Shown: piece by piece, positions 1-64,000 of the stretch
Position numbering within the stretch: position 1 is the stretch's first letter
Layout of the letters: each line of letters starts with the position of its first letter
DNA from: Escherichia phage SUT_E520
Reading direction: 5' to 3' (one strand)
Sequence record: OQ990040
Length of the DNA stretch: 64,000 bases
The notes under the pieces: generated by a model
Told to the model about the DNA's origin: nothing
Database searches by the model: none
Seen by the model: only the letters and a program-made list of their open reading frames with translations
Made by a program: the position numbers and the translations under genes

Positions 1-1
1 T

Positions 2-90
2 TGGCGGAAGAAGTGGGAATCGAACCCACAAGGCTATATTTCAAACCGACAGATTAGCAATCTGCTGCAATACCGTTATGCTATTCTTCC
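2..90 (-). tRNA. tRNA-Ser (anticodon GCU), class II with long variable arm; CCA encoded
   Basis: Reverse complement folds as 7-bp acceptor GGAAGAA/TTCTTCC, 3-bp D stem, anticodon stem-loop with GCT, long variable arm, T arm GTGGG-TTCGATT-CCCAC, discriminator G, CCA. Confidence 0.8.
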
Positions 91-105
91 GAATTTATAA
101 GATAT

Positions 106-134
106 ATTATATTAGAAATTTAGCTTCATAGCAA
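106..134 (-). promoter_or_regulatory. sigma70-type early promoter (TTGCTA-17-TATAAT) driving tRNA-Ser
   Basis: Minus strand reads TTGCTA, 17-nt spacer, TATAAT; member of the repeated promoter module. Confidence 0.6.
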
Positions 135-633
135 GAAAATTTTTCAAGTTTTCGGTAGACATCTCATCCACATCTACGGGAGAAACAAAGCCGTTTAATT
201 TTCTAGCAAATTTTTCACCCGCAGGATCGTTGTCTCCGACAGCTACCAATTTAAAAGGTAATAATTTCAGTTGCTTTAATAACGCTTTTCCTGGAGAAGA
301 ACCTAACATTGCCAGGGCTGGATAACCAGCGTTATGTAGCGCAACTGCCTTAAATACAGATTCAGCGATCAATACTACTTTTTCATCTCCATTGAGAGTT
401 TCTAGTCCCCATACACACTGGGTAGTAGAATAAGTAAAATATTTAGCTTCAAAGGGACACTTACCATGACCTTTTGGAGCAGAAGGATTATACGTCTGAT
501 AGCCTCGCAACATCCCGGAGAAGTCATACAACGGGACTGTTAGCCATCCTTCCGGACTTAACCAGCAATGATATTTATCTGTATCAAATCCTCTGGATAA
601 GAGGTGCTGTGTTAGCTCATCAACATTCATATT
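112..633 (-). CDS. Toprim-domain protein (primase/nuclease-like fold)
   Basis: ORF track 112..681; start moved to MNVDELTQ ATG, which lies downstream of the promoter and behind a GAGAGAGG RBS; conserved Glu (IAES) and DxD (GDNDPAGE) Toprim motifs. Confidence 0.55.
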   Translation of the reverse strand, partial: NMNVDELTQHLLSRGFDTDKYHCWLSPEGWLTVPLYDFSGMLRGYQTYNPSAPKGHGKCPFEAKYFTYSTTQCVWGLETLNGDEKVVLIAESVFKAVALHNAGYPALAMLGSSPGKALLKQLKLLPFKLVAVGDNDPAGEKFARKLNGFVSPVDVDEMSTENLKNFLAMKLNF

Positions 634-660
634 TGGTTCCTCTCTCAAATTTATAGATAT

Positions 661-689
661 ATTATACAGAGAATTTAGCATTCAAGCAA
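661..689 (-). promoter_or_regulatory. sigma70-type early promoter (TTGCTT-17-TATAAT) with ATAAATTTGAGAGAGG leader
   Basis: Minus strand -35/-10 hexamers at 17-nt spacing followed by the conserved leader and RBS. Confidence 0.65.
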
Positions 690-805
690 TCAAATTTTTT
701 AACTTTTTAGAGGAAAATCATAGGGCACTTAAGGGTAGCAGATAAGTGGGGAGGACCAAAATTTGTGACCCCACTAAAAATCCGGGGGCAATTTTTAAAG
801 ACCCC

Positions 806-834
806 TTGACATTTTCGCTGGGGTAGTGTAAAGT
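806..834 (+). promoter_or_regulatory. candidate sigma70 promoter (TTGACA-17-TAAAGT) for the plus-strand cassette
   Basis: Consensus -35 TTGACA, 17-nt spacer, weak -10 TAAAGT about 60 nt upstream of the 897 start. Confidence 0.4.
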
Positions 835-896
835 ATATGTTATGGATGAGTGATCAAAGAGACACACATTTTCTATATACTAGGAGGTGTCAAAAT

Positions 897-1886
897 ATGA
901 CAGAAGAAGTAGCTAAGAGTCCTGAGACCGTCGCTAGCGTTGCAGCAGAACTGCACCGTCACGAGGAATCAGATAAGAAAAAGTGGGAGAAGGTCAGAGC
1001 CTACGAAGAAAAACATCGTGAACACGATGATGAAGAAGAAGATGACGATGATGAACATTGTCATAAATATGGAAAACATAAAATGCAAGAACCAGTAAAC
1101 GTATTCACTAGTGGCTTCCCTGGCCTACTGGGTGGTTACCCAGCAAACGCAGGTGCTTTCGGTGGTGAAGGTATGGGACTATTCGGAGCTATCCTAATCG
1201 GTGCTCTATTAACCGGCGGATTCGGTGGTTTCGGTGGATTCGGTGGACGTGGTGTAGTTGGTGAAGGTACCGCAGTTGATGCAGTACTTCAGAACCAAGA
1301 TACCGCTAGTATTCTAGCAGCTATCAACACTACTCGTACAGAGGCTAACCAGGGTACTGGAGCTGTTTTAAGCGCAGTTAACAATGGTTTTAGCCAGACA
1401 ACCCAAAACCAGAGCCGTGATACTCAGTCTGTACTAACTACGATCTACGGTACAGGTGCTAATCTGTCTAATCAGATCTGCCAGGAAACTCGCAACGTTA
1501 TTCAGGGTCAGTTCGATCTTTCTCGCCAGATTGATCAATCTTTCGCAGCTAACCAGATAGCTCGTGCACAAGATAAGTTTGATTCTGCACAGATCGCTTT
1601 CCAGCAGACTTTACAAACTAATAACCAGTTTGCCGCTGTTCAGGCTCAGATGTGTGCTAACCAGAACTCTCTGGAACGTCAGATCGCTGAATGTTGCTGT
1701 GAACTTCAGACTGCGATCGCTGGTGTAACTACTGCGCGTATCCAGGATGAGTTAGACGCATGTCGCCTACGTGAAGCAATCGCTGCGGGTAGCGGTGCTA
1801 ACGGTCAGGTAATTAATCAAATCGCTTTAAGTCTTGGTGCTATCACTCAGACTCTGGCTGGTCTGCAGGCTAAACTGCCGGCTTAA
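897..1886 (+). CDS. hypothetical low-complexity protein: acidic/His-rich N-terminus, Gly-zipper hydrophobic segment, Gln/Asn/Thr-rich C-terminal region with Cys clusters
   Basis: ORF track 837..1886; ATG at 897 follows RBS TAGGAGGTG; segments HREHDDEEEDDDDEHCH, GLFGAILIGALLTGGFGGFGGFGG, ECCCELQ. Confidence 0.7.
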   Translation: MTEEVAKSPETVASVAAELHRHEESDKKKWEKVRAYEEKHREHDDEEEDDDDEHCHKYGKHKMQEPVNVFTSGFPGLLGGYPANAGAFGGEGMGLFGAILIGALLTGGFGGFGGFGGRGVVGEGTAVDAVLQNQDTASILAAINTTRTEANQGTGAVLSAVNNGFSQTTQNQSRDTQSVLTTIYGTGANLSNQICQETRNVIQGQFDLSRQIDQSFAANQIARAQDKFDSAQIAFQQTLQTNNQFAAVQAQMCANQNSLERQIAECCCELQTAIAGVTTARIQDELDACRLREAIAAGSGANGQVINQIALSLGAITQTLAGLQAKLPA

Positions 1887-1907
1887 TATTAAGGGGAGGA
1901 GCCCATT

Positions 1908-2324
1908 ATGAGTAAATATGGTTTTGTAAATAACGGACTTAATCAAAGTATGGGCTCCCAGCAGCCCATTCCGGGTCTGGATAACCCCTACTTACAACAG
2001 TTGCAACAGCGTTTAGCAGAAGCGCAACAGATGCAGCAACAACTCCAGCAAAACCCTGGAAGTGTGAGTCCTATGCAAATGATGCAGCAAATGAGCGGGC
2101 AGTCGCAAATGCCTCAACAAATGCAGCAACAGGTGCCTCAGCAGCAAGTTCAGCAACAAACCCAACAACCGCAGGTTTCTGCGGAAGGACAGGCAGTACT
2201 AGCCCTTTTCGAAGACTTCGCAAAGACAGAGGATGGGAAACAGCTTGTATCACTTATGGGTAAGTTTAATAGCTTCTGCCAAAGCCAAGTTGCAAAAGCT
2301 CAAAATGGGGGTAGTAACTCCTAA
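1908..2324 (+). CDS. hypothetical glutamine-rich protein
   Basis: ORF behind RBS AAGGGGAGGAG; long Q-rich stretches (QQLQQRLAEAQQMQQQLQQ, QQMQQQVPQQQVQQQTQQPQ). Confidence 0.7.
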   Translation: MSKYGFVNNGLNQSMGSQQPIPGLDNPYLQQLQQRLAEAQQMQQQLQQNPGSVSPMQMMQQMSGQSQMPQQMQQQVPQQQVQQQTQQPQVSAEGQAVLALFEDFAKTEDGKQLVSLMGKFNSFCQSQVAKAQNGGSNS

Positions 2325-2333
2325 GGAGGAAAT

Positions 2334-2528
2334 ATGTGTTGCAGAAAATCTGTTTCGTGCTGCCCAGTGCCTGTAGCACGTTGTTGCTCTCCAGCAATGT
2401 TTACGCAAATACCGGCGTTCAATCCCTTTGCCTTTAAGCCTACTCTTATCCTGCCCCCTAGAGTAGATTTTCAGTCAAGATTGGCCTCCCGTATGGGTGG
2501 TTGCTGTACACCGAGAGTATGGTTCTAA
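2334..2528 (+). CDS. hypothetical small cysteine-rich protein (four Cys-Cys dyads)
   Basis: 64-aa ORF behind RBS TAAGGAGGAAAT; CC dyads at residues 2-3, 9-10, 17-18, 57-58. Confidence 0.6.
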   Translation: MCCRKSVSCCPVPVARCCSPAMFTQIPAFNPFAFKPTLILPPRVDFQSRLASRMGGCCTPRVWF

Positions 2529-2540
2529 ACCAAAAACAAA

Positions 2541-2574
2541 AGCCCCTGCCGAAAGGTAAGGGGCTTTTTCTTTT
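2541..2574 (+). terminator. intrinsic terminator ending the plus-strand cassette
   Basis: GC hairpin AGCCCCT...AGGGGCT followed by TTTTTCTTTT. Confidence 0.7.
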
Positions 2575-2580
2575 GCCTTA

Positions 2581-2619
2581 AATACAGAAAAGCCCGCGCT
2601 CTCGTAGGAAACGCGGGCT
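2581..2619 (-). terminator. intrinsic terminator downstream of the SPFH gene
   Basis: Hairpin AGCCCGCG...CGCGGGCT with a T-run on the minus strand. Confidence 0.6.
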
Positions 2620-2643
2620 TGGTTCGAAGATTACGTGTAACTA

Positions 2644-3591
2644 TTACTTGTTACGCATATCCATGATCATTTGACCATCGTAGCCAGTACCTACCACAGT
2701 CTGAGGTACACCACCTTGATACTTCTGAGCACGGATCATTTCAACTTCCAGTTGTTTCCAACGAATCATTTCAGGAGTAATGGTACGTTGCAATGCGGCG
2801 TTAGCTTCAGCTTCTTTCTTAGCTGCGTACAGTTTAGCATCTGCGTCACGTTCATTAGCAATAGCTTGGTTGTTACGAGCTTCACGATCTGCTTCTGCTT
2901 GTTTAACTTTTTGCTGTGCTTCCTGTTCAACGCGAGCAAGTTCAGCTTTCGCAGCATTAACTTGCTCTTCACGAACTTTGGTATTCTGTACCTGTTCCAT
3001 GATTACTGGCGGCAAGGTAATATCCTGAAGGAATACCTGCTTAACTGTGTAACCATATGGGCGCGCATACTCTTCAACTTCCTGTTGAATTGCAGTTTGC
3101 AATTGAGCCTGAATTTTAGCATCAAATAAATCTTGTGCTTTAGGTACAGACTTACCAAACTCACGAATAGTAGACAGTAATTTTTCAGTTACATACTTGT
3201 CTAGTGCCTGATCCTGAGTACCTGCGTTAATACGGTTAATCGGTGCTTTAGAACCATCAAACTGCAACATAACAGTCAGGTCAACAGTGGATTTAAACTT
3301 ATCCTGGCTAGGAACCTGAAGTTTATCTAATTTTACAGCAATATCTTTTGTACTAAAAGTATCGAAAGATGCAAACGGGTTTACAAGATGGAAGCCCGGC
3401 AATACTGGATTAGGGTCTACTTTACCCAGGAATGTTTGGGTTTTAACCGTACCATCAGAAACAATAGTATATGAATTAAAAGCTAGGATTAAACCTGCTA
3501 AACCAACTACAGCACCAATACCCCAACGTTTAATAGTACGAATTACTTTCTGCTCAGAAGTCAGTTCTTTCATATTTTTAGTAGCAAACAT
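2644..3591 (-). CDS. SPFH/band-7 (prohibitin/HflKC-like) membrane protein
   Basis: N-terminal transmembrane segment (GIGAVVGLAGLILAF), band-7-like core, long charged coiled-coil tail (AKAELARVEQEAQQKVKQAEADREARNNQAI). Confidence 0.6.
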   Translation of the reverse strand: MFATKNMKELTSEQKVIRTIKRWGIGAVVGLAGLILAFNSYTIVSDGTVKTQTFLGKVDPNPVLPGFHLVNPFASFDTFSTKDIAVKLDKLQVPSQDKFKSTVDLTVMLQFDGSKAPINRINAGTQDQALDKYVTEKLLSTIREFGKSVPKAQDLFDAKIQAQLQTAIQQEVEEYARPYGYTVKQVFLQDITLPPVIMEQVQNTKVREEQVNAAKAELARVEQEAQQKVKQAEADREARNNQAIANERDADAKLYAAKKEAEANAALQRTITPEMIRWKQLEVEMIRAQKYQGGVPQTVVGTGYDGQMIMDMRNK

Positions 3592-3625
3592 ATATTTCCT
3601 TTGTTTTAGTTACAGTTAATAAAAT

Positions 3626-3700
3626 TGGCCGAGGTGACAGGATTCGAACCTGCATAAAGGAATTTAGAAGACTCCTGCCTCTCCCTTAGACTACACCCCG
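3626..3700 (-). tRNA. tRNA-Arg (anticodon UCU); CCA encoded
   Basis: Reverse complement folds as acceptor CGGGGTG/CACCTCG, anticodon stem GGAGT/ATTCC with loop CTTCTAA, T arm GCAGG-TTCGAAT-CCTGT, 3' GCCA. Confidence 0.75.
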
Positions 3701-4202
3701 TTTAAGTATTTTTAAGAACTCTCGTAAAAACTCTTAAAAATACAGACGATACCGGGAGAGTCATAAGTCTCACTCATTAAGTATTTCAAGACAAAATACA
3801 GTAACGTCTATTATTTTCCAGTTTAAGTCAGGGTGACTTAGTGGTTATGTCCTGCGGTATATTGAGGACTCGGTTAGGCTTGGGGTCATGACTTCCCACC
3901 TTTTGCTGCTACTCAACAGGAGTTATCGCGAATTACCTGTGCTATTGTGCACCATTAGTGACATCTCTCATGTCAGCATTTCCCACTTTGTGGATAGCTT
4001 GAAAAACTACTCCGATATGGAGAAAGAACTTCACTATCCTAGAATACCTTCTAAAGTTCTTCTTTAGCCTGGACATAGTTAAATCGTAATAAAACTATTC
4101 AGCAGACTGGTTGGTTAGTCTGGAACCAACTACCGCGTGGTTTAGGCAGTGCGCAACTAACCTCGGAAGCTTTTATGTTAAAAGCATCAGTTATCCAGTT
4201 CT

Positions 4203-4274
4203 TACCGACCGTAGGATTCGAACCTACATCTTCCACCAGTTACGGCTTGATAATACCAATTATACTAGGACGGC
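4203..4274 (-). tRNA. tRNA-like element, possibly degenerate; anticodon not resolved (CGU is one possible reading)
   Basis: Perfect T arm GTAGG-TTCGAAT-CCTAC and 6/7 acceptor pairing, but irregular D and anticodon arms and no encoded CCA. Confidence 0.35.
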
Positions 4275-4497
4275 AGTGTTACTACATAAGTGATTTCCAC
4301 ACCCCACTATTTATAAATCAGAGAAGAGTTTAGGGGAGAGGTTTCAGACGCCTCATTTTACACGTTCTAGCCACTAACCGGGATTGCCGCCCCCTGTGTA
4401 CTAGTTTTACAACTAACCCACCGACTCTATTCAATGCGCTCCGGTTGGGATTCTGCACTCAGCGTAATCGGCTCGCTGTTCCCTAATTTATGAATAT

Positions 4498-4526
4498 ATT
4501 ATACAGAATTTATAAGCATTTAGCAA
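4498..4526 (-). promoter_or_regulatory. sigma70-type early promoter (TTGCTA-17-TATAAT)
   Basis: Minus-strand hexamers at 17-nt spacing; transcribes leftward into the tRNA/noncoding region. Confidence 0.65.
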
Positions 4527-4534
4527 ATGAATTT

Positions 4535-4969
4535 TTAGAAAAATTCACTAGCAATCAAAGCAGTTGTTTTACCGTCATAACGTCCGGGAAATTCTGCCTT
4601 AATAGTTTTCATTAATAGAGCTTTGGTAATACCTGGGTTTAATTTAACCAGTTCTGCAAAATACTCACGAATCTGAACCTCAGTCAGTTGACTTGGCTGA
4701 TACTCTTGCAGCATGGAATAAAGCAGTTGCTCATAGTCTACATCAGTAGGAACTTCCATACCAACTTTAATAGCGCGTTGTTTTGCATTTTCTAGAGCCT
4801 TAATCTGAGCTTTCAGATAGGCTACGAACTCGGTTCGAGTAACAATGTCTTTATCAATACGTTGCAGATCACCAATCATGGTCTGAAGATTAAGTGCCCG
4901 TTCCTTATCACCGTGAGTACGTGCTAGACTAAGTAGTCCACGAAGGGTCATTAGAATATTTTCACCCAT
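4535..4969 (-). CDS. hypothetical protein
   Basis: 144-aa ORF; its ATG overlaps the stop of the upstream small ORF (TAATG). Confidence 0.6.
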   Translation of the reverse strand: MGENILMTLRGLLSLARTHGDKERALNLQTMIGDLQRIDKDIVTRTEFVAYLKAQIKALENAKQRAIKVGMEVPTDVDYEQLLYSMLQEYQPSQLTEVQIREYFAELVKLNPGITKALLMKTIKAEFPGRYDGKTTALIASEFF

Positions 4970-5139
4970 TATTTCATCCCCAATGCTTGGTTAAAAGATT
5001 GTTCTGTCATAACTGCTGAGACTTTGGCGAAATCAAACTTTTTAGGGTTCGTAGTTATTTCAGCAACGTTAGAAGTTTTAACAGTTTTCGTAGTACGAAT
5101 ACCGCGAGTGTTAACACCAATAATTACAACTGATTTCAT
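4969..5139 (-). CDS. hypothetical small protein (56 aa, MKSVVIIGVNTRGIRTTK...), absent from the ORF track
   Basis: ATG 8 nt after RBS GAGAGGAAG directly downstream of the 5171..5199 promoter; stop overlaps the next start. Confidence 0.5.
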   Translation of the reverse strand: MKSVVIIGVNTRGIRTTKTVKTSNVAEITTNPKKFDFAKVSAVMTEQSFNQALGMK

Positions 5140-5170
5140 ATTTCGCTTCCTCTCATTAATTTATGAAAGT

Positions 5171-5199
5171 ATTATACAGAAATTTAAGTAGCTAAGCAA
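5171..5199 (-). promoter_or_regulatory. sigma70-type early promoter (TTGCTT-17-TATAAT)
   Basis: Minus-strand hexamers at 17-nt spacing plus CATAAATTAATGAGAGG leader. Confidence 0.65.
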
Positions 5200-5207
5200 G
5201 TAAATTT

Positions 5208-5657
5208 TTAAGTTTTAGTGACAACAGGTTTATAGAATGTATGTCCCTTAATCTTAGTTGTTTTCTTAAACTTCTTTGTCCAGTAAGGTTTATCTTTACC
5301 ACTATGGAAGTATAGTGCTCCATATGTAGGATCTTGTGGTAAATCAACGTAGTATATCACTCTAGCTAAATTCTTAGCGGTTTGCCAAGCCTCATCAGTT
5401 TTATCAACTTTTGGTCTCTTAGATACCCAAGAGAACTGGTTAGACTGATATACTACTTTACAGTAGGAATCTGGGAATTTACCGGAGTTTACACGGTTTT
5501 TAGTAACATGTGCAATCGCCGTCATTCCCTTTATGCCCTCACCACGACTTTCGAAATAGATATTTTTAGCAATGCAATCTATTTCTTTTGCATCGTGCGA
5601 TGCCTGACTACTAAAGCTGAAGGTAAGGGCAGCTACTAAAAGCAAAGCTGCCTTCAT
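5208..5657 (-). CDS. secreted cell-wall hydrolase, SleB/CwlJ family, with signal peptide
   Basis: ORF track start is TTG; the ATG at MKAALLLVAALTFSFSSQA follows RBS AGGAGT; motifs NIYFESRGE, AIAHVTKNRV, VVYQSNQFSW. Confidence 0.65.
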   Translation of the reverse strand: MKAALLLVAALTFSFSSQASHDAKEIDCIAKNIYFESRGEGIKGMTAIAHVTKNRVNSGKFPDSYCKVVYQSNQFSWVSKRPKVDKTDEAWQTAKNLARVIYYVDLPQDPTYGALYFHSGKDKPYWTKKFKKTTKIKGHTFYKPVVTKT

Positions 5658-5662
5658 TCTTT

Positions 5663-5980
5663 TTACTCCTGCCAATCATATTCAACACGATTGGGATTTT
5701 CTTTATACCCTAAGTCAAGCAAATCATTACGCATATTTTGCTTAGCTACTGGGTTCGAGGTTACTAGTACCACTTTCTTTGGTCTCTGCCCAAATTCTAA
5801 GAGTAAACGAAGAATTTGATAACCTTCCATACCATCTACAGCCAAGTCATTATCCATATAAACGAAATGGCCGGTGGTATCAGTTTTATTCAGAAACTCT
5901 ACAGCGGCTTCTGGGGTTCGAATGATAATGTCCATTCCGTGAAGATTACGCACATCATCAATCAAAATATGAAAAGTCAT
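5663..5980 (-). CDS. stand-alone CheY-like response-regulator receiver domain protein
   Basis: 105 aa; ILIDD acidic pocket, FVYMDNDLAVDGMEGYQILRLL matching the phospho-Asp region, VLVTS (Thr/Ser), LGYKENP (Lys); no output domain. Confidence 0.55.
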   Translation of the reverse strand: MTFHILIDDVRNLHGMDIIIRTPEAAVEFLNKTDTTGHFVYMDNDLAVDGMEGYQILRLLLEFGQRPKKVVLVTSNPVAKQNMRNDLLDLGYKENPNRVEYDWQE

Positions 5981-6010
5981 AATAGCCTCGTTTCATCAAT
6001 TTAAAAATAT

Positions 6011-6039
6011 ATTATACAGATAACTTAGTAACTTAGTAA
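6011..6039 (-). promoter_or_regulatory. sigma70-type early promoter (TTACTA-17-TATAAT)
   Basis: Minus-strand hexamers at 17-nt spacing upstream of the receiver gene. Confidence 0.5.
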
Positions 6040-6430
6040 ATTAGCAAATACATTTTTAAATTGTGAAACTAGTAAACCGATAAACAGCCTAGAGGCGCCA
6101 CAGGCCATATCTTATGAGCCATGTACCTTTGATCTAGGGTTTGAATCATCAACGAATACTTTGCATCTTTTAGCTTTAGAAGTTTAGAAGTTTGAGTTCT
6201 TTAAACTTTTCAGCTTTCATACTTAAATGTTGATCTTTGAAGTTGTGTCGGTAATATCAACGACGCTTTGTTCTTACGTGTCAGCTTAAAAGGCTGGTGT
6301 AATAAACATAATCTCCAATAGATTATACTTTATAGTATGGTCAGCGGTCTTATTTAACCCCGTATTTCAACCGCTGCTGCGAGGTAAGATGCTTGGGCTT
6401 TCGTCTACCGATTTACTAGCTTTTAAATTA

Positions 6431-7069
6431 TTACTCTACTTCAATGAAGGTAGAGGCGTTAGACTCGGACAGAACAAAGTCAACATTTGTTGCAAAGTCC
6501 TGGTATTCCTCGTCATGCTGCTTAATCAACTTCTCCAGTTCCAGCGGATCAATCAAGAATGGAGTATTCTTGAGTTCCAGCAGGTTGAGTTGCATTTTAA
6601 CTTCATCTTCGGAAGTTTTCTTATCACGGGTAGCCATGCTATCCTGCAAACGCTCATATTTAGCATCAAACTGTGCTTTCTGCGTATTAAACTTAACCGT
6701 AGCGGCATGGAACTGCTTACGCATGTTAGCCAGCAGTTGAGCTTTAAGCTCCATAGAACGCTTAGCTTCAATTGCTTCCGCAACAGTCATTTTACGAGAA
6801 CCGATCTCAACGATTGTTTCTGCATTGCTCTTAATCAGAGCAGATTTAATACGATCACGCTGAGACATCATATCCAGCAGAGACTGGAAATCAGTCTTAA
6901 TACGAGTAGACAGATCAGCTACTTCGATTGCAGCGCCAACTACAACCTGGTTTTTATCCTTACCTTCACCAACAGCGATCAGAAGCTGCTGTTCAGTAGC
7001 TTTACGGATTTTAGCTTCCAGAGATTTGATAGTTGCTAGAGCGCGAGTTTTAGAAATACGAGTAGTCAT
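6431..7069 (-). CDS. hypothetical protein, predicted alpha-helical
   Basis: 212-aa ORF behind RBS AAGGAAACAAATA. Confidence 0.6.
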   Translation of the reverse strand: MTTRISKTRALATIKSLEAKIRKATEQQLLIAVGEGKDKNQVVVGAAIEVADLSTRIKTDFQSLLDMMSQRDRIKSALIKSNAETIVEIGSRKMTVAEAIEAKRSMELKAQLLANMRKQFHAATVKFNTQKAQFDAKYERLQDSMATRDKKTSEDEVKMQLNLLELKNTPFLIDPLELEKLIKQHDEEYQDFATNVDFVLSESNASTFIEVE

Positions 7070-7122
7070 TATTTGTTTCCTTATATGAGGTTTGAGATTT
7101 GAATTTGTTTAAAGTTGGTCTA

Positions 7123-7305
7123 TTACAGACCAATTGCCAGCAGAGTGCGCAGAACAGTATCGTTACTGTTATCAATTTTAGGATTAGCACGATTTAGCAG
7201 ATCAAAGATTTTCTGGACACCTGATTGACGTTCAGCCATACGACGGATACCCAGATTACGAGTAGCTTTCTTACCATTTTTACGAACATTTTTAGATACT
7301 GGCAT
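7123..7305 (-). CDS. hypothetical small basic protein
   Basis: 60-aa Lys/Arg-rich ORF behind RBS AAAAGGAAAACAAAT, first gene after the 7346..7374 promoter. Confidence 0.5.
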   Translation of the reverse strand: MPVSKNVRKNGKKATRNLGIRRMAERQSGVQKIFDLLNRANPKIDNSNDTVLRTLLAIGL

Positions 7306-7345
7306 ATTTGTTTTCCTTTTATTGTTTTCTCAAATTTATGAATAT

Positions 7346-7374
7346 ATTATACAGAATTTTGGAGCCGGAAGCAA
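7346..7374 (-). promoter_or_regulatory. sigma70-type early promoter (TTGCTT-17-TATAAT)
   Basis: Minus-strand hexamers at 17-nt spacing plus ATAAATTTGAGAAAAC leader. Confidence 0.65.
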
Positions 7375-7375
7375 A

Positions 7376-8077
7376 TCAAATTTTCATTTTTTCGATCATA
7401 GCTGCAACACAATAGCTTTCAACTAAGGCATCAAATGCAGGATCATGCTTAACCGGATAGATCCCATAACGAATGGTGTCCATCTTCTCCATTTTAGCTT
7501 TTGCCCAGCTAATACCTTCAGCCTCTAGATCTTTGTAACTATAATCAGCTTGCATCCAGAGATTACGAAGAGATCGAACATTGCCCAAATTCCAGAATTT
7601 CCACGGAACTACCTCTTCATTGGTTCCAGCATGGAATGTGTTTGCAGAGTAGATAGTCATATCAAACTCTGGGCCATTACCATAATACAAAGCATTTTCG
7701 CCTAGAGCCAACTCCATAATATTTTGAGCCATAGAGAAGGCAGCATAGTTTGAGCCAAATTTATTAGTGCAATGATGTTTACCATTTTGGAAGGCAATCA
7801 GTTTTGGATTACGTTCCTTCATAGCTTCCATAATGTGAATAGCAGACGGGCTATTTTTAGCTTGATCCATCCAGAATGCTAGAGTAGATGCTGTAACTTT
7901 AGCACCAGAATTAAGCTGATCTTGTACATCCAAAGTAACAAATACTAGATCAGGGTCTTTATCAATTCCATGCATAGCCACAAAAGCGAAAGAAGGCATT
8001 GCGATATGAGTAGTACCACAATCTCCTGGAGTTCCCAGAGATTCAATATCTAGCATACCAAATGGTTTTACTTTCAT
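7376..8077 (-). CDS. putative 3'-5' exonuclease (T4 DexA-like, DEDD fold)
   Basis: N-terminal MLDIESLGT resembles the DexA D-x-E motif (DFETMG); FWMDQAKNSPSA parallels the DexA WWKNQSPEA region. Confidence 0.45.
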   Translation of the reverse strand: MKVKPFGMLDIESLGTPGDCGTTHIAMPSFAFVAMHGIDKDPDLVFVTLDVQDQLNSGAKVTASTLAFWMDQAKNSPSAIHIMEAMKERNPKLIAFQNGKHHCTNKFGSNYAAFSMAQNIMELALGENALYYGNGPEFDMTIYSANTFHAGTNEEVVPWKFWNLGNVRSLRNLWMQADYSYKDLEAEGISWAKAKMEKMDTIRYGIYPVKHDPAFDALVESYCVAAMIEKMKI

Positions 8078-8105
8078 AAGTTATCCTTTATTGTGTAGAA
8101 AACTA

Positions 8106-8342
8106 TTAAAGAGCTGTCTCTTTAATAGACTCCCACTTCTTGGGGTCTTTAAAACCAGGGAGCATATCCTCACTGACATCCCAGTTCTCTTCCATAGAGA
8201 AGTCGGGCCATTCATCCCAACTACCTTCCAACTCTTCATAACAGGTATCCATTACCTCATGACTAGAAAGTCGTGTATAATCCCTAGCTGACTTATGGGT
8301 GGTAGCACGGTTAAAATCATTCTTTGCCACAAAATTACGCAT
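8106..8342 (-). CDS. hypothetical small acidic Trp-rich protein
   Basis: 78-aa ORF; C-terminal half is Asp/Glu/Trp-rich (EELEGSWDEWPDFSMEENWDVSEDM). Confidence 0.5.
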   Translation of the reverse strand: MRNFVAKNDFNRATTHKSARDYTRLSSHEVMDTCYEELEGSWDEWPDFSMEENWDVSEDMLPGFKDPKKWESIKETAL

Positions 8343-8357
8343 AGTTTCTCCAAATAA

Positions 8358-8380
8358 GAGGGGCTTTCGCCCCCTGATTT
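8358..8380. terminator. GC hairpin, intergenic terminator or attenuator
   Basis: GGGGC-TTTC-GCCCC hairpin flanked by A/T runs on both strands. Confidence 0.45.
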
Positions 8381-8383
8381 AAA

Positions 8384-8599
8384 TCACTTGCCCAGCAGTT
8401 TAAGGATATTTTCCATAATAGTTTGGGCAGATTTTTCACTCTTGTTGGTTTCAGCCAACTTTAAAGCGAGTTCTTCCTGCTGTTTCTGAATATCAGCTGC
8501 GATTTTTTGATCAGCCTCAATACGAGCTTGAAGCTCATCAGTGATAGTGGTAAAGGAAGCAACGATTTCAGTAACAGAACGTGGTTTCTTAGAGAACAT
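8384..8599 (-). CDS. hypothetical small helical protein
   Basis: 71-aa ORF behind RBS AAGGATATTTTTT. Confidence 0.5.
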   Translation of the reverse strand: MFSKKPRSVTEIVASFTTITDELQARIEADQKIAADIQKQQEELALKLAETNKSEKSAQTIMENILKLLGK

Positions 8600-8663
8600 A
8601 AAAAATATCCTTGATTAGTTAGAGAATTAGTGGATTGTAGGGGCTTCTGCCCCTATTTATCTA

Positions 8664-9179
8664 TTACTTCGCTTTACGCTTGCGAGCTGGTTTAGCAGAT
8701 TTACGAGCAGAATCACCAGTGAACTTAATGCCTACACCGTAACACAGAGCGCGAACATTATCTTTACTATACTCTACGCCAAAGATATTTGGCTTAACAG
8801 AACCAAACTGTCCACGAGTATCGCGCAATACATCTGCTGTTGGTTTACGCTTCTGGTTAACTGCCTTCTCGTAGTCTTTCATAGACATACCATTACGAGA
8901 GAACAATTCAGCCCCAGCGTTGAAACTCAAAGATACTGGGACAGATTTGTGGCCGTAATTTTCTACATACATAACCATTTTGTAGGATTTACGGGTGGCA
9001 TTTTTAGCTTTAGGCTTCTTACGAATCGGAGCCGGATTATTCAATGCTTGCGCAGCCTGAGCATCGGTAGGATGCTTACGCAGGTGACGTTCCAGACGAG
9101 CTTTGCGATTAGCCTCGGTCTGCGGGAAAGTTTTAACTGCCGGGGCTGCTTGAGTTTTTGCGTTTTTCTGCTTAGCCAT
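8664..9179 (-). CDS. hypothetical basic protein
   Basis: 171-aa Lys/Arg-rich ORF behind RBS AAAGGAAAACAAATA, first gene after the 9218..9246 promoter. Confidence 0.6.
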   Translation of the reverse strand: MAKQKNAKTQAAPAVKTFPQTEANRKARLERHLRKHPTDAQAAQALNNPAPIRKKPKAKNATRKSYKMVMYVENYGHKSVPVSLSFNAGAELFSRNGMSMKDYEKAVNQKRKPTADVLRDTRGQFGSVKPNIFGVEYSKDNVRALCYGVGIKFTGDSARKSAKPARKRKAK

Positions 9180-9217
9180 TATTTGTTTTCCTTTTTGTTT
9201 ATCAATTTATGAAGTAT

Positions 9218-9246
9218 ATTATACGAGAATTTGAAGCGTTTAGCAA
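9218..9246 (-). promoter_or_regulatory. sigma70-type early promoter (TTGCTA-17-TATAAT)
   Basis: Minus-strand hexamers at 17-nt spacing. Confidence 0.65.
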
Positions 9247-9254
9247 ATGAATTT

Positions 9255-9704
9255 TTAATTTATTAACTGTAAGCTTCTTTTAATTTCAGACCTTACTTGC
9301 ATCAAAAGGACTCCTAAAGTATTATCCCCGATGCCTCGGCAAACACCCCAATATGTATCTCCCCAGGTATTTCCTTCGATCAAAGTTGCATTTTCTGTTG
9401 CTAACAGTTTATCTCTTAAATCAGGAATTGCAAACTTTAATCGTAAAAGCTCTAGCATTACATCATCTTTTACTTTATCCCAGTCAGAGCGTAGGGTTAA
9501 TTTACGTCCTCTACGTTTAGCAACTCCTGCATTTAGGGAGCGGAGTACATGAGCTACATCATCTTTTTGGTCGGATTTCATAGCCTGAAAAGCATGTTCT
9601 ACAGTATCAGCATGCCATATCTCATTTAGATATTCGAAAGTAATTGGTGATAAATAAAAGTTAGATAAGAAACTATAAGTACCTTTAAATTCAGTAATCT
9701 TCAT
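9255..9704 (-). CDS. NADAR (YbiA-like) domain protein, candidate N-glycosidase / ADP-ribosyl hydrolase
   Basis: FLSNF, W...EHAFQA, LIEGNTWGDTYWG, GDNTLGVLLMQVR match the YbiA/NADAR pattern. Confidence 0.75.
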   Translation of the reverse strand: MKITEFKGTYSFLSNFYLSPITFEYLNEIWHADTVEHAFQAMKSDQKDDVAHVLRSLNAGVAKRRGRKLTLRSDWDKVKDDVMLELLRLKFAIPDLRDKLLATENATLIEGNTWGDTYWGVCRGIGDNTLGVLLMQVRSEIKRSLQLIN

Positions 9705-9985
9705 TTTTTACGCCCCGCATCTTTAGCCTCCTCGGCTGTATAGATATACTGATAAGCCCCTTTGGAGTAGGCTGGAGCAGTACACATTTTCTTACGCTCA
9801 ATCTCTTCTTGAGCTTTTCTTTCGCGTTCCGCTAATTCTTCGTCCAAATAAACTAAACGTTGTTCTGGAGGAGGTGGAAGACGTGTTTCTGGCTCGCCAA
9901 TATTAGCCTTTCTTATTTGACGAGGTGATTGTGCACGTTTTCTCAATGGTTTAAATCCTAATGAATTTGAGTTATAGATCCGCAT
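9701..9985 (-). CDS. hypothetical protein
   Basis: 94-aa ORF behind RBS GAGGAGGG; overlaps the NADAR start by 4 nt. Confidence 0.55.
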   Translation of the reverse strand: MRIYNSNSLGFKPLRKRAQSPRQIRKANIGEPETRLPPPPEQRLVYLDEELAERERKAQEEIERKKMCTAPAYSKGAYQYIYTAEEAKDAGRKK

Positions 9986-10012
9986 AAAGCCCTCCTCACT
10001 TTCAATACGAAT

Positions 10013-10041
10013 ATTATACTAAATTATAGGGCTTTAAGCAA
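10013..10041 (-). promoter_or_regulatory. sigma70-type early promoter (TTGCTT-17-TATAAT)
   Basis: Minus-strand hexamers at 17-nt spacing. Confidence 0.6.
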
Positions 10042-10062
10042 GAGAATTTTTTAATTTATTTA

Positions 10063-10539
10063 TCACATCTCAGCCATTTCAGCTTCAGTAATAACTGTAT
10101 TACATAAGGCGTCTACAGCCTCATTACCACTAATACCAGAATGTCCTTTAACCTTAATAAAGGTAGGGTTAGTATTATGAAAGTTGATATACTGCTGTGT
10201 TAATTTAAATGCTTCCTGCCAAAGTTCTAGATTAAGAGGAACTTCACCATCTGCTTTCTTCCAGCCTTTCCTTTGCCAAGAAAACATCCAACTTTCCATG
10301 CCATTTTTGCAATAAGCAGAGTCAGTATAGATAGCAATTGGTCTATTATCTTTTTTAACAGACCAACGTAGGGCTTCTACGATAGCTGTGAGTTCCATCT
10401 CATTATTTGTAGTTTTAGGATTATAACCAGATTTAGAACCTAAACGATCGTCGTTATCATCATAGACAATAAAACCCCAAGCACCTGGACCTGGATTAGA
10501 CTTACAAGCACCATCTGTGTAAATGTGGAAAACCGACAT
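10063..10539 (-). CDS. rnhA: ribonuclease HI
   Basis: IYTDGAC, ELTA, IYTDS, VKGHSGISGNEAVD motifs; start set at MSVFHIYTDG, giving ATGA overlap with the upstream gene. Confidence 0.8.
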   Translation of the reverse strand: MSVFHIYTDGACKSNPGPGAWGFIVYDDNDDRLGSKSGYNPKTTNNEMELTAIVEALRWSVKKDNRPIAIYTDSAYCKNGMESWMFSWQRKGWKKADGEVPLNLELWQEAFKLTQQYINFHNTNPTFIKVKGHSGISGNEAVDALCNTVITEAEMAEM

Positions 10540-10820
10540 TATACCTCCCAACTAATTTTAAGACCCATGTCTACAAAGGCGGCTTCTCGGTAGTATTGAG
10601 AGAGATGATACCCCTTATCCGATAAGGTTTTTAGTACCGATTTAGCGGCTCCTGGCATTTCTCTAGGATTATATAGCCACCTAGCGTAAGGATTATCTCG
10701 AATAATTACTTCTGTATTTCCAGACTTAGCAGCTTCTACAATCTTTTCTTCTATAAACTTTAGAAAAGCGGGTACTTCTGTTAATCCTGCAAGTTCTTGG
10801 GCTTCTTTGGCTGAAATCAT
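10539..10820 (-). CDS. hypothetical protein
   Basis: 93-aa ORF translationally coupled to its neighbours. Confidence 0.55.
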   Translation of the reverse strand: MISAKEAQELAGLTEVPAFLKFIEEKIVEAAKSGNTEVIIRDNPYARWLYNPREMPGAAKSVLKTLSDKGYHLSQYYREAAFVDMGLKISWEV

Positions 10821-11020
10821 GGCTTTTCACCTTCTGCTACACTTCTGGTTTTTGGTGGGATGGGAGGGTTAGGTTTTATAGCCGCTAATTCCCTATCTAA
10901 GAATTCCTCTATTGCTCTATCTACAAAGTAGTCATAGGGTAAATGATAATGTTCTGATAGAGTAAGAAGTTTGTGCTCTTGGCTTTCTGTTAAATAAACT
11001 TTCTTTCTAAAGAGTCCCAT
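10817..11020 (-). CDS. ribbon-helix-helix (CopG/Arc-like) DNA-binding protein
   Basis: 67 aa; KKVYLTESQEHKLLTLSEHYHLPYDYFVDRAIEEFLDRE fits a beta-strand plus two helices RHH layout. Confidence 0.5.
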   Translation of the reverse strand: MGLFRKKVYLTESQEHKLLTLSEHYHLPYDYFVDRAIEEFLDRELAAIKPNPPIPPKTRSVAEGEKP

Positions 11021-11046
11021 ATGTGTATCTCCAATCTATAAAATAT

Positions 11047-11075
11047 ATTATATTTAAATTTCACTAAATAAGCAA
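11047..11075 (-). promoter_or_regulatory. sigma70-type early promoter (TTGCTT-17-TATAAT)
   Basis: Minus-strand hexamers at 17-nt spacing. Confidence 0.6.
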
Positions 11076-11093
11076 ATGAAATTTAAATATAAT

Positions 11094-11113
11094 AGCCCCG
11101 AAGGGCTATTTAA
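11094..11113. terminator. GC hairpin terminator (AGCCC-CGAA-GGGCT)
   Basis: Short hairpin flanked by AT-rich runs between the RHH unit and thyA. Confidence 0.45.
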
Positions 11114-11114
11114 A

Positions 11115-11969
11115 TTACACAGTGAATGGATATGCAATAGCAGGATGGTGTTCGTAACCACGAACAGTAAAATCATCCTTATTTACCCAGGTCAATACAT
11201 CCTCCAGAGTTCGGATATTTGGATTGATTTCTAGAGTAGGAGGTGCAAAGGGTTCACGATCAAATTGCTTATGCTCCATCAAAACATTATACTGATCCTC
11301 ATAGATATGAAGATTGATAATCTTCTGGCGTGCAATCCCTGGTTTAAGGCCTGTAATCTGTGCCATTAATGCTAGAAGCGTATAGCACTGAACCATGTTA
11401 AATACTTGGCCTAACAGGAAGTCATTAGATCTCTGGAAAGAGTTCAGATATAATGTATCTCCCAAAATAGAGAACTGATGAGTATGCATACATGGACGTA
11501 AGCAACCCTTTGAGAACTCCCCCGGATTCCAGAAGGTTAGAATTTCCCCACGATCATCAATGCCCTTTTTCAGATTATGATAAATCTTGGCTAGTTGGTC
11601 AAACATAAGACCATCGGAATTAGTCCACTGACGTCCTTGAACACCATAGACTCGTCCCATATCATCCTCACCTTTACGGTATGGATTGTCTAGCCAAGCT
11701 AAGTTTTCATTTGCATTAGCATTCCATGTGTTAACACCAATAGCGCGGAATTGTGCTGCTGAATCATACCCACGTAGATACCCAATCATTTCCATTATTG
11801 CTTGTTTTGCAAACGCCTTACGAGTAGTAATAAGTGGGAATTCACCTGCACCTACGTTAAAAGTAAAATCTGCATCAATAATGGTGAGGCAACGAACCCC
11901 TGTTCTGGGATTCGTTACCCACTGACCTTCTGATAGAATACGTTTTCCAACTTCTATATACTGATCCAT
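11115..11969 (-). CDS. thyA: thymidylate synthase
   Basis: [10 protein letters not shown] active-site Cys motif and [13 protein letters not shown] motif; 284 aa. Confidence 0.9.
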
Positions 11970-12502
11970 TAATAAGTAACCAATTCCTGTACAAATCGCA
12001 GGCTGTTATCACTGTTTGCGCCAGTTGCGTAAACTAAACGAGTAGATTCATAGTTGTAATCTAGAATCGTATTATCCAGATATACATCTGCCTCTAGTTT
12101 TTGATTACTAAAGATTGTGGATACAAAAGCACTTTCAATATGACCATATTGATACATTTCTAGAAGAAGGTTAGCACCACCTAGAACTACTGTCTGCTGA
12201 TCTTTCAGAAATGTAGGTAAAGCATCCCCAATCTTAGAAATTGGGGTGTAAATATCATGTGTAATATCATCTGGCAGTGGACGATCAGCACGAATAAATA
12301 GGTCAGAAGCTCCAATCATACGTTCTCTAACGGCGTATGGAAGAGCTAAATAAGTACCCGCACCAATGATGATGTTATCTGGATTCAACACGTCCAGTTG
12401 AGAATAGAAAGCATCTAGTTCTTCTTTGAAGGAACCCCATGGAAGTTTACCGCGGAGGCCGAACTCCCCATTCGGCCCAACTGCATACATTGCTGTAATC
12501 AT
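11969..12502 (-). CDS. frd: dihydrofolate reductase
   Basis: [23 protein letters not shown]-terminal DHFR signature; adjacent to thyA. Confidence 0.8.
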
Positions 12503-13644
12503 AAGAAATCTCCAAATTCATTACCCAGATCTTTCAGAGTATCAGTAGAGGTCTCAGTTACCTGACCTACACGGTAGGCTGCACCAATCTGGATTTCTTG
12601 TGGAGCAGGCTGTAGAGAAGTAGTATCCAACCAGTTCATAATCCACGGAATAGGGTTTTTGGTGATTACTGGTAAATGACTAGGCCATTCTACACCGATG
12701 TGCATAAATGCATTACGTCCCACAAAATACAGATATTCTTCTAGAAGTTCTGCATTCAAGCCAATCAGACTACGACCTTTGAAAATGAAATGACCCCATT
12801 CAATTTCAGTTTTCAGAGTTTTCAGGAGCTGTGCTGGTGCTTTAGCCACTGCTTCATCTACCAGATCTTTGTCAAATTGCTGAAACATAATCTGGATGAT
12901 TGCTTTGGACATCTGAGTGTGCAGAGCTTCATCTTTAGCGATTAATTGCAGATTTTTAGCAATACCTTGCAGAATATCGTTCTCTGCTAATGCAAAGGTA
13001 CATGCAAAGGATGCGTAAAACTGCATTGCTTCCAGACCATAGATCGCAAAGTAAGCGTCTAATAGTTTAGCCTGAGTTTCACGTTTAACTTCAGGGAACT
13101 CAGTTTCTGGATATGTATTGTCGCCACGATGATCGCGTACTGCGATGAAATACTGACCTAACTGGTACAGTTCATCGAATAGTTCAACAGAATCAGCGAT
13201 GCGCGCGAATGCTTCTTGGTTTTTGGTTACAGAATCAATAAATTCTGCTGGATCAGTCAGCACATTACGAATAATATTGCTATAAGCACGACTATGCAGG
13301 TCTTCAAAATAGCTCCACTGTTTGAGCATACCTTCCAATTCTGGACGACTTACAAGCGGCATAATAGCTGCTTCAGGGGCACGACTAATAAAGGAATCAG
13401 TTTGAGTTTGCCATGCTAAGTTCAGGAGTGTAATTTCCTGAATTTCTCGTGGGAGATTAGGCCATTGTTTCTTATCTGCTTCCAGACTGATTTCAGTTTC
13501 AGTCCAAAATTGAGAGCGCTGCAGAAGTGCCAGACGTTCTAGTTCTGGATGTGCTACACGTACATAATCTGCGATACCGAGAGAATCTCCCAGGAAAAGG
13601 TCGGCGTTAGTATGATCCCAATTCAGGTTTAGTAAAGTAGTCAT
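12499..13644 (-). CDS. nrdB: ribonucleotide reductase class Ia small subunit
   Basis: Di-iron ligand motifs including KDEALHTQ; 381 aa; upstream of nrdA. Confidence 0.85.
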   Translation of the reverse strand: MTTLLNLNWDHTNADLFLGDSLGIADYVRVAHPELERLALLQRSQFWTETEISLEADKKQWPNLPREIQEITLLNLAWQTQTDSFISRAPEAAIMPLVSRPELEGMLKQWSYFEDLHSRAYSNIIRNVLTDPAEFIDSVTKNQEAFARIADSVELFDELYQLGQYFIAVRDHRGDNTYPETEFPEVKRETQAKLLDAYFAIYGLEAMQFYASFACTFALAENDILQGIAKNLQLIAKDEALHTQMSKAIIQIMFQQFDKDLVDEAVAKAPAQLLKTLKTEIEWGHFIFKGRSLIGLNAELLEEYLYFVGRNAFMHIGVEWPSHLPVITKNPIPWIMNWLDTTSLQPAPQEIQIGAAYRVGQVTETSTDTLKDLGNEFGDFL

Positions 13645-13675
13645 TGATTTTCCTCTTTCTCACTATTTCAGGAAT

Positions 13676-13704
13676 ATTATAGCAAATCTGGTAGCGATTA
13701 GCAA
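13676..13704 (-). promoter_or_regulatory. sigma70-type early promoter (TTGCTA-17-TATAAT) upstream of nrdB
   Basis: Minus-strand hexamers at 17-nt spacing. Confidence 0.6.
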
Positions 13705-13710
13705 GTAAAA

Positions 13711-14193
13711 TTATAAACTATCAAGCTCCAATAGTTTAGCATCGCGCCATTCTATAGCATCCTCTAATTCTTTGAATGTTTTAGTATGTTTTACACCTTT
13801 TCTAGCAATCTGGACTTGGTAAGATCCGCTTGCTTTTTGGTGTATATTCTTAATACCTAACTTATTGTCTTTGTGCGCTCCGACATTCTTTCCATTGTTA
13901 AATCTATCAGATGCTAATAAATTAATTGCTCTATTATCATGACGTATTCTGTTGTCATGGTCTACTTCTTTTGGAATGTATCCATGAGTGATATAGAATG
14001 CTAGGATATGTGCATAGTATTTTTTACCCCTTACTTGCATTACTATATACCCTGAGCATTTTTCTAGAGAACCTGCTTCTTTGCCAGCAAACTTAGTATT
14101 AAAGGATTTATCTTCTCTAGGTTTGTGGGTAAAGATTCCAGTTTCTGGATTATAGTCAAATAACCCAGCTATTTCTTTATATTTTTCTTCCAT
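13711..14193 (-). mobile_element. HNH homing endonuclease gene inserted between nrdA and nrdB
   Basis: 160-aa ORF with YYAHILAFYITHGYIPKEVDHDNRIRHDNRAINL HNH motif; weak RBS; free-standing between the RNR subunits. Confidence 0.7.
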
Positions 14194-14223
14194 AATCTAA
14201 AATTACAGCTATGATAGGCCTAA

Positions 14224-14247
14224 TAAAGGGGCTTTCGCCCCTTATTT
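14224..14247. terminator. GC hairpin terminator (AAGGGGC-TTTC-GCCCCTT)
   Basis: 7-bp stem flanked by T-runs on both strands. Confidence 0.55.
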
Positions 14248-14248
14248 A

Positions 14249-16582
14249 TTATAATTGACAACCACCGGATGCACATCCAGCAGCAGCTTCTTCACCTGCA
14301 CCTCCACCATTTGCAGTATTGAAGTTTGCATAGTAGAAAGTTTTCCACCCATACTTAACAGCAGTCATGAAATCACGAACTACTACTGGGCCAGGAATGA
14401 TTTCATTCTCAAACTTGGTGTAGTCATAGTACATATTCGTACTGATAGACTGACTGAAGAATTTCTGCATAGTTGCTACCCACTTGATCCACTCGATACG
14501 ATCTACATCATAAGCCAGTTTATAGCTCATTAACGTTTCCCAATCGGTTGCACCTGGAGCAATTGCAATTACTTTATTTACTGCACTACCCTTGATAGAT
14601 ACAATCTTACGAGGTGGTTCGATAGAGTTAGTAACACCTAACAGAACAGAAGAACTTTCTCCCGGCATCTGAGCAGTCAGAACAGAGTTACGCATACCAT
14701 ATTTCAGAATATCTGCACGCAGAGACTCCCAATCCATTTCTAGACCTACGGATACCAGTTCATCAACAGTTTTCTTGTACGTGTCGATTACCAGAATTCC
14801 TTTAGATGGTTTAGTACGATCAAACCACTCACATGCACCCTGTTCTTTAGCTAGGCGTACAGAGGCTTTATGCAGGAAGTAAGACAGTTTTTCAGCCTCA
14901 CGGTGAATCCAGTTACGAGCTTCAATACCTTCATAAGCCAGACCTTCTGCTGCCATTGCACCTGCTGCGTTCATCAGGCCAATACCAACATTACGACGTT
15001 TCTTAGCCGTATATTCCATAGTTGGGAACGGATAATCCTGAATTTCAATAATTGTATCAACGAATTTCAGAAGGATGTAGCAAGTTTTTTCCCACTCAGC
15101 CAGAGATTCCATGCGTCCAAGTACAACACCGCCTAAGTTACACAGAGATACTTCACCAATATCCTCCGGCTTCATTTGATCAAGTTGTTCTTTTGTTTTA
15201 TACAGTTCCGTGATATGATGGAACGGGCGTGTAGGCTGAGTAATTTCAACACAAAGGTTTGTCATACGGATCGGATCAAGGAAGTTACCGTGACGATTAG
15301 ATTCCCCGATGTGATGAGCATACATACGTCCTGTTTCCATTCGGATACGTAGCCAAGTATCTAGGATTTCTTTTGCAGAGACTTTAGGAGCTGCTGGAAC
15401 TGTTTTTCCTTCGTGGTCGATCTTTGTAAGAGATGCCACACGTTTCTCCGCTGCCACGTAGATTTCTTCAAATTTAGCCTCGTCATCACTATAAAACGCT
15501 TCATGAACTTCTGGAGCATAGAAGTATGACATTAGCGTAATATCTTCGTTTTTAAGATAACGTTTTAACAAAAGATTGTTAAAGCTCAGAGAATAGTCCA
15601 TCTTATCGATTTTATTCTCATCTGTAGCACGTTGTTGCTTAACCTGCATCAATTGAATGATTTCAGGGTCGAAGTACGTATAAGACACTGTGGCAGAACC
15701 ACCACGAGTTTGCTGAGTATTGGCCTTTACTGAGCGGTCAATGTGTCGATAATATGGCAGTTTTCCGGAATGCGGGAATGCCCCATTTCGCACCGGATCA
15801 GCAATTGATCGGCTTTCAAGATGATACCCGATTCCCGCTCTGGCTGCGACCATTTTGAAGACGATGTGCTCGGCGGTGTCGATTGAATCCAACGTGTCAG
15901 TGGAATCCACGAGGCAGCAACTAGCAAATCCACGGTCACTAGAGCGCAGACCAACCAGTGGCGGCGTAGGAATGTTGATTTTGTGGAGTGACATTGCGTT
16001 GTAGAGGTCGATTGCATCTAGAATTGTCCAGTTAGGTTGAGATAACATCGCCATTGCCATACCCATGTAGGCAAACTGCGGAGTTTCATAGATTTCACCA
16101 GTGGCTATGTTACGACGGGAATACTTATCAAAGAACTGTTTCAGCCCACCACTAGTAAAAAGACGGTCACGATCATGGTCGATAACCTGATTCAGAGCTT
16201 CAAATTGCTCATCGGTAATCCATGCACTCATGTCTTCCCATGCACCTACGCTAACCATATGGTCATGGAAGAAGCGCAGAGAAGGTGGTTCGAAGGAATC
16301 ATAGAGGCGTTTACGCATTTGCGCAAGACGTAATTCCTTTGCTGGCACATCATATGCTGGATTATCTTTGATAAGACTTTCAGCAGCTTTAATTAATGCA
16401 TCCATCAGAGTGTCGGAATCTACAACCCCTTTAGGCAGAGTTTTTTGAGCAGCCATAGTAATGGCTGACCAACTTACATCAACTGTTTTGCAACCATACT
16501 CCGCCCAACCATTGAGTTTTTCAGGAGCAAAGTCTTCTACAGTACCGTCACGTTTAATTACTTTTTCAATGCGATGGCTCAT
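14249..16582 (-). CDS. nrdA: ribonucleotide reductase class Ia large subunit
   Basis: ORF track 14249..16687; start moved to MSHRIEKVIKRDGTVEDF (ATP-cone) behind RBS AAAAGGAAAG, downstream of the terminator. Confidence 0.9.
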   Translation of the reverse strand: MSHRIEKVIKRDGTVEDFAPEKLNGWAEYGCKTVDVSWSAITMAAQKTLPKGVVDSDTLMDALIKAAESLIKDNPAYDVPAKELRLAQMRKRLYDSFEPPSLRFFHDHMVSVGAWEDMSAWITDEQFEALNQVIDHDRDRLFTSGGLKQFFDKYSRRNIATGEIYETPQFAYMGMAMAMLSQPNWTILDAIDLYNAMSLHKINIPTPPLVGLRSSDRGFASCCLVDSTDTLDSIDTAEHIVFKMVAARAGIGYHLESRSIADPVRNGAFPHSGKLPYYRHIDRSVKANTQQTRGGSATVSYTYFDPEIIQLMQVKQQRATDENKIDKMDYSLSFNNLLLKRYLKNEDITLMSYFYAPEVHEAFYSDDEAKFEEIYVAAEKRVASLTKIDHEGKTVPAAPKVSAKEILDTWLRIRMETGRMYAHHIGESNRHGNFLDPIRMTNLCVEITQPTRPFHHITELYKTKEQLDQMKPEDIGEVSLCNLGGVVLGRMESLAEWEKTCYILLKFVDTIIEIQDYPFPTMEYTAKKRRNVGIGLMNAAGAMAAEGLAYEGIEARNWIHREAEKLSYFLHKASVRLAKEQGACEWFDRTKPSKGILVIDTYKKTVDELVSVGLEMDWESLRADILKYGMRNSVLTAQMPGESSSVLLGVTNSIEPPRKIVSIKGSAVNKVIAIAPGATDWETLMSYKLAYDVDRIEWIKWVATMQKFFSQSISTNMYYDYTKFENEIIPGPVVVRDFMTAVKYGWKTFYYANFNTANGGGAGEEAAAGCASGGCQL

Positions 16583-16661
16583 TTGGCTTTCCTTTTTATA
16601 GTTATCAGGATTTAAGGAATATTCTACTTTATTATCGGTCATTAGGCAAATAAAATTTTCT

Positions 16662-16697
16662 GATAGAAAAGGCCCGAGTATTTTCATACCCAGGCCC
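16662..16697 (-). terminator. intrinsic terminator between phoH unit and nrdA
   Basis: Minus-strand hairpin GGCCUGGG...CUCGGGCC with wobbles, followed by UUUUCUAUC. Confidence 0.55.
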
Positions 16698-16724
16698 TGT
16701 ATATTACCAGTCTAGCTTTTTAGC

Positions 16725-16946
16725 TTATTCAATTACTTTAGCTCTAGCTACTTCTTTTAATAGAATATCTATGGAGGTGCTCAGCTCGTTATAATTGAAT
16801 GGTTTATTTGGATTTGAGGTTACAATTTTCCACGCTAGGGTTGTCTTAGGACTTTCTTCCCCTTCCTTACGTGTAATCATATTAGCAGCACTCAGTGAAG
16901 TACGATGTATTTTAGTTTTACGGCTCAGATGAACGACGTTTCCCAT
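16725..16946 (-). CDS. hypothetical protein
   Basis: ORF track 16725..17015; start trimmed to MGNVVHLS directly after the phoH stop. Confidence 0.4.
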   Translation of the reverse strand: MGNVVHLSRKTKIHRTSLSAANMITRKEGEESPKTTLAWKIVTSNPNKPFNYNELSTSIDILLKEVARAKVIE

Positions 16947-16947
16947 A

Positions 16948-17700
16948 TTACACCTTCCCCATGTCTTTAAAAATATCATAGAATGCTTTAGACTCAACAG
17001 AACGAACGTTATCAATCAATTCGATCATTGAGAATGGGGCATTTTCGTATTTTTCATAGACTTCCATAAGGAGTGCTAGACCTGAGTCACCTTTAATGTC
17101 TTTCTGAGCTATATCTCCGCAGATAATTAAACGGCAGTCTTGTCCTACACGAGTTAGGAGACAAATCATTGCCTCAACGGAAATATTCTGAGCTTCATCG
17201 ACAATTACATAGGAGTTGTTGAAAGTTCTGCCACGAGCATGTTCGACAGCCAAAAATTTAATTTTCTGACGTTCGACATATCCTTTATACGCATGATCGC
17301 CGATGGCCCATTTCATACCATCAGCTATTGGCTCCAACCAAGGCTCTAGCTTTTCCGCTAGATCACCAGGAAGCATACCAAGAGACTTACCTAGAGGTTC
17401 ATTAGGACGTACGAGAATCACTTGCTCAATATCTGAGTGAATGTCTGCGAGTTCCTGAGCTGCAAGAACGGACGGAATAAAGGTTTTACCAGTACCTGGC
17501 TCACCGATACCCACAGTCACTGTGTTGTTCTTGATCATATTGATATATGATTTTTGCTCGCGGTTTTTACCTACTAGGGATTTAGCAACTGGGTTAGCGT
17601 AATCATTAGAAAAATCAGCCTGAATTACGTTATTCTCATATTTGTTGCCACGCTTTCTTGAACCATTACGGTTCTCTCTTTTTTGACGTGCTTTTCCCAT
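16948..17700 (-). CDS. phoH: PhoH-like ATPase
   Basis: Walker A GIGEPGTGKTF and Walker B VIVDEAQN; start at MGKARQ behind RBS AGGAGT. Confidence 0.8.
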   Translation of the reverse strand: MGKARQKRENRNGSRKRGNKYENNVIQADFSNDYANPVAKSLVGKNREQKSYINMIKNNTVTVGIGEPGTGKTFIPSVLAAQELADIHSDIEQVILVRPNEPLGKSLGMLPGDLAEKLEPWLEPIADGMKWAIGDHAYKGYVERQKIKFLAVEHARGRTFNNSYVIVDEAQNISVEAMICLLTRVGQDCRLIICGDIAQKDIKGDSGLALLMEVYEKYENAPFSMIELIDNVRSVESKAFYDIFKDMGKV

Positions 17701-17773
17701 AAATAACACTCCTATAGTGTACTTCGCTAACAGAGGATCAACAAAAAGATCTTGTTTATCAACTTACAAATAT

Positions 17774-17802
17774 ATTATACCAATATATACAGTAAAAAGC
17801 AA
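17774..17802 (-). promoter_or_regulatory. sigma70-type early promoter (TTGCTT-17-TATAAT) for the phoH unit
   Basis: Minus-strand hexamers at 17-nt spacing. Confidence 0.6.
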
Positions 17803-17994
17803 CTACAATTTTAAATAAGCCTATGATATTGCATTTAAATAAAAAATTTGCTTGCTTTTAACGTGAGATGTGTGATACTAGATAATCATTTTATATCGCG
17901 TGCACGAGTGTGTGATTATACAATTTTTAATAGAGATTGGCAAATAAAATTTTTTGACTCAGATCATGTTACAGAACTTTATAGTAAAATATTG

Positions 17995-18023
17995 TTGACA
18001 TCCGCCCTCGAATGAGTTATAAT
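17995..18023 (+). promoter_or_regulatory. consensus sigma70 promoter (TTGACA-17-TATAAT) for nrdD
   Basis: Perfect -35 and -10 hexamers at 17-nt spacing, about 30 nt upstream of the nrdD start. Confidence 0.8.
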
Positions 18024-18052
18024 AGTAGTCTTAGTTAGAGAAGGAGAGTATA

Positions 18053-19927
18053 ATGAATCGCAATGAAGAACTAAAGTATAAAGAAATGCAGGCGTTAATT
18101 AGAAACTGCAAAGAGATTATCGAAGGGTCAGCAGATGAAGAGCTGCTGTTTAATAATGCTAATAAACCCTCAGAACGTTTCCCTACACAAAGGGATATGC
18201 TTGCAGGTGAATTGAGTAAGTATCTGATTCTAGAAGAAATGCCAATTCAGATTCGAAATGCTCATATGATTGGGGATATTCATTTCCATGATGCTGATTA
18301 TGCTGCATTAGGCATGACTAACTGTTGTCTGGTAGCTTTGGAAGATATGTTGAAGAATGGTATGAAGGTTGGTAATGCTGAAATTAGCACTCCAAACTCT
18401 ATCACTACTGCGGCGGCTATTACTGCTCAGATTATCACTCAGGTTAGCTCCCATCAGTATGGTGGTACTTCTGTAGACCGCCTTGATGAAGTATTAGCCC
18501 CTTATGTTCGTAAATCATATGACAAAAATCATGCGTTTGCAAAACGTTGGACTAAGGATGAAGCCAAAGCATCCGTAATGGCTACGGAGATGACTGAAAA
18601 GGAAGTCTATGACGCTTGTCAGGGTTTAGAATATGAAATCAATACCATGTTCAACTCTAACGGTCAGAGTCCATTTATTACCTTTGGTTTTGGTCTAGGA
18701 ACTTCTTGGGAAGCACGTCTAGTACAGAAAGCAATACTGAAAGTACGCATGGATGGTTTAGGTATCAATAAACGTACAGCTATCTTCCCGAAACTGGTAT
18801 TTGTACTTCGTGATGGTGTTAACATGAAACCAGGAGATGTTAATTATGACATCAAGAAGTTAGCTATGAAATGTACTGCTGAACGTATGTATCCAGATTA
18901 TATCAGCTATGACAAAGTTGTAGAAGTTACTGGAGACTATAAAGTTTCTATGGGCTGTCGTTCATTCCTAGCTGCTACAGAAGATGGTGAAACTGCCGGT
19001 CGTAATAACTTAGGTGTTGTTTCTGTAAACTTGCCTAGAATTGCTATCGAAGCTGAAGGAAATATTGACCTATTTTTTGATTTGCTTGAACTGCGTGTGG
19101 ATACAGCGTTAAAAGCATTGGAGTGGAGAGTTGATCGCTTAAAATACATCCAAGCTAAAGCTGCACCCATCCTCTATATGTCAGGAGCCTTTGGGTTACG
19201 CTTGGAGCCTGATGAATATGTATTCGATCATTTCTATAATCGTGCTTCTGTATCTCTAGGGTATATTGGCTGCCATGAAATGCTACAGTTCATGTTTGGC
19301 AAAGATATAGACACAATGTCCGAGACCTGCATCAAGTTTGTTCAGCGTGTATTGCAGTACATGCGGGATAGAGTCGATCAGAAGAAGGAAGAAACTAAGT
19401 TAGGTTATAGCCTGTATGCTACACCATCAGAATCCCTATGTGATCGCTTTTGTCGTCTAGACCGTGAATATTTCCCGGAACATGAAGATATTCTGTCCAA
19501 AGGATACTACACTAACTCTCACCACCTTGATGTGGAACGTAAAGTTGCTCCTAACGTGAAATTTGATTATGAATCTAACTTTACTCCGATTGCTTCTGGT
19601 GGGTGTATTTCCTACGTAGAATTACCGGATATGAAACGATTCCCAGATGCACTGGAATGGGTTATTAATTATGCTGCTAGTAAGGTTCATTACTTCGGTA
19701 TTAATACTCCAGTGGATTCTTGCGGTAAATGTGGATTCTTAGGTGAAACAATAGCATCCGAAGATGGATTTAAGTGCCCTATCTGTGGTAATCATGACCC
19801 CGAAACTCTTGAAGTAACTCGTCGAGTTTGTGGGTATCTTGGAAATCCGGGTGCTCGTCCATTTAACCCCGGCAAACAGCACGAGGTGATGGGCAGAGTG
19901 AAACATCAGGATATTCGAGCTAAATAA
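18053..19927 (+). CDS. nrdD: anaerobic (class III) ribonucleoside-triphosphate reductase
   Basis: 624 aa; C-terminal Cys cluster and glycyl-radical motif TRRVCGYLG; RBS AGAAGGAGAG. Confidence 0.85.
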   Translation: MNRNEELKYKEMQALIRNCKEIIEGSADEELLFNNANKPSERFPTQRDMLAGELSKYLILEEMPIQIRNAHMIGDIHFHDADYAALGMTNCCLVALEDMLKNGMKVGNAEISTPNSITTAAAITAQIITQVSSHQYGGTSVDRLDEVLAPYVRKSYDKNHAFAKRWTKDEAKASVMATEMTEKEVYDACQGLEYEINTMFNSNGQSPFITFGFGLGTSWEARLVQKAILKVRMDGLGINKRTAIFPKLVFVLRDGVNMKPGDVNYDIKKLAMKCTAERMYPDYISYDKVVEVTGDYKVSMGCRSFLAATEDGETAGRNNLGVVSVNLPRIAIEAEGNIDLFFDLLELRVDTALKALEWRVDRLKYIQAKAAPILYMSGAFGLRLEPDEYVFDHFYNRASVSLGYIGCHEMLQFMFGKDIDTMSETCIKFVQRVLQYMRDRVDQKKEETKLGYSLYATPSESLCDRFCRLDREYFPEHEDILSKGYYTNSHHLDVERKVAPNVKFDYESNFTPIASGGCISYVELPDMKRFPDALEWVINYAASKVHYFGINTPVDSCGKCGFLGETIASEDGFKCPICGNHDPETLEVTRRVCGYLGNPGARPFNPGKQHEVMGRVKHQDIRAK

Positions 19928-19933
19928 GCTAAT

Positions 19934-19966
19934 CAGCCGGGTTGCTAGTCGACCTGGCTTTTATTT
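19934..19966 (+). terminator. intrinsic terminator after nrdD
   Basis: Hairpin AGCCGGG...CCTGGCT followed by TTTTATTTTATTT. Confidence 0.65.
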
Positions 19967-19969
19967 TAT

Positions 19970-19998
19970 TTGCTTTCAGCCAAAAATTTATATATAAT
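19970..19998 (+). promoter_or_regulatory. sigma70-type early promoter (TTGCTT-17-TATAAT) with ATAAATTTGAGAGGAG leader
   Basis: Hexamers at 17-nt spacing followed by the conserved leader and RBS. Confidence 0.7.
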
Positions 19999-20026
19999 AG
20001 ATTTATAAATTTGAGAGGAGAAAGGT

Positions 20027-20407
20027 ATGGAATTAAAGCCCTATATAGTTGAGTCTACATGTGGTGGTTTCCATCTTGGCGTAGACGATCTTAGAGAAGC
20101 TATTTTTGCATCTACTGGAGATTATTCCCATCTAGAGGGTATTGGATATTCATCAATTATTGGTGATTGGGTAGAAACAAATCTAGATGTATCACCATAT
20201 AACTCAGATTGCTTGTTTGACGAGGATGAGGATGAAATAAAGTATGATATTGAATTTGTTTATAATAGAGTATTAAAAGTATACCAACGTAATCCCGAGG
20301 GATACGAAGATATTACTAAAGGTATTAAACAGTATCTTAAAGATGTATACTATAATTTTTCTGATGAAGACCTAGAAACAGTTGCAGTGGAGTTTAATAA
20401 TGGCTAA
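20027..20407 (+). CDS. hypothetical acidic protein
   Basis: 126-aa ORF directly after the leader RBS. Confidence 0.6.
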   Translation: MELKPYIVESTCGGFHLGVDDLREAIFASTGDYSHLEGIGYSSIIGDWVETNLDVSPYNSDCLFDEDEDEIKYDIEFVYNRVLKVYQRNPEGYEDITKGIKQYLKDVYYNFSDEDLETVAVEFNNG

Positions 20408-20606
20408 GAATGTAAAACATCTTAAATATCGCTTAATTTACAATGGACGTATGGAAACAGAAGACCTGGCCCAATTAGCTATTAATTCTAACGAGGTTAC
20501 AGTGCGTGCGCTGGCAATTGAAAAGTTGCGTGCCTCTTATGAAAATCGTGTTATGGAACTAGAGGAGAAACTTTATGGCATTCTCGAAGCCGATGCTACC
20601 AGATAA
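20400..20606 (+). CDS. hypothetical protein
   Basis: ORF track 20382..20606; ATG at MAKNVKHL overlaps the upstream stop. Confidence 0.45.
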   Translation: MAKNVKHLKYRLIYNGRMETEDLAQLAINSNEVTVRALAIEKLRASYENRVMELEEKLYGILEADATR

Positions 20607-20796
20607 GGGTTTAAACGCCGCTTTGGAAAACGCATTAATGCAGCACTGGGAAACTGGCTATAAGGATGGTGTTGAATCCTGCGCTACTATGCTAGAAGTT
20701 ATTGCTAATACCTTAATGGAGAAAGGCAATAAAGAATTAGCTGAGCTATTAGACAGTATTGGGCAAAACTTCAGAGAACAGGTGAAAAATGCGTAG
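20575..20796 (+). CDS. hypothetical protein
   Basis: 73-aa ORF behind RBS GAGGAG. Confidence 0.5.
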   Translation: MAFSKPMLPDKGLNAALENALMQHWETGYKDGVESCATMLEVIANTLMEKGNKELAELLDSIGQNFREQVKNA

Positions 20797-21604
20797 ATTA
20801 ATTGTTATTAGCGGTGCAGGTTTGAGTGTTGAAAGTGGTGTACGAGCTTTTCGTACTGATACTGCTAGTGGTAAAGCATTGTGGGATGATTATGATCTAG
20901 AAGAAGTATGTAATATTCATGCCTTTCGTGGTAATTTTTATCATAAAACCCATATGTTTTACAACAAGCGTCGTGAAGAGCTAAAAACTGTTGAACCCAA
21001 TCTTGCGCATTTGCGTATCGGTGAATGGTATAAACAATATCCAGGTCAAGTAGTAAACTTGACTACCAACGTTGATGACCTTATTGAGCGTTCTGGCGTT
21101 CCACATAATGACATTCTACACATTCATGGATATTTAAAAGAGGTTGTTGTAGCTGATAGCTACAATAGTAGCAATAAACGGATTATTGATGTAGGATACA
21201 ATTCTATTGATCCAGATGATTATAAATGGGTTAAACCTAATGTAATCTTCTTTGGAGAGCATGCTCCAGCATATGCGGAGATGTACAATGTTTTTGATGG
21301 TATTACCAGTCAAGATATGATCATTGTGGTTGGTTGCTCTAACCAAGTAATTAACTTCTACTGGGAATTATTTCCTGTTCTTAATTTGACTGCTGCCAAG
21401 CTAATGGTTGTTAACTACTATGATAGTGCCCTAGCGGCGGAACCGAGCTATCAAGGTATGACTCGTAGTGAGATGTACCAGCTGGAAGAACGCGGTATCC
21501 CTTACTGGGGTAAAGGTGCGGTAGATGCTTTCAGTGATCCTGATTTTATTGCTCGTGTAGAAGCTCATTTAGGGGGTAGACCTTATGTGTCAGGAAATAA
21601 GTAA
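20789..21604 (+). CDS. Sir2-like (sirtuin-family) NAD-binding protein without Zn-ribbon
   Basis: GAGLSVESGVRAFR, TTNVDDLIERSG and catalytic-His HIHGY motifs; no CxxC pairs in the expected region. Confidence 0.65.
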   Translation: MRRLIVISGAGLSVESGVRAFRTDTASGKALWDDYDLEEVCNIHAFRGNFYHKTHMFYNKRREELKTVEPNLAHLRIGEWYKQYPGQVVNLTTNVDDLIERSGVPHNDILHIHGYLKEVVVADSYNSSNKRIIDVGYNSIDPDDYKWVKPNVIFFGEHAPAYAEMYNVFDGITSQDMIIVVGCSNQVINFYWELFPVLNLTAAKLMVVNYYDSALAAEPSYQGMTRSEMYQLEERGIPYWGKGAVDAFSDPDFIARVEAHLGGRPYVSGNK

Positions 21605-22097
21605 TACTCCAATTATTTTTCTAGACATTGATGGGGTGCTCAATTCGAGCATCTCCCACTATCATGCACCTGATGATGAAAAGATTTTCTTTGGAAGTGA
21701 TTGGGTTTTCAAACCGCTTCTCAAGGCTTTTCAGGACTTTATTCGTCCTTCTCCAATAATGATTGTTGGAGTATCATCTTGGTTCTCTGTCAGAAATGAG
21801 ATGGAGAACGTTCAGATTATGACCGGATTAGGCCTTATCGATCGTTTTCTTGGTACAACGGATTTTACTGGTGGTGGATTATCTAGGGGTAATTCTGTTC
21901 TTCGCTTCGTTGAAAAGCATAAGCTCAAACATTGGTGTGTGCTTGATGATGCGGGTGCTATGATGTATCAGTATCCAACGGTTATAGTCAACGGTAGGAC
22001 TGGTATAAATCTTCAAGATTTAAAAGCTGTTAGCTATATGCTAGAATTTAGCCCAGATCTTGAAATGTGTAAATCCTTACAACAATTTAAGGTGTAA
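21585..22097 (+). CDS. HAD-superfamily phosphatase (possible 5'-deoxyribonucleotidase)
   Basis: HAD motif I IIFLDIDGVLN near the N-terminus; overlaps the Sir2-like stop. Confidence 0.45.
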   Translation: MCQEISNTPIIFLDIDGVLNSSISHYHAPDDEKIFFGSDWVFKPLLKAFQDFIRPSPIMIVGVSSWFSVRNEMENVQIMTGLGLIDRFLGTTDFTGGGLSRGNSVLRFVEKHKLKHWCVLDDAGAMMYQYPTVIVNGRTGINLQDLKAVSYMLEFSPDLEMCKSLQQFKV

Positions 22098-22099
22098 AT

Positions 22100-22528
22100 A
22101 TGTTCAATAATGTATTCTCTAAAGAAGCTAACCCAATTTTGGTTAACTTTTGGCGTACTCTTCCAGCTAGCCTGTATAATGAGGCTATTAACTCTTTGAA
22201 AATATGGTGTGAGAATAACGAAATCTACTTTGCTTTTAAAGATGATATTGATGAAGCCCCCTGTATTGGTTTAATTGTTCAGGTAGAGGAGGGTCTTGAA
22301 GAGATTGTCGGCTGGAAAGAGTTAGATGAAATGGGCTTAGTTTTTGCGTTAAACTATAAGCTGTTTATGCCTGCTAAGCATCGCCTCGTTGTTAACTATA
22401 AAACTAGTGAATCTCCTGGTTTTCAAGTTAATGAACGTTACGGTTGGTCTTACTCACCAGAAGAAGTGAATGATGGTATCCAAAAACTTCGCCGTTTCGG
22501 GTATATGATCCCAGGTTTAACTGCTTAA
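22100..22528 (+). CDS. hypothetical protein, paralog A of a tandem pair
   Basis: 142-aa ORF behind RBS AAGGTG; shares PCIG and ELDEMGLVFALN with the next ORF. Confidence 0.6.
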   Translation: MFNNVFSKEANPILVNFWRTLPASLYNEAINSLKIWCENNEIYFAFKDDIDEAPCIGLIVQVEEGLEEIVGWKELDEMGLVFALNYKLFMPAKHRLVVNYKTSESPGFQVNERYGWSYSPEEVNDGIQKLRRFGYMIPGLTA

Positions 22529-22537
22529 GGAGGCAGA

Positions 22538-22927
22538 ATGGAACAAGTATATTGGCGTCAGATTGACCCTAGTTTGGTGAAACGTGCGGAGAAGCTGCTA
22601 CAACGTTGGTTGGGGGTAAGACAAGCCTCCTTCACTTTTCCTGAGCAGCAAATAGATGATCCATGCATTGGCGTTTTCCTGTCTGGATACGCCAGGGAAT
22701 GGGAACTGGATTGGAATGAGTTGTCTGCTATGGGTTTAATTGTTGCCCTAAATTTCTCTTTGTTCCATCCACGTGGTTTTGCCATATGTCGTGTGCCGGA
22801 TGATGGTTGTTCGCCCCATCTTTTACAGGTGGAAAATGATATTTGGGAGTACACTCCAGATATTCTCAAAGAAGCTAAAGAACAATTAAACCGTGTTGGG
22901 ATATATGTTCCGGGATTAAATGACTAA
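22538..22927 (+). CDS. hypothetical protein, paralog B of a tandem pair
   Basis: 129-aa ORF behind RBS TAAGGAGG; shares PCIG, ELSAMGLIVALN and C-terminal VPGLND with the previous ORF. Confidence 0.6.
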   Translation: MEQVYWRQIDPSLVKRAEKLLQRWLGVRQASFTFPEQQIDDPCIGVFLSGYAREWELDWNELSAMGLIVALNFSLFHPRGFAICRVPDDGCSPHLLQVENDIWEYTPDILKEAKEQLNRVGIYVPGLND

Positions 22928-22953
22928 TGATTTTTATTAGCTGAACTCTGATT

Positions 22954-22980
22954 ACCGAGTCATTTTGGCTCGGTTTTATC
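22954..22980 (+). terminator. intrinsic terminator
   Basis: Hairpin ACCGAG...CTCGGT followed by TTTTAT. Confidence 0.6.
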
Positions 22981-23011
22981 CGTACTCAAGACCAATGATA
23001 GCACCATCCGG

Positions 23012-23040
23012 AAAATTTTACTTGCAGGATGCTCAAAATC
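23012..23040 (+). promoter_or_regulatory. sigma70-type promoter (TTGCAG-17-TATAAT) with ATTGAATTGAGAG leader and no adjacent ORF
   Basis: Hexamers at 17-nt spacing; next plausible start codon is about 500 nt downstream. Confidence 0.55.
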
Positions 23041-23549
23041 TTGATATAATATTTATATTGAATTGAGAGATATTAGTAAAAATTGATTTTGCTAATTTTT
23101 CTTGTTTACAATCCGCGATACGGAACAGTTAGGCTGCCCAATTAAGGGTTGTTTTAACTGTTACGTGTTAGTTTTTAAACAAATAGTTAATAGAATACTT
23201 AGCGATCTGCGTCCCGTAGGAACCCTGGTAAGGCCTCGAAGCAACCTAGATAGAGGTGGTTGTGAAGTGAGACGGGAGGAGTGAAAAACTCCGAGACGTG
23301 ATTCTGTAAGTTATATTGCATCTAGTATGAGCTAGTACATGAAGCATTAGGTGAGCAAATCTGGCTTAGCGGCCATCCTCAAGGATTTGTGCGGTATAGC
23401 AAAGCAGCAGCGCAGCGTGAAAGTGGAAGTTGCCACCCCACTTCAGTATTTGCGATTAATTTGTTGAGAAATTGACAGTAACAGTTGTTCTATTCTTTCT
23501 GAATAGTCCTAAAGAAAACTTATTTCATTTCCAACACAGGAGTATTGTT

Positions 23550-26339
23550 GTGTTCTCAATCCTACAAGGTCATGCAGGATTTCATCGCGATTTAGCCACA
23601 GGCAATTGGCGAGAAGTTAAAGCAGAAGACTATCTTTTTGCTAAAAGATTTTCCTCAAAGCATCCTGAAGGTAAACCAGCTTCAATGCCCTTCAAGTTTG
23701 ATGTAATTGATGAAGTTGATCCTCAAACCCTAGTAGAAATGCTTCCTCTTATGAGACGTTTAACGTCTGACCCTCATATCGTTGCGGTACGAGGTCGATG
23801 TCTTACACCTAAAAATAATGTGCGACGTAAGAAGGGCAACTTTAATGTATCTAACCCAAGTCATATAATTGCAATGGACGTGGATGGTATTGTAGATACA
23901 GGTGGTTGCAACAAGTTTGATCTTGTTGGCATGGCTCGACATATTATTAGAATGTTAAATAGTATTAGTGAGGATATGTTTCCTCTTGATGCAGGGTTTA
24001 TCGCTCATGCATCGTCTTCGGCTGGGCTAAAACCAGGTATCCGAATGCACTTAATACTAGAATCTAATGTTAAAGTAACTCAGGGTCAAATCAAATTCTT
24101 ATTTACATCTATCAACGAAAGTAGTAGACAAAAGTATGGCTTTGATATTGCCGACTTAGCTTATTACTCTTCCGTACAGCTCCACTATTTTGCAGATCCG
24201 TTATTTACCGATGGTATAGTAGATCCGTTTAAAGCGGAGGGTGCTTCACGTCTGGTATTTGTTAAGGGTTCTAAAGTAAATTTACCCAATAATCTGGTTG
24301 ACTATGAAACAACTAGAGGTGAGTTTAAGGAGGAGTTTTACTCTTTACTCGATCAAATTAAAGGTAAAAAAGCTGCCTCTGATAAAGTAGAGGAAACTAT
24401 CAGCGAACTAGAAGAAGCTGAGGATGGAGTGTATCTACGTATCATACCTAAACTCTATCACAGAGCCTTAGAGGATGGTGTTGATTTTGCATGGCTAGAA
24501 AAAGAAATCCGTCCAGCCTTATCAGAATATATTGCAACTAAAGATAACAGTCGCAATATTCAAGATTACTTTAATAACGGTCGTAAACAGGCTCTGAAAG
24601 CATTTGTTAATAATTCTAAACGTGATATACCTGATGTTTTAAAGGGTATTCCACTTAAAAAGCTAGAAACTAATTCTCTAGAAACTGATAACTTCTTGAA
24701 ATTAAATACTGTACCACCAGAAGGTTATATGACTTTTGTAAAAGCAAGTCTAGGTACAGGTAAAACTACAGCGGTTGTGCGTTGGTTAGATTCAGGAGTT
24801 ATTAAAGGTAATTTCTTAGCAATTACCAATACTAGAGCACTGGTATCTTCAAATGCCAAGAAATTTAGTGCAGGACAATATGATAAGTCTGTAGATATGC
24901 TTAATTTTAAGCGGGGTGCTATTGACCGTATGTCCACAACTATTCACTCTTTGCATAAATTCAAGAGTTTTATTGGTCAAATTGATGCAATCTTTATCGA
25001 TGAATGTGATGCAGTAATGAATGACCTATTATTCGCCCCGGTTGTTAAACAACGTCGCGAGTGTATTCAGGTTCTTCGGGATATTCTTGCAACTGCAAAA
25101 ATCATTATATTATCTGATGGGGATATTAGTGCAGAAACAATTGAAGCATATGGTTCTTTGATTGAGTTTGATAAACCAGTAGCATTTTATAACCATCACC
25201 GTAAAATGCTATCAAAAGCTCATGCTTATGAGTTCCCGGATGAATCCAGTATTTGGGTTGCACTTCAGACTTCTCTAGAGATGGGTGAGAAATCTATCCT
25301 AGTATCTGACTGTGGGCCGGATGAACTGAATGAGAAGGGTATGGCATTGCGTCGTAATACGGGTGCGTTAGTTAAGGAAATCCACTCAAATTCTACATCC
25401 GATGTAGATATTCGACGTATTCTGGATTACACAACTAATGAGCTAATTGATCAACAAATTGATTGCTTATTATGTAGTCCATCCGTAACAAGTGGTGTTG
25501 ACTTCAACTATTTTGATAACGTATTCGTTATTACTAGAACCAGCAACCAAGCGCCAAACATGCGTTTCCAAGCAATCAGGCGCGACCGTGGCGCTCAGAA
25601 CATTTATTATTTTATTGATAAATCTACGAGTGGATTCTCCGCAGGTTCTGAGCAATATAACATTGACGAAGGTTGGCTGGAGTTAGCACAACAATTATAC
25701 GCACGTCGTAGAGAGCTGGAATCTAGGAATTATACTAGTACTTTACGTTATTACTTGCTTGATCAGGGTGCAACTATTGATATTTTCAGTGAAAGCTGGG
25801 GAACTATCGAAGGTGCTGGGAAGGAATATACGGAAGAGCGAATCAAAGCTATTTTATATTCAACTCCTGATTATTGTGCTCCACGTCATGCTGATGCGTA
25901 TGAAGCTAAACTACTTCTTGTTCGCTACTATCATCTTGAGTCTATTAAAGATGTAACAGTTGAGCATGTTGAACAATATATCAAGGATAAACCTAATGAT
26001 CGAGCGGCATTCTTCCATAAAATGCACGAGATGTTCTGGGAAGATATTAAGAAGTGTTCAAATGTCACTATCAAACCATTCATAGAAGCTCTGAAAGGTA
26101 AGAAGAAAGATTTCTTCCTTAAAACAGGTCAGAGTGCTAACCCAAAATATGCCAGAATGTATCTTGGTATGATGGGTATTGGTAAGGATATGAACACTGA
26201 AAATATTGTAGACTGGTACAGAACCTATTGTAAAATCGAGTGTATGCCAATCCCCTATAAGTTTATGACTGATGAGGAGAAACATATGCATGATGAAGCA
26301 ATGGCAGAGCTAGGTGCTAGAAATGACAGTGAAGAATAA
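23550..26339 (+). CDS. large replication-associated protein: N-terminal AEP/PrimPol-like domain plus P-loop NTPase (helicase-like)
   Basis: ORF track 23472..26339; GTG start at 23550 behind RBS CAGGAG; DxD (IIAMDVDG), sxH-like (GIRMHLIL), Walker A ASLGTGKTT, Walker B IFIDECD. Confidence 0.6.
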   Translation: MFSILQGHAGFHRDLATGNWREVKAEDYLFAKRFSSKHPEGKPASMPFKFDVIDEVDPQTLVEMLPLMRRLTSDPHIVAVRGRCLTPKNNVRRKKGNFNVSNPSHIIAMDVDGIVDTGGCNKFDLVGMARHIIRMLNSISEDMFPLDAGFIAHASSSAGLKPGIRMHLILESNVKVTQGQIKFLFTSINESSRQKYGFDIADLAYYSSVQLHYFADPLFTDGIVDPFKAEGASRLVFVKGSKVNLPNNLVDYETTRGEFKEEFYSLLDQIKGKKAASDKVEETISELEEAEDGVYLRIIPKLYHRALEDGVDFAWLEKEIRPALSEYIATKDNSRNIQDYFNNGRKQALKAFVNNSKRDIPDVLKGIPLKKLETNSLETDNFLKLNTVPPEGYMTFVKASLGTGKTTAVVRWLDSGVIKGNFLAITNTRALVSSNAKKFSAGQYDKSVDMLNFKRGAIDRMSTTIHSLHKFKSFIGQIDAIFIDECDAVMNDLLFAPVVKQRRECIQVLRDILATAKIIILSDGDISAETIEAYGSLIEFDKPVAFYNHHRKMLSKAHAYEFPDESSIWVALQTSLEMGEKSILVSDCGPDELNEKGMALRRNTGALVKEIHSNSTSDVDIRRILDYTTNELIDQQIDCLLCSPSVTSGVDFNYFDNVFVITRTSNQAPNMRFQAIRRDRGAQNIYYFIDKSTSGFSAGSEQYNIDEGWLELAQQLYARRRELESRNYTSTLRYYLLDQGATIDIFSESWGTIEGAGKEYTEERIKAILYSTPDYCAPRHADAYEAKLLLVRYYHLESIKDVTVEHVEQYIKDKPNDRAAFFHKMHEMFWEDIKKCSNVTIKPFIEALKGKKKDFFLKTGQSANPKYARMYLGMMGIGKDMNTENIVDWYRTYCKIECMPIPYKFMTDEEKHMHDEAMAELGARNDSEE

Positions 26340-26556
26340 AAAATGGGAAACAAGGAAGTTTCCAGTAAAAGAACGTAAAGTTCCTGTTTACGACACTTCG
26401 GAAAAGCTATGTAGGGTGGTACCGCATAGATTAGCTGGCATCCCTAACATATCCGAGTGGTTACTTAAACAACGGAAAACAAACGTGTCTCTTCGTATCG
26501 GCTTTGAATTAGATAAAGTCTATGCTGAACTTGCTTCTTTACTCAAGGAATCGTAA
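26323..26556 (+). CDS. hypothetical protein
   Basis: ORF track 26314..26556; ATG at MTVKNKKWE overlaps the end of the large gene. Confidence 0.45.
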   Translation: MTVKNKKWETRKFPVKERKVPVYDTSEKLCRVVPHRLAGIPNISEWLLKQRKTNVSLRIGFELDKVYAELASLLKES

Positions 26557-26564
26557 AAATTTAT

Positions 26565-26593
26565 TTGCATAGTGCAAAAAATTTCTGTATAAT
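26565..26593 (+). promoter_or_regulatory. sigma70-type early promoter (TTGCAT-17-TATAAT) with ATAAATTTGAGAGAGGAG leader
   Basis: Hexamers at 17-nt spacing followed by the conserved leader and RBS. Confidence 0.65.
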
Positions 26594-26624
26594 AGATTCA
26601 TAAATTTGAGAGAGGAGTTTAAAT

Positions 26625-27329
26625 ATGGCTGGTTCTCGTAGAAAGAAACATATCCATGAAATCCCGGATGAAGTCTTTAAAAAGGTTATAGAGCATCTGG
26701 AGAACGGTGGTACCAAGAAAGCAGCATGTGAAATGCTCGGCGTATCATCCAATCCAACTATGGAAAGGATGATTGAAGAATGGCAAGACCGCCAGATTCA
26801 AGTGGCTGAAATGAAGAAAAAGAAACGTGGCACACTCATTGAAGGCATTGAGTTAGCTAACGTTATTGAACAGTATTTGTCTGGTGATTCTTTTGAAGAA
26901 ATTGCCGATCGTAATTACCGCTCTGTAGCAATGGTTAAATCTGTTCTGGAACGATATGGTGCTCTGCTTCGTTTGAATGATATTGTAGATCCATTGAATC
27001 CTCCAATTATTCCTGATGATGCTGTAGCAGAAGAATTTGCAGTTGGTGAGCTTGTTTGGGTTCCTGGATACCAGTGTATCGGTGAAATCAAAAAAGCAAT
27101 GGATAACCCTGTTGGTTGTTACCGTGTATGGCTTCTATCAGAAGGCAAACAACAGAACGTTCATTATATGAATTACGAGCTGGCTTCTGTTAAACATCTG
27201 GAAAAGTTAGGGGTAGACGTAAAATCTCTAGGATATAAGTGGACTCGTGAAGAAATTATTACGTTGATTAACGAAGCTGTTAAGGCTGCCCTGAAACTTG
27301 ATAAAGAAAAAGGAAAACGCCGTGAGTAA
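26625..27329 (+). CDS. hypothetical protein with N-terminal helix-turn-helix
   Basis: 234 aa; GGTKKAACEMLGVSSNPTMERM resembles an HTH. Confidence 0.55.
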   Translation: MAGSRRKKHIHEIPDEVFKKVIEHLENGGTKKAACEMLGVSSNPTMERMIEEWQDRQIQVAEMKKKKRGTLIEGIELANVIEQYLSGDSFEEIADRNYRSVAMVKSVLERYGALLRLNDIVDPLNPPIIPDDAVAEEFAVGELVWVPGYQCIGEIKKAMDNPVGCYRVWLLSEGKQQNVHYMNYELASVKHLEKLGVDVKSLGYKWTREEIITLINEAVKAALKLDKEKGKRRE

Positions 27330-27573
27330 GCTAACAGATTTGCTTAAAGATGGGGAAGTAAAAACTCTATATCGTAGAAGCTGGGATAATGACAATAATG
27401 GCTTAGTGTTACTAACTTTAGACGCTGACTCAGATGTAGTTACCCAACATACCTGGGTAGCTGGTAATTATCCCTATAGTGAGGTTGTTACGTTAACAGT
27501 ATGCGAAGCTATTGCTGACGATTGGGAGATTGCCAGCATTGATGATATGCTTGCTGTTGGCCTGGTGGAGTAA
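27320..27573 (+). CDS. hypothetical protein
   Basis: ORF track 27298..27573 (TTG); GTG at 27320 behind AAGGAAAACGCC chosen; start uncertain. Confidence 0.4.
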
Positions 27574-27590
27574 CTACAGAAAAATTTCAG

Positions 27591-27619
27591 TTGCTTAATC
27601 CTATAATTCTTGATATAAT
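27591..27619 (+). promoter_or_regulatory. sigma70-type early promoter (TTGCTT-17-TATAAT)
   Basis: Hexamers at 17-nt spacing upstream of the 27677 gene. Confidence 0.65.
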
Positions 27620-27676
27620 ATTCTCATAGTTTGAAAGAACTATTCTGTTTAATTCTTAATTAAGGAAATATAAAAT

Positions 27677-28087
27677 ATGACTACTCCAACTCAGTGGACT
27701 GATGAACTGTTCGAAAAAATGTCTTCCGAATACGTTGCTCGTATGGAGCAATTCCCAGAGGATGAACGTCCGGGTGTTAGCATGGAAATTGTTAGCGAAA
27801 TTGCTCAGGAAAATGGTGTAACTCCGAACGGTTTTCGTATGAAGTTGACCAAAGCAGGTGTATATATCAAGAAAGCTGCTGGCTCTGCTTCTAAATCTAG
27901 TGCATCTACTGGAGAAAAAGCTTCTGGTGGTTCTCGCACTTCCAAAGCCCAAGCTCATGCCGATCTTCGTTCAGCATTCTCTGATGCTGGCCTAGCACCA
28001 GATTTTCTGGATGATGCAATTATCGACAAACTGACCGGTAAAGCGGCTGCTCATCTGGCAGAAGCAATCCGAGCTATCACTAAGTAA
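27677..28087 (+). CDS. hypothetical protein
   Basis: 136-aa ORF behind RBS TTAAGGAAAT; preferred over the overlapping minus ORF 27656..27958. Confidence 0.6.
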   Translation: MTTPTQWTDELFEKMSSEYVARMEQFPEDERPGVSMEIVSEIAQENGVTPNGFRMKLTKAGVYIKKAAGSASKSSASTGEKASGGSRTSKAQAHADLRSAFSDAGLAPDFLDDAIIDKLTGKAAAHLAEAIRAITK

Positions 28088-28123
28088 TTTTTAGATAAAT
28101 CCACCAACAAAAGGAACACAGTT

Positions 28124-28420
28124 ATGACCAAAGCTGAAATTATCGCACAATGTGAAAAATTTGGTGAGTTTTATCTTCATTACGAGAAACTTCGTCAGAA
28201 AGGAACCACGTACCTTCAGGGTACGATGGAATTTGATCCAGCCCAAGATAAATATCTGGCTGAGCGTATTAAACGTGAACGTATTCGTAAAGCGAAAGAT
28301 GATGAGATCCTTGTCTTCTCTCGTACTAATGATAGCTTCCGTTTTATTCCTGTCGAGAAAGTCCGTCGTGTGACTAGCCTCCAATCAGAGTTAGATCGTG
28401 CTTCTCCAGTAGGCCGATAA
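28124..28420 (+). CDS. hypothetical protein
   Basis: 98-aa ORF behind RBS AAAAGGAACA, followed by a terminator. Confidence 0.6.
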   Translation: MTKAEIIAQCEKFGEFYLHYEKLRQKGTTYLQGTMEFDPAQDKYLAERIKRERIRKAKDDEILVFSRTNDSFRFIPVEKVRRVTSLQSELDRASPVGR

Positions 28421-28430
28421 GAAACCAATT

Positions 28431-28452
28431 AGCCCCTATATGGGGCTTTTTG
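28431..28452 (+). terminator. intrinsic terminator
   Basis: Hairpin AGCCCC-TATAT-GGGGCT followed by TTTTTG. Confidence 0.65.
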
Positions 28453-28470
28453 TGTATTTGGGATATGTAA

Positions 28471-28779
28471 ATGAGCGAACAGGTAAATCAAAACTATGAA
28501 GGACACGTTGATGACCAGTCCATCATACTTTGGGAGAAGGAGGGGGAACAAGTAAGATTAACAGTATCTGAATTTCGTGGGAATCTATACATGGGTATTC
28601 GTTACTGGCTTCTTGATATTAATGATGAATGGTTTCCAACGAAATCTGGCTTCTCTTTTCCTTACACCCTAGAAACAACATCACAGCTTTTCTATGCGTT
28701 TACACAGATTCTTAGCGAATCTGAGGTTTTACATGAAGTACAGAAACGAGCTGAAGAACTCAAAGCCAAGAATGCCTAG
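28471..28779 (+). CDS. PC4-like ssDNA-binding protein
   Basis: 102 aa; LTVSEFRGNLYMGIRYWLLDINDEWFPTKSGFSFP parallels the PC4 C-terminal domain pattern; a PC4 homologue is described for phage T5. Confidence 0.6.
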   Translation: MSEQVNQNYEGHVDDQSIILWEKEGEQVRLTVSEFRGNLYMGIRYWLLDINDEWFPTKSGFSFPYTLETTSQLFYAFTQILSESEVLHEVQKRAEELKAKNA

Positions 28780-28796
28780 TTCTTGGCTTTTTCTTT
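28765..28796 (+). terminator. intrinsic terminator overlapping the PC4-like stop codon
   Basis: 8-bp hairpin GCCAAGAA...TTCTTGGC followed by TTTTTCTTT. Confidence 0.7.
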
Positions 28797-28806
28797 ATAA
28801 ATGTAT

Positions 28807-28835
28807 TTGCTTTCAACTCAGTTTTGTTATATAAT
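28807..28835 (+). promoter_or_regulatory. sigma70-type early promoter (TTGCTT-17-TATAAT)
   Basis: Hexamers at 17-nt spacing with TAAATTAATGAGAGGG leader. Confidence 0.65.
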
Positions 28836-28865
28836 ATTTATATAAATTAATGAGAGGGTTGCAAA

Positions 28866-29138
28866 GTGAAAAAGATAAGTATAAGTACACTTAAACCTTT
28901 CCCGTACATCGGACAGCCTCTTATACTTATGTGGGAGGGGAAGATTAATGGAGAAAAGTATACTAAAACTAGAAGTGGGTATAAGCTGATTTCACTTCAT
29001 TACGAAAAAGAAGTATTAGTAGCTGAAATATACTCTCCGTTGTCAGATAGGCTAGTAAAAACTACATATTTGCATCTTTGCAAAAATTATACATGGCACG
29101 GATCCACTAGACAACCCACATACTATGAGGCAGAATAA
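28866..29138 (+). CDS. hypothetical protein immediately upstream of the ligase
   Basis: 90-aa ORF with GTG start behind RBS GAGAGGG; stop abuts the ligase start. Confidence 0.45.
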   Translation: MKKISISTLKPFPYIGQPLILMWEGKINGEKYTKTRSGYKLISLHYEKEVLVAEIYSPLSDRLVKTTYLHLCKNYTWHGSTRQPTYYEAE

Positions 29139-30110
29139 ATGACCAATGTAAAAGACTTTATTAAACGTTGCCAAGAAGCATATTATCAAGGTATGTCTTT
29201 AATCTCTGATGAAGAGTATGATTGCCTGGTAAAACGCTTTCCGTTAGAAGAAGAGATCGGACCTAAGGGCGATATTCCACATCTGTATCGTATGTATTCT
29301 TTACAGAAAGTTTATTATAATCGTGGAGATAAACCTCCGTTTAACCCGTTAGGTCAAGTAGAAACTGATAAGTTAGATGGTTGTGCAATTTCTCTGTTAT
29401 ATATTAATGGCGAATTTGTTCAAGCACTAACTCGTGGTAATGGTATTCTAGGGAATGATGTCACAAGCAACGTAAGATTGCTGAATATCCCTAAAAAGAT
29501 TTCCCAAAAAGTACCTACTCAAATCACTGGTGAAGTTCTAATTACAAAAGAAGTAGAAAATAAACGTAACTTTGCCTCTGGTGCTATTAACCTCAAAGAT
29601 AGTGATGATTTTGTACAACGTATCGGAGAAGGTGGTTTAATCTTCGTTGCATATGGTATCCAGTGTTCTGCTGAATCTGTAGGTATTACAGAAGCATATT
29701 TAAAAGATATGCTTTGGCTGGAGAATGAGAACTTCTTAACAGTTGTTAATGTGCGTTCCTTCTTTAAATGGATTCCGACGGATGGTAAAGTTGTTCGTAT
29801 TAATGACAACAACAAATTCTTCCGTGAAGGCTGGACTAATAAATTCCCTCGTGGAGCATTCGCTATTAAAGAGGATGAAGAAGGCGAGGTTACAACTCTT
29901 ACTAAAGTTGAATGGCAGGTAGGGGCTTCTGGTAAAGTAACTCCAGTTGGTTATTTCGAACCGGTAATTATTGATGATGCTACAATTGTTAAAGCGACTC
30001 TTAATAACGTTGATTATATTAACTCTCTTGATCTAGAGATCGGTTGCCAGATTCGAGTGATTCGTGCTGGTGGTGTAATCCCGTGCATAGTAGAGCGAGT
30101 ATACGAGTAA
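29139..30110 (+). CDS. ligA: NAD-dependent DNA ligase, N-terminal part (adenylation and OB domains)
   Basis: Catalytic lysine motif ETDKLDGCAISLLY and TRGNG; ends before the Zn-finger/HhH/BRCT region. Confidence 0.8.
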   Translation: MTNVKDFIKRCQEAYYQGMSLISDEEYDCLVKRFPLEEEIGPKGDIPHLYRMYSLQKVYYNRGDKPPFNPLGQVETDKLDGCAISLLYINGEFVQALTRGNGILGNDVTSNVRLLNIPKKISQKVPTQITGEVLITKEVENKRNFASGAINLKDSDDFVQRIGEGGLIFVAYGIQCSAESVGITEAYLKDMLWLENENFLTVVNVRSFFKWIPTDGKVVRINDNNKFFREGWTNKFPRGAFAIKEDEEGEVTTLTKVEWQVGASGKVTPVGYFEPVIIDDATIVKATLNNVDYINSLDLEIGCQIRVIRAGGVIPCIVERVYE

Positions 30111-30253
30111 TACATAACCCTTTGCTACCCATCTACCATATCGGAATTATAAAGTGGTTATTGACATTTTCGCCGCTTAGGTATATACTAGTATCATTCA
30201 GTTGAGGGATAGAAAGTTATGGCGAGGGTAAGCAAAGTTAGTTAAAATTGTAG

Positions 30254-30282
30254 TTGCTAAATGCTTAAATACTTGCTATAAT
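30254..30282 (+). promoter_or_regulatory. sigma70-type promoter (TTGCTA-17-TATAAT) between the two ligase halves
   Basis: Hexamers at 17-nt spacing; a second TTGACA-17-TATACT candidate lies near 30162. Confidence 0.6.
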
Positions 30283-30309
30283 ATTTATATAAATTGATAA
30301 GGAAGAAAT

Positions 30310-31083
30310 TTGATGAAAATCGAAATTCCAACACAATGTCCCTCTTGTGGTTCTAAGCTAGATCTTGTCAACGGACAATTATTTTGTCGGAATAAGTCCA
30401 ACTGTCCAGCGCAATCAAGTAAGTTAATTGAGAACTTCTGTACAAAAATGAAGTTAAAGGGTTTTGGTCCAAAAACTATTGAGAAGCTGGAGCTGACGAA
30501 GATTTCAGAACTATTTTACCTAACCGAAGAAGATTTGGTTAGAGCCGTGGGTAGCAAGGTTGCCGCTAAGTTAATTAGCGAATTAAATACTAAAGTTCGC
30601 GGAGACATTGACTTTGGTTCAGTTCTCGGTTCTTTAGGAATCCCTCTAATTGGAGAGGTTGCAGCAAAGAAATTATCCCAAAATTGCACTAGCTTCCACG
30701 ATGTGAAGGCTGACGGCAAGGCTGGAGAAAATTATAAAGCCTGGCTAAATTCCCCACAAGGCAAGGATGTTATCGAATTACCGTGGAAATTCTCAACTGG
30801 TGCTAAAGCTAAAACCGTCGTTACTGATGATTTAGTTGCCCAGCCAAATGGAATCGCGGTATGTATTACCGGATCTTTGCAAGACTTTGCAAATCGAACG
30901 GATGCAACAAACTATTTAGAAGGTCTAGGATATACGGTTAAGAAATCTGTTACCAAAGACGTCAAATACCTAATCTGTGAGGATGAATCGAAGCGTTCTT
31001 CCTCATCTTATAAGAAAGCCGAAACGAATGGGATAGAAATCCTGTCGATTAAAGAACTATTGGAGAAAAATAATAATGTCTAA
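30310..31083 (+). CDS. ligB: NAD-dependent DNA ligase, C-terminal part (Zn-finger, HhH, BRCT)
   Basis: Cys4 motif CPSCGS...CRNKSNCPAQ, HhH-like GFGPKTIEKL and GIPLIGEVAAKKL, BRCT-like C-terminus. Confidence 0.75.
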   Translation: MMKIEIPTQCPSCGSKLDLVNGQLFCRNKSNCPAQSSKLIENFCTKMKLKGFGPKTIEKLELTKISELFYLTEEDLVRAVGSKVAAKLISELNTKVRGDIDFGSVLGSLGIPLIGEVAAKKLSQNCTSFHDVKADGKAGENYKAWLNSPQGKDVIELPWKFSTGAKAKTVVTDDLVAQPNGIAVCITGSLQDFANRTDATNYLEGLGYTVKKSVTKDVKYLICEDESKRSSSSYKKAETNGIEILSIKELLEKNNNV

Positions 31084-31843
31084 ACTGAACTGGAACGTAG
31101 AAGGTGTAACCGAGTCTCTGAAAGCAAAAGCCACTGCTCTGGGTGTTTCTGTAATCTCTCAAGAACAAGTAGCCGCTATCGCCGCTGAACTGGCTGCTGA
31201 AACTGGCAAAGATGTTACCGCTCGCTCTGTTGGCTCTAAACTGCGTAAAGAAGGTTTTGAAGTACAGAAAGCTAACGAAGTACAGAAATCCCCGTGGACT
31301 CCTGAGCAGGAAGCTGAACTGGTTGATTTCCTGAACGCTCATGCTGGTCAGTATACCTATGCTGAAATCGCTGCTGCTGTAGCTGGTGGTCAGTTCGGTG
31401 CTAAGCAGGTACAGGGTAAGATTCTGAGCCTGGAAATGACCGCTTCTGTTAAACCAACTGAAAAAGCTGCTGCTGTTCGTTCCTTTACTCCGGATGAAGA
31501 AACTGATTTTGTTAATCAGGTTGTTGCTGGTGCTACTATTGAAGCTATCGCTGCTCACTTCGGTCGCAATATTAAGCAGATCCGTGGTAAAGCTCTGAGT
31601 CTGCTTCGTGAAGGTCGTATCGCTGCTATGCCGGTACAGGAAACCTCAAGTGCTAAAACTCGTGAAGATCTGTTAGAAGGTCTGGATCTGGTTAACATGA
31701 CTGTTGCTGAGATCGCTGAGAAAACTGGTAAATCTGAGCGCGGTGTTAAATCTATGCTGTCTCGTCGTGGTCTGGTTGCTAAGGACTATGATGGTGCCGC
31801 TAAGCGTGCTAAACTGGATGCAAAAGCTGCGGCTGCTGAATAA
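31076..31843 (+). CDS. hypothetical Ala-rich protein with three internal HTH-like repeats
   Basis: 255 aa; repeats YAEIAAAVAGGQFGAKQVQGKILSL, IEAIAAHFGRNIKQIRGKALSL, VAEIAEKTGKSERGVKSMLSRRG; E. coli-optimal codons. Confidence 0.6.
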   Translation: MSKLNWNVEGVTESLKAKATALGVSVISQEQVAAIAAELAAETGKDVTARSVGSKLRKEGFEVQKANEVQKSPWTPEQEAELVDFLNAHAGQYTYAEIAAAVAGGQFGAKQVQGKILSLEMTASVKPTEKAAAVRSFTPDEETDFVNQVVAGATIEAIAAHFGRNIKQIRGKALSLLREGRIAAMPVQETSSAKTREDLLEGLDLVNMTVAEIAEKTGKSERGVKSMLSRRGLVAKDYDGAAKRAKLDAKAAAAE

Positions 31844-31858
31844 TCTGGTAAATTAAAC

Positions 31859-31893
31859 CTAAGGGGAGGGGGCTATGCTCCTTCCCCTTTTTG
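31859..31893 (+). terminator. intrinsic terminator
   Basis: Hairpin AAGGGGAGGG...CCTTCCCCTT followed by TTTTTG. Confidence 0.65.
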
Positions 31894-31925
31894 CATTTAG
31901 AAGGCACGAAAGCGTGCAAAGGAGA

Positions 31926-33398
31926 ATGACCTTGTTTAACGTGCAAGCTGTAGTGTTGAAGATGCTTCTAGCTTCCGAACAGAAGCAAATAGCATTGGAA
32001 ACATTCTCAAAACTGCATAAAGATCATTTTAATGACGCTTTCTCCTCAATTTACCAAGCCGTCCAGAATTATTATAAAAAATATAACACAATGCCGTCCA
32101 TTGACGCACTTATGCTTGAAGCTAATAGGAACGCCCGCCTTTCTCAAGCCCTAGTCGTCTTAGCTAACACTCAAATTCCAGAAGTGAGCATGGAACAGGC
32201 ACTTGAAGTCCTAGAGGCCGAGTATACACAGGATTTATTCCTGAAGCTTCTAGAAACAGACGTGCTTCAAGATTTAACAATGCTGGATCAGGGAGAAATT
32301 CTCAACCGAGTTGCCTCCCTTCACTTAAAATTAGAAGAGAAAGTAACGAATACTGGAAAAGTATTCAACGCAGATAACATGCGTATTTTCCAGAGAGAAG
32401 AAGATACCAAACTGAACTTAATCGCTCTTGGTATTTGTAATGAGTTCGATGCTCAAATTGGTTTAGCTCGCACAGAAACGTTACTGCTTGGTGGTTGGCG
32501 TGGTACTGGTAAATCCATTATCTGTTCAAACATACAGGTTCAGCAATATTTGAATGGAGATATTGCTCCATACTTCTCAATTGAGATGAAAGAACATGAA
32601 GTATTTAGACGTAATCTAGCCATGTTAGCCGGGGTATCAGCACTAGCAATGCGTAATAATACTCTAGAAGGTGCAGCTCTATTGAGATTAGCCAGAACTA
32701 GAGCTAGAATGTTCAACGGGGGTGAAGAGCTTTTCGATAACTTCGTTAAACAGTATACAATGGCTAAGATGAGTGATTTCTACGATATGGAGAGTAAGCT
32801 AATAGAGGGGTATGAACTACATACTCCTATGATTATCGTTTATGACCCTGAACTGTCCATTACAACAGTTGACGTAGAATTAAATAAATTAGTTGCTAGA
32901 TATGGTGATAAAGTTACAGTAGCTTTACTGGACTATATTAACCAAACCCGACTTCCAGATTCTAAAACCATTGATATGTATGACTGGAAGGAACAGATGG
33001 TTGTTAGCTCGTCTTTCAAATCCATCTGCCAGAAACATAACGTGGCTGGCGTAGCTCCCTACCAGATCGATCAAGATGGTAGAACACGTATGTCAAAGGG
33101 GATTCTTGATTCCGCAGACATGGCTGCTAATCTTAATGCTGCTAAAGCTGATAATGGTCAAGGTGCTATTATGTTTGACTTTGTTAAGACTCGTTCTTCT
33201 GATAGCGTGAAGTTTATGCCTAAAATGAATTGGGAAACTCTGCGAATGGATAATACTACCAACCTAGCAATGGAAGATATATCTCAAATGGAAGCTGAGT
33301 TCGTTATCCCTATTGAGAAGGATAAGCCGGCTCAACCTAAACGTGCTAAGAAAGACAAAACTGAAAATTCAACAGGTGAACAGGCCAGCGATATATGA
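31926..33398 (+). CDS. replicative DNA helicase (DnaB-like, RecA fold)
   Basis: ORF track 31875..33398 runs through the terminator; start placed near MTLFNVQ; Walker A LLLGGWRGTGKS. Confidence 0.55.
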   Translation: MTLFNVQAVVLKMLLASEQKQIALETFSKLHKDHFNDAFSSIYQAVQNYYKKYNTMPSIDALMLEANRNARLSQALVVLANTQIPEVSMEQALEVLEAEYTQDLFLKLLETDVLQDLTMLDQGEILNRVASLHLKLEEKVTNTGKVFNADNMRIFQREEDTKLNLIALGICNEFDAQIGLARTETLLLGGWRGTGKSIICSNIQVQQYLNGDIAPYFSIEMKEHEVFRRNLAMLAGVSALAMRNNTLEGAALLRLARTRARMFNGGEELFDNFVKQYTMAKMSDFYDMESKLIEGYELHTPMIIVYDPELSITTVDVELNKLVARYGDKVTVALLDYINQTRLPDSKTIDMYDWKEQMVVSSSFKSICQKHNVAGVAPYQIDQDGRTRMSKGILDSADMAANLNAAKADNGQGAIMFDFVKTRSSDSVKFMPKMNWETLRMDNTTNLAMEDISQMEAEFVIPIEKDKPAQPKRAKKDKTENSTGEQASDI

Positions 33399-34285
33399 GT
33401 AGAATAACAGAACTACTTGATCTGAAAGGCATTGAATATAAAGACACAGGTGGGGACATCCTCATCTGTTGTCTCAATCCAGATCATGACGATAAACACC
33501 CAAGTTTGCGTATTGATCCTGAAACAGGTATTATGCACTGCTTGAGTTGTGGCTTCGGTAAAGGTATACCGAGCATTTACCATTATTTTAATGAGACTCA
33601 GTACCGACAGTCTCCAAGACTATCGCAGGTACGTAAAAAGATTTCAGAGATTAGGAATGGATCTACAAATCTTGCAATTCCTGAATCTGCTTACCTTTTC
33701 GAAGGTGATTTCCGAGGTATAAGTTCTAAGACCTTGAAGAAATACTTTGCTTTCCAACACCAAGCAGACTGGGAAGGCAGAATTGTATTCCCAATCACAG
33801 ATGCTGTTGGACGCAATATCCTATTTTTGGGTCGTTCTATAAACAGTTCTGCCCCTCCTAAATACTTAGTAAAACCAAAACAAGTTTCACCACCGATTTT
33901 CCCTGTACGATATAATACTCCAGTTCTTATTCTAGTTGAAGGTATCTTTGATATGCTGAACCTAGAGGATAATGGTATAGACTATGCTTCTTGCTGCTTT
34001 GGTACACATCAGTTTACTTCAGATAACATTGCAGATAAGTTTAGCCCTTATATTATTGCTGGTGTAAAAGTTGTTGTTATCTTACTAGATAATGATGCTT
34101 CTGGTAATAAAGCTGCACAAGCGTTGGCCAAGCTAATTCGTACAAAAACGCGTTTAACACCTGTAGTGGCTAACTTTCTTCTACCCGAAGGTAAAGACCC
34201 TGGTGACTTAAATAAAGAAGAAATTGATATGTTAGCAAAACGTATTGAAATTTTAGTTGCTGAATCGCTTAAAGATTTGGTATAA
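33395..34285 (+). CDS. DNA primase (CHC2 zinc finger plus Toprim)
   Basis: Zn-finger CCLNPDHDDKHPS...HCLSCGFGKG; Toprim VEGIFD and LDNDASG; ATGA overlap with the helicase. Confidence 0.7.
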   Translation: MSRITELLDLKGIEYKDTGGDILICCLNPDHDDKHPSLRIDPETGIMHCLSCGFGKGIPSIYHYFNETQYRQSPRLSQVRKKISEIRNGSTNLAIPESAYLFEGDFRGISSKTLKKYFAFQHQADWEGRIVFPITDAVGRNILFLGRSINSSAPPKYLVKPKQVSPPIFPVRYNTPVLILVEGIFDMLNLEDNGIDYASCCFGTHQFTSDNIADKFSPYIIAGVKVVVILLDNDASGNKAAQALAKLIRTKTRLTPVVANFLLPEGKDPGDLNKEEIDMLAKRIEILVAESLKDLV

Positions 34286-34286
34286 T
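34257..34286 (+). promoter_or_regulatory. sigma70-type promoter (TTGCTG-18-TATAAT) at the end of the primase gene
   Basis: Hexamers at 18-nt spacing followed by an inverted repeat TGGTAAGT...ACTTACCA and RBS AGAGGAG. Confidence 0.5.
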
Positions 34287-34347
34287 ATATTGGTAAGTTA
34301 GAGAAGAAACACTGAAGTTATACTTACTTACCAAGAGGAGATTAAAT

Positions 34348-36784
34348 TTGAAAATCGCAGTAGTTGATAAAGCTCTAAATAACACTCGTTACGATAAACA
34401 TTTCCAGCTATACGGCGAGGAAGTTGATGTATTTCATATGTGTAACGAGAAGTTATCTGGTCGTTTGCTTAAAAAGCACATTACTATTGGAACACCAGAA
34501 AATCCATTTGATCCGAATGATTACGATTTTGTTATACTAGTAGGTGCTGAACCTTTCCTGTATTTCGCAGGTAAGAAAGGCATTGGTGACTATACTGGTA
34601 AACGTGTAGAATATAATGGATATGCTAACTGGATTGCAAGTATCAGCCCAGCCCAGTTACACTTTAAGCCTGAAATGAAACCAGTTTTCGATGCAACAGT
34701 AGAGAATATCCACGATATTATCAATGGTCGTGAAAAGATTGCAAAAGCTGGTGATTACCGTCCTATTACTGACCCTGATGAGGCGGAAGAATATATCAAG
34801 ATGGTGTATAATATGGTTATCGGACCTGTCGCATTCGACTCCGAAACCTCAGCACTATACTGTCGAGATGGTTATCTGCTTGGTGTTTCTATATCTCACC
34901 AAGAGTATCAGGGTGTATATATCGATTCTGATTGTCTCACAGAGGTTGCAGTATATTATCTCCAGAAAATTCTGGATAGTGAAAACCACACTATTGTTTT
35001 TCACAACTTGAAGTTTGATATGCACTTTTATAAGTACCATCTGGGACTTACTTTTGATAAAGCACATAAAGAACGCAGGCTCCATGATACAATGTTGCAG
35101 CATTATGTTCTAGATGAGCGTCGTGGTACTCATGGCTTGAAATCTCTAGCAATGAAGTATACCGATATGGGTGACTATGACTTTGAACTAGATAAGTTCA
35201 AAGATGATTACTGCAAAGCACATAAAATCAAGAAAGAAGATTTCACCTATGATTTAATTCCGTTTGATATTATGTGGCCTTACGCTGCAAAAGATACCGA
35301 TGCCACCATACGCTTGCACAACTTCTTCTTACCAAAAATTGAGAAGAATGAAAAACTTTGCAGTCTGTATTATGATGTTCTAATGCCTGGTTGTGTATTT
35401 CTCCAGCGTGTTGAGGATCGTGGTGTACCAATTTCTATTGATCGCTTGAAAGAAGCTCAGTATCAGTTAACTCATAATCTGAATAAAGCTCGTGAGAAAC
35501 TATATACTTATCCAGAAGTCGTTCAGCTAGAAAAAGATCAGAATGAAGCGTTTAATCCAAACTCTGTTAAGCAGCTACGTGTTCTTCTGTTTGATTATGT
35601 TGGCTTAACTCCAACAGGTAAATTGACGGATACTGGAGCAGACTCTACAGATGCAGAAGCTCTGAACGAACTGNNNNNNNNNNNNNNNNNNNNNNNNNNN
35701 NNNNNNNNNNNNNNNNNNNNNNNNNNNNNNNNNNNNNNNNNNNNNNNNNNNNNNNNNNNNNNNNNNNNNNNNNGGGTATCGTGTAATCGCATGGGACTTA
35801 ACAACTGCGGAAGTTTATTATGCTGCTGTTCTATCTGGGGATAGAAATATGCAACAGGTATTTATCAATATGAGAAATGAACCTGATAAATACCCGGACT
35901 TCCACTCTAACATCGCACACATGGTATTTAAACTCCAATGCGAGCCTCGTGATGTTAAAAAGTTATTCCCAGCTCTGCGTCAGGCTGCTAAGGCAATTAC
36001 CTTCGGTATTTTGTATGGTTCTGGCCCAGCTAAAGTAGCTCATTCTGTTAACGAAGCTCTTCTGGAACAGGCTGCTAAGACAGGAGAACCGTTTGTTGAA
36101 TGTACTGTTGCGGATGCGAAGGACTATATCGAAACTTACTTCGGTCAGTTCCCACAGCTTAAGCGTTGGATTGATAAGTGCCACGATCAGATTAAGAATC
36201 ATGGATTTATCTATAGTCACTTTGGTCGTAAGCGTCGTCTGCACAATATCCACTCCGAAGACCGTGGTGTTCAGGGTGAAGAAATTCGTTCTGGATTTAA
36301 CGCAATCATTCAGTCTGCTTCCTCTGATAGCCTCCTTTTAGGTGCTGTAGATGCAGATAATGAGATCATTTCTCTTGGCCTAGAACAAGAGATGAAGATT
36401 GTTATGCTGGTTCATGACTCCGTGGTTGCTATTGTTCGTGAGGATTTGATCGACCAATACAATGAAATCCTGATTCGTAATATTCAGAAAGACCGTGGTA
36501 TCAGTATTCCTGGCTGTCCGATTGGTATTGATTCAGATTCTGAAGCTGGAGGTTCTCGTGACTATTCTTGTGGTAAGATGAAGAAACAGCACCCATCAAT
36601 CGCTTGTATTGATGATGATGAATATACTCGTTATGTCAAGAGTGTATTACTTGATGCAGAGTTCGAGTATAAGAAACTAGCTGCAATGGATAAAGAGCAT
36701 CCAGATCATAGCAAATACAAGGATGATAAGTTTATTGCTGTATGTAAAGATTTGGATAACGTAAGAAGGATTCTCGGTGCTTGA
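34348..36784 (+). CDS. DNA polymerase, family A, interrupted by the unresolved gap 35674..35773
   Basis: N-terminal part MKIAVVDKAL (TTG start) with 3'-5' exonuclease region, then after the N-run YRVIAWDLTTAEVYYAAVLSGD (motif A-like); frame shifts across the gap. Confidence 0.8.
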
Positions 36785-37274
36785 TTTCAAATTGCCCGTC
36801 TATACGTTACGGGCGTTTGTATCAATTGAGCAAGAAGGTGATTATTCCGTAATTACAACAAGATATAATAAATATGTGCTAGATAACAGGAAGTTGCCTG
36901 GCACGTTTTCTCAACGTAGGCTCATTCTATTTGAGAAACGGAAAGAATTACCGTACAAGCTCTATCCTATTAGAGGTAGAATATCAATGTTGTCCCAATT
37001 AGTTGGGTCAAAGCGTAGCCAATTTATAGATTCTGATGGAAATCTTATTAATTGGAAGAAAACTACGTTCTATGATGTTGTTACCTCTAAAGTTTTGAAT
37101 TCAGCTAGAATTTATAACGGAAAATACCAATGCTATGTAGCTAAAGTTCCATACCCATTTGTATTATCCTATGTTCCAGCTTATATAAGCTATATTCTGG
37201 TAAATAATAGCCCTGTTATTTATCAAGTCCATCAAGAGGAGCCTGAAATTCCTAGACTTAGAATAAAATTATGA
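36777..37274 (+). CDS. hypothetical protein
   Basis: 165-aa ORF with GTG start overlapping the polymerase stop. Confidence 0.45.
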   Translation: MLDFKLPVYTLRAFVSIEQEGDYSVITTRYNKYVLDNRKLPGTFSQRRLILFEKRKELPYKLYPIRGRISMLSQLVGSKRSQFIDSDGNLINWKKTTFYDVVTSKVLNSARIYNGKYQCYVAKVPYPFVLSYVPAYISYILVNNSPVIYQVHQEEPEIPRLRIKL

Positions 37275-38623
37275 AGGTTGTTATATCTAATAAAGCCTAT
37301 TTCAAGCCCGATGATGAACTTTGGGATTATTGTAGTAAGCAAACCACTTATCACATAGAGACAATGACTAGTAAATACCCTATTATGTATAAGAATAGTG
37401 GTGTTGTTGCTAAAGAGATTAAGTGGATTCCTATCACGCGTCTGGATTTATTAGATGCTAAAGGAGTAAAATACGAATTAGTAGATAAACGTACATTAGC
37501 TCCGGTAGATATACCAAAACCTAAGTTCAAGCTGCGTGAAGAAGACCAGCTCCCAATATATGAAGAGTGCGATGATACCTGTATTATTAATGGTAAGCCT
37601 GGGTTTGGTAAAACTATCCTAGCCCTTGCACTTGCGTATAAATTTGGCCAGAAAACTTTGGTAATCTGTACGAATACATCCATTCGTGAAATGTGGGCAG
37701 CAGAAGTTCGTAAATGGTTTGGGTTTGAACCGGGCATTATAGGTTCTGGGAAATACAATATTGATCCACCAATTGTAGTCAGTAATATTCAAACAGTGAA
37801 TAAACATGCGAATAATCTTTCTAAAGTATTCGGTACTGTTATAGTTGATGAAGTTCACCATTGTGTGGCTACAACTTTCACCAACTTCCTAGAAATATCA
37901 TGTGCTCGCTATAAGATTGGACTATCTGGAACATTAAAACGGAAAGATGGTCTACAAGTTATGTTCAAAGATTTCTTTGGATATAAGATCTTTAGCCCAC
38001 CGGTTAATAATACTGTTGCACCTACAATCCATAGGTACTCCGTGCCTGTTGAGTTATCAGGAAACCAAAACGTACCATGGGCATTACGTGCTAATGATGT
38101 GTATAACCATCCTGAATATCGAGAGACTATTATAAACTTAGCACACTTATACGTGAATATGGGGCATAAAGTACTCATTGTAAGTGACAGAACAGAGTTA
38201 ATCCAAACAGTACTAGAAGCTCTCGCACAGCGTGGTGTTACAACATATGAAATTATAGGGGCAACCCACTTGGATGACCGATTAAAAATTCAGGAAAATA
38301 TAGCAAAAGGTGGGCCTTGTGTACTTGCAGCAGCTCAAAGTATCTTCTCTGAAGGTATTTCCCTTAATGAGCTATCTTGTTTAATAATGGGGAGTCTCAT
38401 TAATAATGAATCTCTCATTGAACAGCTTGCAGGACGTGTTCAACGTATTGTCGATGGTAAACTCGACCCTATTGTTGTAGATCTAATTATGAAAGGTGGC
38501 ACTGGACTAAGACAGGCTTCTGGACGTATGGCAGTATATCGTAACAACGGGTGGAAAACTATTACCATGACTCCTGAGAAAGCAGTTCAATTAGCTAAAA
38601 TTGCATTTGGCAACAGCTCATAA
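37271..38623 (+). CDS. SF2 DNA helicase (DExH box)
   Basis: Walker A GKPGFGKT and DEVHH box; C-terminal helicase domain. Confidence 0.7.
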   Translation: MKVVISNKAYFKPDDELWDYCSKQTTYHIETMTSKYPIMYKNSGVVAKEIKWIPITRLDLLDAKGVKYELVDKRTLAPVDIPKPKFKLREEDQLPIYEECDDTCIINGKPGFGKTILALALAYKFGQKTLVICTNTSIREMWAAEVRKWFGFEPGIIGSGKYNIDPPIVVSNIQTVNKHANNLSKVFGTVIVDEVHHCVATTFTNFLEISCARYKIGLSGTLKRKDGLQVMFKDFFGYKIFSPPVNNTVAPTIHRYSVPVELSGNQNVPWALRANDVYNHPEYRETIINLAHLYVNMGHKVLIVSDRTELIQTVLEALAQRGVTTYEIIGATHLDDRLKIQENIAKGGPCVLAAAQSIFSEGISLNELSCLIMGSLINNESLIEQLAGRVQRIVDGKLDPIVVDLIMKGGTGLRQASGRMAVYRNNGWKTITMTPEKAVQLAKIAFGNSS

Positions 38624-38705
38624 ATGATGTATAATATATACATAAATTTGAGAGAGAAAGTTTCGGATTGATAAGAAAGTCCGAAGCAGAAAAATAAAAA
38701 TTTTA

Positions 38706-38735
38706 GTTGCTAAATTCTCTCGAAATCTAGTATAA
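38706..38735 (+). promoter_or_regulatory. sigma70-type promoter (TTGCTA-18-TATAAT) with ATAAATTCGAGGAG leader
   Basis: Hexamers at 18-nt spacing; an upstream TTGGCA-17-TATAAT candidate lies at 38607..38635. Confidence 0.6.
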
Positions 38736-38843
38736 TATATACATAAATTCGAGGAGAAAACAAAAATTAAATTCTTCGATTATGAAAAGCTATACTTACT
38801 AGCTAGAGGAAATTCCGACCTAATTATCAAGCTATTCAAAAGA

Positions 38844-39128
38844 ATGCTTACAGAGCCTGATGCTCATCAATTATTGGTCGGTTCCTCATTCATTTTGAAT
38901 GAATCAACAATAGTTGATAATCCAAATAAATTGTCTAATAGACAACTGGCAGAATATCTAGGAATTTTAAGTCTACGAAATTATGCCGAATACAAGTTTA
39001 CAAACGATCCTAGTTTGGACATACAATATGTTCCAGTATGGATACCACGTTTAGTAATCGACACTAACCCACTAATCGCAATTAACAAATCGAAATTAAT
39101 CTTTAAAGAGGAAATAAAATATGGCTAA
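38844..39128 (+). CDS. hypothetical protein, start uncertain
   Basis: Frame is open from 38730 with an in-frame ATT at 38766; first ATG at 38844 has no RBS; stop overlaps the next ATG. Confidence 0.35.
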   Translation: MLTEPDAHQLLVGSSFILNESTIVDNPNKLSNRQLAEYLGILSLRNYAEYKFTNDPSLDIQYVPVWIPRLVIDTNPLIAINKSKLIFKEEIKYG

Positions 39129-39887
39129 GTCTTGGGGCGAAACTACTGGCGGTTCTAACGATAAAATCGAATTCCTGAAGTTCAACAACGGTATCACTCG
39201 TGTTCGTATCGTTTCTGGTGTTCTTCCACGTTATGTCTATTGGCTGACTAATAAAGAGGGTAACGTAGCTCCTTTCGAATGTCTCCGTTTTAACCGTGAC
39301 AAAGAGAGCTTTGTTCGTGGTAAAGCTGATCCGGTTCATGAGATGGGCTTCTTCGAGAAAGAGCTGGATAAAGATGGTAATCGTGTTCCGCTGAAACCGA
39401 AGAAAAACTATATCGCTTTTGTTATCGACCGTTCTGATAACAAACTGAAAGTAATGGAAGTCAAGGCTACTATTCTGAAAGGCATCCAGTCTATCATGAA
39501 GCAGCTGAGCCTGGCAACTCCGTTTGATATTGATATTTCTATCGAGAAAAAAGGTAAAGGTTTCGATACTGAGTATGATGTACAGCAGATTGCTGCTATG
39601 CAGTTCCAGATTAAGCTGCAAGATCCTAACAGTGCAGAATCTAAGCAATATGCTGCAGATGTAGATCTGATCGGTGAAGCTATGTGTGATGAAGATGGCG
39701 ACATCATTAAGTTCGAAAAAGTTCCTTCTCTGGAACAAACCTATCCGGTTCCTACCTATGAAGAGCAGAAAGAAGCAATTCTAGCCTTCATGGAAGGTCG
39801 TGAGAATAAAGATGATGATGCCAAATCTGGTAATAGCAATGCAGGCTCCCAGAAAGGTATTGACACAGAAGCTGCAAGCGATCTGGA
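39121..39887 (+). CDS. putative ssDNA-binding protein (OB fold, acidic C-terminal region); 3' end lost in gap
   Basis: Strong RBS AAAGAGGAAAT; MAKSWGE...KIEFLKFNNGITRVRIVSG; Asp/Glu-rich region before the N-run; E. coli-optimal codons. Confidence 0.4.
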
Positions 39888-39987
39888 NNNNNNNNNNNNN
39901 NNNNNNNNNNNNNNNNNNNNNNNNNNNNNNNNNNNNNNNNNNNNNNNNNNNNNNNNNNNNNNNNNNNNNNNNNNNNNNNNNNNNNNN

Positions 39988-40905
39988 GAATGGCAGAAGC
40001 GTCGCTTCCTGATGCTAGGAGAACGGTTAAATGATATATTCCATAATCATAACTGTGATCTTCATATTGCTGGTGGTGATATACTTGATGTTGCCGACCC
40101 GTCGTCAGAAGAAATAGAACTGCTTGAACAGTTCATGTCAAGACTTGACCATCCAGGCAAAATCTTTACTGGAAATCATGAAATGTTAACGAAAACCATT
40201 TCATGTCTATATCATTATGCAGGAGTTATTAATAAAGTAACGAGTGGTAAGTGGGAAGTAATTACCAAACCATATCGTTCCCCTGAATTTGATATTGTTC
40301 CATATGACGAAATCCATAAATCTAAGTGGAAACCATCTGAATCAAAACTATGTTTCACGCATGTTCGTGGTGAAATCCCTCCACATGTAAAACCAGAAAT
40401 TGATCTAACTAAGTACAACTGTTATGATACTGTAATTGCTGGCGATTTACATTCTTATACTAATAGCCAGACTATCGGATCTACTAGACTCCTCTACCCA
40501 GGGTCTCCATTAACTACATCGTTCCATAGAGAACGCACAAAAGGTACAAATGGTTGCTTTATCGTTGATACCGACACATTAAAAGTAGAATGGATTGAAC
40601 TCGGTGATTTACCACAACTGATTCGTAAAACAATCGGAGCTGGTGAAGAGATGGAACCTAGTGATTATGATCGTGTAGTCTATGAAGTTACTGGTGACGT
40701 TGTTCAATTAAAGTCTATCAAAGACTCTGATTTATTAGATAAGAAGATTAACCATCGAGTTACTAAAGACGCTAAGTTAAATCTTGTTGATCTTGATATG
40801 TTAGGCGAACTTGAACTTTACTTCCGTGAAGTTGAGAAGCTATCTCAAGGCGACATTGATAGAATCTTGGCTAGAGCTGCGAAATATGTCAAAGATTACA
40901 ATTAA
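39988..40905 (+). CDS. SbcD/Mre11-like nuclease (calcineurin-type phosphoesterase); 5' end lost in gap
   Basis: Motifs GGDILD, GNHEM, GDLH; the ORF track fuses it to the upstream gene through the N-run. Confidence 0.65.
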   Translation, partial: EWQKRRFLMLGERLNDIFHNHNCDLHIAGGDILDVADPSSEEIELLEQFMSRLDHPGKIFTGNHEMLTKTISCLYHYAGVINKVTSGKWEVITKPYRSPEFDIVPYDEIHKSKWKPSESKLCFTHVRGEIPPHVKPEIDLTKYNCYDTVIAGDLHSYTNSQTIGSTRLLYPGSPLTTSFHRERTKGTNGCFIVDTDTLKVEWIELGDLPQLIRKTIGAGEEMEPSDYDRVVYEVTGDVVQLKSIKDSDLLDKKINHRVTKDAKLNLVDLDMLGELELYFREVEKLSQGDIDRILARAAKYVKDYN

Positions 40906-43255
40906 GACACTAAAATTTAGTAACGTTATGTCTTACGGTAAGGACATCGTAATTCATCTCGATAAGAATCCCGTTACTCAACTAATCGGGGGCAATGGGC
41001 TAGGGAAATCTACAATTGCTACTGTTATTGAAGAACTATTCTATAATAAGAACTCACGCGGTATTAAGAANNNNNNNNNNNNNNNNNNNNNNNNNNNNNN
41101 NNNNNNNNNNNNNNNNNNNNNNNNNNNNNNNNNNNNNNNNNNNNNNNNNNNNNNNNNNNNNNNNNNNNNNAATGGGCTAGGGAAATCTACAATTGCTACT
41201 GTTATTGAAGAACTATTCTATAATAAGAACTCACGCGGTATTAAGAAAGATGCTCTGTTCTCTTGGTCTTCTCCGAAAAAAGAATACGATATGCACGCTT
41301 ATTTCTCGAAAGATGAGGATGAGTATGAACTGCATAAAGTAGTTAAGTCAACTGCTAAAGTAACTCTTATTAAGAATGGGGAAGATATTAGTGGACACAC
41401 GGCAACCCAAACATACAAGATGATTGAAGAAATTATGGGTGGTGACTTCCAAACATTCACCAAACTGATTTATCAATCGGTGGGCTCCAATCTAGACTTT
41501 CTAAAAGCAACGGATGCAACACGTAAGGCTTTTCTTGTTAACTTGTTCAATCAAGAACAGTATAAAGAAATGTCAGAAACTATTAAGGCTGACCGTAAAG
41601 AAATAGCAAATACCTTAAACAATTTGCAAGGCCAAATGGCTGTAATTACGAAAATCCTTAATGGAAAGAATAATCTAGGAACTCTACAGGAACCTGTAGA
41701 AGTACCGGAGTTTGATGAAGAACCATTAGCACAAGAACTTACTGAATCGAAAATTAAGGCGGCATTAGCCAAGTCTCAAGAGGCTAATATTACTAAATTG
41801 CGTAATTTGGACAAAGCTGTACAAGTTGCCGAACAATCTTTCGAACCTTTCAAAAATTTACCCGCGCCCACCGACCAAAACGAAGAGATCTCAAGTGTTA
41901 CGCGTGACCTAACGATTGTGACCTCACGTGCTGGTGAAGTTAAGAAACGTTATCAGAAGTTCAAGCAAGAGGCTTCAAATACTGAATGTCCTACTTGTGG
42001 TACTCATCTGGANNNNNNNNNNNNNNNNNNNNNNNNNNNNNNNNNNNNNNNNNNNNNNNNNNNNNNNNNNNNNNNNNNNNNNNNNNNNNNNNNNNNNNNN
42101 NNNNNNNNNNNNGAAGTTAAGAAACGTTATCAGAAGTTCAAGCAAGAGGCTTCAAATACTGAATGTCCTACTTGTGGTACTCATCTGGATACAACTGCCG
42201 CTCAAAAAGCAATGGATATGGCTAGAACAGAATATGATCCTCTGTTCAAAGAGAAGCAATCTCTTGAAGCTAAGCTAGAACAGTTGAGGAAAGAACAACT
42301 TGAGTACGTTGCGTATATTAGAGCAAAGGATGCCTTGGATAAAGCAGTGGTAGCTAGGGACGAGTTCAAAAATTCAATGAGTGATGCTTCTTTTGAAGAA
42401 CTCAATGTGCAAATCCTACAGGTGCAAATCCGACAATTAGAACAGGAAATCGCTGATGGNNNNNNNNNNNNNNNNNNNNNNNNNNNNNNNNNNNNNNNNN
42501 NNNNNNNNNNNNNNNNNNNNNNNNNNNNNNNNNNNNNNNNNNNNNNNNNNNNNNNNNNNGATGCTTCTTTTGAAGAACTCAATGTGCAAATCCTACAGGT
42601 GCAAATCCGACAATTAGAACAGGAAATCGCTGATGGACGTTCTAAGGTTGCAATTGCCAAAGAGCATAATGCAAATGTCGAATTAGCCAATGCAAAATAT
42701 AAAGCGAAACTAGAACAGATTGAGAAAGCTGAAGCAGAAATGTCCGAGATTACTTCCAAATTAAATGAAGTATCAGAAGCTGTTGCTGATCTCGATATTC
42801 TGATTGCTGCATTGAAGAATTTAGTAGGATATAAACTAGAGCATAGTGTGAAAGTATTTGAAGAACTAATTAATAAATACCTTTCTATTATGACTGGCGG
42901 TAAATTCGCACTTGGATTTGAACTTGATGAAACAAAATTACAAGTAGTAATCTTCAATGATGGAAATCGTACCAGTATGGAGAACTGCTCTACTGGTCAA
43001 CAGAGTCGAATTAACCTAGCAACCCTGTTAGCTATTCGGATGCTGTTAACATCTATTAGTAAAGTTAATATTAATCTTCTATTCCTTGATGAAGTAATTA
43101 GCTTTATTGATACGAAAGGACTTGACACTCTTGTTGAATTATTAAACGAGGAAGAAAGTCTAAATTCTATCATTGTTTCTCATGGGCATACGCATCCACT
43201 AGCTCATAAGATTACTGTCAAAAAAGATGCAGAAGGATTTTCCTACTTAGAATAA
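40886..43255 (+). CDS. SbcC/Rad50-like ATPase; contains three duplication/N-run artefacts
   Basis: Start MSKITIKTLKF overlaps the SbcD stop; Walker A GGNGLGKST, long coiled coil, C-terminal LLFLDEVISFIDTKG; real length about 612 aa after removing three 177-nt insertions. Confidence 0.7.
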   Translation: MSKITIKTLKFSNVMSYGKDIVIHLDKNPVTQLIGGNGLGKSTIATVIEELFYNKNSRGIKXXXXXXXXXXXXXXXXXXXXXXXXXXXXXXXXXXNGLGKSTIATVIEELFYNKNSRGIKKDALFSWSSPKKEYDMHAYFSKDEDEYELHKVVKSTAKVTLIKNGEDISGHTATQTYKMIEEIMGGDFQTFTKLIYQSVGSNLDFLKATDATRKAFLVNLFNQEQYKEMSETIKADRKEIANTLNNLQGQMAVITKILNGKNNLGTLQEPVEVPEFDEEPLAQELTESKIKAALAKSQEANITKLRNLDKAVQVAEQSFEPFKNLPAPTDQNEEISSVTRDLTIVTSRAGEVKKRYQKFKQEASNTECPTCGTHLXXXXXXXXXXXXXXXXXXXXXXXXXXXXXXXXXXEVKKRYQKFKQEASNTECPTCGTHLDTTAAQKAMDMARTEYDPLFKEKQSLEAKLEQLRKEQLEYVAYIRAKDALDKAVVARDEFKNSMSDASFEELNVQILQVQIRQLEQEIADXXXXXXXXXXXXXXXXXXXXXXXXXXXXXXXXXXDASFEELNVQILQVQIRQLEQEIADGRSKVAIAKEHNANVELANAKYKAKLEQIEKAEAEMSEITSKLNEVSEAVADLDILIAALKNLVGYKLEHSVKVFEELINKYLSIMTGGKFALGFELDETKLQVVIFNDGNRTSMENCSTGQQSRINLATLLAIRMLLTSISKVNINLLFLDEVISFIDTKGLDTLVELLNEEESLNSIIVSHGHTHPLAHKITVKKDAEGFSYLE

Positions 43256-43258
43256 AAC

Positions 43259-43918
43259 ATGGCTGTAGATAGTAGAGAGAAAGGTAAACGTGGTGAATAT
43301 CAGGTAAGAGATATTCTACGTGAGCGTACAGGTCTTGAGTGGGAACGTGTTCCTGGCTCTGGTGCTTTTGGCCAGAGCCACGGACTGAAAGGTGACATCT
43401 ANNNNNNNNNNNNNNNNNNNNNNNNNNNNNNNNNNNNNNNNNNNNNNNNNNNNNNNNNNNNNNNNNNNNNNNNNNNNNNNNNNNNNNNNNNNNNNNNNNN
43501 NCGTACAGGTCTTGAGTGGGAACGTGTTCCTGGCTCTGGTGCTTTTGGCCAGAGCCACGGACTGAAAGGTGACATCTACCTTCCACCACAAAGCGGACAC
43601 ATTAGTAAATACTGCTTCGAAGTTAAGTGGTATAAAGATGATAATATATCAAGTAATTTATTTAATGTTGGTGAATCCACTCTAGAGAAGTGGTGGCAGC
43701 AGTGCTCACGTGAAGGTGAGCAGATGAACTCCAAACCTGCATTAATATTCAAAAAAGACAGAGGACAGTGGTTAATAGCTTTGGATAGCTCAGACCCAAT
43801 GGTTGACAACTTAATGAGTCGTACCCATATGGTGTTAAATAAGAAAGACATGGAAATCGTAATTGGTTTATTTGAACCGTGGCTACATCATGCATCTGTT
43901 GAGGACTTAATTAAATAA
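43259..43918 (+). CDS. hypothetical protein (possible nuclease fold); contains one duplication/N-run artefact
   Basis: Real length about 160 aa; GKRGEYQVRDIL...GDIY...EVKW pattern is only suggestive. Confidence 0.45.
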   Translation: MAVDSREKGKRGEYQVRDILRERTGLEWERVPGSGAFGQSHGLKGDIXXXXXXXXXXXXXXXXXXXXXXXXXXXXXXXXXXRTGLEWERVPGSGAFGQSHGLKGDIYLPPQSGHISKYCFEVKWYKDDNISSNLFNVGESTLEKWWQQCSREGEQMNSKPALIFKKDRGQWLIALDSSDPMVDNLMSRTHMVLNKKDMEIVIGLFEPWLHHASVEDLIK

Positions 43919-44970
43919 TGAGTAAATCCTGGGGAAAATTTATTGAAGAAGAGGAAGCTGAAATGGCTTCCCGTCGTAACCTAATGATTGTCGATGGAAC
44001 TAACTTAGGCTTTCGCTTCAAACATAACAACAGTAAAAAACCATTTGCCTCAAGTTATGTTTCCACTATTCAGTCTCTAGCAAAATCTTATTCTGCTAGA
44101 ACTACAATAGTTTTAGGAGATAAGGGGAAGTCTGCATTCCGCTTAGAGCATTTACCTGAGTATAAGGGTAATCGAGATGAGAAATACTCTCAGCGTACGG
44201 AAGAGGAGAAAGCGTTAGATGAGCAGTTCTTCGAGTATTTGAAAGATGCTTTCGAGTTATGTGAAACTACATTCCCAACTTTCACTATTCGGGGTGTAGA
44301 AGCAGATGATATGGCNNNNNNNNNNNNNNNNNNNNNNNNNNNNNNNNNNNNNNNNNNNNNNNNNNNNNNNNNNNNNNNNNNNNNNNNNNNNNNNNNNNNN
44401 NNNNNNNNNNNNNNNTTGAAAGATGCTTTCGAGTTATGTGAAACTACATTCCCAACTTTCACTATTCGGGGTGTAGAAGCAGATGATATGGCAGCTTATA
44501 TTGTTAAACTGATCGGGCATCTATATGATCACGTTTGGCTGATTTCTACTGATGGTGACTGGGATACTTTATTAACTGATAAAGTATCTCGCTTCTCTTT
44601 CACAACACGTCGTGAATACCATCTTCGTGATATGTATGAGCATCATAATGTTGACGATGTAGAGCAGTTTATCTCCCTGAAAGCAATTATGGGTGATTTA
44701 GGGGATAATATCCGAGGTGTTGAAGGTATTGGGGCAAAGCGCGGGTATAATATTATTCGTGAATTTGGTAACGTTCTGGATATTATTGATCAGCTTCCAC
44801 TGCCTGGAAAACAGAAATATATACAGAATTTAAATGCTTCGGAAGAATTGCTTTATCGAAACCTAATTCTGGTTGATTTACCTACCTACTGTGTGGATGC
44901 TATTGCTGCTGTAGGTCAAGATGTATTAGATAAATTTACAAAAGATATTTTGGAGATTGCAGAACAATGA
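43918..44970 (+). CDS. flap endonuclease / 5'-3' exonuclease; contains one duplication/N-run artefact
   Basis: MSKSWGKFIEEEEAEMASRRNLMIVDGTNLGFRF N-terminus and H3TH region GDLGDNIRGVEGIGAKRG; about 291 aa after removing the 177-nt artefact. Confidence 0.85.
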   Translation: MSKSWGKFIEEEEAEMASRRNLMIVDGTNLGFRFKHNNSKKPFASSYVSTIQSLAKSYSARTTIVLGDKGKSAFRLEHLPEYKGNRDEKYSQRTEEEKALDEQFFEYLKDAFELCETTFPTFTIRGVEADDMXXXXXXXXXXXXXXXXXXXXXXXXXXXXXXXXXXLKDAFELCETTFPTFTIRGVEADDMAAYIVKLIGHLYDHVWLISTDGDWDTLLTDKVSRFSFTTRREYHLRDMYEHHNVDDVEQFISLKAIMGDLGDNIRGVEGIGAKRGYNIIREFGNVLDIIDQLPLPGKQKYIQNLNASEELLYRNLILVDLPTYCVDAIAAVGQDVLDKFTKDILEIAEQ

Positions 44971-45413
44971 TTAAAATTAAATTAACTCATCCAGATTGTA
45001 TGCCTAAGATTGGTTCCGAAGATGCCGCAGGTATGGATCTGCGAGCATTCTTTGGTACTAATCCTGCCGCAGACTTACGCGCTATTGCACCAGGCAAATC
45101 TCTTATGATTGACACCGGTGTCGCGGTAGAAATTCCGCGAGGTTGGTTCGGTTTGGTAGTTCCTCGTAGTTCTTTAGGTAAACGCCATTTGATGATTGCA
45201 AATACCGCAGGAGTGATTGACTCAGACTATCGTGGAACTATTAAGATGAATCTGTTTAACTACGGTTCTGAAATTCAAACTCTGGAGAATTTTGAAAGAC
45301 TTTGTCAGCTAGTAGTAGTACCACACTACTCAACTCATAATTTTGAAATCGTTGACGAACTAGGGGAGACTGATCGTGGGGAAGGTGGATTTGGAAGTTC
45401 AGGAAGCAAATAA
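44967..45413 (+). CDS. dut: dUTPase
   Basis: Motifs AAGMDL, PRSS, GVIDSDYRG; 148 aa. Confidence 0.85.
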   Translation: MIKIKLTHPDCMPKIGSEDAAGMDLRAFFGTNPAADLRAIAPGKSLMIDTGVAVEIPRGWFGLVVPRSSLGKRHLMIANTAGVIDSDYRGTIKMNLFNYGSEIQTLENFERLCQLVVVPHYSTHNFEIVDELGETDRGEGGFGSSGSK

Positions 45414-45429
45414 TTTTACTGATCCTAAT

Positions 45430-45639
45430 ATGATAGGTATTGATACTAATATGTTAACTTATCAGATTAAAACTGCTGAACCAGAAACGTTTGTGCTAAA
45501 AACAGATAAAGAAGGTAATGTTACTTTCTGGGACCCTGAAGGTTTTGTAGAGCTTTGTACTAATACGGATAATGAGCATTTAAAACTACTATTAGCTATT
45601 TATAATCTTGGTATTATAGAAGGTTGTAGAAGCAAGTAA
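45430..45639 (+). CDS. hypothetical protein
   Basis: ORF track 45376..45639 (GTG); first ATG is MIGIDTNM; start uncertain. Confidence 0.35.
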   Translation: MIGIDTNMLTYQIKTAEPETFVLKTDKEGNVTFWDPEGFVELCTNTDNEHLKLLLAIYNLGIIEGCRSK

Positions 45640-45642
45640 TAG

Positions 45643-45680
45643 AAAAACCCCGGTGGATTTTGTCCACCGGGGTTTCTTTG
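45643..45680. terminator. bidirectional intrinsic terminator between the early plus block and the late minus block
   Basis: 9-bp hairpin CCCCGGTGG...CCACCGGGG flanked by an A-run upstream and a T-run downstream. Confidence 0.75.
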
Positions 45681-45695
45681 TACTATGTATATGTA

Positions 45696-48464
45696 CTATG
45701 AGTTATCTGGCTTAATAAGCTCGCTAACAAGTTTCTTCAGTTCGGTTAATTCTTGCTCAAGTTTGTTAACTTTATCAGCTTGATAACGAAATGCGCAAGC
45801 TAGATCTGCCATAATGACGTTGTTATCAAGTGCTAATGTGTCATCTGCTTTGTCAACAACAATTTGGCGGTCTACATATTCTTCACCGTCATCGTTAACA
45901 CCTATAACATCTGCAAAAATATCTCCACCAGGAATTAATTTTACATATTCCGGGTCTATTTTTAGAAGGTCTTGGGCTATTAAGCCAAATCGCTGTATGT
46001 TGCTTCCATTGTATTTAAACATTGTCGGAAGCCACTGCATAACGCGATCATAGCTTTCTTTTCCATCTGTATAGATTATATCGTGCTTTAAATCTCTGTC
46101 AGAGTTAGCGGCCTTTTGAAAAATGAAGTTTCCATTTGATGACCATGTGGTTATATCGTTTGAGGCTGGTTGAAACTGGAAGTTACAGAAAAAATTACCA
46201 TCACCACGAAGTCTTAACGAGCAAAAAGGCCAAGCATTATTTCCCTGTGGGATAAGACCCCAAGTTGCACGAATTGGATAACCACCAGTTGATTGTGTAC
46301 CCCATGAAAGGCCAGGCGCCCATCCACCATCATTGTTAGGAATAATCTCGCCCCAAACAAGAGCATTACCCCAATAGTTAGGATCATCCCAGCCCATTTG
46401 TTGGGTTTTGCCAGTGTATTGAGCAGAATGAGTTCTGCCGTCAGGGTAAAACTTGTGCATATAGGACTGTATCCCTGCTTGATACAATTCTATTCCAAAA
46501 GATTCAACGTGTGTGTCGCCTCTTCTGATTAAACCAGCGATAGCGTAATCGTCATACCAGTTGTAACGACTTACACCAGTCCATGTGTTTATTGGTGGAT
46601 TCATGATTGAGAATAGTTGTGACGCATTGCGTTCATTCCCGTCTGCATAAATACCAGCCCCAGGAGCTAAGGAAATACTTTTCGCTCCCGAAAAAGTACC
46701 ATTTTCATTAAACTGATAATACTGTGCTAACCCATTATGAAATACGCCTATTGTATGCTTTCCTACGCCTACTTGAGTCTCAAAATACGACTGAGAAGAA
46801 CCAATATCTTCGCCTTGGGTATTCTTTAGTTTTGAATGGTATATACCTGCGTTTGCAGTAACTGCATTTTCCGTTTCATTTTCAACATTAAGACTAAGGA
46901 ACTTTGGCGCATGTTTCTCACCAAGCCCTATATTATTTCTGATACCATTCGCATCCTTAGCACCTGTACCACCAAATTGAATACCTAGTGGTAGCCATTG
47001 ATCGGTGGTAGCATCATAAACGCCCCAATGATCCCCGTCAGCTGGAATGGTTAGATACTTGTTTTTATTTGGAGAATATAAAACTGTTTCTACAGAATTC
47101 TGAAACAGCCTATCAACTCCTAAATTATATCTAGCACCTTCAGGAGTATCTGCTCCTGTACCCCCAGCCGCAGTTGATAATGGAAGAGTTTCCCATGAAA
47201 TTCCGTCACCTGTTGCATTTCTCTGAAGTACAATAAGACCATCATCTCTAATAACAAATCTATATAATCTATTATGTGAATATAAAAAAGTATGAACCCC
47301 ATCTTGCACAAGTGAGTCTATAAGGAGTGTCTGACGAGAAGCATTGATATCCAACAGATCTGAAAGATTATTTTCTTTTAATAACGATTTACTAATGATA
47401 CCTTCAGCTTTTCCAGCAGCCACTTCCGCGCGCCCAGCGTCTGTAGATGCGCTTTGTGCGCTACCAGCAGCATTGCTAGCTTGTTGTCCTGCTTCGATAG
47501 CGCTATTGCTTGCTTGTGCAGCGGAAGCAGCAGCAGCATCTTTTAGCGTGGTAGTTTCGGACACAGCAGCGTCCTTAATTCCCTGTGTGTCTATTTTTAG
47601 CTGCTCAACGTCTGATTTTAAAGCTACTGTCTCTGCTACTGCAGTATCCTTAATACCTTGTGTATCTATTTTTAGCTGTTCAACATCTGATTTTAAGCCT
47701 TGAATAGTAGTTACTGATTGGCTAGCTGAGGCTGCGGAATGGGCTGCATTGGTTTCACTAGTTTTTGCATTGGTTTCACTAGTTTTTGCATTGGTTTCAC
47801 TAGCTTTTGCATTAGTTTCCGAGGTTTTTGCAGCGGATGCTGATGCGGCGGCTTGTGCAGAGAATATTTCTGCCCCATCTCTATAGCCTTTAGAATCCGA
47901 AGCAGAAGCAGCAGCATTAGTTTCACTAGCCTTTGCCTTATCTTCACTAGTCTTTGCTGCAATAGCAGAAGCAGCAGCATTAGTTTCACTAGCCTTTGCC
48001 TTATCTTCGCTAGCCTTTGCATTAGTCTCACTAGTTTTTGCGTTAGTCTCACTAGTTTTTGCATTAGTTTCACTAGCCTTTGCCTTATCTTCGCTAGTTT
48101 TAGCATTAGTCTCAGATATTTTAGCTGCAGCTGCTGATTCCTCCGATTTAGTAGCTGATGCAGCAGATTGAGTAGCAGATGTAGCGGACTGAGTGGCAGA
48201 GGCTTCAGAAGCTCCAGCAGAAATAGCAGCTTCCTGTTCAGAGTTCTTAGCATTAAGCTCCGAAGTTTTAGCCGCTATCTCAGAATCTTTTGCAGCTGCA
48301 GCAGACTTAGCTGCAGCCTCAATAGAAGATACTAACTCACTTGCAGTAATAGAGCTAATAGAATTACCTAGAGTTACTGTATATCTAGGAAACTTACTAG
48401 CAGTAGCTTTAGTATCATCAATATTTAATATTTGTTGTACAATAATTTTAGTAGTTACTGCCAT
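45696..48464 (-). CDS. L-shaped tail fibre protein (pb1-like) with C-terminal intramolecular chaperone (peptidase S74-like)
   Basis: 922 aa; Ala/Ser/Thr-rich repeats (KTSETNA units), C-terminal block SDRDLKHDIIYTDGKESYDRVMQWLPTMFKYNGSNIQRFGLIAQDLLKIDPEYV. Confidence 0.7.
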   Translation of the reverse strand: MAVTTKIIVQQILNIDDTKATASKFPRYTVTLGNSISSITASELVSSIEAAAKSAAAAKDSEIAAKTSELNAKNSEQEAAISAGASEASATQSATSATQSAASATKSEESAAAAKISETNAKTSEDKAKASETNAKTSETNAKTSETNAKASEDKAKASETNAAASAIAAKTSEDKAKASETNAAASASDSKGYRDGAEIFSAQAAASASAAKTSETNAKASETNAKTSETNAKTSETNAAHSAASASQSVTTIQGLKSDVEQLKIDTQGIKDTAVAETVALKSDVEQLKIDTQGIKDAAVSETTTLKDAAAASAAQASNSAIEAGQQASNAAGSAQSASTDAGRAEVAAGKAEGIISKSLLKENNLSDLLDINASRQTLLIDSLVQDGVHTFLYSHNRLYRFVIRDDGLIVLQRNATGDGISWETLPLSTAAGGTGADTPEGARYNLGVDRLFQNSVETVLYSPNKNKYLTIPADGDHWGVYDATTDQWLPLGIQFGGTGAKDANGIRNNIGLGEKHAPKFLSLNVENETENAVTANAGIYHSKLKNTQGEDIGSSQSYFETQVGVGKHTIGVFHNGLAQYYQFNENGTFSGAKSISLAPGAGIYADGNERNASQLFSIMNPPINTWTGVSRYNWYDDYAIAGLIRRGDTHVESFGIELYQAGIQSYMHKFYPDGRTHSAQYTGKTQQMGWDDPNYWGNALVWGEIIPNNDGGWAPGLSWGTQSTGGYPIRATWGLIPQGNNAWPFCSLRLRGDGNFFCNFQFQPASNDITTWSSNGNFIFQKAANSDRDLKHDIIYTDGKESYDRVMQWLPTMFKYNGSNIQRFGLIAQDLLKIDPEYVKLIPGGDIFADVIGVNDDGEEYVDRQIVVDKADDTLALDNNVIMADLACAFRYQADKVNKLEQELTELKKLVSELIKPDNS
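47745..48125. repeat. tandem 21-bp repeats (plus a roughly 63-bp direct duplication near 47560..47700) within the tail-fibre gene
   Basis: Units like GCATTGGTTTCACTAGTTTTT repeated with variants, encoding KTSETNA-type heptads. Confidence 0.7.
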
Positions 48465-48886
48465 TATTTAGTTACCCCATCACTGATAAATACTTTACCC
48501 TCCATTATACGAAAGGAGCTAATTGCAGATCCTATAACATCTCTAGTCATAATTATATCATAGTATCCTGCGAATCGCTGACGAGGGTTATATTTATCTC
48601 TATCTTTAGATGCTCTAGCCCCTATATTTTCCACAGATTCTACTGGCAAACTTATAGCTACAGCCCCTTGAGCAGCATCAATAATATTAGTAGTAAAGGA
48701 TGCTAATATCTCCGCATTCTCATCTAGGCTATTTTTTATAGTACCCCTTAGAGAATACCCGGTTAAGTTAACGGGGGTATTTGTAGGTGGATAAGTACTA
48801 TCATCAACATCTAAGAACTGCATCATTAAACCATATGGTACTTTCTCATCTATTACTAAATCTATAACTCTATTTTCAGTACTCAT
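48464..48886 (-). CDS. putative tail collar protein (T5 p132-like)
   Basis: 140-aa ORF between the fibre and baseplate genes; size and position match T5 p132. Confidence 0.45.
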
Positions 48887-48889
48887 TAT

Positions 48890-51469
48890 TTACCTTATAT
48901 GGATGTACCCGTTTTGCAGGTCTATCTTCATTCTGTAATAGGCTTCCGGNNNNNNNNNNNNNNNNNNNNNNNNNNNNNNNNNNNNNNNNNNNNNNNNNNN
49001 NNNNNNNNNNNNNNNNNNNNNNNNNNNNNNNNNNNNNNNNNNNNNNNNNACCATTGCTGGGTTAACCCAACCGGAACCATTCCATTGACGAGTAAATGCA
49101 GATTGCGGAGCATTACTATTAAACTCTGTCAATACATCATATCTAACTGGAGGACTACCAAAGTTATTCTGGAAGAAGGCATTAGCCTGCCCATCATCCC
49201 AACCACCAAGACCAGGAATACCTAAGGAATACATTCCAGGACCACGTTGTCCATCATGTCCTATAGTACCTTCAGTACCACTCCACTGAACTACATCAGA
49301 CCAGCTAGTACCTGCAAGTAGCTTATTAGTAACTGGGTCAAGTGTACCCGTAGTCGCATAGATATTTTGTGTCATATCTGTACGATTAGGTGGAGTTTTT
49401 GACCAACCAGGAGGCGGATAATCTTGTTCTAGTGGCTTTGCTGGAAGTGCAGTTGATATCTTATAAACAAATACTGTTTGCTTGCCCTGTATACCTGTTT
49501 GGATATCTACATCGCCATTTGGTGTTCCAATTACTACTCCACTAGAAATACGTAGTACATCACCATCATAACGAATCCACTGTGTGGCATTACCAATGTC
49601 TAACTTAGCTTTGGCAGAGGTATTATCCATGCCCATCCAAATACCGGAGTTATTATCCCCCCAAGATTTACCTTGAGTGTAAATTGCTGGATTATCCTTA
49701 CCGGATAAGTTAGTCATGATAAAATTCGCAGCATTAATATCTCTAGTAATTACTTTACCATCAACGTTAACAACACGGTTTATAGGATCAAAAGAAATAG
49801 GTGCTTTTCCCTCTTCATCTAGCAGACCAATGTTAATAGCACCAGTAGCTGCATCGATTAAGAATGTCTGTCTCCAGATTTCTCCATCTTTCATGCTGCC
49901 CTTAATAAAGGCATAGTTAACATCAATACCAGTCTCATTGACAAAGCTGTTATCTAGAGGAGTATCTTCATTCAATATAAATGTTACAGGAGCTGATTCT
50001 GTTATATCTTGTTTATTTGGTCCCCAGGCAATTGATGATACCTTAAAGGTATGTTCAACTTTCCATGGGAATGATATAATTGTTGCAGCTCTGGCAGCAC
50101 CAACGTTTATCTTTTGNNNNNNNNNNNNNNNNNNNNNNNNNNNNNNNNNNNNNNNNNNNNNNNNNNNNNNNNNNNNNNNNNNNNNNNNNNNNNNNNNNNN
50201 NNNNNNNNNNNNNNNNACCTTAAAGGTATGTTCAACTTTCCATGGGAATGATATAATTGTTGCAGCTCTGGCAGCACCAACGTTTATCTTTTGAGCTTTA
50301 GCCCAGCCAGTCTTAGCGTATTCTTCAGAATTTATATATGTAACCAAGAACTCACGAACATTAGCACCACCACCGCGTTCCCAATCCCACTCAATTCTAA
50401 CATCATATCGTTCTTTACCATCAGCAATTCGTGCAGCTTTAAAAACAATATTGATAGGTGCAGTAGGAGGAACAAAATTATAAGCTACTGTTAAAATATT
50501 AGGGAATTCATAGTACCCAGAAGAATCAACTGTAACACCATCAGGCATAGTTACTTGACCAGATATTCTGATCTTATAATCTCCGATAGGAACTCCACCA
50601 AATTTAATAGTAGNNNNNNNNNNNNNNNNNNNNNNNNNNNNNNNNNNNNNNNNNNNNNNNNNNNNNNNNNNNNNNNNNNNNNNNNNNNNNNNNNNNNNNN
50701 NNNNNNNNNNNNNACCATCAGGCATAGTTACTTGACCAGATATTCTGATCTTATAATCTCCGATAGGAACTCCACCAAATTTAATAGTAGAACCTAAAGC
50801 CCCAATGTAATACTTAGTCCAAGGACTGTCTTCAGTAGCTGTACTTTTTAACTCAATAGTACAGTAGCTTGCTTCACCAGTTGTTTCTACGACAACTATC
50901 GGTGCACCTACCCCAACATCCACAGGTTCTGATTCAGATCTTGCTGCAACAATTATTGGCTTCTCTTTTGTCCTAAAGTTAGTCTCATTAGAGAGATTGA
51001 TACCAATCTTAGCCTCTAGCAGTTCAGAATCAATAATAGAGTCGTAGAAAGCCCCTTGAATCTCGTAAGAGGTTGAAGGGGTCAGGTTATTAATCATTAT
51101 GAAGAAAGTATCTATACCAGTATAATCACGTCTATCTATACTTTCTCCTGTCTTTAACCAAAAAGATCTACCAATAANNNNNNNNNNNNNNNNNNNNNNN
51201 NNNNNNNNNNNNNNNNNNNNNNNNNNNNNNNNNNNNNNNNNNNNNNNNNNNNNNNNNNNNNNNNNNNNNNNNNNNNNGAAGAAAGTATCTATACCAGTAT
51301 AATCACGTCTATCTATACTTTCTCCTGTCTTTAACCAAAAAGATCTACCAATAACGTCATAGTCAGTATATATAGAGTGCTGGACATATGCCATTGTATA
51401 TCCAGTCATTATACTATTTAAGACCATTTTGGCTGGTGCATTATTCGAAATCATTAAATGGATGCCCAC
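48890..51469 (-). CDS. tail tip / central fibre protein (T5 pb4-like); contains one unresolved gap and three duplication artefacts
   Basis: Large beta-rich ORF; real length roughly 650-690 aa once artefacts are removed; position matches pb4. Confidence 0.5.
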   Translation of the reverse strand: MGIHLMISNNAPAKMVLNSIMTGYTMAYVQHSIYTDYDVIGRSFWLKTGESIDRRDYTGIDTFFXXXXXXXXXXXXXXXXXXXXXXXXXXXXXXXXXXIGRSFWLKTGESIDRRDYTGIDTFFIMINNLTPSTSYEIQGAFYDSIIDSELLEAKIGINLSNETNFRTKEKPIIVAARSESEPVDVGVGAPIVVVETTGEASYCTIELKSTATEDSPWTKYYIGALGSTIKFGGVPIGDYKIRISGQVTMPDGXXXXXXXXXXXXXXXXXXXXXXXXXXXXXXXXXXTIKFGGVPIGDYKIRISGQVTMPDGVTVDSSGYYEFPNILTVAYNFVPPTAPINIVFKAARIADGKERYDVRIEWDWERGGGANVREFLVTYINSEEYAKTGWAKAQKINVGAARAATIISFPWKVEHTFKXXXXXXXXXXXXXXXXXXXXXXXXXXXXXXXXXXQKINVGAARAATIISFPWKVEHTFKVSSIAWGPNKQDITESAPVTFILNEDTPLDNSFVNETGIDVNYAFIKGSMKDGEIWRQTFLIDAATGAINIGLLDEEGKAPISFDPINRVVNVDGKVITRDINAANFIMTNLSGKDNPAIYTQGKSWGDNNSGIWMGMDNTSAKAKLDIGNATQWIRYDGDVLRISSGVVIGTPNGDVDIQTGIQGKQTVFVYKISTALPAKPLEQDYPPPGWSKTPPNRTDMTQNIYATTGTLDPVTNKLLAGTSWSDVVQWSGTEGTIGHDGQRGPGMYSLGIPGLGGWDDGQANAFFQNNFGSPPVRYDVLTEFNSNAPQSAFTRQWNGSGWVNPAMXXXXXXXXXXXXXXXXXXXXXXXXXXXXXXXXXXPEAYYRMKIDLQNGYIHIR

Positions 51470-54303
51470 TCCACAGACTGTTCTCCATCATCTCCTTCTG
51501 CTCTAATACGAAAATATAGTTTTCTATTTATTCCTAGAGCATCACTGTTATGAAGAGCAAAATCTGCCTTATTATACATTAATAAATAGTCATAAGTATA
51601 CTGATTTTCAATACGTACACTTCTTAGCATTCTATTCTGGGAGTCATAGATTTCCAGAGTATAGAATATACTTTCTATTATATCTTCTTCTGGTATCCTA
51701 TCCCAAGCTAGTTTTACATCTGGGCCTACAAATTCAGTTACATCCCCAGAAGCCGTATTAGTTACCCTAAAATTAGATACTACACTTAGGTTTTTAGCAG
51801 AGTTAAGTTCTATAGATAAGGTTACTGGAGAACTTCTTCTACCATTTATATCCACAGCCCTTATTTCAAATATCGCTAAGCCTGCAGGCTCTCCAATTAT
51901 CTCTTGGATCATGCGTTCATTGGGATTTGTTTCTAGTTGCTGCACAATATAAGGCTCAGCATGCCCGGAATGCACGATAGAGTAATAAACTACGTTATTA
52001 GTTAAGCTTGGAAGCCAAGATAACTCACCATTTTTTCCTATAGAACCAACTAAACCACCGGGTGTAGGAGTATATTTAAAATCTCTAGGAGGAAGAACGT
52101 TGTTACTAATATCTGGTATATCATTACCACTATTATCTACTTGATCAGAGTTGATAAATACATCTTCCCCATACTCCTGTAGAGTAACATTTATCTTTCC
52201 TTCTCTAGAGTTTTCGACTTCATCTACTAAAAAGTACTTCTTATCCCATCCGTAACGGTCGTATGTAAATGCAATAGCATCGTTAGGCTCAATACCAATG
52301 AATTGATATGGTAAAGAAAATGAGAGGGTTCTAGAATACCTAGATTTCTTAAGTTCTCTGTCTGCAAAACTTCTAGCAGTATAGTAGTTAGTTATATTTG
52401 CAAAAGATAATTGTAATTTTTTATCTAAATTTTTATCCTGCTCTTTATATTTAGAGTTATAAAAGGTAATAGAGTTAGTTTTCCAGCTAAGAGCTGGGTC
52501 TACTATGGATGCTTGAACTGAGTTGAATTTATTTCTACCAGTAGTATCTGATAGCTCTAAATCACCATAAGTATCCAGAAAATTAATCTCTAATGGAGTA
52601 TTAGAATATTTTTCTACAGTAATCCTATATTGACCAGATAAGTTGTTAATAGCCCCACCGTAGGATTCTAGTAAACCTTGCACATTTTTAAATACTGATT
52701 CAGATGTATCTAGAATAGTATTCATTTGTACTATTTGTCTATTTTCTGCTAATGGATCAGTCCACCCAACATATCTCCAGTATGGCTGCCAGGATACTTG
52801 GTAAGATTCATCTATAATATCTAAGATAGCAGCTTCTTGTACCAATTGTTGTAGGGGGAACTGATCAATAGCAATGTTTGCACCATACCTATCTGAAGTT
52901 AAGTAGTCAAGTGTTTGCCAAATACCATTTAAACTAGTACTATTAGCAGTTACTCTACCATCAGGATGATAGATTTTTATCTTCTTACCCTGAATCTCAG
53001 CACTAACTTCTGGAATCTCAGTTCTATTTTCATTAATAGTAAAGCGTACTACCGCGTATGCAGTATCTAATAATTTATATCTAGTATCCCAGTACTCAGG
53101 CCCATTACCGTTCATATTTTGGAGATAGAACCCACGTTCCTTCGCTATATTTACTAATACTTCAGAAGCCGTTTGATCAGCTTTTCCATGATAAGTCCAA
53201 ATCCTTATATCACCATTACCATCATTATATTTATATTCCTGACCGTGCACAGAAGGACTACTAGAAGATATTCCTGATGCTATTCTTTGCATGGTGTCTC
53301 CTGCTACTTTTTTAACACCGAAACAGGTTCTAGCAGAGCTATCATTAGAGTCCATACAAATCATAGGGTTATCCCCAAAGGAAAAGTCAAGAAAACCGTC
53401 TATCTCTCCTTCAGCAAAAGCGTATACTACGTAAACTATATTAGGATTGTGTAATTCCGTATCCGCAAAAATAGGTATTCCCGGTATTTTCTGTACACCA
53501 TAAACTACTGGTATATACTTAGCAGCAAGGTTAAAATCTATATCTACTTCTTTAGTAACAGTCTCATAATACTTTTTAAGACTATAACTTCTAGATAGTC
53601 CAAATAGCTTTTTCTTAGACTTTAGCTTGTATCTTTCTTCCTGTACCTGATACTTTGCTAGAATAGAGATACTTTTATTGGCATGAAAGAACCCATAATC
53701 TTCCTGGTATTCAAGTCTTTTAGCCCCGTTAGATGGAACTAATTGTCCTGCTACAACCTCAAGCCCTCTATGAGAAGCATCATCAGTAAACCTACCGTTA
53801 ACCCTATCAAAATCATAGAATTGGTTAGAACAATTCCAAGTAATTGTAGAGGTTCCAACCCCAGAAGTACTAATGTTGTCCTTAATACCTCCACCAGTAA
53901 TTCTCCCTCTAAAGTATAATAAAGGGCCATTTGTGTCTGGGTCTACAGGTAAAATAGAACCATCCTCTGTAATAATTGCTTGGTGGATTGATACTAGTCT
54001 ATCTAAAAAGGATACACCATTCTGCACTAATTTCAGTACTTCATCCTGTGCTGTACCTGTAATAGTAAAAGATAGGCTGCCAATAGATAAATCTCTATTT
54101 TGTTTATGTGTGCTAATAGACTTAACTTTACCGGCCTGGTACAAAATACCATTATATAGTACATCTCTAAAATAGTCAGTTAAGTAAATAAAAGCAGTAC
54201 TAGTACCTGTAGAGCCGGGTAATTCTAGAGAAATTAGACTAGCAGTTTTTATTCTGCTATTATTTTTTAAGTAGTTTCTAGCACTATCTAATATTTTTTT
54301 CAT
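51454..54303 (-). CDS. baseplate hub protein (T5 pb3-like)
   Basis: 949-aa ORF downstream of the distal tail protein gene, as in T5. Confidence 0.6.
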   Translation of the reverse strand: MKKILDSARNYLKNNSRIKTASLISLELPGSTGTSTAFIYLTDYFRDVLYNGILYQAGKVKSISTHKQNRDLSIGSLSFTITGTAQDEVLKLVQNGVSFLDRLVSIHQAIITEDGSILPVDPDTNGPLLYFRGRITGGGIKDNISTSGVGTSTITWNCSNQFYDFDRVNGRFTDDASHRGLEVVAGQLVPSNGAKRLEYQEDYGFFHANKSISILAKYQVQEERYKLKSKKKLFGLSRSYSLKKYYETVTKEVDIDFNLAAKYIPVVYGVQKIPGIPIFADTELHNPNIVYVVYAFAEGEIDGFLDFSFGDNPMICMDSNDSSARTCFGVKKVAGDTMQRIASGISSSSPSVHGQEYKYNDGNGDIRIWTYHGKADQTASEVLVNIAKERGFYLQNMNGNGPEYWDTRYKLLDTAYAVVRFTINENRTEIPEVSAEIQGKKIKIYHPDGRVTANSTSLNGIWQTLDYLTSDRYGANIAIDQFPLQQLVQEAAILDIIDESYQVSWQPYWRYVGWTDPLAENRQIVQMNTILDTSESVFKNVQGLLESYGGAINNLSGQYRITVEKYSNTPLEINFLDTYGDLELSDTTGRNKFNSVQASIVDPALSWKTNSITFYNSKYKEQDKNLDKKLQLSFANITNYYTARSFADRELKKSRYSRTLSFSLPYQFIGIEPNDAIAFTYDRYGWDKKYFLVDEVENSREGKINVTLQEYGEDVFINSDQVDNSGNDIPDISNNVLPPRDFKYTPTPGGLVGSIGKNGELSWLPSLTNNVVYYSIVHSGHAEPYIVQQLETNPNERMIQEIIGEPAGLAIFEIRAVDINGRRSSPVTLSIELNSAKNLSVVSNFRVTNTASGDVTEFVGPDVKLAWDRIPEEDIIESIFYTLEIYDSQNRMLRSVRIENQYTYDYLLMYNKADFALHNSDALGINRKLYFRIRAEGDDGEQSVEWASI

Positions 54304-54914
54304 AGACTTTCCCGTAAATTTAGTGAGATGTTGGAGTATGTTCCGTTATTATTTAGTGTAGATCCAAAAGCATCACCATTCATGAGTTTTGTTCTAAATA
54401 GGATTCCATTAAATACTGGCTTCTCCGCTCCAGTAGTAGTTATAAATAAATCAGGGTATAAGTTTATAGACCATGTATTACCTGATTTGTTAAATGATGT
54501 TATTTTATATACTTTTGGGTGGTTAGACAGCTTAAATAGATCCCCCGGTTTTGGGGTACCTGTAAGAAACCCTTTTGTATCCATAGTTATATTAGAACCC
54601 TTCTGTCCAGCAGGTATATTTACTAGACTAGTATTACCTCTAACTCTAAAAGCTTCGTATTGGGGTAATATAACATCTATATAACCACCAGTCCTTTTGT
54701 ATTCTAGAATAAAAGCATCTAGAACACTATATTCATCTGGAAATAATTCTGGATAAGAAATATTTATACCCCAGTATTGAGCAGATACCTTAACTTCGTT
54801 AACTTTACCATTTGGTAACTCATCACGAATTACTGGGTCATTATCAATCAGGTTAACACTTTCGAATCCTAAGCCTGAAAGTTCTGGATTCGTGTATGGG
54901 TCTGGTAATCTCAT
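54300..54914 (-). CDS. distal tail protein (T5 pb9-like)
   Basis: 204-aa ORF immediately downstream of the tape measure gene. Confidence 0.55.
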   Translation of the reverse strand: MRLPDPYTNPELSGLGFESVNLIDNDPVIRDELPNGKVNEVKVSAQYWGINISYPELFPDEYSVLDAFILEYKRTGGYIDVILPQYEAFRVRGNTSLVNIPAGQKGSNITMDTKGFLTGTPKPGDLFKLSNHPKVYKITSFNKSGNTWSINLYPDLFITTTGAEKPVFNGILFRTKLMNGDAFGSTLNNNGTYSNISLNLRESL

Positions 54915-54983
54915 AGTTAATTTCTCCTCTTTAATAACAATATTATAATAGTATTAGAAAATTTTATCAAGAAATTTTTATTT

Positions 54984-55016
54984 TTCCATAAAGAAAAGGA
55001 GGACTCAAAGTCCTCC
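54984..55016 (-). terminator. intrinsic terminator after the tape measure gene
   Basis: 7-bp hairpin GGAGGAC...GTCCTCC with a T-run on the minus strand. Confidence 0.6.
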
Positions 55017-55023
55017 TCCAGTT

Positions 55024-58000
55024 TTAAGAATTTCCTAATGTTTTCAGACTAGCACCGTTCTCATTCAGAGCTAATTCTACTGCGTCTCTTAGAGCACTAC
55101 TATTACTAGAAGCAAACTCTCTAAAACTTGCAGCATCCATAGCACTAATATTCAAGATGATAGGTCTTCCTGAAGTTGAGTTAGATGAAGTTTTTAGCTC
55201 ATCATTAGGTGTAGCTTTCATAGGAATCATAGGGGTAACTACTTCTGTACCATGCTCACCCATTTGATAGCTAACCCCAGGGTACATATTACCACCCTCA
55301 GCACGAGGAACGAAAGAGTTAGCGCTACCTATACCTTGATCGCCACGAATATAAGACAGTTCACCTGCATTAGCAGACATGGACACATCTATATTCTTCT
55401 GACGTTCTCCTAAGGTTAGGTAACTAGTTGTATCCGCTCCAGAATCTGCAATACTTGACATACCAGATGCAGAAGATGCTTGAGCAAGAGCTAAGGCACC
55501 TGCCAAACCTGCCGCCACCATCAAAGGAATAGAGAACGGGTACGGTACAGCTGTCGCCGCTTGCATTACAGCTACTGCAGTTTGGATGATGATCTGCTTC
55601 TTAGCTGCGTCTTGTTGAATCTTCAACTTTTCAGCTTCTAGTTTCTTCAACTTAGCTTTAGATGCTTCTGATTTACCATCACGTTTCTGCTCTGCTGCAA
55701 TAGCCTGATCAATTGCACTAACCTGTTGACTAGTACTATATTGAATCATAGAGGCCACAGTCTGCATACCTGCTGCGATCGTGGAAGTAGTGTCTAAAGA
55801 CCCCATAGAGAACTGAATCATAGCATTGGTTAAATTACCCATGCTTTGAGCTACAGCAGTTGCTTCGGAATTTAACTCAGATAGTTTAGAAATTGCCTGA
55901 TCATAAGAAGCCATTCTATTTCCCATATCAGCAAAATCTTTATCTTCTCCAGATAGTCCAGTTGTAGGAGTGTACACAGCACCTAAAGAAGATCCAACAG
56001 AAGCTTGCATCTCCGCATTTCTCTGTGCCCTTAAACCTGCTAGTTGTGCCCTAGTTTCAGCTATCTTTTTATTATATTCCGCTTGTGCCGCAGCATTACC
56101 TAATGTTTTCTGCTTTAAGTCTTCATATAATTTTAGCTGTTCCTGTAAGCGCTCCGCATTTCCCATTAATGGTTTAGCAGTAAATTGTCTTTGCTGTTCT
56201 TCCTCTCTACCAGCAGCCATTGAAGCAATCTGATCTTGGCGGAATTTCCAGATTTCACGTTCAATTTGGGCTTGAGCACGTCTAGACTGTTCCGCCTCTT
56301 TCTGTTTATCAGCTTGTTTTGTATACCATTCGTACTTCTCTTTTTCAATGGTCAATTCAAGATTTAACTGTGCTAAACGATACTGAGTATCTGTCATAGT
56401 ACGGTTATTTAAGAGAGCTATCTCACGGTCTACACCCAGAATTTTATCTGTATAATCCTTAACTTTCTTCTGAGCTTCCATACCCTGATTGGTAAGCTTA
56501 AGTTTCTCCAGCTGAATTTTTTCAATCTCTTTCTCAACAGCTTTATTTCCCTGATTAGTTTGAAGTACACGGCGTAAAGCAGCCTCTTGCTCTTCTAACT
56601 GTTGGAGTTCTAAACGCCTACCGGCTTCCTGTGCTTTTTCTTTATCTTTAGTTTGGTTGTATACGTCAGCTATCTTCTGTTGAACTGCTAACTGGTTCTT
56701 AGTCTCATTACCGGTTAGTTTAACGTACTCAGATAAGGCCTGAGACGCAGTTTTCATTTCAGACAGAGTATTATAGCCTAGGTTAAGGTTTTTAACATAC
56801 TCGTCTGCACTTTTACCAGTACCTTGAGATAGTGATTCTATATTTTTTATAGCATCTGCTAAAGTAGCACTAGTCTTAGCAGCAGTATCTGTATTCTGAG
56901 CAACGTTCTGTATATCATTAGCTAAGTCACTAGCAGTTTTCTTAGTCTGATTATATGCCTTTTGTTGTTCAGTTAGTCCTTTTAATACAGTAGAGTTAAA
57001 ATCGTATACAGCATCAGGATCAGTAGTATCTCTCTGTAGATTAATCTGTTTCTGAAACTCTGGATTAGCTTTTGCAGCAGCAGCTCCAGCAGCCTGATAA
57101 GCTGATTTCCAAGCATTGAGGTTCTCTGTAGAATCCTCTACTTCCTTACCGAGTCTAGTTACTTGTAGACCCATAGCTGCGGTTTCTTCTACAAACTTTT
57201 TATTAGCTTCGGAAGCACCCGCGGCTGCAATACCAACAGGAATACCTTCACCAACTTGACGTATAGCTAGTTTTGTATAGAAATCTGCTTGTTCCATTCG
57301 TTTATCGAACTCAGATTTTAGCTTATTACGCTTATCAAGAGATTCCTTATACATATCTAGAGCTTTATTATAGCCTTCTTCAGAAGCAGCTAAACTTAAA
57401 GCAACAGCACCAACGTTGGTAGGGTCTATCTGTCTATTAGTTTTTTCTTGAGCTCTAGCTGCCTCAGCAGATATAGAAGCCTGAGATGTATAAAATACTG
57501 TGTTGATAGCATCAATTACTGGCCCTAAATACTTAGCAGCAGCTTGTTGTATTTTTCTTAGTGCAGCATCTGCATTAGCAGCAAATTGCTCCCATGGAGT
57601 TGCACGTAGTACTTCATCTAGATAGCCAAACCGTTTAGTAGATTCAGCAATTACTGCATTAGCATATGCTTGTTGCTTCTGGAAAGTGGTAAGACTATTA
57701 ACATTATATGTTATACCTGTGTTTGCAGCATTTAACTGTTTAACATAATCAGCGTATGCGTCATTAAGACGGATAGTGACACCAAGTTCATCCAGAAGTT
57801 CGATTTCTTGTTTAGATACGCCCTTAATTACACGGTTAAGTGCATCAGTCATATCAACGCCAAGAACAGCAGCCGCACGACGAGCTACTAAACCAAATTT
57901 ATTAAGTTGTTCAGCATCAAATCCATAAGCAGATGCTGAAGATGCCTGTCTCATTGCTTCCTCAAAAGAAATAGCATATCCAGCAGCTTCTTGTAGTGAT

Positions 58001-58704
58001 CTAGCAAGGGTCTGAACAGGAGTACCTGTCTGAGTACCTACTATAACACCAAATTTTTCTAGACGATTTAGCTGATCACCTAGTTTAAGTTGTTCAAATG
58101 CTGATTGCAAAACGAAGATGTTGGAAGCAAGAGCTGCGTACATAATAGGTAGACTACCACCGATCTTAGCCATTGCCGCAAAATCACGAGTTGCACCACG
58201 TGCTGAACCAGAGGTATTACCAATAGCTCTAGAAGCTCTACCAGCGGCACCAGCAGTGTCGTTAAAACCTCTAGCTGTACCACCTAATGCTCTATTAGTA
58301 TCGTATAATCTATCCTGGACTTTTTCTGTTGCAGCTGCAACATCATTACCCATTGTTTTAACAGATCTAGAAACTCCATCAAATCCAATTTCTAGTTTAT
58401 CTGTTACTTCAATAAGTTGGATAGCCAGGTAATCTAGCTTATCACCAATACCATCAATGGATTTAGTAATACCAGCCATACCCCTACTAGCTTGCATTTT
58501 AGTAAGACTTTTCGCTGCTCTGTCTGCTGCCCTCTCAATGGAATAAAGAGTTCTGGGCATTTTACCTAACTGCTCATTTGTCAGTTCGGAAGCAGCAGCA
58601 GCATTTTCCAACGCATCAGATACGTTTTCAATAGACTTTGCAGTACGAGTTGCCCCCTTCTGTTTAACGTCTATTAGTAATTCTCGTATTAGCTTATCAG
58701 TCAT
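55024..58704 (-). CDS. tail tape measure protein (T5 pb2-like)
   Basis: 1226-aa ORF with long coiled-coil regions and hydrophobic Gly/Ala-rich segments. Confidence 0.8.
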   Translation of the reverse strand: MTDKLIRELLIDVKQKGATRTAKSIENVSDALENAAAASELTNEQLGKMPRTLYSIERAADRAAKSLTKMQASRGMAGITKSIDGIGDKLDYLAIQLIEVTDKLEIGFDGVSRSVKTMGNDVAAATEKVQDRLYDTNRALGGTARGFNDTAGAAGRASRAIGNTSGSARGATRDFAAMAKIGGSLPIMYAALASNIFVLQSAFEQLKLGDQLNRLEKFGVIVGTQTGTPVQTLARSLQEAAGYAISFEEAMRQASSASAYGFDAEQLNKFGLVARRAAAVLGVDMTDALNRVIKGVSKQEIELLDELGVTIRLNDAYADYVKQLNAANTGITYNVNSLTTFQKQQAYANAVIAESTKRFGYLDEVLRATPWEQFAANADAALRKIQQAAAKYLGPVIDAINTVFYTSQASISAEAARAQEKTNRQIDPTNVGAVALSLAASEEGYNKALDMYKESLDKRNKLKSEFDKRMEQADFYTKLAIRQVGEGIPVGIAAAGASEANKKFVEETAAMGLQVTRLGKEVEDSTENLNAWKSAYQAAGAAAAKANPEFQKQINLQRDTTDPDAVYDFNSTVLKGLTEQQKAYNQTKKTASDLANDIQNVAQNTDTAAKTSATLADAIKNIESLSQGTGKSADEYVKNLNLGYNTLSEMKTASQALSEYVKLTGNETKNQLAVQQKIADVYNQTKDKEKAQEAGRRLELQQLEEQEAALRRVLQTNQGNKAVEKEIEKIQLEKLKLTNQGMEAQKKVKDYTDKILGVDREIALLNNRTMTDTQYRLAQLNLELTIEKEKYEWYTKQADKQKEAEQSRRAQAQIEREIWKFRQDQIASMAAGREEEQQRQFTAKPLMGNAERLQEQLKLYEDLKQKTLGNAAAQAEYNKKIAETRAQLAGLRAQRNAEMQASVGSSLGAVYTPTTGLSGEDKDFADMGNRMASYDQAISKLSELNSEATAVAQSMGNLTNAMIQFSMGSLDTTSTIAAGMQTVASMIQYSTSQQVSAIDQAIAAEQKRDGKSEASKAKLKKLEAEKLKIQQDAAKKQIIIQTAVAVMQAATAVPYPFSIPLMVAAGLAGALALAQASSASGMSSIADSGADTTSYLTLGERQKNIDVSMSANAGELSYIRGDQGIGSANSFVPRAEGGNMYPGVSYQMGEHGTEVVTPMIPMKATPNDELKTSSNSTSGRPIILNISAMDAASFREFASSNSSALRDAVELALNENGASLKTLGNS

Positions 58705-58715
58705 GTTTTATTTTT

Positions 58716-58752
58716 CCCAATAAAAAAGGCTCTGGGCAAATCACCCAGAGCC
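58716..58752 (-). terminator. intrinsic terminator with conserved CCCAATAAAAAAGG flank
   Basis: Hairpin GGCTCTGGG...CCCAGAGCC with T-run on the minus strand; same flank as the element at 63736. Confidence 0.6.
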
Positions 58753-58787
58753 AAGCCTCATCGTGGAACGCCCATTGGAGGAAACTT

Positions 58788-59156
58788 TTACCGTGCACGA
58801 GATCTAGCATGTGGCTTAACGTTAGGAATCCTTCCGTTTTGCGGTTTATGCTGCTCAGCACGCTTACGTGCAGCATCTACAGCTTTAGCATCAAATATAT
58901 TGATAATGTGTAGAACGAATTCTTTTTCTATAGGATCAGTAATCCCATAAATATCAAATAAAACACCTAATGCAGCCTTATCCTTACCTATAAAAATAGG
59001 GAAGTCACCCGGTATGAAACAGTCAATTAGACTGTTATAAATATTCATACTAATAGATACAATAGGTGGAAAATCTTCGAGTTCAACGGGCATAGCCTTA
59101 GGATCAGGCTCTATACCCATTGACTCGCAAAGTATTAAATATTGTTGTTTAGTCAT
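58788..59156 (-). CDS. hypothetical tail-region protein (possible assembly chaperone)
   Basis: 122-aa ORF between the tube/collar genes and the tape measure gene. Confidence 0.4.
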   Translation of the reverse strand: MTKQQYLILCESMGIEPDPKAMPVELEDFPPIVSISMNIYNSLIDCFIPGDFPIFIGKDKAALGVLFDIYGITDPIEKEFVLHIINIFDAKAVDAARKRAEQHKPQNGRIPNVKPHARSRAR

Positions 59157-59217
59157 TTTAGATGCTGAGCTTTTAATACATTTGTCTGCAAAATCAGCAA
59201 CAGCATCTAGGAGTTCT

Positions 59218-59622
59218 TTACGCTTTTGGGCTACGAAAAGTGTCTAAGTGGAACACTGTTTGGTTGATCCAAGAATCAAACGCAGCAGAGTTCTGCATAA
59301 GCATTACAGCATTATCGCGGCTAAAAGGAACTTCAGTAGCGGGATCAGCATCTGTTTCAATCAGCATCAGTTTTTCAACGTCACCTACAGTCAAACCAGT
59401 CCAACCTTTAATAGCTGCGTCAACAAATGCTTCAATGAACTTATCATCATCCTGCACTTGTATCAGTGTACCATTAACCCATTCGTCACGTTTAGCAGAA
59501 GAAATAACACGTTTAGAGGTAGCGCGAGACATATAGTTAAGTTCTAGTTTAAAGTTTGGCATACCTGGGTAGGAAAGAGTAATAGTACGAGTATCAAGAG
59601 TAATATCTTTTAAATTAATCAT
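59218..59622 (-). CDS. hypothetical tail-region protein (possible assembly chaperone)
   Basis: 134-aa ORF; 4-nt overlap with the upstream gene. Confidence 0.4.
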   Translation of the reverse strand: MINLKDITLDTRTITLSYPGMPNFKLELNYMSRATSKRVISSAKRDEWVNGTLIQVQDDDKFIEAFVDAAIKGWTGLTVGDVEKLMLIETDADPATEVPFSRDNAVMLMQNSAAFDSWINQTVFHLDTFRSPKA

Positions 59623-60518
59623 TTTTTAATTTCTCCAAAGAAATCTATTCTCACTGGGTCTGAAGAAGCAGTAGGTATAATATCCCACTCAACTCTATAC
59701 ACATCTGAGAAATCTAGGCGTTTTGTAATACGTGCTGAAGGAAAATCTATAGAAATATTATTATTTCTTATATTTAAAGGTACATCTACCTCTGGTTCGA
59801 CATTGTAAACCATATCTCCTGCAAAACGTTTTAAGTAATATAGAGAAATAGTTGCCGAAGCATTCATTTCATTTACATAAGCTCTTTTATTATTATAGAT
59901 TTTATTTATATCAAAAACACTCTTATCTTCTCTCCAAGAGCACTGCTGCTGGAAAGATAAAGAGGCAGAGATAAGACCTGGTAAGACGCTACCATTAGTA
60001 GAAGCTATTACTGGGCTATAAGACATTACTTCACCCTGTATAATAGAACCTGCTTCTCTATATGTAGATACTTCGGAAAATTTCCCCGATTCAATACCAA
60101 CATTAAGAATTGGTATGTTCTTATCTAAAGAAAAATCTACCGTAGATACATAACAGTTTTCAAAATATACACAGTTATTATCTTTATTTACTATATAGAT
60201 ATTGAACATAATAGGTTCAATATTATTACTATATAGTGGGAGTAAGAAAGTATTACCTTTTCTATCAAAACCTAACCATTCAAAGAAGTTAGCCTCAGTA
60301 AGAGTATTACTGAAATTTACTGCTAGAGAGATAGAAGAGGGGGTTTGAGCATTTATAATAGAGTCTGCATAGTTAGTTCTACGATGAACAGTCCTACGAA
60401 GAGTCTTGAATTCCTCGTAGGAAGTCTGTATATCATAGTTTGATAGGGCATCAAAATGAAATGCCCTACCATCATACTCAACTATAACTTTTGACTCTCT
60501 CATTAGAGAGTAGTACAT
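59619..60518 (-). CDS. tail collar / baseplate ring protein (T5 p140-like)
   Basis: 299-aa ORF directly downstream of the tail tube gene. Confidence 0.45.
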   Translation of the reverse strand: MYYSLMRESKVIVEYDGRAFHFDALSNYDIQTSYEEFKTLRRTVHRRTNYADSIINAQTPSSISLAVNFSNTLTEANFFEWLGFDRKGNTFLLPLYSNNIEPIMFNIYIVNKDNNCVYFENCYVSTVDFSLDKNIPILNVGIESGKFSEVSTYREAGSIIQGEVMSYSPVIASTNGSVLPGLISASLSFQQQCSWREDKSVFDINKIYNNKRAYVNEMNASATISLYYLKRFAGDMVYNVEPEVDVPLNIRNNNISIDFPSARITKRLDFSDVYRVEWDIIPTASSDPVRIDFFGEIKK

Positions 60519-60522
60519 TTAA

Positions 60523-61929
60523 TTAGCCACCAGCAGTAACTGTAATGCTCTTAGTACCTTCTACACCAGAACCGTCTTTAGCTACAGCTTTGACAGTAAC
60601 AGAACCTGTCTTAGTAGTGTCCGCAGTTAATAAACCAGATTCTGGATCAATTGTAGCTGCATCACCACTAGAAATAGACCAAGTTACAGCACTATTAGTA
60701 GCATCTGGCGGAGTTACTTCAACAGACATCTGTAGAGTATTACTGTTCTGTACTGAAGTAGCATTACCAACAGATTTAACTGTGATTGATTCAACTAGTT
60801 TTGGTGGAGTTTTAGCTCCATCTCCTGTAGCAATCAGATTAGCCACAGTGGTTTTAGTATACTTGTTAGAGAAACCAAGATAACCTTCATCACCAGTATC
60901 CAAATCTGTAGGGATAGCTTTAAACTCTACTGAAGTACCAAGTACATCATCAGTCTCAATAGTAGGAATGTTAACGTGAGCCTGTTTAGCAACCAGCACA
61001 GCTGCCGGACGTTCATCATCGTATTCACCACCAAGGATAAGTGCGATTTCAAACTTGTTAACTACCTTCAAGGTTTTGATAAGATCTTTGTACAGTTCCA
61101 TAGAACCAAGAGATTTATCATTTAGATAGGCAGTTAGTGAACCAGTTAATTCAAATGCACCAGTAAATGAACCGATCGGAATATTTACACGGGACATAAT
61201 ATTCGGGGTTAGGTACGTGATGTTGTTATTAATGGTGAAAGTACCACCAGTAATAGGGATATCATATGCCTTATCAGAATCCATATCCTTAATTTTCAGG
61301 ATAGTCAGTTTGTTCTTAATATAAGAACTCTGAATAGTCATATAAGTTTCATCATCAATACCTACAGTATCAGGATCAAATGGTTGCTCATCCAAAGGAA
61401 TAAGCTGGTTACCATTACCTGACCAAGTTACACGACCAATATCCTCAATATCAACGTTAACTTCTGCCTGGTTGATCTGGCAAGAGTCGATGTAACTCCA
61501 TGCTTTGTCAGTCAGGATGTAGATATGCAGCATTGCCAGTTCGTGGTACGCGTTATCTTTAAAGTTAACCATAAAATTGGTTTCGTTATTATGTGCTCCT
61601 GTGTCACCTTCTAGGTTAAGAGCTTTACCACTAGAAAGAGCGTGCCATAACATATAGTCAGGAACAATCTGTTTGTTAGTAGTTTTATCTTTATACGGAA
61701 GGATATAAGTAGAGAAACTCCACTCAGCCGCGTTTAAAGAGTCATTAAAACGTTTAGAACCACGAGTTGGACGCGGACCAGCTTCATTAACAGTAATATC
61801 TGTTGAGTTACTGTCCTGACCCCAAGAAATATCATCCTGAACTAGAATCTCTTGCGTGTTGGTCTTATTATGACCAGTCTTAACCGTAGACACGAAGATT
61901 CGAGTATTACGTAATAGTTGTAAAGACAT
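60523..61929 (-). CDS. major tail tube protein (T5 pb6-like) with C-terminal Ig-like domain
   Basis: 468 aa; C-terminal Ig-like segment KSVGNATSVQNSNTLQMSVEVTPPDATNSAVTWSISSGDAATIDP. Confidence 0.7.
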   Translation of the reverse strand: MSLQLLRNTRIFVSTVKTGHNKTNTQEILVQDDISWGQDSNSTDITVNEAGPRPTRGSKRFNDSLNAAEWSFSTYILPYKDKTTNKQIVPDYMLWHALSSGKALNLEGDTGAHNNETNFMVNFKDNAYHELAMLHIYILTDKAWSYIDSCQINQAEVNVDIEDIGRVTWSGNGNQLIPLDEQPFDPDTVGIDDETYMTIQSSYIKNKLTILKIKDMDSDKAYDIPITGGTFTINNNITYLTPNIMSRVNIPIGSFTGAFELTGSLTAYLNDKSLGSMELYKDLIKTLKVVNKFEIALILGGEYDDERPAAVLVAKQAHVNIPTIETDDVLGTSVEFKAIPTDLDTGDEGYLGFSNKYTKTTVANLIATGDGAKTPPKLVESITVKSVGNATSVQNSNTLQMSVEVTPPDATNSAVTWSISSGDAATIDPESGLLTADTTKTGSVTVKAVAKDGSGVEGTKSITVTAGG

Positions 61930-61955
61930 TTAATTATTTTCTCCTAATCTGTAAC

Positions 61956-62441
61956 TTATCTGCGAAGTGACCTACGTGGAGGCTGATACCTCACTGTTAC
62001 ATTTATTTCTGCTAAACCATATGGGGCCAGTAGACCCTCATCTGTACTAACTGATGTAATGATCATATCAGTTGCCTCACATGGGAAGGTCGATCCATTA
62101 GGTTTACTAACAGTATATTCTAAATTTCCACCTGTGTCAATAACGGTTTTTATATCCGCTACGAGTTTTTCAAGTTGCTCTTGAATGTCTGTTTTCTCTT
62201 TATCGTACACCAGGATTGGAAGTTCTAAAAACATCCACTGTTGGCCTGAAGGAAGATACTGCCCAGTTTCAGTTCCGATATGAACTGCCACATAAGGAAA
62301 CTCTCGTATTTCCTCAAATTTATAAGTTTGACGAGAAACGTTTCCATATAGGTTATTAAAATATTCGTCAGGTTGAGAACCGTCCAACTGTTTAGATATA
62401 CGGTCAACCAGAGCTTGTGCAATACTTGTTCTATGATCCAT
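61956..62441 (-). CDS. tail terminator protein (T5 p142-like)
   Basis: 161-aa ORF immediately upstream of the tail tube gene. Confidence 0.5.
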   Translation of the reverse strand: MDHRTSIAQALVDRISKQLDGSQPDEYFNNLYGNVSRQTYKFEEIREFPYVAVHIGTETGQYLPSGQQWMFLELPILVYDKEKTDIQEQLEKLVADIKTVIDTGGNLEYTVSKPNGSTFPCEATDMIITSVSTDEGLLAPYGLAEINVTVRYQPPRRSLRR

Positions 62442-62444
62442 TTA

Positions 62445-63212
62445 TTAGGTTCCTTGATTAACCTTGATTTTATATCTAGAGTGAATCAGGTCTCTTGCAG
62501 CTTTTGCTATAGCCTCACCAATAAGTTTTTGTGGGTTTCTAGCACCTGGGTAGGGTCGTAAAGATAATCTTCTATATGTAGATACTGCTGGATTAAATAC
62601 AGAATATGGACGTACCATATAATTATACGTCACGTTTAGTTCGGGGGCACCTTTACTAGTCTCTGCATCCCTAAGCATAACATCTTTAATTTTTAGAGAA
62701 TTTGCAAATCTACCAGTTCTAAACTTTAATGGCGCTCCTGCCTTTTTCATATCTTTTATCAAATATTCCTTAGCAACTATTTCAAGAATAGTACGCATAT
62801 TACTATTTGATACAAAACGACCGGAAGCACCTGTTACTGCACCAGAATAACCATCTTCCACATCTCTAGGATCACCGAAGTTTACCTGTACTCTACCTGT
62901 AGAACGTTTTTTACCTACAGCAGATTTTTTACCAGCGGTTGCTTGTATTAAGTTCTCTAGAGCACCTAAATCTCCCGAAAGATCTAAACTAGAGGATACC
63001 GCTTTTAGTATAGAGGCTGTTCTAACATCAAGAAGATCTTGTGATACGGGTTTTGAAAACTTAAAAGATACTTGAGCAACAGTACCATCTCTGGTAGGAT
63101 CTTTTAACCCTGTCTCAACAGAGTACACAACAGTATTCTTATTATTTTCAGATCGTCCTGCAGTATCTAGCTGCTCTTTAATAATTTGTTTAGCTAGATC
63201 GGAAAGAGACAT
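62445..63212 (-). CDS. tail completion / head-tail joining protein
   Basis: 255-aa ORF in the head-tail junction position. Confidence 0.4.
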   Translation of the reverse strand: MSLSDLAKQIIKEQLDTAGRSENNKNTVVYSVETGLKDPTRDGTVAQVSFKFSKPVSQDLLDVRTASILKAVSSSLDLSGDLGALENLIQATAGKKSAVGKKRSTGRVQVNFGDPRDVEDGYSGAVTGASGRFVSNSNMRTILEIVAKEYLIKDMKKAGAPLKFRTGRFANSLKIKDVMLRDAETSKGAPELNVTYNYMVRPYSVFNPAVSTYRRLSLRPYPGARNPQKLIGEAIAKAARDLIHSRYKIKVNQGT

Positions 63213-63724
63213 TATACTCTCCTGTATACTTCAATAATAGTACGAATATGCTCTGGAATACCAGACTTAGTGCTATTGAAGGTTACTGTTTCACCACCAA
63301 TTGTTTTAGCTTGGCGATAATCTTGTTTATGCCAATGATCTACTAGCATACACGCTGCTAACTTAAGATCTTCAGGCACTGGGTTAAATCCACCTTGTGT
63401 ATACGCTACGTCCATATAACCTTCTGGAGGATTAAATTTGAGAAGGATAATACCGTCAGAGTATAGTTTATACTGCTCTGGGTCAATCTCATTATCATTA
63501 ATCGTCACTTTAGTTACGGAGGTAGCAGATGGTGAACTCAGAAAATATTTCCTACGTGTAGGTTTTGTATTGATTAACTGGTCTACCGCATCAGCATCAT
63601 CCATGCCTAGAAGGCTCGTAATCAGCGCATTGGCAGCAGTAATCATCATTTCTACACCGGATTCTAGTTCAGGTCGCTTTAAGCTACCATATAATCTATA
63701 ATCTTCGGCTGTAATGATTTGCAT
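63212..63724 (-). CDS. head-tail connector / head completion protein
   Basis: 170-aa ORF with ATGA-type overlap to the downstream gene. Confidence 0.4.
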   Translation of the reverse strand: MQIITAEDYRLYGSLKRPELESGVEMMITAANALITSLLGMDDADAVDQLINTKPTRRKYFLSSPSATSVTKVTINDNEIDPEQYKLYSDGIILLKFNPPEGYMDVAYTQGGFNPVPEDLKLAACMLVDHWHKQDYRQAKTIGGETVTFNSTKSGIPEHIRTIIEVYRRV

Positions 63725-63735
63725 TTATTTTTCCC

Positions 63736-63762
63736 CAATAAAAAAGGAGAGCCGAAGCTCTC
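63736..63762 (-). terminator. intrinsic terminator with conserved CCCCAATAAAAAAGG flank
   Basis: Hairpin GGAGAGC-CGAA-GCTCTCC with T6 on the minus strand. Confidence 0.65.
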
Positions 63763-63785
63763 CTTATCGGCTGAAAAGCCTGTAT

Positions 63786-64000
63786 TAAGATGCAGCGTAA
63801 GCACCAGATACAACGCCGTTATTAAAGTAACGTTGCAGGTTAACACGCTGAGTAACGTAGTACGCATCACGCTGTTTACCAGCTTGGCGCTCACGTTCAA
63901 CAGTAACAGCACGCTGACGCGGCATTACGAAGTTATCTTTATAAACAATAACTGCGAACTCTGCAGAGTTAGCTTTAGCCGGGAAGAACTCAGAAACTAC
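63786..64000 (-). CDS. 3' end of a structural gene (partial; continues beyond window)
   Basis: Open minus-strand frame ending ...NNGVVSGAYAAS stop, with E. coli-optimal codons, followed by a terminator. Confidence 0.5.

Follow-up and report, generated by a model that had tools for sequence, protein, structure and literature searches.

Why should a phage that already possesses a complete holin, endolysin and spanin set keep, in nearly every genome of its kind, a second wall enzyme that is apparently holin-independent, and how does the infected cell tolerate an exported hydrolase from early times? Both puzzles are raised by a small gene in the 64,000-nucleotide stretch of Escherichia phage SUT_E520 (OQ990040) that we analysed at full length and refer to as the window. 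We consider the best overall explanation, at a blended probability of roughly 0.6, to be that the product is an exported periplasmic enzyme with an accessory role in lysis. The gene and its ribosome-binding site are as follows:

5208..5657, minus strand: coding sequence of the predicted exported SleB/CwlJ-fold hydrolase, ortholog of T5.083 (ORF, Pfam, tblastn, AlphaFold, Foldseek)
5666..5670, minus strand: Shine-Dalgarno sequence AGGAG, 8 nt 5' of the hydrolase ATG (read from the sequence)

The reading frame extends from an ATG at 5657-5655 to a TAA stop at 5210-5208 and encodes a precursor of 149 aa (16.9 kDa, pI 9.7). Its longest reading begins at TTG 5675, but the credible start, judged from the sequence, is the ATG, which is preceded by the strong Shine-Dalgarno sequence touching the stop codon of the upstream gene (5665-5663) and which coincides with the annotated start of T5.083. 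The window DNA is 100% identical to that of phages SUT_E1520 and SUT_E420, which places it in the genus Tequintavirus, and sequence comparison identifies the hydrolase gene as orthologous to T5.083 of phage T5 (YP_006911). The two proteins are equal in length and 96.6% identical (tblastn), with five amino-acid substitutions and with 12 synonymous and 5 non-synonymous codon changes between the genes. The neighbors are likewise equal, with T5.084 (cREC_REC) upstream and T5.082 (DUF7616) downstream, as are the promoter positions, so we treat the two as the same gene with no substantive difference. An Rfam match to snoR83 at 5619-5697 was rejected as noise (23 bits against a threshold of 40, E 0.56), and the Rfam scan of 3500-8500 returned nothing related to the hydrolase gene.

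Orthologs across the Markadamsvirinae carry annotations such as "SleB putative cell wall hydrolase", "spore cortex-lytic enzyme precursor" and "endolysin". The gene is thus already known from hundreds of T5-like genomes; its early-region placement far from the holin has also been remarked in print, so the present finding changes little. The literature searched yielded genome-description papers only and contained no experiment, biochemical or genetic, on T5.083 or a close ortholog. At 80% amino-acid identity or above, the hydrolase occurs in about 435 phage records, compared to about 441 for the tail tube protein, and in the 60-80% band the corresponding counts are 85 and 96 records. These counts point to near-universal retention among relatives.

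What the protein is likely to do can be addressed from its domain, its fold and its conserved residues:

5232..5543, minus strand: Hydrolase_2 (SleB/CwlJ catalytic) domain, residues 39-142 by the Pfam envelope (Pfam, PDB, Foldseek)
5550..5552, minus strand: codon of Glu36, within the motif Y-F-E-S-R-G-E (HMMER alignment to 4F55/4FET)
5574..5576, minus strand: codon of Cys28, first of a conserved Cys pair (alignment A1)
5460..5462, minus strand: codon of Cys66, second of the conserved Cys pair (alignment A1)

The original prediction, made from the letters alone, had recognized SleB/CwlJ motifs, and profile and structure searches bear it out. The protein matches Pfam PF07486 (Hydrolase_2) over the whole model (1-100 of 100) with 89 bits against a cut-off of 27 (E 3.4e-25), PHROG 938 "endolysin" (E 1.2e-29) and, among PDB sequences, the SleB catalytic domains 4F55 and 4FET (E about 1e-8); as a sequence match, the family assignment is far beyond chance. 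An AlphaFold model (pLDDT 90.6, pTM 0.82) has these same two structures as its sole significant Foldseek matches in the PDB, each with probability 1.00, with TM scores normalized by target of 0.79 (4FET) and 0.71 (4F55) and an rmsd of 2.4-2.8 A. Similarity to SleB in both structure and sequence begins at about residue 22.

The likeness to SleB is one of catalytic domain rather than of whole protein. Identity to Bacillus SleB is about 30%, and the NCBIfam equivalog profile for SleB (TIGR02869) gives 50.4 bits compared to its cut-off of 236.5, with positions 79-201 of 201 aligned. Unlike SleB, the hydrolase has no N-terminal peptidoglycan-binding domain but does have a predicted signal peptide of Gram-negative type as well as a Cys pair; like CwlJ, it consists of a single domain. 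E. coli makes no spore cortex, and to our knowledge no YpeB or GerQ partner is to be expected for the window hydrolase.

In the HMMER alignment to 4F55 and 4FET, E36 falls on the first Glu of the SleB motif Y-G-E-S-R-G-E. In the general form of this motif that the two proteins share, Y-x-E-x-R-G-E, we take the first Glu to be the catalytic Glu of SleB (E157/E151). E36 and 11 other positions are invariant across 35 sequences with identities as low as 32%. Sources that do not specify the residue (PMC11148199 among them) report that SleB has an essential catalytic Glu, and we take E36 to be the putative catalytic glutamate of the hydrolase. Because the protein has the SleB/CwlJ fold and places E36 at the presumed catalytic position, it most likely cuts glycan strands, and by analogy with the chemistry of Bacillus SleB it probably acts as a lytic transglycosylase. 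Bacillus SleB requires muramic-delta-lactam, which is absent from the wall of E. coli, so its substrate and bond specificity cannot be transferred to the phage enzyme.

In alignment A1, C28 is at least 90% conserved and C66 is invariant. Both cysteines occur together in T5-like, Sugarland and Aeromonas phage proteins and both are missing from the proteins of PAK_P4 and the Vequintavirus CM1 and from Bacillus SleB. From this pattern, Cys28 and Cys66 probably form a periplasmic disulfide.

The second part of the original prediction was a signal peptide:

5601..5657, minus strand: predicted Sec (signal peptidase I) signal peptide, codons 1-19, MKAALLLVAALTFSFSSQA (n/h/c rule of thumb)

By this rule of thumb a signal peptide has a positive n-region, an h-region of 7-15 residues, small residues at -3 and -1 and no lipobox. 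The hydrolase begins M-K, continues with 15 uncharged residues (AALLLVAALTFSFSS) and then reads S-Q-A|S; K2 supplies the charge, the core measures 13-15 residues, and S-Q-A occupies positions 17-19. The predicted cut, SQA|SHD, would leave a mature protein of 130 aa and 15.0 kDa. Since there is no lipobox Cys, the first Cys lying at position 28, a lipoprotein reading was rejected. The hydrophobic core contains no Gly, and no 19-residue window reaches the transmembrane-level hydropathy of 1.6. In nearly all of 34 homologues the same n/h/AXA build recurs with a different sequence, 6-9 residues before the conserved Cys; forms of the cleavage site seen in relatives include SHA, VQA, AIA, AKA and VKA. 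The claim of a signal peptide is upheld to the extent that such a rule allows, and we predict that the hydrolase is exported via Sec and cleaved after Ser-Gln-Ala19.

The genomic setting determines when such an enzyme would be made and whether it belongs to a lysis cassette:

5663..5980, minus strand: upstream gene for a cREC_REC receiver-domain protein, 105 aa, ortholog of T5.084 with 96.2% identity (Pfam, PHROG, tblastn)
6011..6040, minus strand: sigma-70 promoter-like TTTACT-18-TATAAT before the cREC_REC/hydrolase pair (consensus scan and T5 annotation)
5171..5199, minus strand: promoter-like TTGCTT-17-TATAAT (read from the sequence and T5 annotation)

The cREC_REC gene, whose product matches Pfam PF20274 (E 3.8e-15) and PHROG 1479, is separated from the hydrolase gene by 5 nt, and the two probably share one transcript. 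The site at 6011..6040 occupies the same place as an annotated T5 promoter (T5 43067-43141), and from this homology we infer its promoter function. The second site begins 9 nt past the hydrolase stop codon, at the position of the T5 promoter "P-D/E 33", which drives T5.082/T5.081; it was not listed by the consensus scan because its -35 element matches at only 3 of 6 positions. No terminator-like site was detected in 3899-8102, and hence none between the hydrolase gene and this promoter; the lone one near the block, at 3881-3898, is on the plus strand. The position corresponds to the T5 early gene block, between annotated promoters, and the T5 gene clusters, including the early cluster in which T5.083 lies, have been described (PMC8624392). 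In the relative Bas33, RNA-seq representing a single 20 min snapshot gives about 1400-1600 TPM for the syntenic 450-nt gene, an ortholog chosen by gene order, lengths and spacing and not by sequence.

Among the neighbors of the hydrolase gene in the window we found no transmembrane segments and no holin-like or periplasmic inhibitor/immunity-like genes, nor was a holin-like or immunity-like gene found beside the genes of distant homologues. PADLOC returned no match for the hydrolase or its neighbors except a weak, sub-threshold match of the YqeY-like protein, so that exclusion of competitors, one of the roles first suggested, is neither supported nor contradicted. Homologues of lys, holin and spanins are absent from the whole 64-kb window; in T5 and SUT_E420 the canonical holin, L-Ala-D-Glu peptidase and spanin genes are also early-region genes of the same strand, some 20 kb distant, and neither a holin nor a spanin gene adjoins the hydrolase gene. 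Early placement away from a lysis cassette, as first proposed, is therefore what the T5 comparison indicates. A role other than lysis had also been argued from this placement, but that argument is weak: because the lysis genes of T5-like phages are themselves early-region genes, position cannot separate lysis from non-lysis roles. Wall turnover before lysis is nonetheless a possible role for the hydrolase.

These observations suggest the following model. Host RNA polymerase would transcribe the hydrolase and cREC_REC genes from the early-region promoter, as T5 homology and the Bas33 snapshot suggest. Sec would export the 149-aa precursor, cleavage after Ser-Gln-Ala19 would free a basic, 15-kDa, single-domain enzyme in the periplasm, and the Cys28/Cys66 disulfide would form there. 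The mature enzyme would then cut peptidoglycan within its glycan strands, probably by lytic transglycosylase action, providing a second muralytic activity beside the cytoplasmic, holin-dependent L-Ala-D-Glu peptidase (T5.040 type). Because it would reach the wall without the holin, this activity would be independent of the peptidase route. During the latent period the enzyme may weaken or pre-cut glycan strands, acting in full after the membrane potential has been collapsed by the holin and the stems have been severed by the peptidase; the outcome would be quicker or more complete lysis together with partial redundancy. That the hydrolase is an exported periplasmic peptidoglycan-cleaving enzyme appears very likely, while an accessory part in lysis as its main role is a tentative proposal to which we give slightly less than even odds.

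A CRISPRi-ART screen of T5 scored the holin as "Fit" and both lys and T5.083 as "Not Fit" (PMC11879866 supplement), a pattern that two redundant wall-cutting enzymes could produce. As many T5 structural genes are also scored "Not Fit" (PMC11879866 supplement), the screen is insensitive and proves neither redundancy nor dispensability. Against the model, early synthesis of an exported wall hydrolase that is active should put the cell at risk before phage assembly has finished, and the occurrence of Hydrolase_2 genes away from holins in unrelated phages fits a function before lysis equally well.

Such a function is the first alternative, in which the hydrolase remodels or turns over the wall during the latent period instead of acting at lysis; possible effects include loosening of the sacculus, a block of division, or release of muropeptides or precursors for recycling, in which case the hydrolase would be an auxiliary metabolic gene. 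Several unrelated lineages of large virulent phages have Hydrolase_2 genes among early or nucleotide-metabolism genes and not beside holins. Among them are Pseudomonas phages PAK_P3 (gp151) and PAK_P4 (gp154), whose Hydrolase_2 proteins also have an N-terminal hydrophobic segment, and the authors of the PAK_P3 study propose that gp151 degrades the wall during infection and thereby accounts for a build-up of cell-wall precursors (PMC4933390). Holin-independent export, by which the enzyme would meet its substrate once made, and the complete holin, endolysin and spanin set that the phage already owns point the same way. However, the PAK_P3 idea is its authors' proposal and was made for a homologue, about 35% identical, that differs from the window hydrolase in its longer, anchor-like N-terminus and in having no Cys pair, and the early position is, as for any role, non-discriminating. 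We regard turnover before lysis as a rather unlikely main role.

A more specific form of the lysis role, which we consider speculative and unlikely, is that the hydrolase is a gated second endolysin, harmless in the periplasm from early infection and lytic only upon a trigger. The trigger might be the holin-driven collapse of membrane potential. Bacillus SleB acts on stem-less muramic-delta-lactam, and alternatively the L-Ala-D-Glu peptidase might strip stems and so yield the peptide-poor glycan that SleB-type active sites favor. Two unlinked enzymes would then constitute an ordered two-step degradation of the wall, with either one sufficing for plaque formation. The CRISPRi-ART scores, the near-universal retention and the lack of a nearby inhibitor gene are consistent with such gating. 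By analogy, the toxicity in E. coli of other SleB-fold proteins by themselves (PMC7344957, PMC11148199) argues against gating by substrate.

Of these toxic proteins, one group is from the Vequintavirinae, virulent phages of enterobacteria in which Hydrolase_2 is likewise combined with a predicted signal peptide (Pectobacterium phage CB7 gp83 and Cronobacter phage CR3 gp87), with about 40% identity to the window hydrolase over the domain. Expression of these signal-peptide SleB-like proteins is toxic, and the homologue from CR3 has been linked to lysis (PMC7344957). In Certrevirus a small candidate holin with two transmembrane segments overlaps the gene (PMC7344957), whereas the window hydrolase has no membrane-protein neighbor, and the Vequintavirinae lack the classic lysis cassette (PMC7344957) that T5-like phages possess. 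The other is T6EC3, a periplasmic type VI secretion effector with the SleB fold that causes E. coli cells to round and burst; its toxicity hinges on the Glu matching the catalytic Glu of SleB and is abolished by an E-to-Q change (PMC11148199). It shows that SleB-fold domains are active in the periplasm of E. coli, and together with the Vequintavirinae proteins it supports the model of an accessory lysis enzyme. T6EC3 is needle-delivered between bacteria, is fused to an effector N-terminal part and has a periplasmic immunity protein, while the phage gene has no immunity-like neighbor.

An endolysin with a signal-anchor-release (SAR) segment would account in another way for tolerance of early synthesis, since its uncleaved N-terminal stretch tethers the inactive enzyme in the inner membrane until depolarization. 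The hydrolase, a putative muralytic enzyme of a phage with a Gram-negative host, shares the hydrophobic stretch at its N-terminus with the SAR layout known from P1 Lyz and phage 21 R, and the distant homologues P0046, P0053 and PAK_P4 have N-termini that are longer, Ser/Thr-rich or uncleavable-looking. A SAR segment, however, stays uncleaved and spans the membrane with at least about 18-20 residues that are weakly hydrophobic and rich in Gly/Ala, and the hydrolase instead has the short, Gly-free core of sub-transmembrane hydropathy described above, followed by a cleavage site that recurs in relatives; we judge this possibility very unlikely. Known exported endolysins can still be compared with the hydrolase. 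Oenococcus phage fOg44 Lys44, P1 Lyz and 21 R are all exported independently of a holin, which is thought to time lysis through collapse of the membrane potential and not through enzyme release. Each is its phage's only endolysin and is encoded in a lysis cassette, whereas the window hydrolase would come in addition to another endolysin, is encoded apart from the holin, has another fold and lacks SAR features.

It is still less probable that the gene is non-catalytic or decaying, encoding a wall-binding protein or a remnant. Although the "Not Fit" score of T5.083 in the knock-down screen would agree with this, the putative catalytic Glu is invariant together with 11 other positions, the Pfam match is full-length and above threshold, close relatives almost all keep the gene, and synonymous changes outnumber non-synonymous ones relative to T5.

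Phages often bear wall hydrolases in the tail tip, but entry of T5 is attributed to the tape-measure protein pb2. Remodelling at entry, which had been offered as an example of a role and which would need a virion-carried enzyme opening the wall for DNA injection, is scarcely credible for the infecting particle, as the hydrolase would be made after DNA entry, its gene lies in the early block outside the structural module (about 37 kb away from where large ORFs of a presumed structural block first appear in the window, near 45.7 kb), its export signal would route it away from cytoplasmic assembly, and just 16 particle-associated proteins are reported for T5 (PMC8624392).

As a small, basic and predicted self-exporting protein, the hydrolase may interest enzybiotic work. 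An answer to the puzzles raised here would help in reading the many annotations of a "second endolysin" among large virulent phages and would inform how lysis is timed when an enzyme already sits at its substrate.

The hydrolase gene and its immediate surroundings comprise the following features.

5657 (ATG) to 5210-5208 (TAA), minus strand: hydrolase coding sequence, 149 aa, from the ORF reading
5663-5980, minus strand: neighbour on the T5.084 side, cREC_REC receiver domain (PF20274, E 3.8e-15)
4969-5139: neighbour on the T5.082 side, DUF7616, also present in the window
6040-6011: promoter-like sigma-70 site TTTACT-18-TATAAT ahead of the cREC_REC gene, matching the position of an annotated T5 promoter
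5199-5171: promoter-like TTGCTT-17-TATAAT directly past the hydrolase stop, corresponding to T5 promoter "P-D/E 33"

The longest version of the reading frame in the ORF listing begins at TTG 5675. Because an AGGAG (5670-5666), abutting the stop of the preceding gene (5665-5663), lies 8 nt before ATG 5657, we place the start at this ATG, a choice that is credible on sequence grounds and agrees with the phage T5 annotation.

The product belongs to Pfam family Hydrolase_2 (PF07486, "Cell Wall Hydrolase", the SleB/CwlJ catalytic domain), matching the whole model at 89 bits (cut-off 27; E 3.4e-25), and to PHROG 938 "endolysin" (E 1.2e-29). Among solved structures it resembles, by sequence, only 4F55 and 4FET, both of them catalytic domains of SleB from Bacillus (E ~1e-8). 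An AlphaFold model built with 35 homologues as input (pLDDT 90.6, pTM 0.82) has SleB 4FET/4F55 as its only significant Foldseek matches in the PDB (probability 1.00; target-normalised TM 0.79/0.71, rmsd 2.4-2.8 A over 120-123 columns). The SleB/CwlJ motifs named in the original prediction are therefore right, far above chance in Pfam, PHROG, PDB sequence and Foldseek comparisons. The protein is not SleB proper: missing the N-terminal peptidoglycan-binding domain, it reaches only 50 bits in the NCBIfam SleB equivalog model (cut-off 236.5), and the spore substrate of SleB cannot be available to it.

HMMER aligns Y34-F-E36-S-R-G-E40 of the hydrolase with Y-G-E-S-R-G-E of SleB. We take the catalytic Glu of SleB to be the first Glu of this motif, and the residue arithmetic of the SleB alignment agrees. 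In an alignment of 35 homologues, with identity down to 32%, the residue at this putative catalytic position is kept: Y34, E36, E40, G44, R55, C66, V68, V69, Q74, W77, H139, and F141 are invariant, and C28 is at least 90% conserved. An essential catalytic Glu is described for the SleB lytic transglycosylase, the residue being unnamed (PMC11148199, PMC12331253).

The N-terminus was judged by the classical rules for signal peptides (n/h/c regions, -3/-1, lipobox, and hydropathy), a rule-based prediction. It consists of M-K, 15 uncharged residues (AALLLVAALTFSFSS), and Q-A; positions -3 and -1 hold small residues (S-Q-A|S-H-D). There is no lipobox because the first Cys is residue 28. The hydrolase has the sequence features of a signal-peptidase-I substrate, with a predicted mature protein of 130 aa (15.0 kDa, pI 9.7). 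This three-part layout is found in nearly all homologues, spelled in unrelated letters (SHA|T, VQA|Q, AIA|S, AKA|D, VKA|N, and VFA|S), the cleavage-site build always lying 6-9 residues ahead of the conserved Cys. Retention of the kind of sequence while its letters change is the mark of a functional signal peptide. Both the n/h/c build and its recurrence thus give good support to the predicted cleaved Sec signal, in agreement with the original prediction of a secreted enzyme. The hydrophobic core contains zero Gly, and no 19-residue window of the hydrolase has a Kyte-Doolittle mean as high as 1.6. An uncleaved membrane anchor, as in signal-anchor-release (SAR) endolysins, would account for a hydrophobic N-terminus but fits poorly, as the sequence features of SAR endolysins are lacking; tethering of this kind has a small probability.

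Both hydrolase cysteines are present jointly in the T5-like, Sugarlandvirus, and Aeromonas phage proteins, while Pakpunavirus and Vequintavirus proteins have neither at those columns and Bacillus SleB has Leu and Ser. C28 and C66 probably form a disulfide in the periplasm.

Over the 3.6 kb around the gene, identity is 100% to Escherichia phages SUT_E1520 and SUT_E420 and 97-99.8% to many Tequintavirus genomes. The protein shares 96.6% of its residues with T5.083, located at 42290-42739 in the T5 reference between T5.084 and T5.082, and the genes differ at 12 synonymous and 5 non-synonymous codons; loss of function is a slight possibility. Matches at 80% identity or more number ~435 phage records (~441 for the window's tail tube protein), and those at 60-80% number 85 (tail tube, 96). 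The gene is, on these record counts, nearly universal in the subfamily. By organism name only, Vibrio is the commonest among tail-tube matches (357 records) and falls outside the ten commonest for the hydrolase, which has 1273 matching phage records in total. Public records call the product "SleB putative cell wall hydrolase", "spore cortex-lytic enzyme precursor", "cell wall hydrolase", or "endolysin", and published work has already discussed the gene.

The hydrolase gene follows the cREC_REC gene by 5 nt. From 3899 to 8102 the scan lists no terminator-like site; the nearest to the block, and the sole one in its vicinity, is on the plus strand at 3881-3898. T5 genes form three clusters, of which the second comprises 111 early genes (PMC8624392) and includes T5.083. 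In published RNA-seq of the Tequintavirus Bas33 at 20 min, bas33_0077 reached 1630 and 1410 TPM, compared to 5136/3009 for the major capsid gene and 718/408 for the tail tube gene (PMC13250531 Dataset S1). This gene was assigned as the ortholog by synteny, not sequence: both are 450 nt long, with a 68-nt gap to a 171-nt gene and identical gene order. Early-region position and this single Bas33 snapshot support an expressed early-region gene.

RNA-related genes surround the hydrolase: cREC_REC, a YqeY-like protein (4535-4969), tRNA genes, and an exoribonuclease-like gene at 7376-8077 (minus strand). The last, called 'metallopeptidase', 'exonuclease', or 'recombination-related exonuclease' in records, has a Pfam Rv2179c-like 3'-5' exoribonuclease domain (E 5e-8). 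Directly upstream of the hydrolase, cREC_REC is a stand-alone 'cyclic-phosphate processing receiver' domain; the Bas33 gene in its place is 822 nt long, compared to 318 nt here, so an extra domain may be present in relatives. A 450-nt stretch without ORFs (5981-6430), containing the 6040-6011 promoter-like site and giving no match in an Rfam scan, separates it from 6431-7069 (minus strand). The 'tail fiber protein' label of this early-block gene (PHROG 1491, many records) looks doubtful; its product has no Pfam match, and the Bas33 counterpart reaches ~6900-8500 TPM at 20 min. A second tRNA at 4203-4274 (minus strand; Rfam 35.5 bits, threshold 29; not reported by ARAGORN) lies within an ORF-poor stretch of ~830 nt (3701-4534) corresponding to T5 'RNAX, stable RNA with unknown functions'. 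A single membrane protein is encoded within 3 kb of the hydrolase, the SPFH/Band 7 protein at 2644-3591 (minus strand). This ortholog of T5.080 has one hydrophobic segment, at its N-terminus, and is annotated 'lipoprotein'.

The T5 holin (T5.041), L-Ala-D-Glu peptidase endolysin (T5.040), and spanins (T5.044/045) are encoded at 19.9-23.2 kb, and the SUT_E420 peptidase/holin pair at 19.9-20.9 kb; no holin, peptidase, or spanin genes occur inside the 64-kb window. The hydrolase gene is ~20 kb from the lysis cassette and unlinked to it, and the protein was rejected as a cassette endolysin. However, the T5 lysis genes share early block, strand, and promoter type with T5.083, and because they are early genes themselves, position is no argument against a lysis role. 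The original prediction, which drew a non-lysis role from early placement, described a real feature rightly; such a role is possible but gains no support from that argument. In a transcriptome-wide CRISPRi-ART T5 screen, T5.083 was "Not Fit" (5 guides, mean -3.97, p 0.73), as were lys and the spanins, with holin C1 "Fit" (PMC11879866 supplement). Two wall enzymes that are redundant and share one holin would produce such a pattern, but these data carry no weight because many virion and replication genes were also "Not Fit" (PMC11879866 supplement).

We estimate a probability of roughly 0.85-0.9 that the hydrolase is an exported periplasmic peptidoglycan-cleaving enzyme. Made from the early region, it would be exported by Sec, stabilised by a disulfide, and cut glycan strands, probably as a lytic transglycosylase, providing a second, holin-independent muralytic activity beside the holin-dependent peptidase. 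A SleB-fold T6SS effector acting in the periplasm makes E. coli cells round up and burst, an effect lost upon an E-to-Q change (PMC11148199); therefore, the fold can act on ordinary Gram-negative walls. A Vequintavirinae homologue with a predicted signal peptide is toxic upon expression in E. coli, the CR3 homologue is implicated in lysis, and the Certrevirus gene is overlapped by one for a small two-TM protein (PMC7344957). That the hydrolase is accessory to lysis is a tentative reading, falling slightly short of even odds. Wall turnover before lysis is rather unlikely; the authors of a PAK_P3 study suggest that the cell-wall-hydrolase-like gp151 may account for the wall-precursor build-up seen in infection (PMC4933390). 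A virion role has only a small share.

Homologue genes lie among nucleotide-metabolism or other non-lysis genes in Pakpunavirus PAK_P4, Vequintavirus CM1, Aeromonas phage 4L372XY, and two kinds of 85-95 kb environmental phage contigs, and no membrane-protein neighbours were seen in these. In large virulent phages of unrelated lineages and in environmental contigs of 85-95 kb (loci L005-L010), Hydrolase_2 genes adjoin Metallophos, Thy1, dGTP diphosphohydrolase, DNA ligase, HD-domain, or rIIA genes, not holins. In one subgroup (distant homologues P0046 and P0053, with their relatives) the N-terminus is rich in Ser and Thr and shows no clear cleavage site. Large virulent phages that infect Gram-negative bacteria commonly encode exported SleB-like hydrolases.

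Follow-up and report, generated by a model that had tools for sequence, protein, structure and literature searches.

The window analysed here is a 64,000-nucleotide stretch of Escherichia phage SUT_E520 (record OQ990040), and it represents a Tequintavirus (T5-like) genome. The region between positions 4500 and 7100 is 100% identical to Escherichia phages SUT_E1520 and SUT_E420, and 98-99.7% identical to many further T5-like phages (446 records). On its minus strand this region carries a short gene whose product, a protein of the cREC family, is the subject of this work. The gene and its immediate surroundings are as follows:

5663..5980, minus strand: gene of the cREC protein, 105 aa, homologue of T5.084; ATG start, TAA stop (PF20274, PHROG 1479, AlphaFold2)
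5986..5989, minus strand: Shine-Dalgarno-like GAGG, 5 nt upstream of the cREC ATG (read from the sequence)
6011..6040, minus strand: sigma-70 promoter-like site TTTACT-18 nt-TATAAT, upstream of the cREC gene (consensus scan, 10/12 matches)
5208..5657, minus strand: gene of a SleB-like cell-wall hydrolase with a signal peptide (PF07486, Hydrolase_2, E=3.8e-25)

The 105-aa reading frame that an earlier note on this DNA had described at 5663-5980 is present, on the minus strand and from ATG to TAA, with the segment YMDNDLAVDGMEGYQIL within it. It is a conserved gene, and a chance reading frame is excluded, because its product is matched in 493 phage records (tblastn) and because profile searches collected 445 clusters of homologues at 50% identity (E<=0.001, in a library of 1.84 billion representatives) and 1940 clusters at 90% identity (word-indexed profile search). 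The 493 records are mostly Salmonella and Escherichia T5-like phages, and about 50 of them are KVP40-like Vibrio myoviruses with approximately 37% identity. In the T5 reference genome the counterpart at the equivalent position is T5.084, which is labelled 'hypothetical protein'.

For the strong early promoter reported in the same note, a candidate is the TTTACT-18-TATAAT site read from 6040 to 6011, and in the T5 reference the corresponding position, directly upstream of T5.084, is also annotated as a promoter; therefore, early expression of the cREC gene is plausible. In the region as a whole, promoter-like sites are not more frequent than expected by chance (5 found, against a mean of 8.9 in shuffled sequence). 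The secreted SleB-like neighbour was also correctly identified, given the Hydrolase_2 match and the Sec-type N-terminus MKAALLLVAALTFSFSSQA. A gap of 5 nt separates the cREC stop codon from its ATG, and for this reason the two genes are probably co-transcribed. A functional tie between them was considered and rejected, because they are not neighbours in every phage: about 3 kb separate the cREC gene from the hydrolase gene in Pectobacterium phage My1, and the annotation of 12 kb around the cREC homologue in the KVP40-like phage phi-pp2 contains no hydrolase.

Family membership and predicted fold

The gene falls into a phage family that had been described before, cREC. Its product matches the Pfam profile cREC_REC (PF20274) with E=3.8e-15 and 56.8 bits (cut-off 27), residues 4-87 being aligned with profile positions 2-86, that is, 85 of the 88 positions of the profile; it also belongs to PHROG 1479 (phrog_1479, function unknown; E=3.8e-30). 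The domain was defined by Iyer, Aravind and colleagues (PMC7824862, 2021; PMC9503650, 2022), who regarded it as a receiver that has diverged and that never occurs with histidine kinases, and reported its linkage to genes that process NAD and ADP-ribose (Nudix, sirtuin, Macro, NADAR) and to RNA ligases. They predicted that cyclic phosphates are resolved by this domain, either the 2',3' kind found on RNA or the 1''-2'' kind of ADP-ribose, and called the domain experimentally uncharacterised (PMC7824862; PMC9503650). A literature search on PF20274, T5.084 and cREC found nothing experimental beyond these two computational papers. The domain is thus already known: it was defined in 2021, it has a Pfam entry, and its name already stands on near-identical T5-like proteins, some of which appear in UniRef/NCBI as 'cyclic-phosphate processing receiver domain-containing protein'.

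The members of the family are nearly all stand-alone proteins of approximately 100 aa, and the close homologues found in a collection of 5.8 billion proteins all carry PF20274 alone. Only one of the ten longer homologues that were scanned has a second clear domain, an HNH endonuclease. Such HNH-cREC fusions (P0033, Kenya-K44) were considered as a functional architecture and judged likely homing-endonuclease insertions; in T5-like phages, the fusion is probably an insertion of this kind. Scans of the cREC protein gave no match to any PADLOC defence-system model and none in NCBIfam. The search with the Response_reg profile (PF00072), which had been proposed as a check of a CheY-like identity, did not produce a significant match (12.5 bits against a cut-off of 30.2, E=0.17).

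The AlphaFold2 model of the cREC protein, for which 18 relatives were used, has a pLDDT of 91.3 and a pTM of 0.85, and that of a relative with 37% identity (P0040) reaches a pLDDT of 96.6. In both models, a 10-residue loop joins beta1 to beta2, beta3 and beta4 are each preceded by a helix, and a third helix after beta4 leads to a short C-terminal beta element. Accordingly, there are three helices only; beta1 leads to beta2 without one, the last strand is not followed by one, and in an alignment of 140 representatives the spacing of beta1 and beta2 is 8-10 residues family-wide. Foldseek supports a receiver-like fold, at a distance (best E=4.7e-4, TM 0.5-0.59), while a search of PDB sequences with the family profile retrieved no solved relative (best E=0.14, resolvases). 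As modelled, the cREC protein is a reduced, Rossmannoid version of the receiver fold that lacks alpha1 and alpha5, the helices that in CheY cover one face of the sheet. The notion of a single-domain phage protein with a receiver fold and no output domain is therefore borne out by the models, by Foldseek and by the presence of PF20274 alone; a complete CheY-type (beta-alpha)5 fold was not found, since alpha1 and alpha5 are absent from both models.

Conserved residues and the putative active site

The conservation of individual positions was evaluated in the alignment of 140 family representatives. The segments that concentrate the invariant residues are encoded as follows:

5954..5959, minus strand: codons of D8-D9, acidic pair at the end of beta1, equivalent to CheY D12/D13 (99% conserved)
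5918..5950, minus strand: codons of R11 to R21, short connection of beta1 and beta2 that replaces alpha1 (R11 95%, D17 87%, R21 97%; AlphaFold2 models)
5846..5854, minus strand: codons of D43-N44-D45, D-x-D motif at the end of beta3 (D43 100%, D45 99%; position 44 is H or N)
5753..5761, minus strand: codons of T74-S75-N76, end of beta4 (T/S74 99%, N76 98%)

Further conserved positions are G47 (94%), G53 (100%), P67 (93%) and Y92 (90%), and R21 is located at the C-terminal end of beta2, where it forms part of the pocket of invariant residues. The family profile was aligned with CheY, Spo0F, PhoB and NtrC by means of hhalign. On CheY, D43 falls on D57, G53 on G65 and T74 on T87; in the same register D45 occupies the D+2 position and N76 the T+2 position. 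CheY K109 falls on N95, in a column where only 13% of the family has lysine.

These data separate what holds from what does not in the description of the protein as a receiver with the usual hallmarks. The acidic pocket, the phospho-acceptor-like aspartate and the Thr/Ser position are all found, as D8-D9, D43 and T74/S75, and they are nearly invariant throughout the family; the supposedly conserved lysine is not, given that the column of N95 is unconserved. Thus, three of the four hallmarks of receivers are present in the cREC protein and the lysine is the missing one. The absence of the Asp, Thr and Lys positions had been named as the result that would speak against a receiver: the aspartate and the threonine are there, and the lysine is not.

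Residues R11, R21, D45 (D+2) and N76 (T+2) appear as additions to the receiver set, of the sort typical of a dedicated active site. In receivers, the D+2 and T+2 positions tune the rate of acyl-phosphate hydrolysis, and in HAD phosphatases the aspartate two residues past the nucleophile is the general acid/base. For these two reasons, an invariant D-x-D on a receiver scaffold is more suggestive of an enzyme that turns over than of a switch.

In comparison with CheY and Spo0F (PF00072), the cREC protein is below the HMM threshold, is approximately 20 residues shorter and has neither alpha1, alpha5 and the beta5 lysine nor a kinase partner, whereas it possesses invariant Arg11 and Arg21, Asp at D+2 and Asn at T+2. 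Another likeness may be drawn, on textbook grounds, to HAD phosphatases such as the phosphatase domain of T4 polynucleotide kinase-phosphatase and HAD_SAK_2: a D-x-D motif, a Thr/Ser, a basic residue, further carboxylates and a Rossmann-like alpha/beta architecture. With the HAD phosphatases of RNA repair it would also share its predicted task, the healing of RNA 3' ends. Unlike the HAD superfamily, it has no DxDx(T/V) motif directly after the first strand and no squiggle/flap. The 2H phosphoesterases of the LigT/CPDase type have the same predicted job, the opening of 2',3'- or 1''-2''-cyclic phosphates, and occur in the same phage gene networks (PMC9503650), but their fold is unrelated and their chemistry is based on histidine; furthermore, the 2H activity is experimentally established, while that of cREC is predicted.

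Genomic context in the window and in relatives

The cREC gene sits at the edge of the T5-type tRNA cluster. In the T5 reference this cluster extends from 28.0 to 40.8 kb and T5.084 is found at 42.7 kb. The relevant features of the window are:

2-90: tRNA-Ser
3626-3700: tRNA-Arg, 2 kb from the cREC gene
4203-4274: tRNA-like element (Rfam only), 1.4 kb from the cREC gene
4535-4969, minus strand: YqeY-like protein gene
4969-5139, minus strand: DUF7616 gene
7376-8077, minus strand: gene with an Rv2179c-like 3'-5' exoribonuclease domain, 1.4 kb from the cREC gene
9255-9704, minus strand: NADAR gene (E=7e-22), 3.3 kb from the cREC gene
10063-10551, minus strand: RNase H gene
20789-21601, opposite strand to the cREC gene: SIR2 gene (E=4e-24), about 15 kb away
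21585-22094, opposite strand to the cREC gene: HAD_SAK_2 (PF18143) 'Swiss-army-knife' RNA-repair phosphatase gene (E=9e-20), overlapping SIR2

The sirtuin and HAD pair is the 'SP15-type' RNA-repair neighbourhood, so called after Escherichia phage SP15 (PMC9503650), which is itself a Tequintavirus. The phage therefore carries several members of the predicted network for RNA ends and NAD derivatives, dispersed and not gathered in one operon. With the typical members of cREC_REC (PF20274) the gene has in common its conserved aspartates, its phage origin, its stand-alone state and a genome that also contains sirtuin, NADAR and RNA-repair HAD genes. No structural difference from them was observed; what differs is the absence of RNA ligase, Nudix and sirtuin genes, the usual operonic partners, from the adjacent positions, the nearest features of the T5-like locus being tRNA genes, the YqeY-like gene, the SleB-like hydrolase and the exoribonuclease-like gene. 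Neither an RNA ligase nor a polynucleotide kinase is among the annotated features of the T5 reference between 9 and 50 kb, and no kinase was found in the scanned part of the window. The NADAR gene is missing from T5 itself and is variable among T5-like phages.

The context of relatives was examined in 33 non-redundant cREC loci taken from viral contigs, annotated phages, metagenome look-ups and genome bins. Profile searches of the viral contigs with three narrow alignments yielded 19, 4 and 26 loci, many of them redundant, and a scan of a genome collection yielded 8 loci, all of them in metagenome-assembled bins. A tRNA gene was found within 5 kb in 10 of the 33 loci, as opposed to 5 of 48 control clusters of thymidylate synthase (odds ratio 3.7, one-sided Fisher p=0.025; p=0.007 in the first batch alone). 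The control consisted of alignment-based ThyA loci from the same collection, a control built on a single ThyA having been dropped because it retrieved almost only T5-like phages. In several loci the tRNA is very close to the cREC gene (58 bp in L005, 35 bp in L026, 45 bp in L114 and 0.5 kb in L012), and in KVP40-like phages, including phi-pp2, the homologue is at or in a tRNA array, 2 kb from a tRNA; the remaining 23 of the 33 loci have no tRNA within 5 kb. The support for a link between cREC and tRNA arrays is modest: the samples are small, thymidylate synthase was the single control family, and the co-location of accessory genes could by itself produce such a pattern; the link is a testable lead and not a result.

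An RNA ligase is found one gene away from cREC in 2 of the 33 loci, on the same strand in both: RtcB (E=6e-109) in L022, where tRNA genes are also located 1.6 kb upstream, and an Rnl1-like ligase (E=7e-13) in L015. A Pfam census of the 285 genes within 5 kb of 26 cREC loci revealed no dominant partner family. The matches listed include Metallophos three times, HD, SIR2 and NYN twice each, and RtcB and the Thoeris inhibitor Tad3 once each, and most neighbours, in the census as well as in three contigs that were inspected, are small ORFs without a known family. Among the families listed for these 285 genes (the 25 most frequent per batch) there is no kinase family, and an obligate linkage to NAD systems was not reproduced among them. 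Taken together, the context of the relatives fits the published RNA-repair reading, with a linkage that is far from universal.

Predicted function and alternative readings

The most likely function of the cREC protein, judging from its conserved residues, is that of an aspartate-based phosphoesterase. As to its substrate, the genomic context leads us to propose that it is a receiver-derived enzyme acting on RNA ends, above all those of tRNAs, a reading to which we assign a probability of roughly 0.4. In the proposed mechanism, the four acidic residues would bind a divalent metal and the phosphate of the substrate, as occurs in receivers and HAD phosphatases, and D43 would attack the phosphorus to form a short-lived acyl-phosphate. 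From its position in the sequence, D45 (D+2) may work as the general acid/base, like the second aspartate of the HAD DxDxT motif, while T74, N76 and, again by position, R11/R21 would stabilise the transition state, the two arginines substituting for the missing lysine. Water would then release the phosphate from D43. The site has been called metal-independent by the defining papers (PMC7824862; PMC9503650), and it is in the present analysis that we infer a metal dependence. The presumed substrates are RNA or tRNA ends with a 2',3'-cyclic phosphate or a 2'/3'-phosphate, such as those left by the metal-independent cleavage of host nucleases. Made early in infection, the protein would help, together with the tRNA set of the phage and the dispersed SIR2, HAD_SAK and NADAR proteins, to keep the tRNA pool usable.

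The same catalytic domain could have a soluble nucleotide as its substrate: ADP-ribose 1''-2'' cyclic phosphate (a by-product of NAD-dependent 2'-phosphate removal), isomers of cyclic ADP-ribose or the 2',3'-cyclic nucleotides of immune signalling, so that it would clear a by-product or quench signals of the host. A soluble substrate is the second of the two published predictions, which were accompanied by the linkage to Nudix, sirtuin, Macro and NADAR genes (PMC7824862; PMC9503650), and it agrees with the NADAR gene at 3.3 kb, with the SIR2 gene in the same window, and with the two SIR2 and one Tad3 genes among the neighbours of relatives. However, neither Nudix nor Macro is among the neighbour families listed, SIR2 neighbours are rare (2 of the 285 genes) and NADAR varies among T5-like phages, while the adjacency of tRNA and RNA-ligase genes favours RNA; we regard a soluble substrate as the main alternative, though rather unlikely. 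That the domain is not catalytic at all, and that it acts as a sponge or inhibitor whose pocket binds a host protein or a nucleotide and turns nothing over, seems highly improbable. Its small size, its early and stand-alone character and its resemblance to known phage sponges would suit such a role, and the face of the sheet left without its two helices might serve for interaction or oligomerisation, but four invariant carboxylates with Thr, Asn and Arg, maintained across proteins that are about 30% identical, look catalytic, and a pocket for a negatively charged nucleotide is normally less acidic.

The earlier note had favoured a different role, that of a sink or decoy for the phosphoryl groups of host two-component or chemotaxis signalling, and a phosphorelay-type defence such as Detocs can be added as a possible source. 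This proposal is compatible with the receiver fold and with the presence of DD, D and T; an aspartate at D+2 could speed up dephosphorylation, as a sink would require. There is also a precedent in DtcB of Detocs, a stand-alone protein with a receiver fold that has been proposed to buffer or absorb phosphoryl groups (bioRxiv 10.1101/2023.01.24.525353), but DtcB is encoded in an operon with the kinase DtcA, the proposed phosphate source, whereas the cREC protein has no PADLOC match; moreover, T5 itself, with its T5.084 gene, does not escape restriction by Detocs (bioRxiv 10.1101/2023.01.24.525353). The family is PF20274 and distinct from PF00072, whose profile is not significantly matched, and its association with kinases has reportedly never been found (PMC7824862). 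The protein is also devoid of the lysine and of the kinase-docking alpha1 and alpha5. Structures of kinase/receiver complexes show that histidine kinases and Hpt proteins dock on receivers through alpha1 and the beta5-alpha5 region. Finally, cREC occurs in phages of many hosts and its active site is constant, while a kinase partner would predict a variable specificity surface. The sink or decoy proposal is consequently unsupported and very improbable.

Returning to the action on RNA ends, a more specific version can be formulated for T5. The tRNAs of this phage are known tools of counter-defence (PMC11464382), and the T5 cREC protein may be a new RNA end-healing enzyme, in which the receiver scaffold has become a HAD-like aspartyl phosphoesterase that frees tRNAs, once host anticodon nucleases have cut them, of their 2',3'-cyclic or terminal phosphates. 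It would then be the enzymatic arm of a tRNA counter-defence island formed with the phage tRNAs, SIR2 and HAD_SAK. We consider this full version unlikely as it stands, and offer it as a tentative proposal.

The cREC family is widespread among phages, and T5 offers a tractable model for finding its function. If the protein does heal the ends of tRNA and other RNAs, or destroys NAD-derived signals, T5-like phages, which are common candidates for therapy, would have an added counter-defence activity, and the family would be an example of a signalling fold turned enzyme. If the RNA end-healing reading in particular is true, it would provide the first biochemical function for a family of approximately 1,900 clusters, and it would do so in a classical model phage.

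Flanks of the cREC gene

The cREC gene lies between a predicted hydrolase gene and a long spacer, and further genes follow beyond the latter:

5208-5657, minus strand: SleB-like cell-wall hydrolase gene (PF07486)
5981-6430: spacer of 450 nt, 5' of the cREC gene
6431-7069, minus strand: gene labelled 'tail fiber protein' (PHROG 1491 and many records)
7376-8077, minus strand: gene with an Rv2179c-like 3'-5' exoribonuclease domain (E=5e-8; PHROG 255)

The hydrolase carries a Sec-type signal peptide (MKAALLLVAALTFSFSSQA), and its gene is located in the early region, apart from the lysis cassette of T5 (T5.040/T5.041). The spacer contains no open reading frame longer than about 17 codons; it holds short direct repeats (ACTTCTAA and TTACTAAGT, each present twice) as well as a second TATAAT-like box, and the T5 annotation of this upstream spacer covers its proximal 75 nt only, as a promoter. 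The label of the gene at 6431-7069 is doubtful because the gene sits among early genes; Pfam finds no domain in its product. The names given in public records to the gene at 7376-8077 also differ, and include 'metallopeptidase', 'exonuclease' and 'recombination-related exonuclease'.

Variants of the cREC protein and neighbouring RNA ligases

In some T5-like relatives the cREC domain is part of an in-frame fusion of 273 aa with an HNH endonuclease (relative protein P0033; Salmonella phage Kenya-K44, 38582-38878), which is probably the result of a homing-endonuclease insertion beside the cREC gene. The family alignment also delineates a subgroup (loci L018, L021, L024-L026, L032-L034, L115 and L116) whose proteins have a '...KLY' tail, stop directly past helix 4 and, unlike the T5 type, do not have the C-terminal beta element. 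According to rough tallies made by eye, a tRNA is found nearby in one of about nine '...KLY' loci, whereas this is the case for about 9 of 23 T5-type loci.

An RNA ligase is encoded one gene away from the cREC gene in two uncultivated phage contigs:

L022, 1065-4838: RtcB
L015, 10001-13010: Rnl1-like ligase

The first of these loci has tRNA genes 1.6 kb upstream, and in the second the ligase gene is followed by two ORFs whose sequences show motifs of calcineurin-like phosphoesterases, identified by regular-expression match only.

Other genes and RNA elements of the window

Several additional features were recognised:

2644-3591, minus strand: gene of the SPFH/Band 7 family (E=2e-17)
4203-4274, minus strand: tRNA-like element, inside about 3701-4420 (Rfam, 35.5 bits, E=1.8e-4)
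9255-9704, minus strand: NADAR-domain gene (PF08719, E=7e-22)
20789-21601, plus strand: SIR2-family gene (family match, E=4e-24)
21585-22094, plus strand: HAD_SAK_2 'Swiss-army-knife' RNA-repair phosphatase gene (family match, E=9e-20)

The SPFH/Band 7 gene, which is flanked by tRNA genes, corresponds to T5.080, a 'lipoprotein' in the T5 reference. The tRNA-like element was matched by Rfam only, with no call from ARAGORN. In T5_ev212, another T5-like phage, it is entered as a tRNA without a name, and the T5 reference labels the region that holds it 'RNAX, stable RNA with unknown functions'.

The SIR2 and HAD_SAK_2 genes overlap by 17 nt and are followed by two DUF7415 genes; they form the same sirtuin and HAD pair that is known from Tequintavirus SP15 (PMC9503650). 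The NADAR gene was found in the window and in T5_ev212, but the T5 reference annotates no equivalent in the T5.089-T5.090 interval; among T5-like phages it is therefore an accessory gene of variable presence.

What the first reader, a model, noticed from the sequence alone, without database searches (positions are those of the whole stretch)
9255..9704. NADAR (YbiA-like) domain protein, candidate counter-defence enzyme
Clear NADAR signature motifs are present. NADAR enzymes have been reported to hydrolyse ADP-ribose from guanine bases in DNA, so a phage copy is a plausible way to reverse DNA ADP-ribosylation by host DarT-like toxins; a nucleotide-salvage role is also possible. The downstream unit contains a ribbon-helix-helix regulator (10817..11020) and RNase H.
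Basis: partly seen in the sequence, partly recalled or inferred. Interest (0 to 1): 0.65.

Follow-up and report, generated by a model that had tools for sequence, protein, structure and literature searches.

The report
T5-like phage NADAR anti-DarTG1 enzyme

Summary
The ORF at 9255..9704 (minus strand, 149 aa) is real. It is a confident NADAR domain: Pfam PF08719 scores 78.8 bits against a cut-off of 35.1. The AlphaFold model has pLDDT 97.9, and its only significant PDB matches are E. coli YbiA and the Phytophthora NADAR-ADP-ribose complex. All residues reported as catalytic or ADP-ribose-binding are present: E36, K43, K63, R67, D74, W75, E110, D116 and W119.

The window is a Tequintavirus (T5-like phage). 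The protein is 148/149 identical to bas33_0070 of phage HildyBeyeler (Bas33). This is the "AdfN-Bas32" protein of Johannesman et al. 2025 (PMC11825919). That protein neutralises the DarT1 toxin in E. coli and restores plaquing of RB69, T5 and Bas25 on DarTG1 hosts, but does not help against DarTG2.

The single difference (E104 here, K104 in Bas33) lies at a variable position. T5 itself lacks the gene. Here it sits between the T5.090 and T5.089 homologues, translationally coupled to the former.

The counter-defence reading is therefore supported and already published. Two side claims are weaker. The RNase H and the "RHH" ORF lie upstream of the gene, not downstream. The RHH assignment is only plausible.

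Novelty: already known. Interest: low.

The parts
9255..9704 (-). CDS of a 149-aa orphan NADAR ADP-ribosylglycohydrolase (an AdfN-Bas32 allele). Mapped active-site residues are E36, K43, K63, R67, D74, W75, K79, E110, D116 and W119. It has no N-terminal extension.
   Evidence: ORF found. Pfam NADAR 78.8 bits. AF2 model pLDDT 97.9. Foldseek matches to YbiA and 8bau. 148/149 identity to bas33_0070. Residue mapping.
9701..9985 (-). 94-aa ORF, the homologue of T5 gene T5.090 (phrog_4593, function unknown). Its stop codon overlaps the NADAR start (ATGA at 9701..9704), so the two genes are probably co-transcribed and translationally coupled. Its 3' end differs from that of T5.
   Evidence: T5 annotation. 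Alignment: homology to T5 resumes only at about 9740-9760. Upstream sequence.
9986..10062 (-). Intergenic region holding the likely promoter and ribosome-binding site of the T5.090-homologue/NADAR pair. It has TTGCTT (10041..10036), a 17-nt spacer, TATAAT (10018..10013) and the Shine-Dalgarno sequence GAGGAGG (9997..9991). It is nearly identical to the promoter annotated in T5 between rnh and T5.090.
   Evidence: Sequence printed. T5 'promoter' feature at record positions 46337-46411. Alignment with T5. The consensus scan did not list this site because the -35 hexamer matches only 3 of 6 positions.
9180..9254 (-). Intergenic region downstream of the NADAR gene, with a promoter-like site TTGCTA-17-TATAAT (9246..9218). 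It is homologous to T5 promoter P-H 207, which drives the next gene (DUF7022, the T5.089 homologue). The left edge of the NADAR insertion relative to T5 lies at about 9250-9255.
   Evidence: promoter-like site; T5 promoter P-H 207 annotation; alignment.

Best explanation
The gene encodes a small stand-alone NADAR-fold DNA ADP-ribosylglycohydrolase of the AdfN-Bas32 type ('anti-DarT factor NADAR'). The DarT1 toxin of the host DarTG1 system attaches ADP-ribose to the N2 of guanine in phage DNA and so blocks replication. The enzyme cleaves that N-glycosidic bond, releases ADP-ribose and restores a replicable template. ADP-ribose would be held by K43, R67, W75, K79, D116 and W119. The distal ribose would be positioned by E36 and E110, and K63 would help with the DNA substrate. 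The gene is an accessory early gene, inserted between the T5.090 and T5.089 homologues. It is probably transcribed from the conserved early promoter upstream of the T5.090 homologue and translated by coupling to it.

What is shown here: the ORF, the fold, the residues, the near-identity to Bas33 and the absence from T5. What is shown in the literature for the 148/149-identical protein: neutralisation of DarT1 in E. coli, rescue of RB69, T5 and Bas25 on DarTG1, and no rescue on DarTG2. What is inferred: that the E104 allele behaves the same, that the enzyme acts on guanine-ADP-ribose by the mechanism solved for other NADARs, that the gene is expressed early from the native locus, and that it is what protects this phage in nature.
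For: - Pfam NADAR hit at E=7.2e-22, 78.8 bits against a cut-off of 35.1.
- AF2 model with pLDDT 97.9 and pTM 0.91. Its only significant PDB matches are YbiA 2b3w (E=2.5e-9, TM 0.82) and P. nicotianae NADAR with ADP-ribose, 8bau (E=1.9e-6, TM 0.78).
- Residues equivalent to P. nicotianae E43, K50, K75, R79, D86, W89, R93, E125, D130 and W133 are all present. E36, K43, E110, D116 and W119 are invariant in 53 homologues. The roles of these residues are taken from Schuller et al. 2023, PMC11543638.
- The protein is 148/149 identical to QXV80081.1 (bas33_0070) of phage HildyBeyeler, i.e. Bas33. The one difference, at position 104, is at a variable column (G in 40 and E in 9 of 53 homologues). An identical protein exists in Salmonella phage SP1a.
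- PMC11825919 sections 11-12 report that Bas32 and Bas33 encode identical NADARs. This AdfN-Bas32 neutralises DarT1 without phage infection, restores RB69, T5 and Bas25 plaquing on DarTG1, and has no effect on DarTG2.
- T5, which lacks the gene, is one of the DarTG1-sensitive phages in that paper.
- There are 17 synonymous and 1 non-synonymous differences from Bas33.
Against: - No experiment was done on this exact allele (E104).
- In the text I could read, AdfN-Bas32 was tested only by ectopic expression. I found no deletion of the gene in Bas32/Bas33 and no in-vitro assay described specifically for it. No supplementary files were held.
- Other NADARs (E. coli YbiA, T4 gp30.3) hydrolyse guanine-ADP-ribose in vitro yet fail to protect cells from DarT1 (PMC11125620). 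Fold and residues alone would therefore not have proved the in-vivo role.
- The gene sits beside nucleotide-metabolism genes (thy, frd, nrdAB), which is also compatible with a metabolic role.
- The promoter assignment rests on homology to a T5 annotation and a consensus-like sequence, not on transcript data.
Confidence: 0.85

Rival explanations
1. Broad or different-target de-ADP-ribosylase. In its natural Salmonella and E. coli hosts the enzyme's main job would be to reverse ADP-ribosylation by toxins other than DarT1. Candidates are other guanine-specific ARTs such as YarT- or pierisin-like enzymes, cytidine ADP-ribosylation, or ADP-ribosylated RNA. DarT1 neutralisation would then be one instance of a wider activity.
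For: NADARs of several families remove guanine-ADP-ribose from both DNA and RNA. The NADAR- and YbiA-type enzymes also remove cytidine-ADP-ribose (PMC12945103). The authors of PMC11825919 note that an enzymatic eraser works regardless of which toxin wrote the mark. The window protein has the Glu-type active site shared with YbiA- and NADAR-type enzymes. About 95 T5-like phage records, mostly from Salmonella and Escherichia, carry alleles at least 95% identical.
Against: Nothing was tested for this clade beyond DarT1 and DarT2. This reading extends the best explanation rather than replacing it. Among the substrates named in the papers read here, the one assigned to an E. coli anti-phage defence is DarT1-modified guanine (PMC12945103).
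Confidence: 0.12
2. Housekeeping or nucleotide-salvage N-glycosidase. Like E. coli and plant YbiA/COG3236, the enzyme would hydrolyse reactive riboflavin-pathway intermediates or another small-molecule N-glycoside, as part of the phage nucleotide-metabolism cluster.
For: The best solved-structure match is YbiA. TIGR02464 'riboflavin biosynthesis intermediates N-glycosidase' is the top NCBIfam hit (E=2.9e-18). The gene lies close to thy, frd, nrdB and nrdA. Some database records annotate it 'GTP cyclohydrolase II' or 'YbiA'.
Against: The TIGR02464 score of 66.6 is below its cut-off of 73.7. No riboflavin genes appear in the stretch I annotated (about 1..21600), and there is no RibA/RibD fusion. 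T5 and most relatives do without the gene, so it is not part of the core metabolic cluster. The near-identical Bas32/33 protein neutralises a DNA ADP-ribosyltransferase in vivo, whereas the true housekeeping YbiA does not. The published tree does not place it in the YbiA group.
Confidence: 0.03

Closest known systems
AdfN-Bas32: the NADAR of BASEL phages Bas32 and Bas33 (bas33_0070, QXV80081.1), Johannesman et al. 2025, Nat Commun, PMC11825919
   Same: It comes from the same genus (Tequintavirus). It occupies the same locus between the T5.090 and T5.089 homologues, with the same ATGA overlap. It has the same length and 148/149 identical residues (96% nucleotide identity), and the catalytic residues are identical.
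   Different: There is one substitution, E104 here against K104, at a position that varies among homologues. The window phage also carries an extra 67-aa ORF between thy and the 93-aa ORF that Bas33 lacks.
AdfN-T4: T4 gp30.3, Pfam PF08010 Phage_30_3
   Same: It is also a phage-encoded orphan NADAR-superfamily enzyme of about 150 aa that counters DarTG1 by removing guanine ADP-ribose (PMC11825919).
   Different: There is no BLASTP-detectable similarity (E=1.3), and it belongs to a different Pfam family. According to Schuller et al. 2023 and Johannesman et al. 2025, it has His in place of the conserved Glu, needs the T-even infection context for full activity, and does not rescue DarT1 toxicity on its own. 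AdfN-Bas32 does rescue it. The two probably represent independent acquisitions.
DarG1: the DarT1-associated NADAR antitoxin (BC4488 family), e.g. E. coli C7 and Geobacter lovleyi NADAR
   Same: It has the same fold and the same reaction, hydrolysis of N2-guanine ADP-ribose on DNA. It conserves the Glu/Lys pair (E88/K95 in E. coli C7, E36/K43 here) and the DNA-related Lys (K115, K63 here).
   Different: The window gene has no adjacent DarT gene. It lacks the N-terminal beta-beta-alpha extension. Its catalytic acid is the superfamily Glu (E110) rather than the DarG1-specific Asp two residues earlier, where the window protein has L108.
E. coli YbiA (PDB 2b3w) and the plant COG3236 riboflavin-intermediate N-glycosidases
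   Same: YbiA is the best structural and sequence match among solved structures (36% identity over the Foldseek alignment, TM 0.82). It has the same minimal core and a Glu-type active site.
   Different: The window protein scores below the equivalog cut-off. YbiA is chromosomal and sits in a LexA-controlled operon. It does not protect against DarT1 in vivo (PMC11125620). YbiA has Ala where the window protein has K63.

Membership tests
NADAR superfamily (Pfam PF08719) | Profile HMM match above the curated gathering score | tested here: met
   78.8 bits against a cut-off of 35.1, E=7.2e-22, covering profile positions 9-163 of 163.
NADAR superfamily (Pfam PF08719) | YbiA/NADAR alpha-helical core fold | tested here: met
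   The AF2 model has pLDDT 97.9. The only significant Foldseek PDB hits are YbiA 2b3w (TM 0.82) and NADAR 8bau (TM 0.78).
NADAR superfamily (Pfam PF08719) | Conserved catalytic and ADP-ribose-binding residues (P. nicotianae E43, K50, R79, W89, E125, D130, W133) | tested here: met
   E36, K43, R67, W75, E110, D116 and W119 align to them. All of these except R67 (Arg in 37 of 53) are invariant or nearly invariant in 53 homologues. Residue roles come from PMC11543638.
AdfN (phage orphan anti-DarT1 NADAR), Bas32 type | Phage-encoded NADAR with no adjacent DarT toxin | tested here: met
   The window is a Tequintavirus. The neighbours are the T5.090 homologue and DUF7022, with no ART domain.
AdfN (phage orphan anti-DarT1 NADAR), Bas32 type | Sequence membership in the Bas32/Bas33 clade | tested here: met
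   148/149 identity to bas33_0070 at the same locus.
AdfN (phage orphan anti-DarT1 NADAR), Bas32 type | Neutralises DarT1 toxicity and restores phage growth on DarTG1, but not on DarTG2 | not testable with these tools
   Reported for the K104 allele in PMC11825919. Not tested for this E104 allele.
AdfN (phage orphan anti-DarT1 NADAR), Bas32 type | Required by the phage itself for growth on DarTG1 hosts (native-context phenotype) | not testable with these tools
   I found no deletion of the Bas32/33 gene in the text read, and no supplementary files were held.
AdfN-T4 type (Pfam PF08010 Phage_30_3) | Match to PF08010 or similarity to T4 gp30.3, with His replacing the conserved Glu | tested here: not met
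   There is no PF08010 hit. BLASTP against gp30.3 gives E=1.3. The position holds Glu (E110).
DarG1 antitoxin (BC4488-type NADAR) | Encoded next to DarT1 | tested here: not met
   No ART gene is found in the neighbourhood.
DarG1 antitoxin (BC4488-type NADAR) | N-terminal beta-beta-alpha extension and a catalytic Asp (E. coli C7 D171) two residues before the superfamily Glu | tested here: not met
   The protein starts at the core: residue 9 aligns to YbiA residue 25, and the total length is 149 aa. Position 108 is Leu.
YbiA riboflavin-intermediate N-glycosidase (NCBIfam TIGR02464 equivalog domain) | Score above the curated cut-off | tested here: not met
   66.6 bits against a cut-off of 73.7.
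YbiA riboflavin-intermediate N-glycosidase (NCBIfam TIGR02464 equivalog domain) | Fusion to or linkage with riboflavin genes (RibA/RibD) | tested here: not met
   It is a stand-alone 149-aa protein, and the neighbours are phage genes.
Ribbon-helix-helix regulator (side claim for 10817..11020) | HMM match to an RHH family, or a significant structural match | tested here: inconclusive
   There is no Pfam or NCBIfam hit even at E<=10. The single-sequence AF2 model (pLDDT 71) has two helices (12-24 and 29-48) after an extended N-terminus. The top Foldseek hits are almost all RHH proteins (ORF56, VapB, MatP, PutA, AmrZ, CopG, Arc), but none is better than E=0.23.

The most novel reading that the evidence does not exclude
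The stretch between thy and the T5.089 homologue may be a variable 'accessory slot' of Markadamsvirinae that collects counter-defence genes. Between thy and the T5.089 homologue, T5 has only rnh and T5.090. Bas33 adds a 93-aa ORF and the NADAR. This window adds a further 67-aa RHH-like ORF. An Epseptimavirus (UTK0009) carries a 60%-identical NADAR in a different slot, directly after rnh. If so, the uncharacterised 93-aa (10539..10820) and 67-aa (10817..11020) ORFs could be new anti-defence factors. In addition, this Glu-type NADAR might erase ADP-ribose marks beyond DarT1's, such as cytidine or RNA adducts.
Probability: 0.15. Interest if true: 0.4.

Novelty: already known. Interest (0 to 1): 0.15.

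Why it matters
The result matters mainly for annotation. Public records label this gene 'hypothetical protein', 'swarming motility protein YbiA' or 'GTP cyclohydrolase II'. The evidence supports renaming it an AdfN-type anti-DarTG1 ADP-ribosylglycohydrolase.

It also gives a testable host-range prediction. Roughly one fifth of T5-like phage records carry the gene: about 95 records hold an allele at least 95% identical, against about 441 records matching the neighbourhood. These phages should resist DarTG1 but not DarTG2. That may be relevant when choosing Tequintaviruses for Salmonella or E. coli biocontrol. It adds no new biology beyond Johannesman et al. 2025.

Tried and rejected
- Riboflavin N-glycosidase or 'GTP cyclohydrolase II' reading: rejected. 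TIGR02464 scores below its cut-off, there is no riboflavin context, and the gene is dispensable in T5.
- Membership of the T4 gp30.3 family: rejected. It is a different Pfam family and BLASTP gives E=1.3.
- DarG1-type antitoxin: rejected. There is no DarT neighbour, no N-terminal extension and no DarG1-type Asp.
- The phmmer alignment to 8bau misaligns the E36 region. I re-derived the mapping with MAFFT --add. The 8bau numbers printed there after residue 86 are 2 too low, because --keeplength dropped a 2-residue insert. After correction they match the paper's numbering.
- I looked for native-context data on Bas32/Bas33 (a gene deletion, or DarTG1 sensitivity of the phage). I found none in the main text, no supplements were held, and a literature search for AdfN together with T5-like terms found no further paper. 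The HIDEN-SEQ preprint concerns T4 only.
- The consensus promoter scan did not pick up the promoter upstream of the T5.090 homologue. That assignment rests on the T5 annotation and on reading the sequence.
- RHH claim: HMM searches were negative and the structural search was suggestive but not significant.

Full report
**The observation**

The window holds an ATG-initiated ORF at exactly 9255..9704 on the minus strand, encoding 149 aa. It matches Pfam NADAR (PF08719) end to end at E=7.2e-22. The score is 78.8 bits, more than twice the gathering score of 35.1. It also matches PHROG 1017, a family of unknown function. By sequence alone it finds the two kinds of solved NADAR structure: E. coli YbiA (2b3w, E=3e-15) and Phytophthora nicotianae NADAR (8bau, E=7e-7).

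**Where the window comes from**

Region 8600..11100 is 100% identical to Escherichia phages SUT_E1520, SUT_E420 and T5_ev212. It matches 441 phage records, nearly all T5-like phages of Salmonella and Escherichia. T5_ev212 is classified as Demerecviridae; Markadamsvirinae; Tequintavirus.

On the minus strand the local gene order runs as follows:
- nrdB, frd and thy (11115..11969)
- a 67-aa ORF (10817..11020)
- a 93-aa ORF (10539..10820)
- RNase H (10063..10551; PF00075, E=2.9e-32)
- a 94-aa ORF (9701..9985)
- the NADAR gene (9255..9704)
- DUF7022 (8664..9179)

**Fold and active site**

One homologue search returned 1038 relatives, all carrying PF08719. An alignment of 53 of them, at 48-60% identity, shows which positions are conserved:
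- Invariant: F6, L13, S14, N15, E36, Q40, K43, E110, W114, D116, W119 and G120, among others.
- Nearly invariant: K63, G66, R72 and W75.

AlphaFold2 run on this alignment gives a very confident model, with pLDDT 97.9 and pTM 0.91. Its only significant Foldseek matches in the PDB are YbiA (E=2.5e-9, TM 0.82, 36% identity) and the P. nicotianae NADAR-ADP-ribose complex (E=1.9e-6, TM 0.78).

Schuller et al. 2023 (PMC11543638) define the residues that bind ADP-ribose and carry out hydrolysis in P. nicotianae NADAR: E43, K50, K75, R79, D86, W89, R93, E125, D130 and W133. They show by mutagenesis of the E. coli C7 antitoxin that the equivalents of E43, K50 and E125 are needed for guanine de-ADP-ribosylation. 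The equivalent of K75 is needed for protection in vivo.

Mapping the window protein onto 8bau and YbiA gives E36, K43, K63, R67, D74, W75, K79, E110, D116 and W119. In one search, the 8bau numbers after residue 86 are 2 too low because MAFFT dropped a two-residue insert. After correction they agree with the paper's numbering.

The residue at the key acid position is Glu. This is the YbiA/NADAR-type state. It is not the Asp-two-residues-earlier arrangement of DarT1-linked antitoxins (position 108 is Leu), and not the His of T4-like phage NADARs. The protein also lacks the N-terminal extension of the DarT1-linked antitoxins, since it starts at the core.

**The decisive comparison**

A tblastn search of phage genomes finds 95 records with an allele at least 95% identical. 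One of them is Escherichia phage HildyBeyeler. Its locus tags (bas33_xxxx) identify it as BASEL phage Bas33. The matching gene is bas33_0070 (QXV80081.1), annotated as hypothetical.

The two proteins are 148/149 identical, differing only at position 104 (E here, K in Bas33). At the nucleotide level there are 17 synonymous and 1 non-synonymous differences, the signature of a gene under purifying selection. Position 104 is variable among homologues (G in 40 and E in 9 of 53). A protein identical to the window's exists in Salmonella phage SP1a.

Johannesman et al. 2025 (Nat Commun, PMC11825919) report the following:
- Bas32 and Bas33, "Markadamsvirinae closely related to T5", encode identical NADAR proteins, which they name AdfN-Bas32.
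- This protein neutralises the DarT1 toxin in E. coli without phage infection.
- Its ectopic expression restores RB69, T5 and Bas25 to full titre on DarTG1 hosts.
- It does nothing against the thymidine-modifying DarTG2.

**Anatomy of the locus**

Phage T5 itself lacks the gene. T5.089 (DUF7022) is followed directly by promoter P-H 207, then T5.090, another promoter and rnh. Aligning the window, T5 and Bas33 shows the following:
- The window and T5 are co-linear up to about 9250-9255, just past the homologue of P-H 207. The scan finds this as TTGCTA-17-TATAAT at 9246..9218.
- The two sequences become co-linear again only at about 9740-9760, inside the 3' end of the T5.090 homologue.
- The insertion thus brought the NADAR ORF and remodelled the end of the upstream gene. 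The upstream stop now overlaps the NADAR start (ATGA at 9701..9704).
- The intergenic region upstream of the T5.090 homologue (9986..10062) is nearly identical to the T5 region annotated as a promoter. It reads TTGCTT-17-TATAAT followed by GAGGAGG.

I infer that the NADAR gene is an early gene, co-transcribed and translationally coupled with the T5.090 homologue. No transcript data support this.

**Relation to other NADARs**

- T4 gp30.3 (AdfN-T4) belongs to a different Pfam family (PF08010). It shows no BLASTP similarity to the window protein (E=1.3). This agrees with the paper's conclusion that phages acquired NADARs several times.
- The riboflavin N-glycosidase equivalog model TIGR02464 is the best NCBIfam hit, but it falls below its cut-off (66.6 against 73.7 bits).
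- E. coli YbiA hydrolyses guanine-ADP-ribose in vitro but does not protect cells from DarT1 (PMC11125620). Calling this protein "YbiA-like" is acceptable structurally but misleading functionally.
- The published tree places AdfN-Bas32 next to archaeal NADARs.

**Rival explanations**

A purely metabolic role is unlikely, for the reasons given above and because most T5-like phages lack the gene.

A broader eraser role remains open. NADAR- and YbiA-type enzymes also remove cytidine-ADP-ribose, and NADARs of all families remove RNA guanine-ADP-ribose (PMC12945103). This would extend the known function rather than contradict it.

The main gap is native-context evidence. I found no report of a deletion of the gene in a T5-like phage, and no assay of the E104 allele.

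**Side claims**

The 67-aa ORF (10817..11020) has no Pfam or NCBIfam match even at E<=10. A single-sequence AF2 model of moderate confidence (pLDDT 71) shows an extended N-terminus followed by two helices. The Foldseek list is dominated by ribbon-helix-helix proteins such as ORF56/CopG, VapB, MatP, PutA, AmrZ, Arc and NikR, but none is better than E=0.23. RHH is plausible but not established.

That ORF is absent from Bas33 and from most relatives, which cover only 89% of the query. T5 lacks both it and the 93-aa ORF.

**Verdict**

This is a real gene, correctly recognised and correctly interpreted. It is an allele of an already characterised phage counter-defence enzyme. Novelty: already known. 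Interest is low, apart from correcting annotations and predicting DarTG1 resistance in the subset of T5-like phages that carry it.

Noticed in passing
window 9180..11114, compared with L003 (T5), L002 (Bas33) and L004 (Salmonella phage UTK0009): The thy-to-DUF7022 stretch varies among Markadamsvirinae. Besides rnh, T5 has only T5.090 there. Bas33 adds a 93-aa ORF and the NADAR. The window adds a further 67-aa ORF. The Epseptimavirus UTK0009 carries a 60%-identical NADAR (PF08719, 85 bits) in a different slot, directly after rnh and before the T5.090-like gene. NADAR genes therefore seem to have entered or moved within this neighbourhood more than once.
   Followed up: partly
window 10817..11020 (-) and 10539..10820 (-): These are two small accessory ORFs of unknown function (phrog_17630 and phrog_5321), with overlapping stop and start codons. 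The 67-aa ORF looks RHH-like by predicted structure but has no significant match. Both are absent from T5.
   Followed up: partly
window 20789..21604 (+): A 271-aa Sir2-family protein (PF02146, E=4e-24). It is a second NAD+/ADP-ribose-related enzyme in the same phage window. I did not examine its role or its relation to the NADAR.
   Followed up: no
window 13711..14193 (-): A 160-aa HNH endonuclease ORF (PF13392, E=1.6e-8) lies between nrdB and nrdA, as with hegH in T5. The annotation of T5_ev212 shows no gene in that gap, so it is probably a mobile homing endonuclease.
   Followed up: no
window 5663..5980 (-): A 105-aa ORF matches the cyclic-phosphate processing receiver domain (cREC_REC, PF20274, E=3.8e-15), next to a cell-wall hydrolase ORF (5208..5675).
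   Followed up: no
window 2..90 (-) and 3626..3700 (-): tRNA-Ser (GCT) and tRNA-Arg (TCT) genes, part of the T5-type tRNA region.
   Followed up: no
phage database records OR848833.1 (Listeria phage LM 4-14-1, 3468 bp) and OQ031075.1 (Klebsiella phage KPP2018, 137988 bp): Both hold a NADAR 98.7% identical to this Tequintavirus gene. For a 3.5-kb 'Listeria phage' record this looks like a contaminating T5-like fragment or a mislabelled record.
   Followed up: no
NCBIfam hit of window 9255..9704: There is a weak match (44.8 bits, far below the cut-off of 240) to NF053876 'DS32_2_antiphage, NADAR family anti-phage protein'. NADAR domains are thus also annotated on the defence side of the conflict.
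   Followed up: no

Follow-up and report, generated by a model that had tools for sequence, protein, structure and literature searches.

The analysed window is a stretch of 64,000 nucleotides from Escherichia phage SUT_E520 (sequence record OQ990040). It contains two RNR genes, nrdA (14249..16687, minus strand) and nrdB (12499..13644, minus strand), both confirmed by Pfam. The spacer between them holds an open reading frame (ORF) of 483 nt (13711..14193, minus strand), which starts with ATG, ends with TAA and encodes a 160 aa endonuclease of the HNH_3 family. The ORF lies wholly inside the spacer, and both nrdA and nrdB are full-length with complete Pfam coverage. Genes for dihydrofolate reductase and thymidylate synthase come next after the nrd genes on the same strand according to Pfam; the score for dihydrofolate reductase is sub-threshold (17.3 bits, curated cut-off 25). 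The initial annotation had placed a promoter, an HNH ORF and a hairpin at positions 13676-14247, and these coordinates bracket all three features correctly.

Searches with the predicted protein confirmed that an HNH endonuclease is encoded between nrdB and nrdA. The ORF matched Pfam HNH_3 (PF13392) with an E-value of 1.6e-8 and 34.5 bits (cut-off 24.8), residues 59-95 corresponding to profile positions 1-39 of 46, and PHROG 99 ('HNH endonuclease') with an E-value of 1.1e-49. All 8 aligned homologues matched HNH_3 as well. An alignment with homologues down to 33% identity revealed that D78, H79, N91 and N103 are invariant, and the motif D78-H79...N91...N103 is intact in the SUT_E520 ORF. The lack of nuclease motifs on alignment had been named beforehand as an argument against a homing endonuclease; the alignment showed them to be present and conserved. 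We take this motif to be the Asp-His...Asn...Asn form of HNH that is typical of HNH_3, with the Asp-His pair as general base. The C-terminal ~50 aa of the ORF align with a region of distant homologues that scores as an AP2-type domain (PF00847). This domain was matched in three of the 8 aligned homologues (best E-value 2.4e-5), and for one homologue a PF00847 match is precomputed. In the SUT_E520 protein itself no AP2 match was detected even at E-values up to 10.

Structure prediction was limited by the number of related sequences, as a word-indexed protein search returned 7 homologues, too few for a good structure model. The AlphaFold2 model obtained from the resulting 8-sequence alignment has a mean pLDDT of 63.6, with residues 77-124, which comprise the catalytic region, below 50. 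A Foldseek search of the PDB with this model gave nothing below an E-value of 1, the model being too poor for this result to carry meaning, and a PDB sequence search with the ORF protein gave a chance match only (E-value 0.72). No HNH paralogues were found in the 64-kb window, so the gene is not a member of a local HNH gene family. On these profile and motif matches, the ORF is a free-standing gene of the HNH_3 branch within the His-Me finger nucleases, with predicted nuclease activity. A search of the window with Rfam detected no intron. The same search revealed a third tRNA at 4203-4274 (minus strand; 35.5 bits, gathering score 29), which is not listed by ARAGORN; the tRNAs reported by ARAGORN in the window are tRNA-Ser (2-90) and tRNA-Arg (3626-3700).

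A promoter with ten of twelve consensus matches (TTGCTA-17-TATAAT with a TG extension; 13704..13676, minus strand) begins 6 nt past the HNH stop codon, and the same sequence is labelled as a T5-consensus promoter in the AKFV33 record. Since it lies downstream of the HNH stop codon, it serves nrdB and not the HNH gene. It is followed by the 5' leader of nrdB (13645..13675, minus strand) with a strong Shine-Dalgarno (SD) sequence, AGAGGA. On the other side of the ORF, a hairpin (AAGGGGC-GAAA-GCCCCTT; 14226..14243, minus strand) separates the nrdA stop codon, which it closely follows, from the HNH ATG, and is succeeded on the coding strand by an interrupted T tract, TATTAGG. The HNH leader (14194..14225, minus strand) comprises 32 nt without an SD sequence and without a promoter-like site on the coding strand, and no promoter was found on this strand between the hairpin and the HNH ATG. 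The flanking promoter and hairpin described in the initial annotation are thus both present, but the promoter belongs to nrdB and the HNH gene itself is promoterless.

The weak translation signals that had been noted for the ORF were borne out by the anti-SD duplex energy, which is +0.4 kcal/mol for the HNH gene compared with a median of -5.8 kcal/mol among the window's 42 ORFs with a length of 150 aa or more; a signal as weak as this was seen in about 5% of them only. The SD-less leader is conserved in all carriers. The hairpin probably acts as a leaky terminator which lets some nrdA transcripts into the HNH gene, as judged from its sequence. From the lack of a promoter and of an SD sequence, we infer that little of the product would be made, from nrdA transcripts extending past this hairpin. 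Occlusion of the start codon by an RNA stem was also considered; the folded leader contains a weak stem with a z-score of only -1.8, and we do not claim such an effect.

The SUT_E520 region is 100% identical to the corresponding regions of the T5-like Escherichia phages SUT_E1520 and SUT_E420 and 90-98% identical to those of many Tequintavirus and Epseptimavirus genomes (T5-like Demerecviridae). The comparison with insertion-free relatives that the initial annotation had proposed revealed the insert in 47 of ~442 phage records that hold the nrdB promoter and spacer (about 10%), counting it as present when at least 80% of its length was matched. In 43 of the 47 carrier records the encoded protein is at least 90% identical to that of SUT_E520, and in four it is a ~77% variant. 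The remaining records have either an empty spacer of 106 bp or, like T5 with its gene hegH, a different HNH gene 30 bp away. An ORF present in all relatives had been regarded as evidence against a mobile gene, and the gene is found in this minority of records only.

For a finer classification, we gathered 40 distinct loci from IMG/VR and GenBank and assigned each spacer to a class. It is empty in 15 loci, with 106-107 bp from the nrdA stop codon to the nrdB ATG. An HNH gene of the SUT_E520 type occupies 13 loci, which include members of both Tequintavirus and Epseptimavirus, and a 75-78% identical variant was found in the same slot in three (phages H8, S124 and phC17). The other nine loci carry HNH_3 genes whose products are 36-44% identical to the SUT_E520 protein and belong to at least three lineages, namely T5 hegH, the Th1/AKFV33 type and one more. 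Salmonella phage STWB21 has another gene annotated as 'HNH homing endonuclease' in its nrdA-nrdB spacer, which matches in four short pieces amounting to 34% of the query and is probably a further lineage or a mosaic.

The location and distribution of the gene bear on a different assignment within the HNH proteins of phages, which have several roles. The protein could be packaging-associated and act with the terminase, or it could be the enzyme that makes the nicks of T5-type genomes, as T5-like genomes carry site-specific nicks (PMC10644984). Yet the gene belongs to an early nucleotide-metabolism operon and is not located near the terminase. It is also absent from most T5-like phages including T5, whose HNH protein at this place is 36% identical, so that a function shared by the whole group cannot depend on it. 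We regard this assignment as very improbable.

Alignment of carrier and empty alleles defined the boundaries of the insertion. Towards nrdB, homology with the empty alleles breaks off at 13712/13713, where AATTTTAC closely precedes the -35 box; towards nrdA, it begins again at ~14244, with TAATAAA at the nrdA stop codon. An empty-spacer stretch of about 40 bp is replaced in the carriers; it holds the canonical nrdA terminator, a GGAGATCTTCGGGTCTCC hairpin followed by a clean T6 run. This terminator is found in all 24 non-carriers, whether their spacer is empty or filled by an HNH gene at the other position, and in none of the 16 loci with an HNH gene of the SUT_E520 type or its variant. A hairpin is nevertheless kept in every class of these carrier alleles, with differing stems and loops; the stems of the three classes are GGGGC/GCCCC, GGGGAC/GTCCCC and AGAGGGTTA/TAACCCTCT.

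The comparison of carriers and non-carriers further revealed an HNH-linked haplotype in the tail of nrdA, which covers the last ~45 nt and the stop codon (14249..14296, minus strand). It contains an extra GCT codon for alanine, giving a NrdA of 812 aa instead of 811 aa, has GGA-TGT/C at a place where non-carriers nearly always have GGT-TGT, and ends with CAA-TTA-TAA. This haplotype is present in 11 of the 13 carriers, which represent both genera; the 27 other loci all lack it (Fisher p 3e-8, in a test that ignores phylogeny). FGS017 and Kenya-K44, whose HNH proteins are 92% identical to that of SUT_E520, share a tail haplotype of their own, and the three variant carriers, with 77%-identical HNH proteins, have yet another. 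Two loci with an empty spacer (L013 and L008) are 98-100% identical to SUT_E520 along nrdA except for its last 60 nt, in which the density of mismatches exceeds that of the 940 nt before them by a factor of 10-20. Over the empty alleles, the enrichment of mismatches in these last 60 nt corresponds to odds ratios of 2-22, with about 10-22 in the closest ones. The nrdB side shows no difference linked to the HNH gene of the SUT_E520 type. The nrdA tail is a candidate for a co-conversion tract, for a set of polymorphisms that confer immunity to cleavage, or for both.

The linked signal resides in the extra alanine codon, in GGA-TG and in the CAA-TTA codon choice. The C-terminal dipeptide QL of NrdA (in place of TI) was considered as a further carrier-specific character and rejected, because QL also occurs in empty alleles. 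Non-carriers differ among themselves in this tail as well, their NrdA ending in TI, QL or NL. Across T5-like phages in general, the last two nrdA codons encode TI, QL, NL or TL, and the alanine run before the C-terminal Cys pair of NrdA varies in length from 2 to 4 residues. For a redox-active end this tail is unusually plastic, which may be a by-product of repeated attack by homing endonucleases.

All 13 copies of the SUT_E520 type are intact, with a length of exactly 483 nt and no internal stop codon. An apparently truncated gene of 330 bp in chee130_1 turned out to be an annotation difference only, the ORF being intact there. Among the carriers of this type, dN/dS summed over pairs is ~0.04, which reflects strong purifying selection and indicates an actively maintained gene and not a decaying passenger. 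Between SUT_E520 and the Epseptimavirus carriers, dS of the HNH gene is ~0.53, compared with 0.38-0.43 for nrdA and 0.65-0.69 for nrdB, and the proteins differ by 3-4 amino-acid changes. Since the divergence of the HNH gene between the genera is about that of its flanks, the gene appears to be old and to have partly co-diverged with its hosts, and much of its history is compatible with vertical descent and loss. In FGS017 and Kenya-K44, in contrast, dS of the HNH gene relative to SUT_E520 is ~1.0, with flanks at 0.11-0.26, which points to a cassette that has been exchanged separately from the genome around it. Of the 75%-identical variants, those of S124 and phC17 are intact and that of H8 has an in-frame stop codon, between KYT and TFQ of its translation. 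The H8 copy may be decaying, or its old sequence record may contain an error.

These data allow us to weigh the possibility that the gene is an inert remnant, which was once mobile and is now passed on vertically and lost at random without any current activity. Its expression, lacking both promoter and SD sequence, may be negligible, and its distribution could partly reflect loss. A remnant would, however, be expected to accumulate stop codons, frameshifts and non-synonymous changes. The uniform length of the 13 copies does not agree with this, nor does the finding that, at a dS of 0.5, only 3-4 of ~40 differences are non-synonymous while the catalytic residues are invariant. We consider such a remnant very improbable.

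The same constraint would fit better with a domesticated nuclease, which has lost its homing and benefits the phage, either by cutting competing T5-like genomes or host DNA or by binding DNA as a regulator of the nrd operon. A dN/dS of ~0.04 across a divergence as deep as the split of the genera, the lack of broken copies in the 13 carriers and the similar between-genus divergence of gene and flanks are all in line with domestication. Against it, ~90% of the close relatives live on the same hosts without the gene, there is a turnover of at least four other HNH lineages in the nrdA-nrdB spacer, and the alleles of FGS017 and Kenya-K44 are discordant with their flanks. The H8 variant with its in-frame stop codon also speaks against it. 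Moreover, a nuclease that cuts competitor genomes does mechanistically what a homing enzyme does, and this part of the proposal therefore overlaps with our main explanation. As an account of its own, domestication seems unlikely to us.

We therefore favour the explanation that the ORF is a free-standing HNH_3 homing endonuclease gene lodged in the nrdA-nrdB spacer of T5-like phages, and we consider it likely to be correct. It draws on the patchy distribution of the gene, the exact boundaries of the insertion, the linked nrdA tail, the discordant divergence and the presence of several HNH lineages in the same spacer. On this comparative evidence, the reading as a mobile homing gene that had been put forward in the initial annotation is supported. 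In a carrier, read-through of nrdA transcription past the hairpin combined with poor translation initiation would yield little HNH protein and thereby limit its toxicity. When carrier and empty-allele phages infect the same cell, the enzyme would nick or cut the empty allele; the predicted site lies in the interval from the last ~50 nt of nrdA, where the conserved C-terminal Cys pair is encoded, to the canonical terminator. The recipient would then acquire the HNH gene together with its hairpin and the nrdA tail by recombinational repair, with the carrier genome as template. Carriers themselves would be immune, since in their own genomes the target stretch has been replaced or changed. With the nrdB promoter right after the HNH stop codon, expression of nrdB would remain independent of the insertion. 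A search of the literature found no report of activity, cleavage site or biased inheritance for the SUT_E520 HNH protein or a close relative.

For almost every step proposed here, phage T4 provides an experimental precedent in mobE, a gene between nrdA and nrdB that is promoterless, co-transcribed with nrdA and damped by a terminator hairpin (PMC2790892); its product nicks nrdB of recipient phages (Wilson & Edgell 2009, PMC2790892). Both genes share the coding strand of nrdA and nrdB, lie in the spacer between them and encode small proteins (141 aa for MobE, 160 aa for SUT_E520). Both are promoterless and depend on upstream transcription of nrdA, which in SUT_E520 is deduced from the arrangement of signals. 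In both systems a hairpin or terminator is confined to the carriers, the nrdB promoter is placed such that nrdB expression survives, and the gene is patchily distributed among relatives. Flanking sequence is co-converted in T4 and appears to be so in SUT_E520, judging by the linked tail. Homology of the two proteins, in contrast, was rejected. BLASTP detected no similarity (E-value 0.87), and MobE belongs to the HNH family PF01844 whereas the SUT_E520 protein belongs to HNH_3 (PF13392). The resemblance is therefore functional and not genealogical. The systems also differ in the position of the terminator, which is inside the gene in mobE, whereas the SUT_E520 hairpin lies upstream of the ATG. 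The target of MobE is nrdB, whereas the linked haplotype in SUT_E520 points to the 3' end of nrdA and the terminator. Finally, MobE has been established by experiment and the SUT_E520 HNH gene is known from sequence alone.

Further HNH genes known from the same 106-bp spacer are T5 hegH (P-TflVIII) and the genes of AKFV33 and Th1, which also encode HNH_3 proteins and share the same overall layout. They are, however, inserted at a different place. The SUT_E520 gene resides upstream of the nrdB promoter, a position we call slot A. The genes of T5, Th1 and AKFV33 reside in slot B, between the -10 box of this promoter and the nrdB ATG, ~30 bp away from slot A; in SUT_E520 it corresponds to the nrdB 5' leader and is empty. 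In contrast to the SUT_E520 gene, the slot-B genes have a strong SD sequence and are transcribed from the nrdB promoter, and in the AKFV33/Th1 type the HNH stop codon overlaps the nrdB start codon (ATGA). They leave the canonical nrdA terminator in place, and each of them is linked to a divergent haplotype in the first 130-190 nt of nrdB rather than to the nrdA tail.

All 47 carrier records align in one piece across an empty slot B, and none of the 40 loci has both slots filled (Fisher p 0.006, uncorrected). We tentatively suggest that HNH homing genes compete for the 106-bp spacer, which would offer them two neighbouring insertion slots, with targets on opposite sides for the genes of the two slots; we regard this proposal as possible rather than probable. 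From the boundaries and linked flanks of the allele classes, the predicted cut site of a slot-A enzyme lies in the nrdA tail or the terminator, and that of a slot-B enzyme in the 5' end of nrdB.

Two phages, SP01 and 1-23, have an HNH gene of the SUT_E520 type in slot A and an empty slot B. The 5' ends of their nrdB genes (first ~190 nt) correspond to the divergent haplotypes that are otherwise seen only together with slot-B HNH genes. These alleles look like recombinants which arose after one homing gene had displaced another by gene conversion over the short interval between the slots. If so, they would offer a natural system, amenable to experiment, in which homing genes compete with and displace one another.

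The kind of element, its position and the annotation of the protein are already known from public sources. The AKFV33 genome paper describes an HNH gene, ORF96, between nrdA and nrdB and likens it to mobE (PMC3326045), and, according to the BF23 paper, local differences among T5-like genomes stem mainly from homing endonucleases (PMC10644984). Free-standing HNH endonucleases of this phage group were the subject of work from 2004, which is cited in PMC10644984 and PMC3326045. The same ORF is labelled 'hypothetical protein' in SUT_E1520 and SUT_E420 and as a homing or H-N-H endonuclease in EPS7, FFH1, SP01 and others. The label of the EPS7 copy, 'H-N-H endonuclease F-TflVI', is an annotation transfer by similarity and does not designate a characterised enzyme. 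The layout with two slots, the allele-specific linked flanks, the apparent mutual exclusion of the slots and the recombinant-looking alleles of SP01 and 1-23 may be new, though unsurprising.

As a representative of its kind, the HNH gene is well preserved but unremarkable and, taken alone, matters little. Its value is that of a clean natural data set, in which hundreds of near-identical genomes provide empty, slot-A and slot-B alleles with exact boundaries and with linked flanks for each class. This data set makes the mapping of target sites and experiments on the competition of homing genes straightforward. The gene is also a warning for the engineering or mixing of therapeutic T5-like phages, where it may drive a biased inheritance of the nrd region.

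Two further peculiarities were observed among the analysed loci. Salmonella phage SB6 contains a tandem duplication of 298 bp, which comprises the leader and the first ~90 codons of an HNH gene of the SUT_E520 type. It is annotated as a second 'homing endonuclease' and could be a real duplication or an assembly artefact. In Salmonella phage SP3, whose spacer is empty, nrdA forms a single frame of 4269 nt, compared with 2436-2439 nt elsewhere, and a LAGLIDADG_3 domain is inserted within its barrel domain. The insert very likely consists of one or two inteins, and RNR genes of T5-like phages would thus be invaded by yet another, third kind of mobile element.
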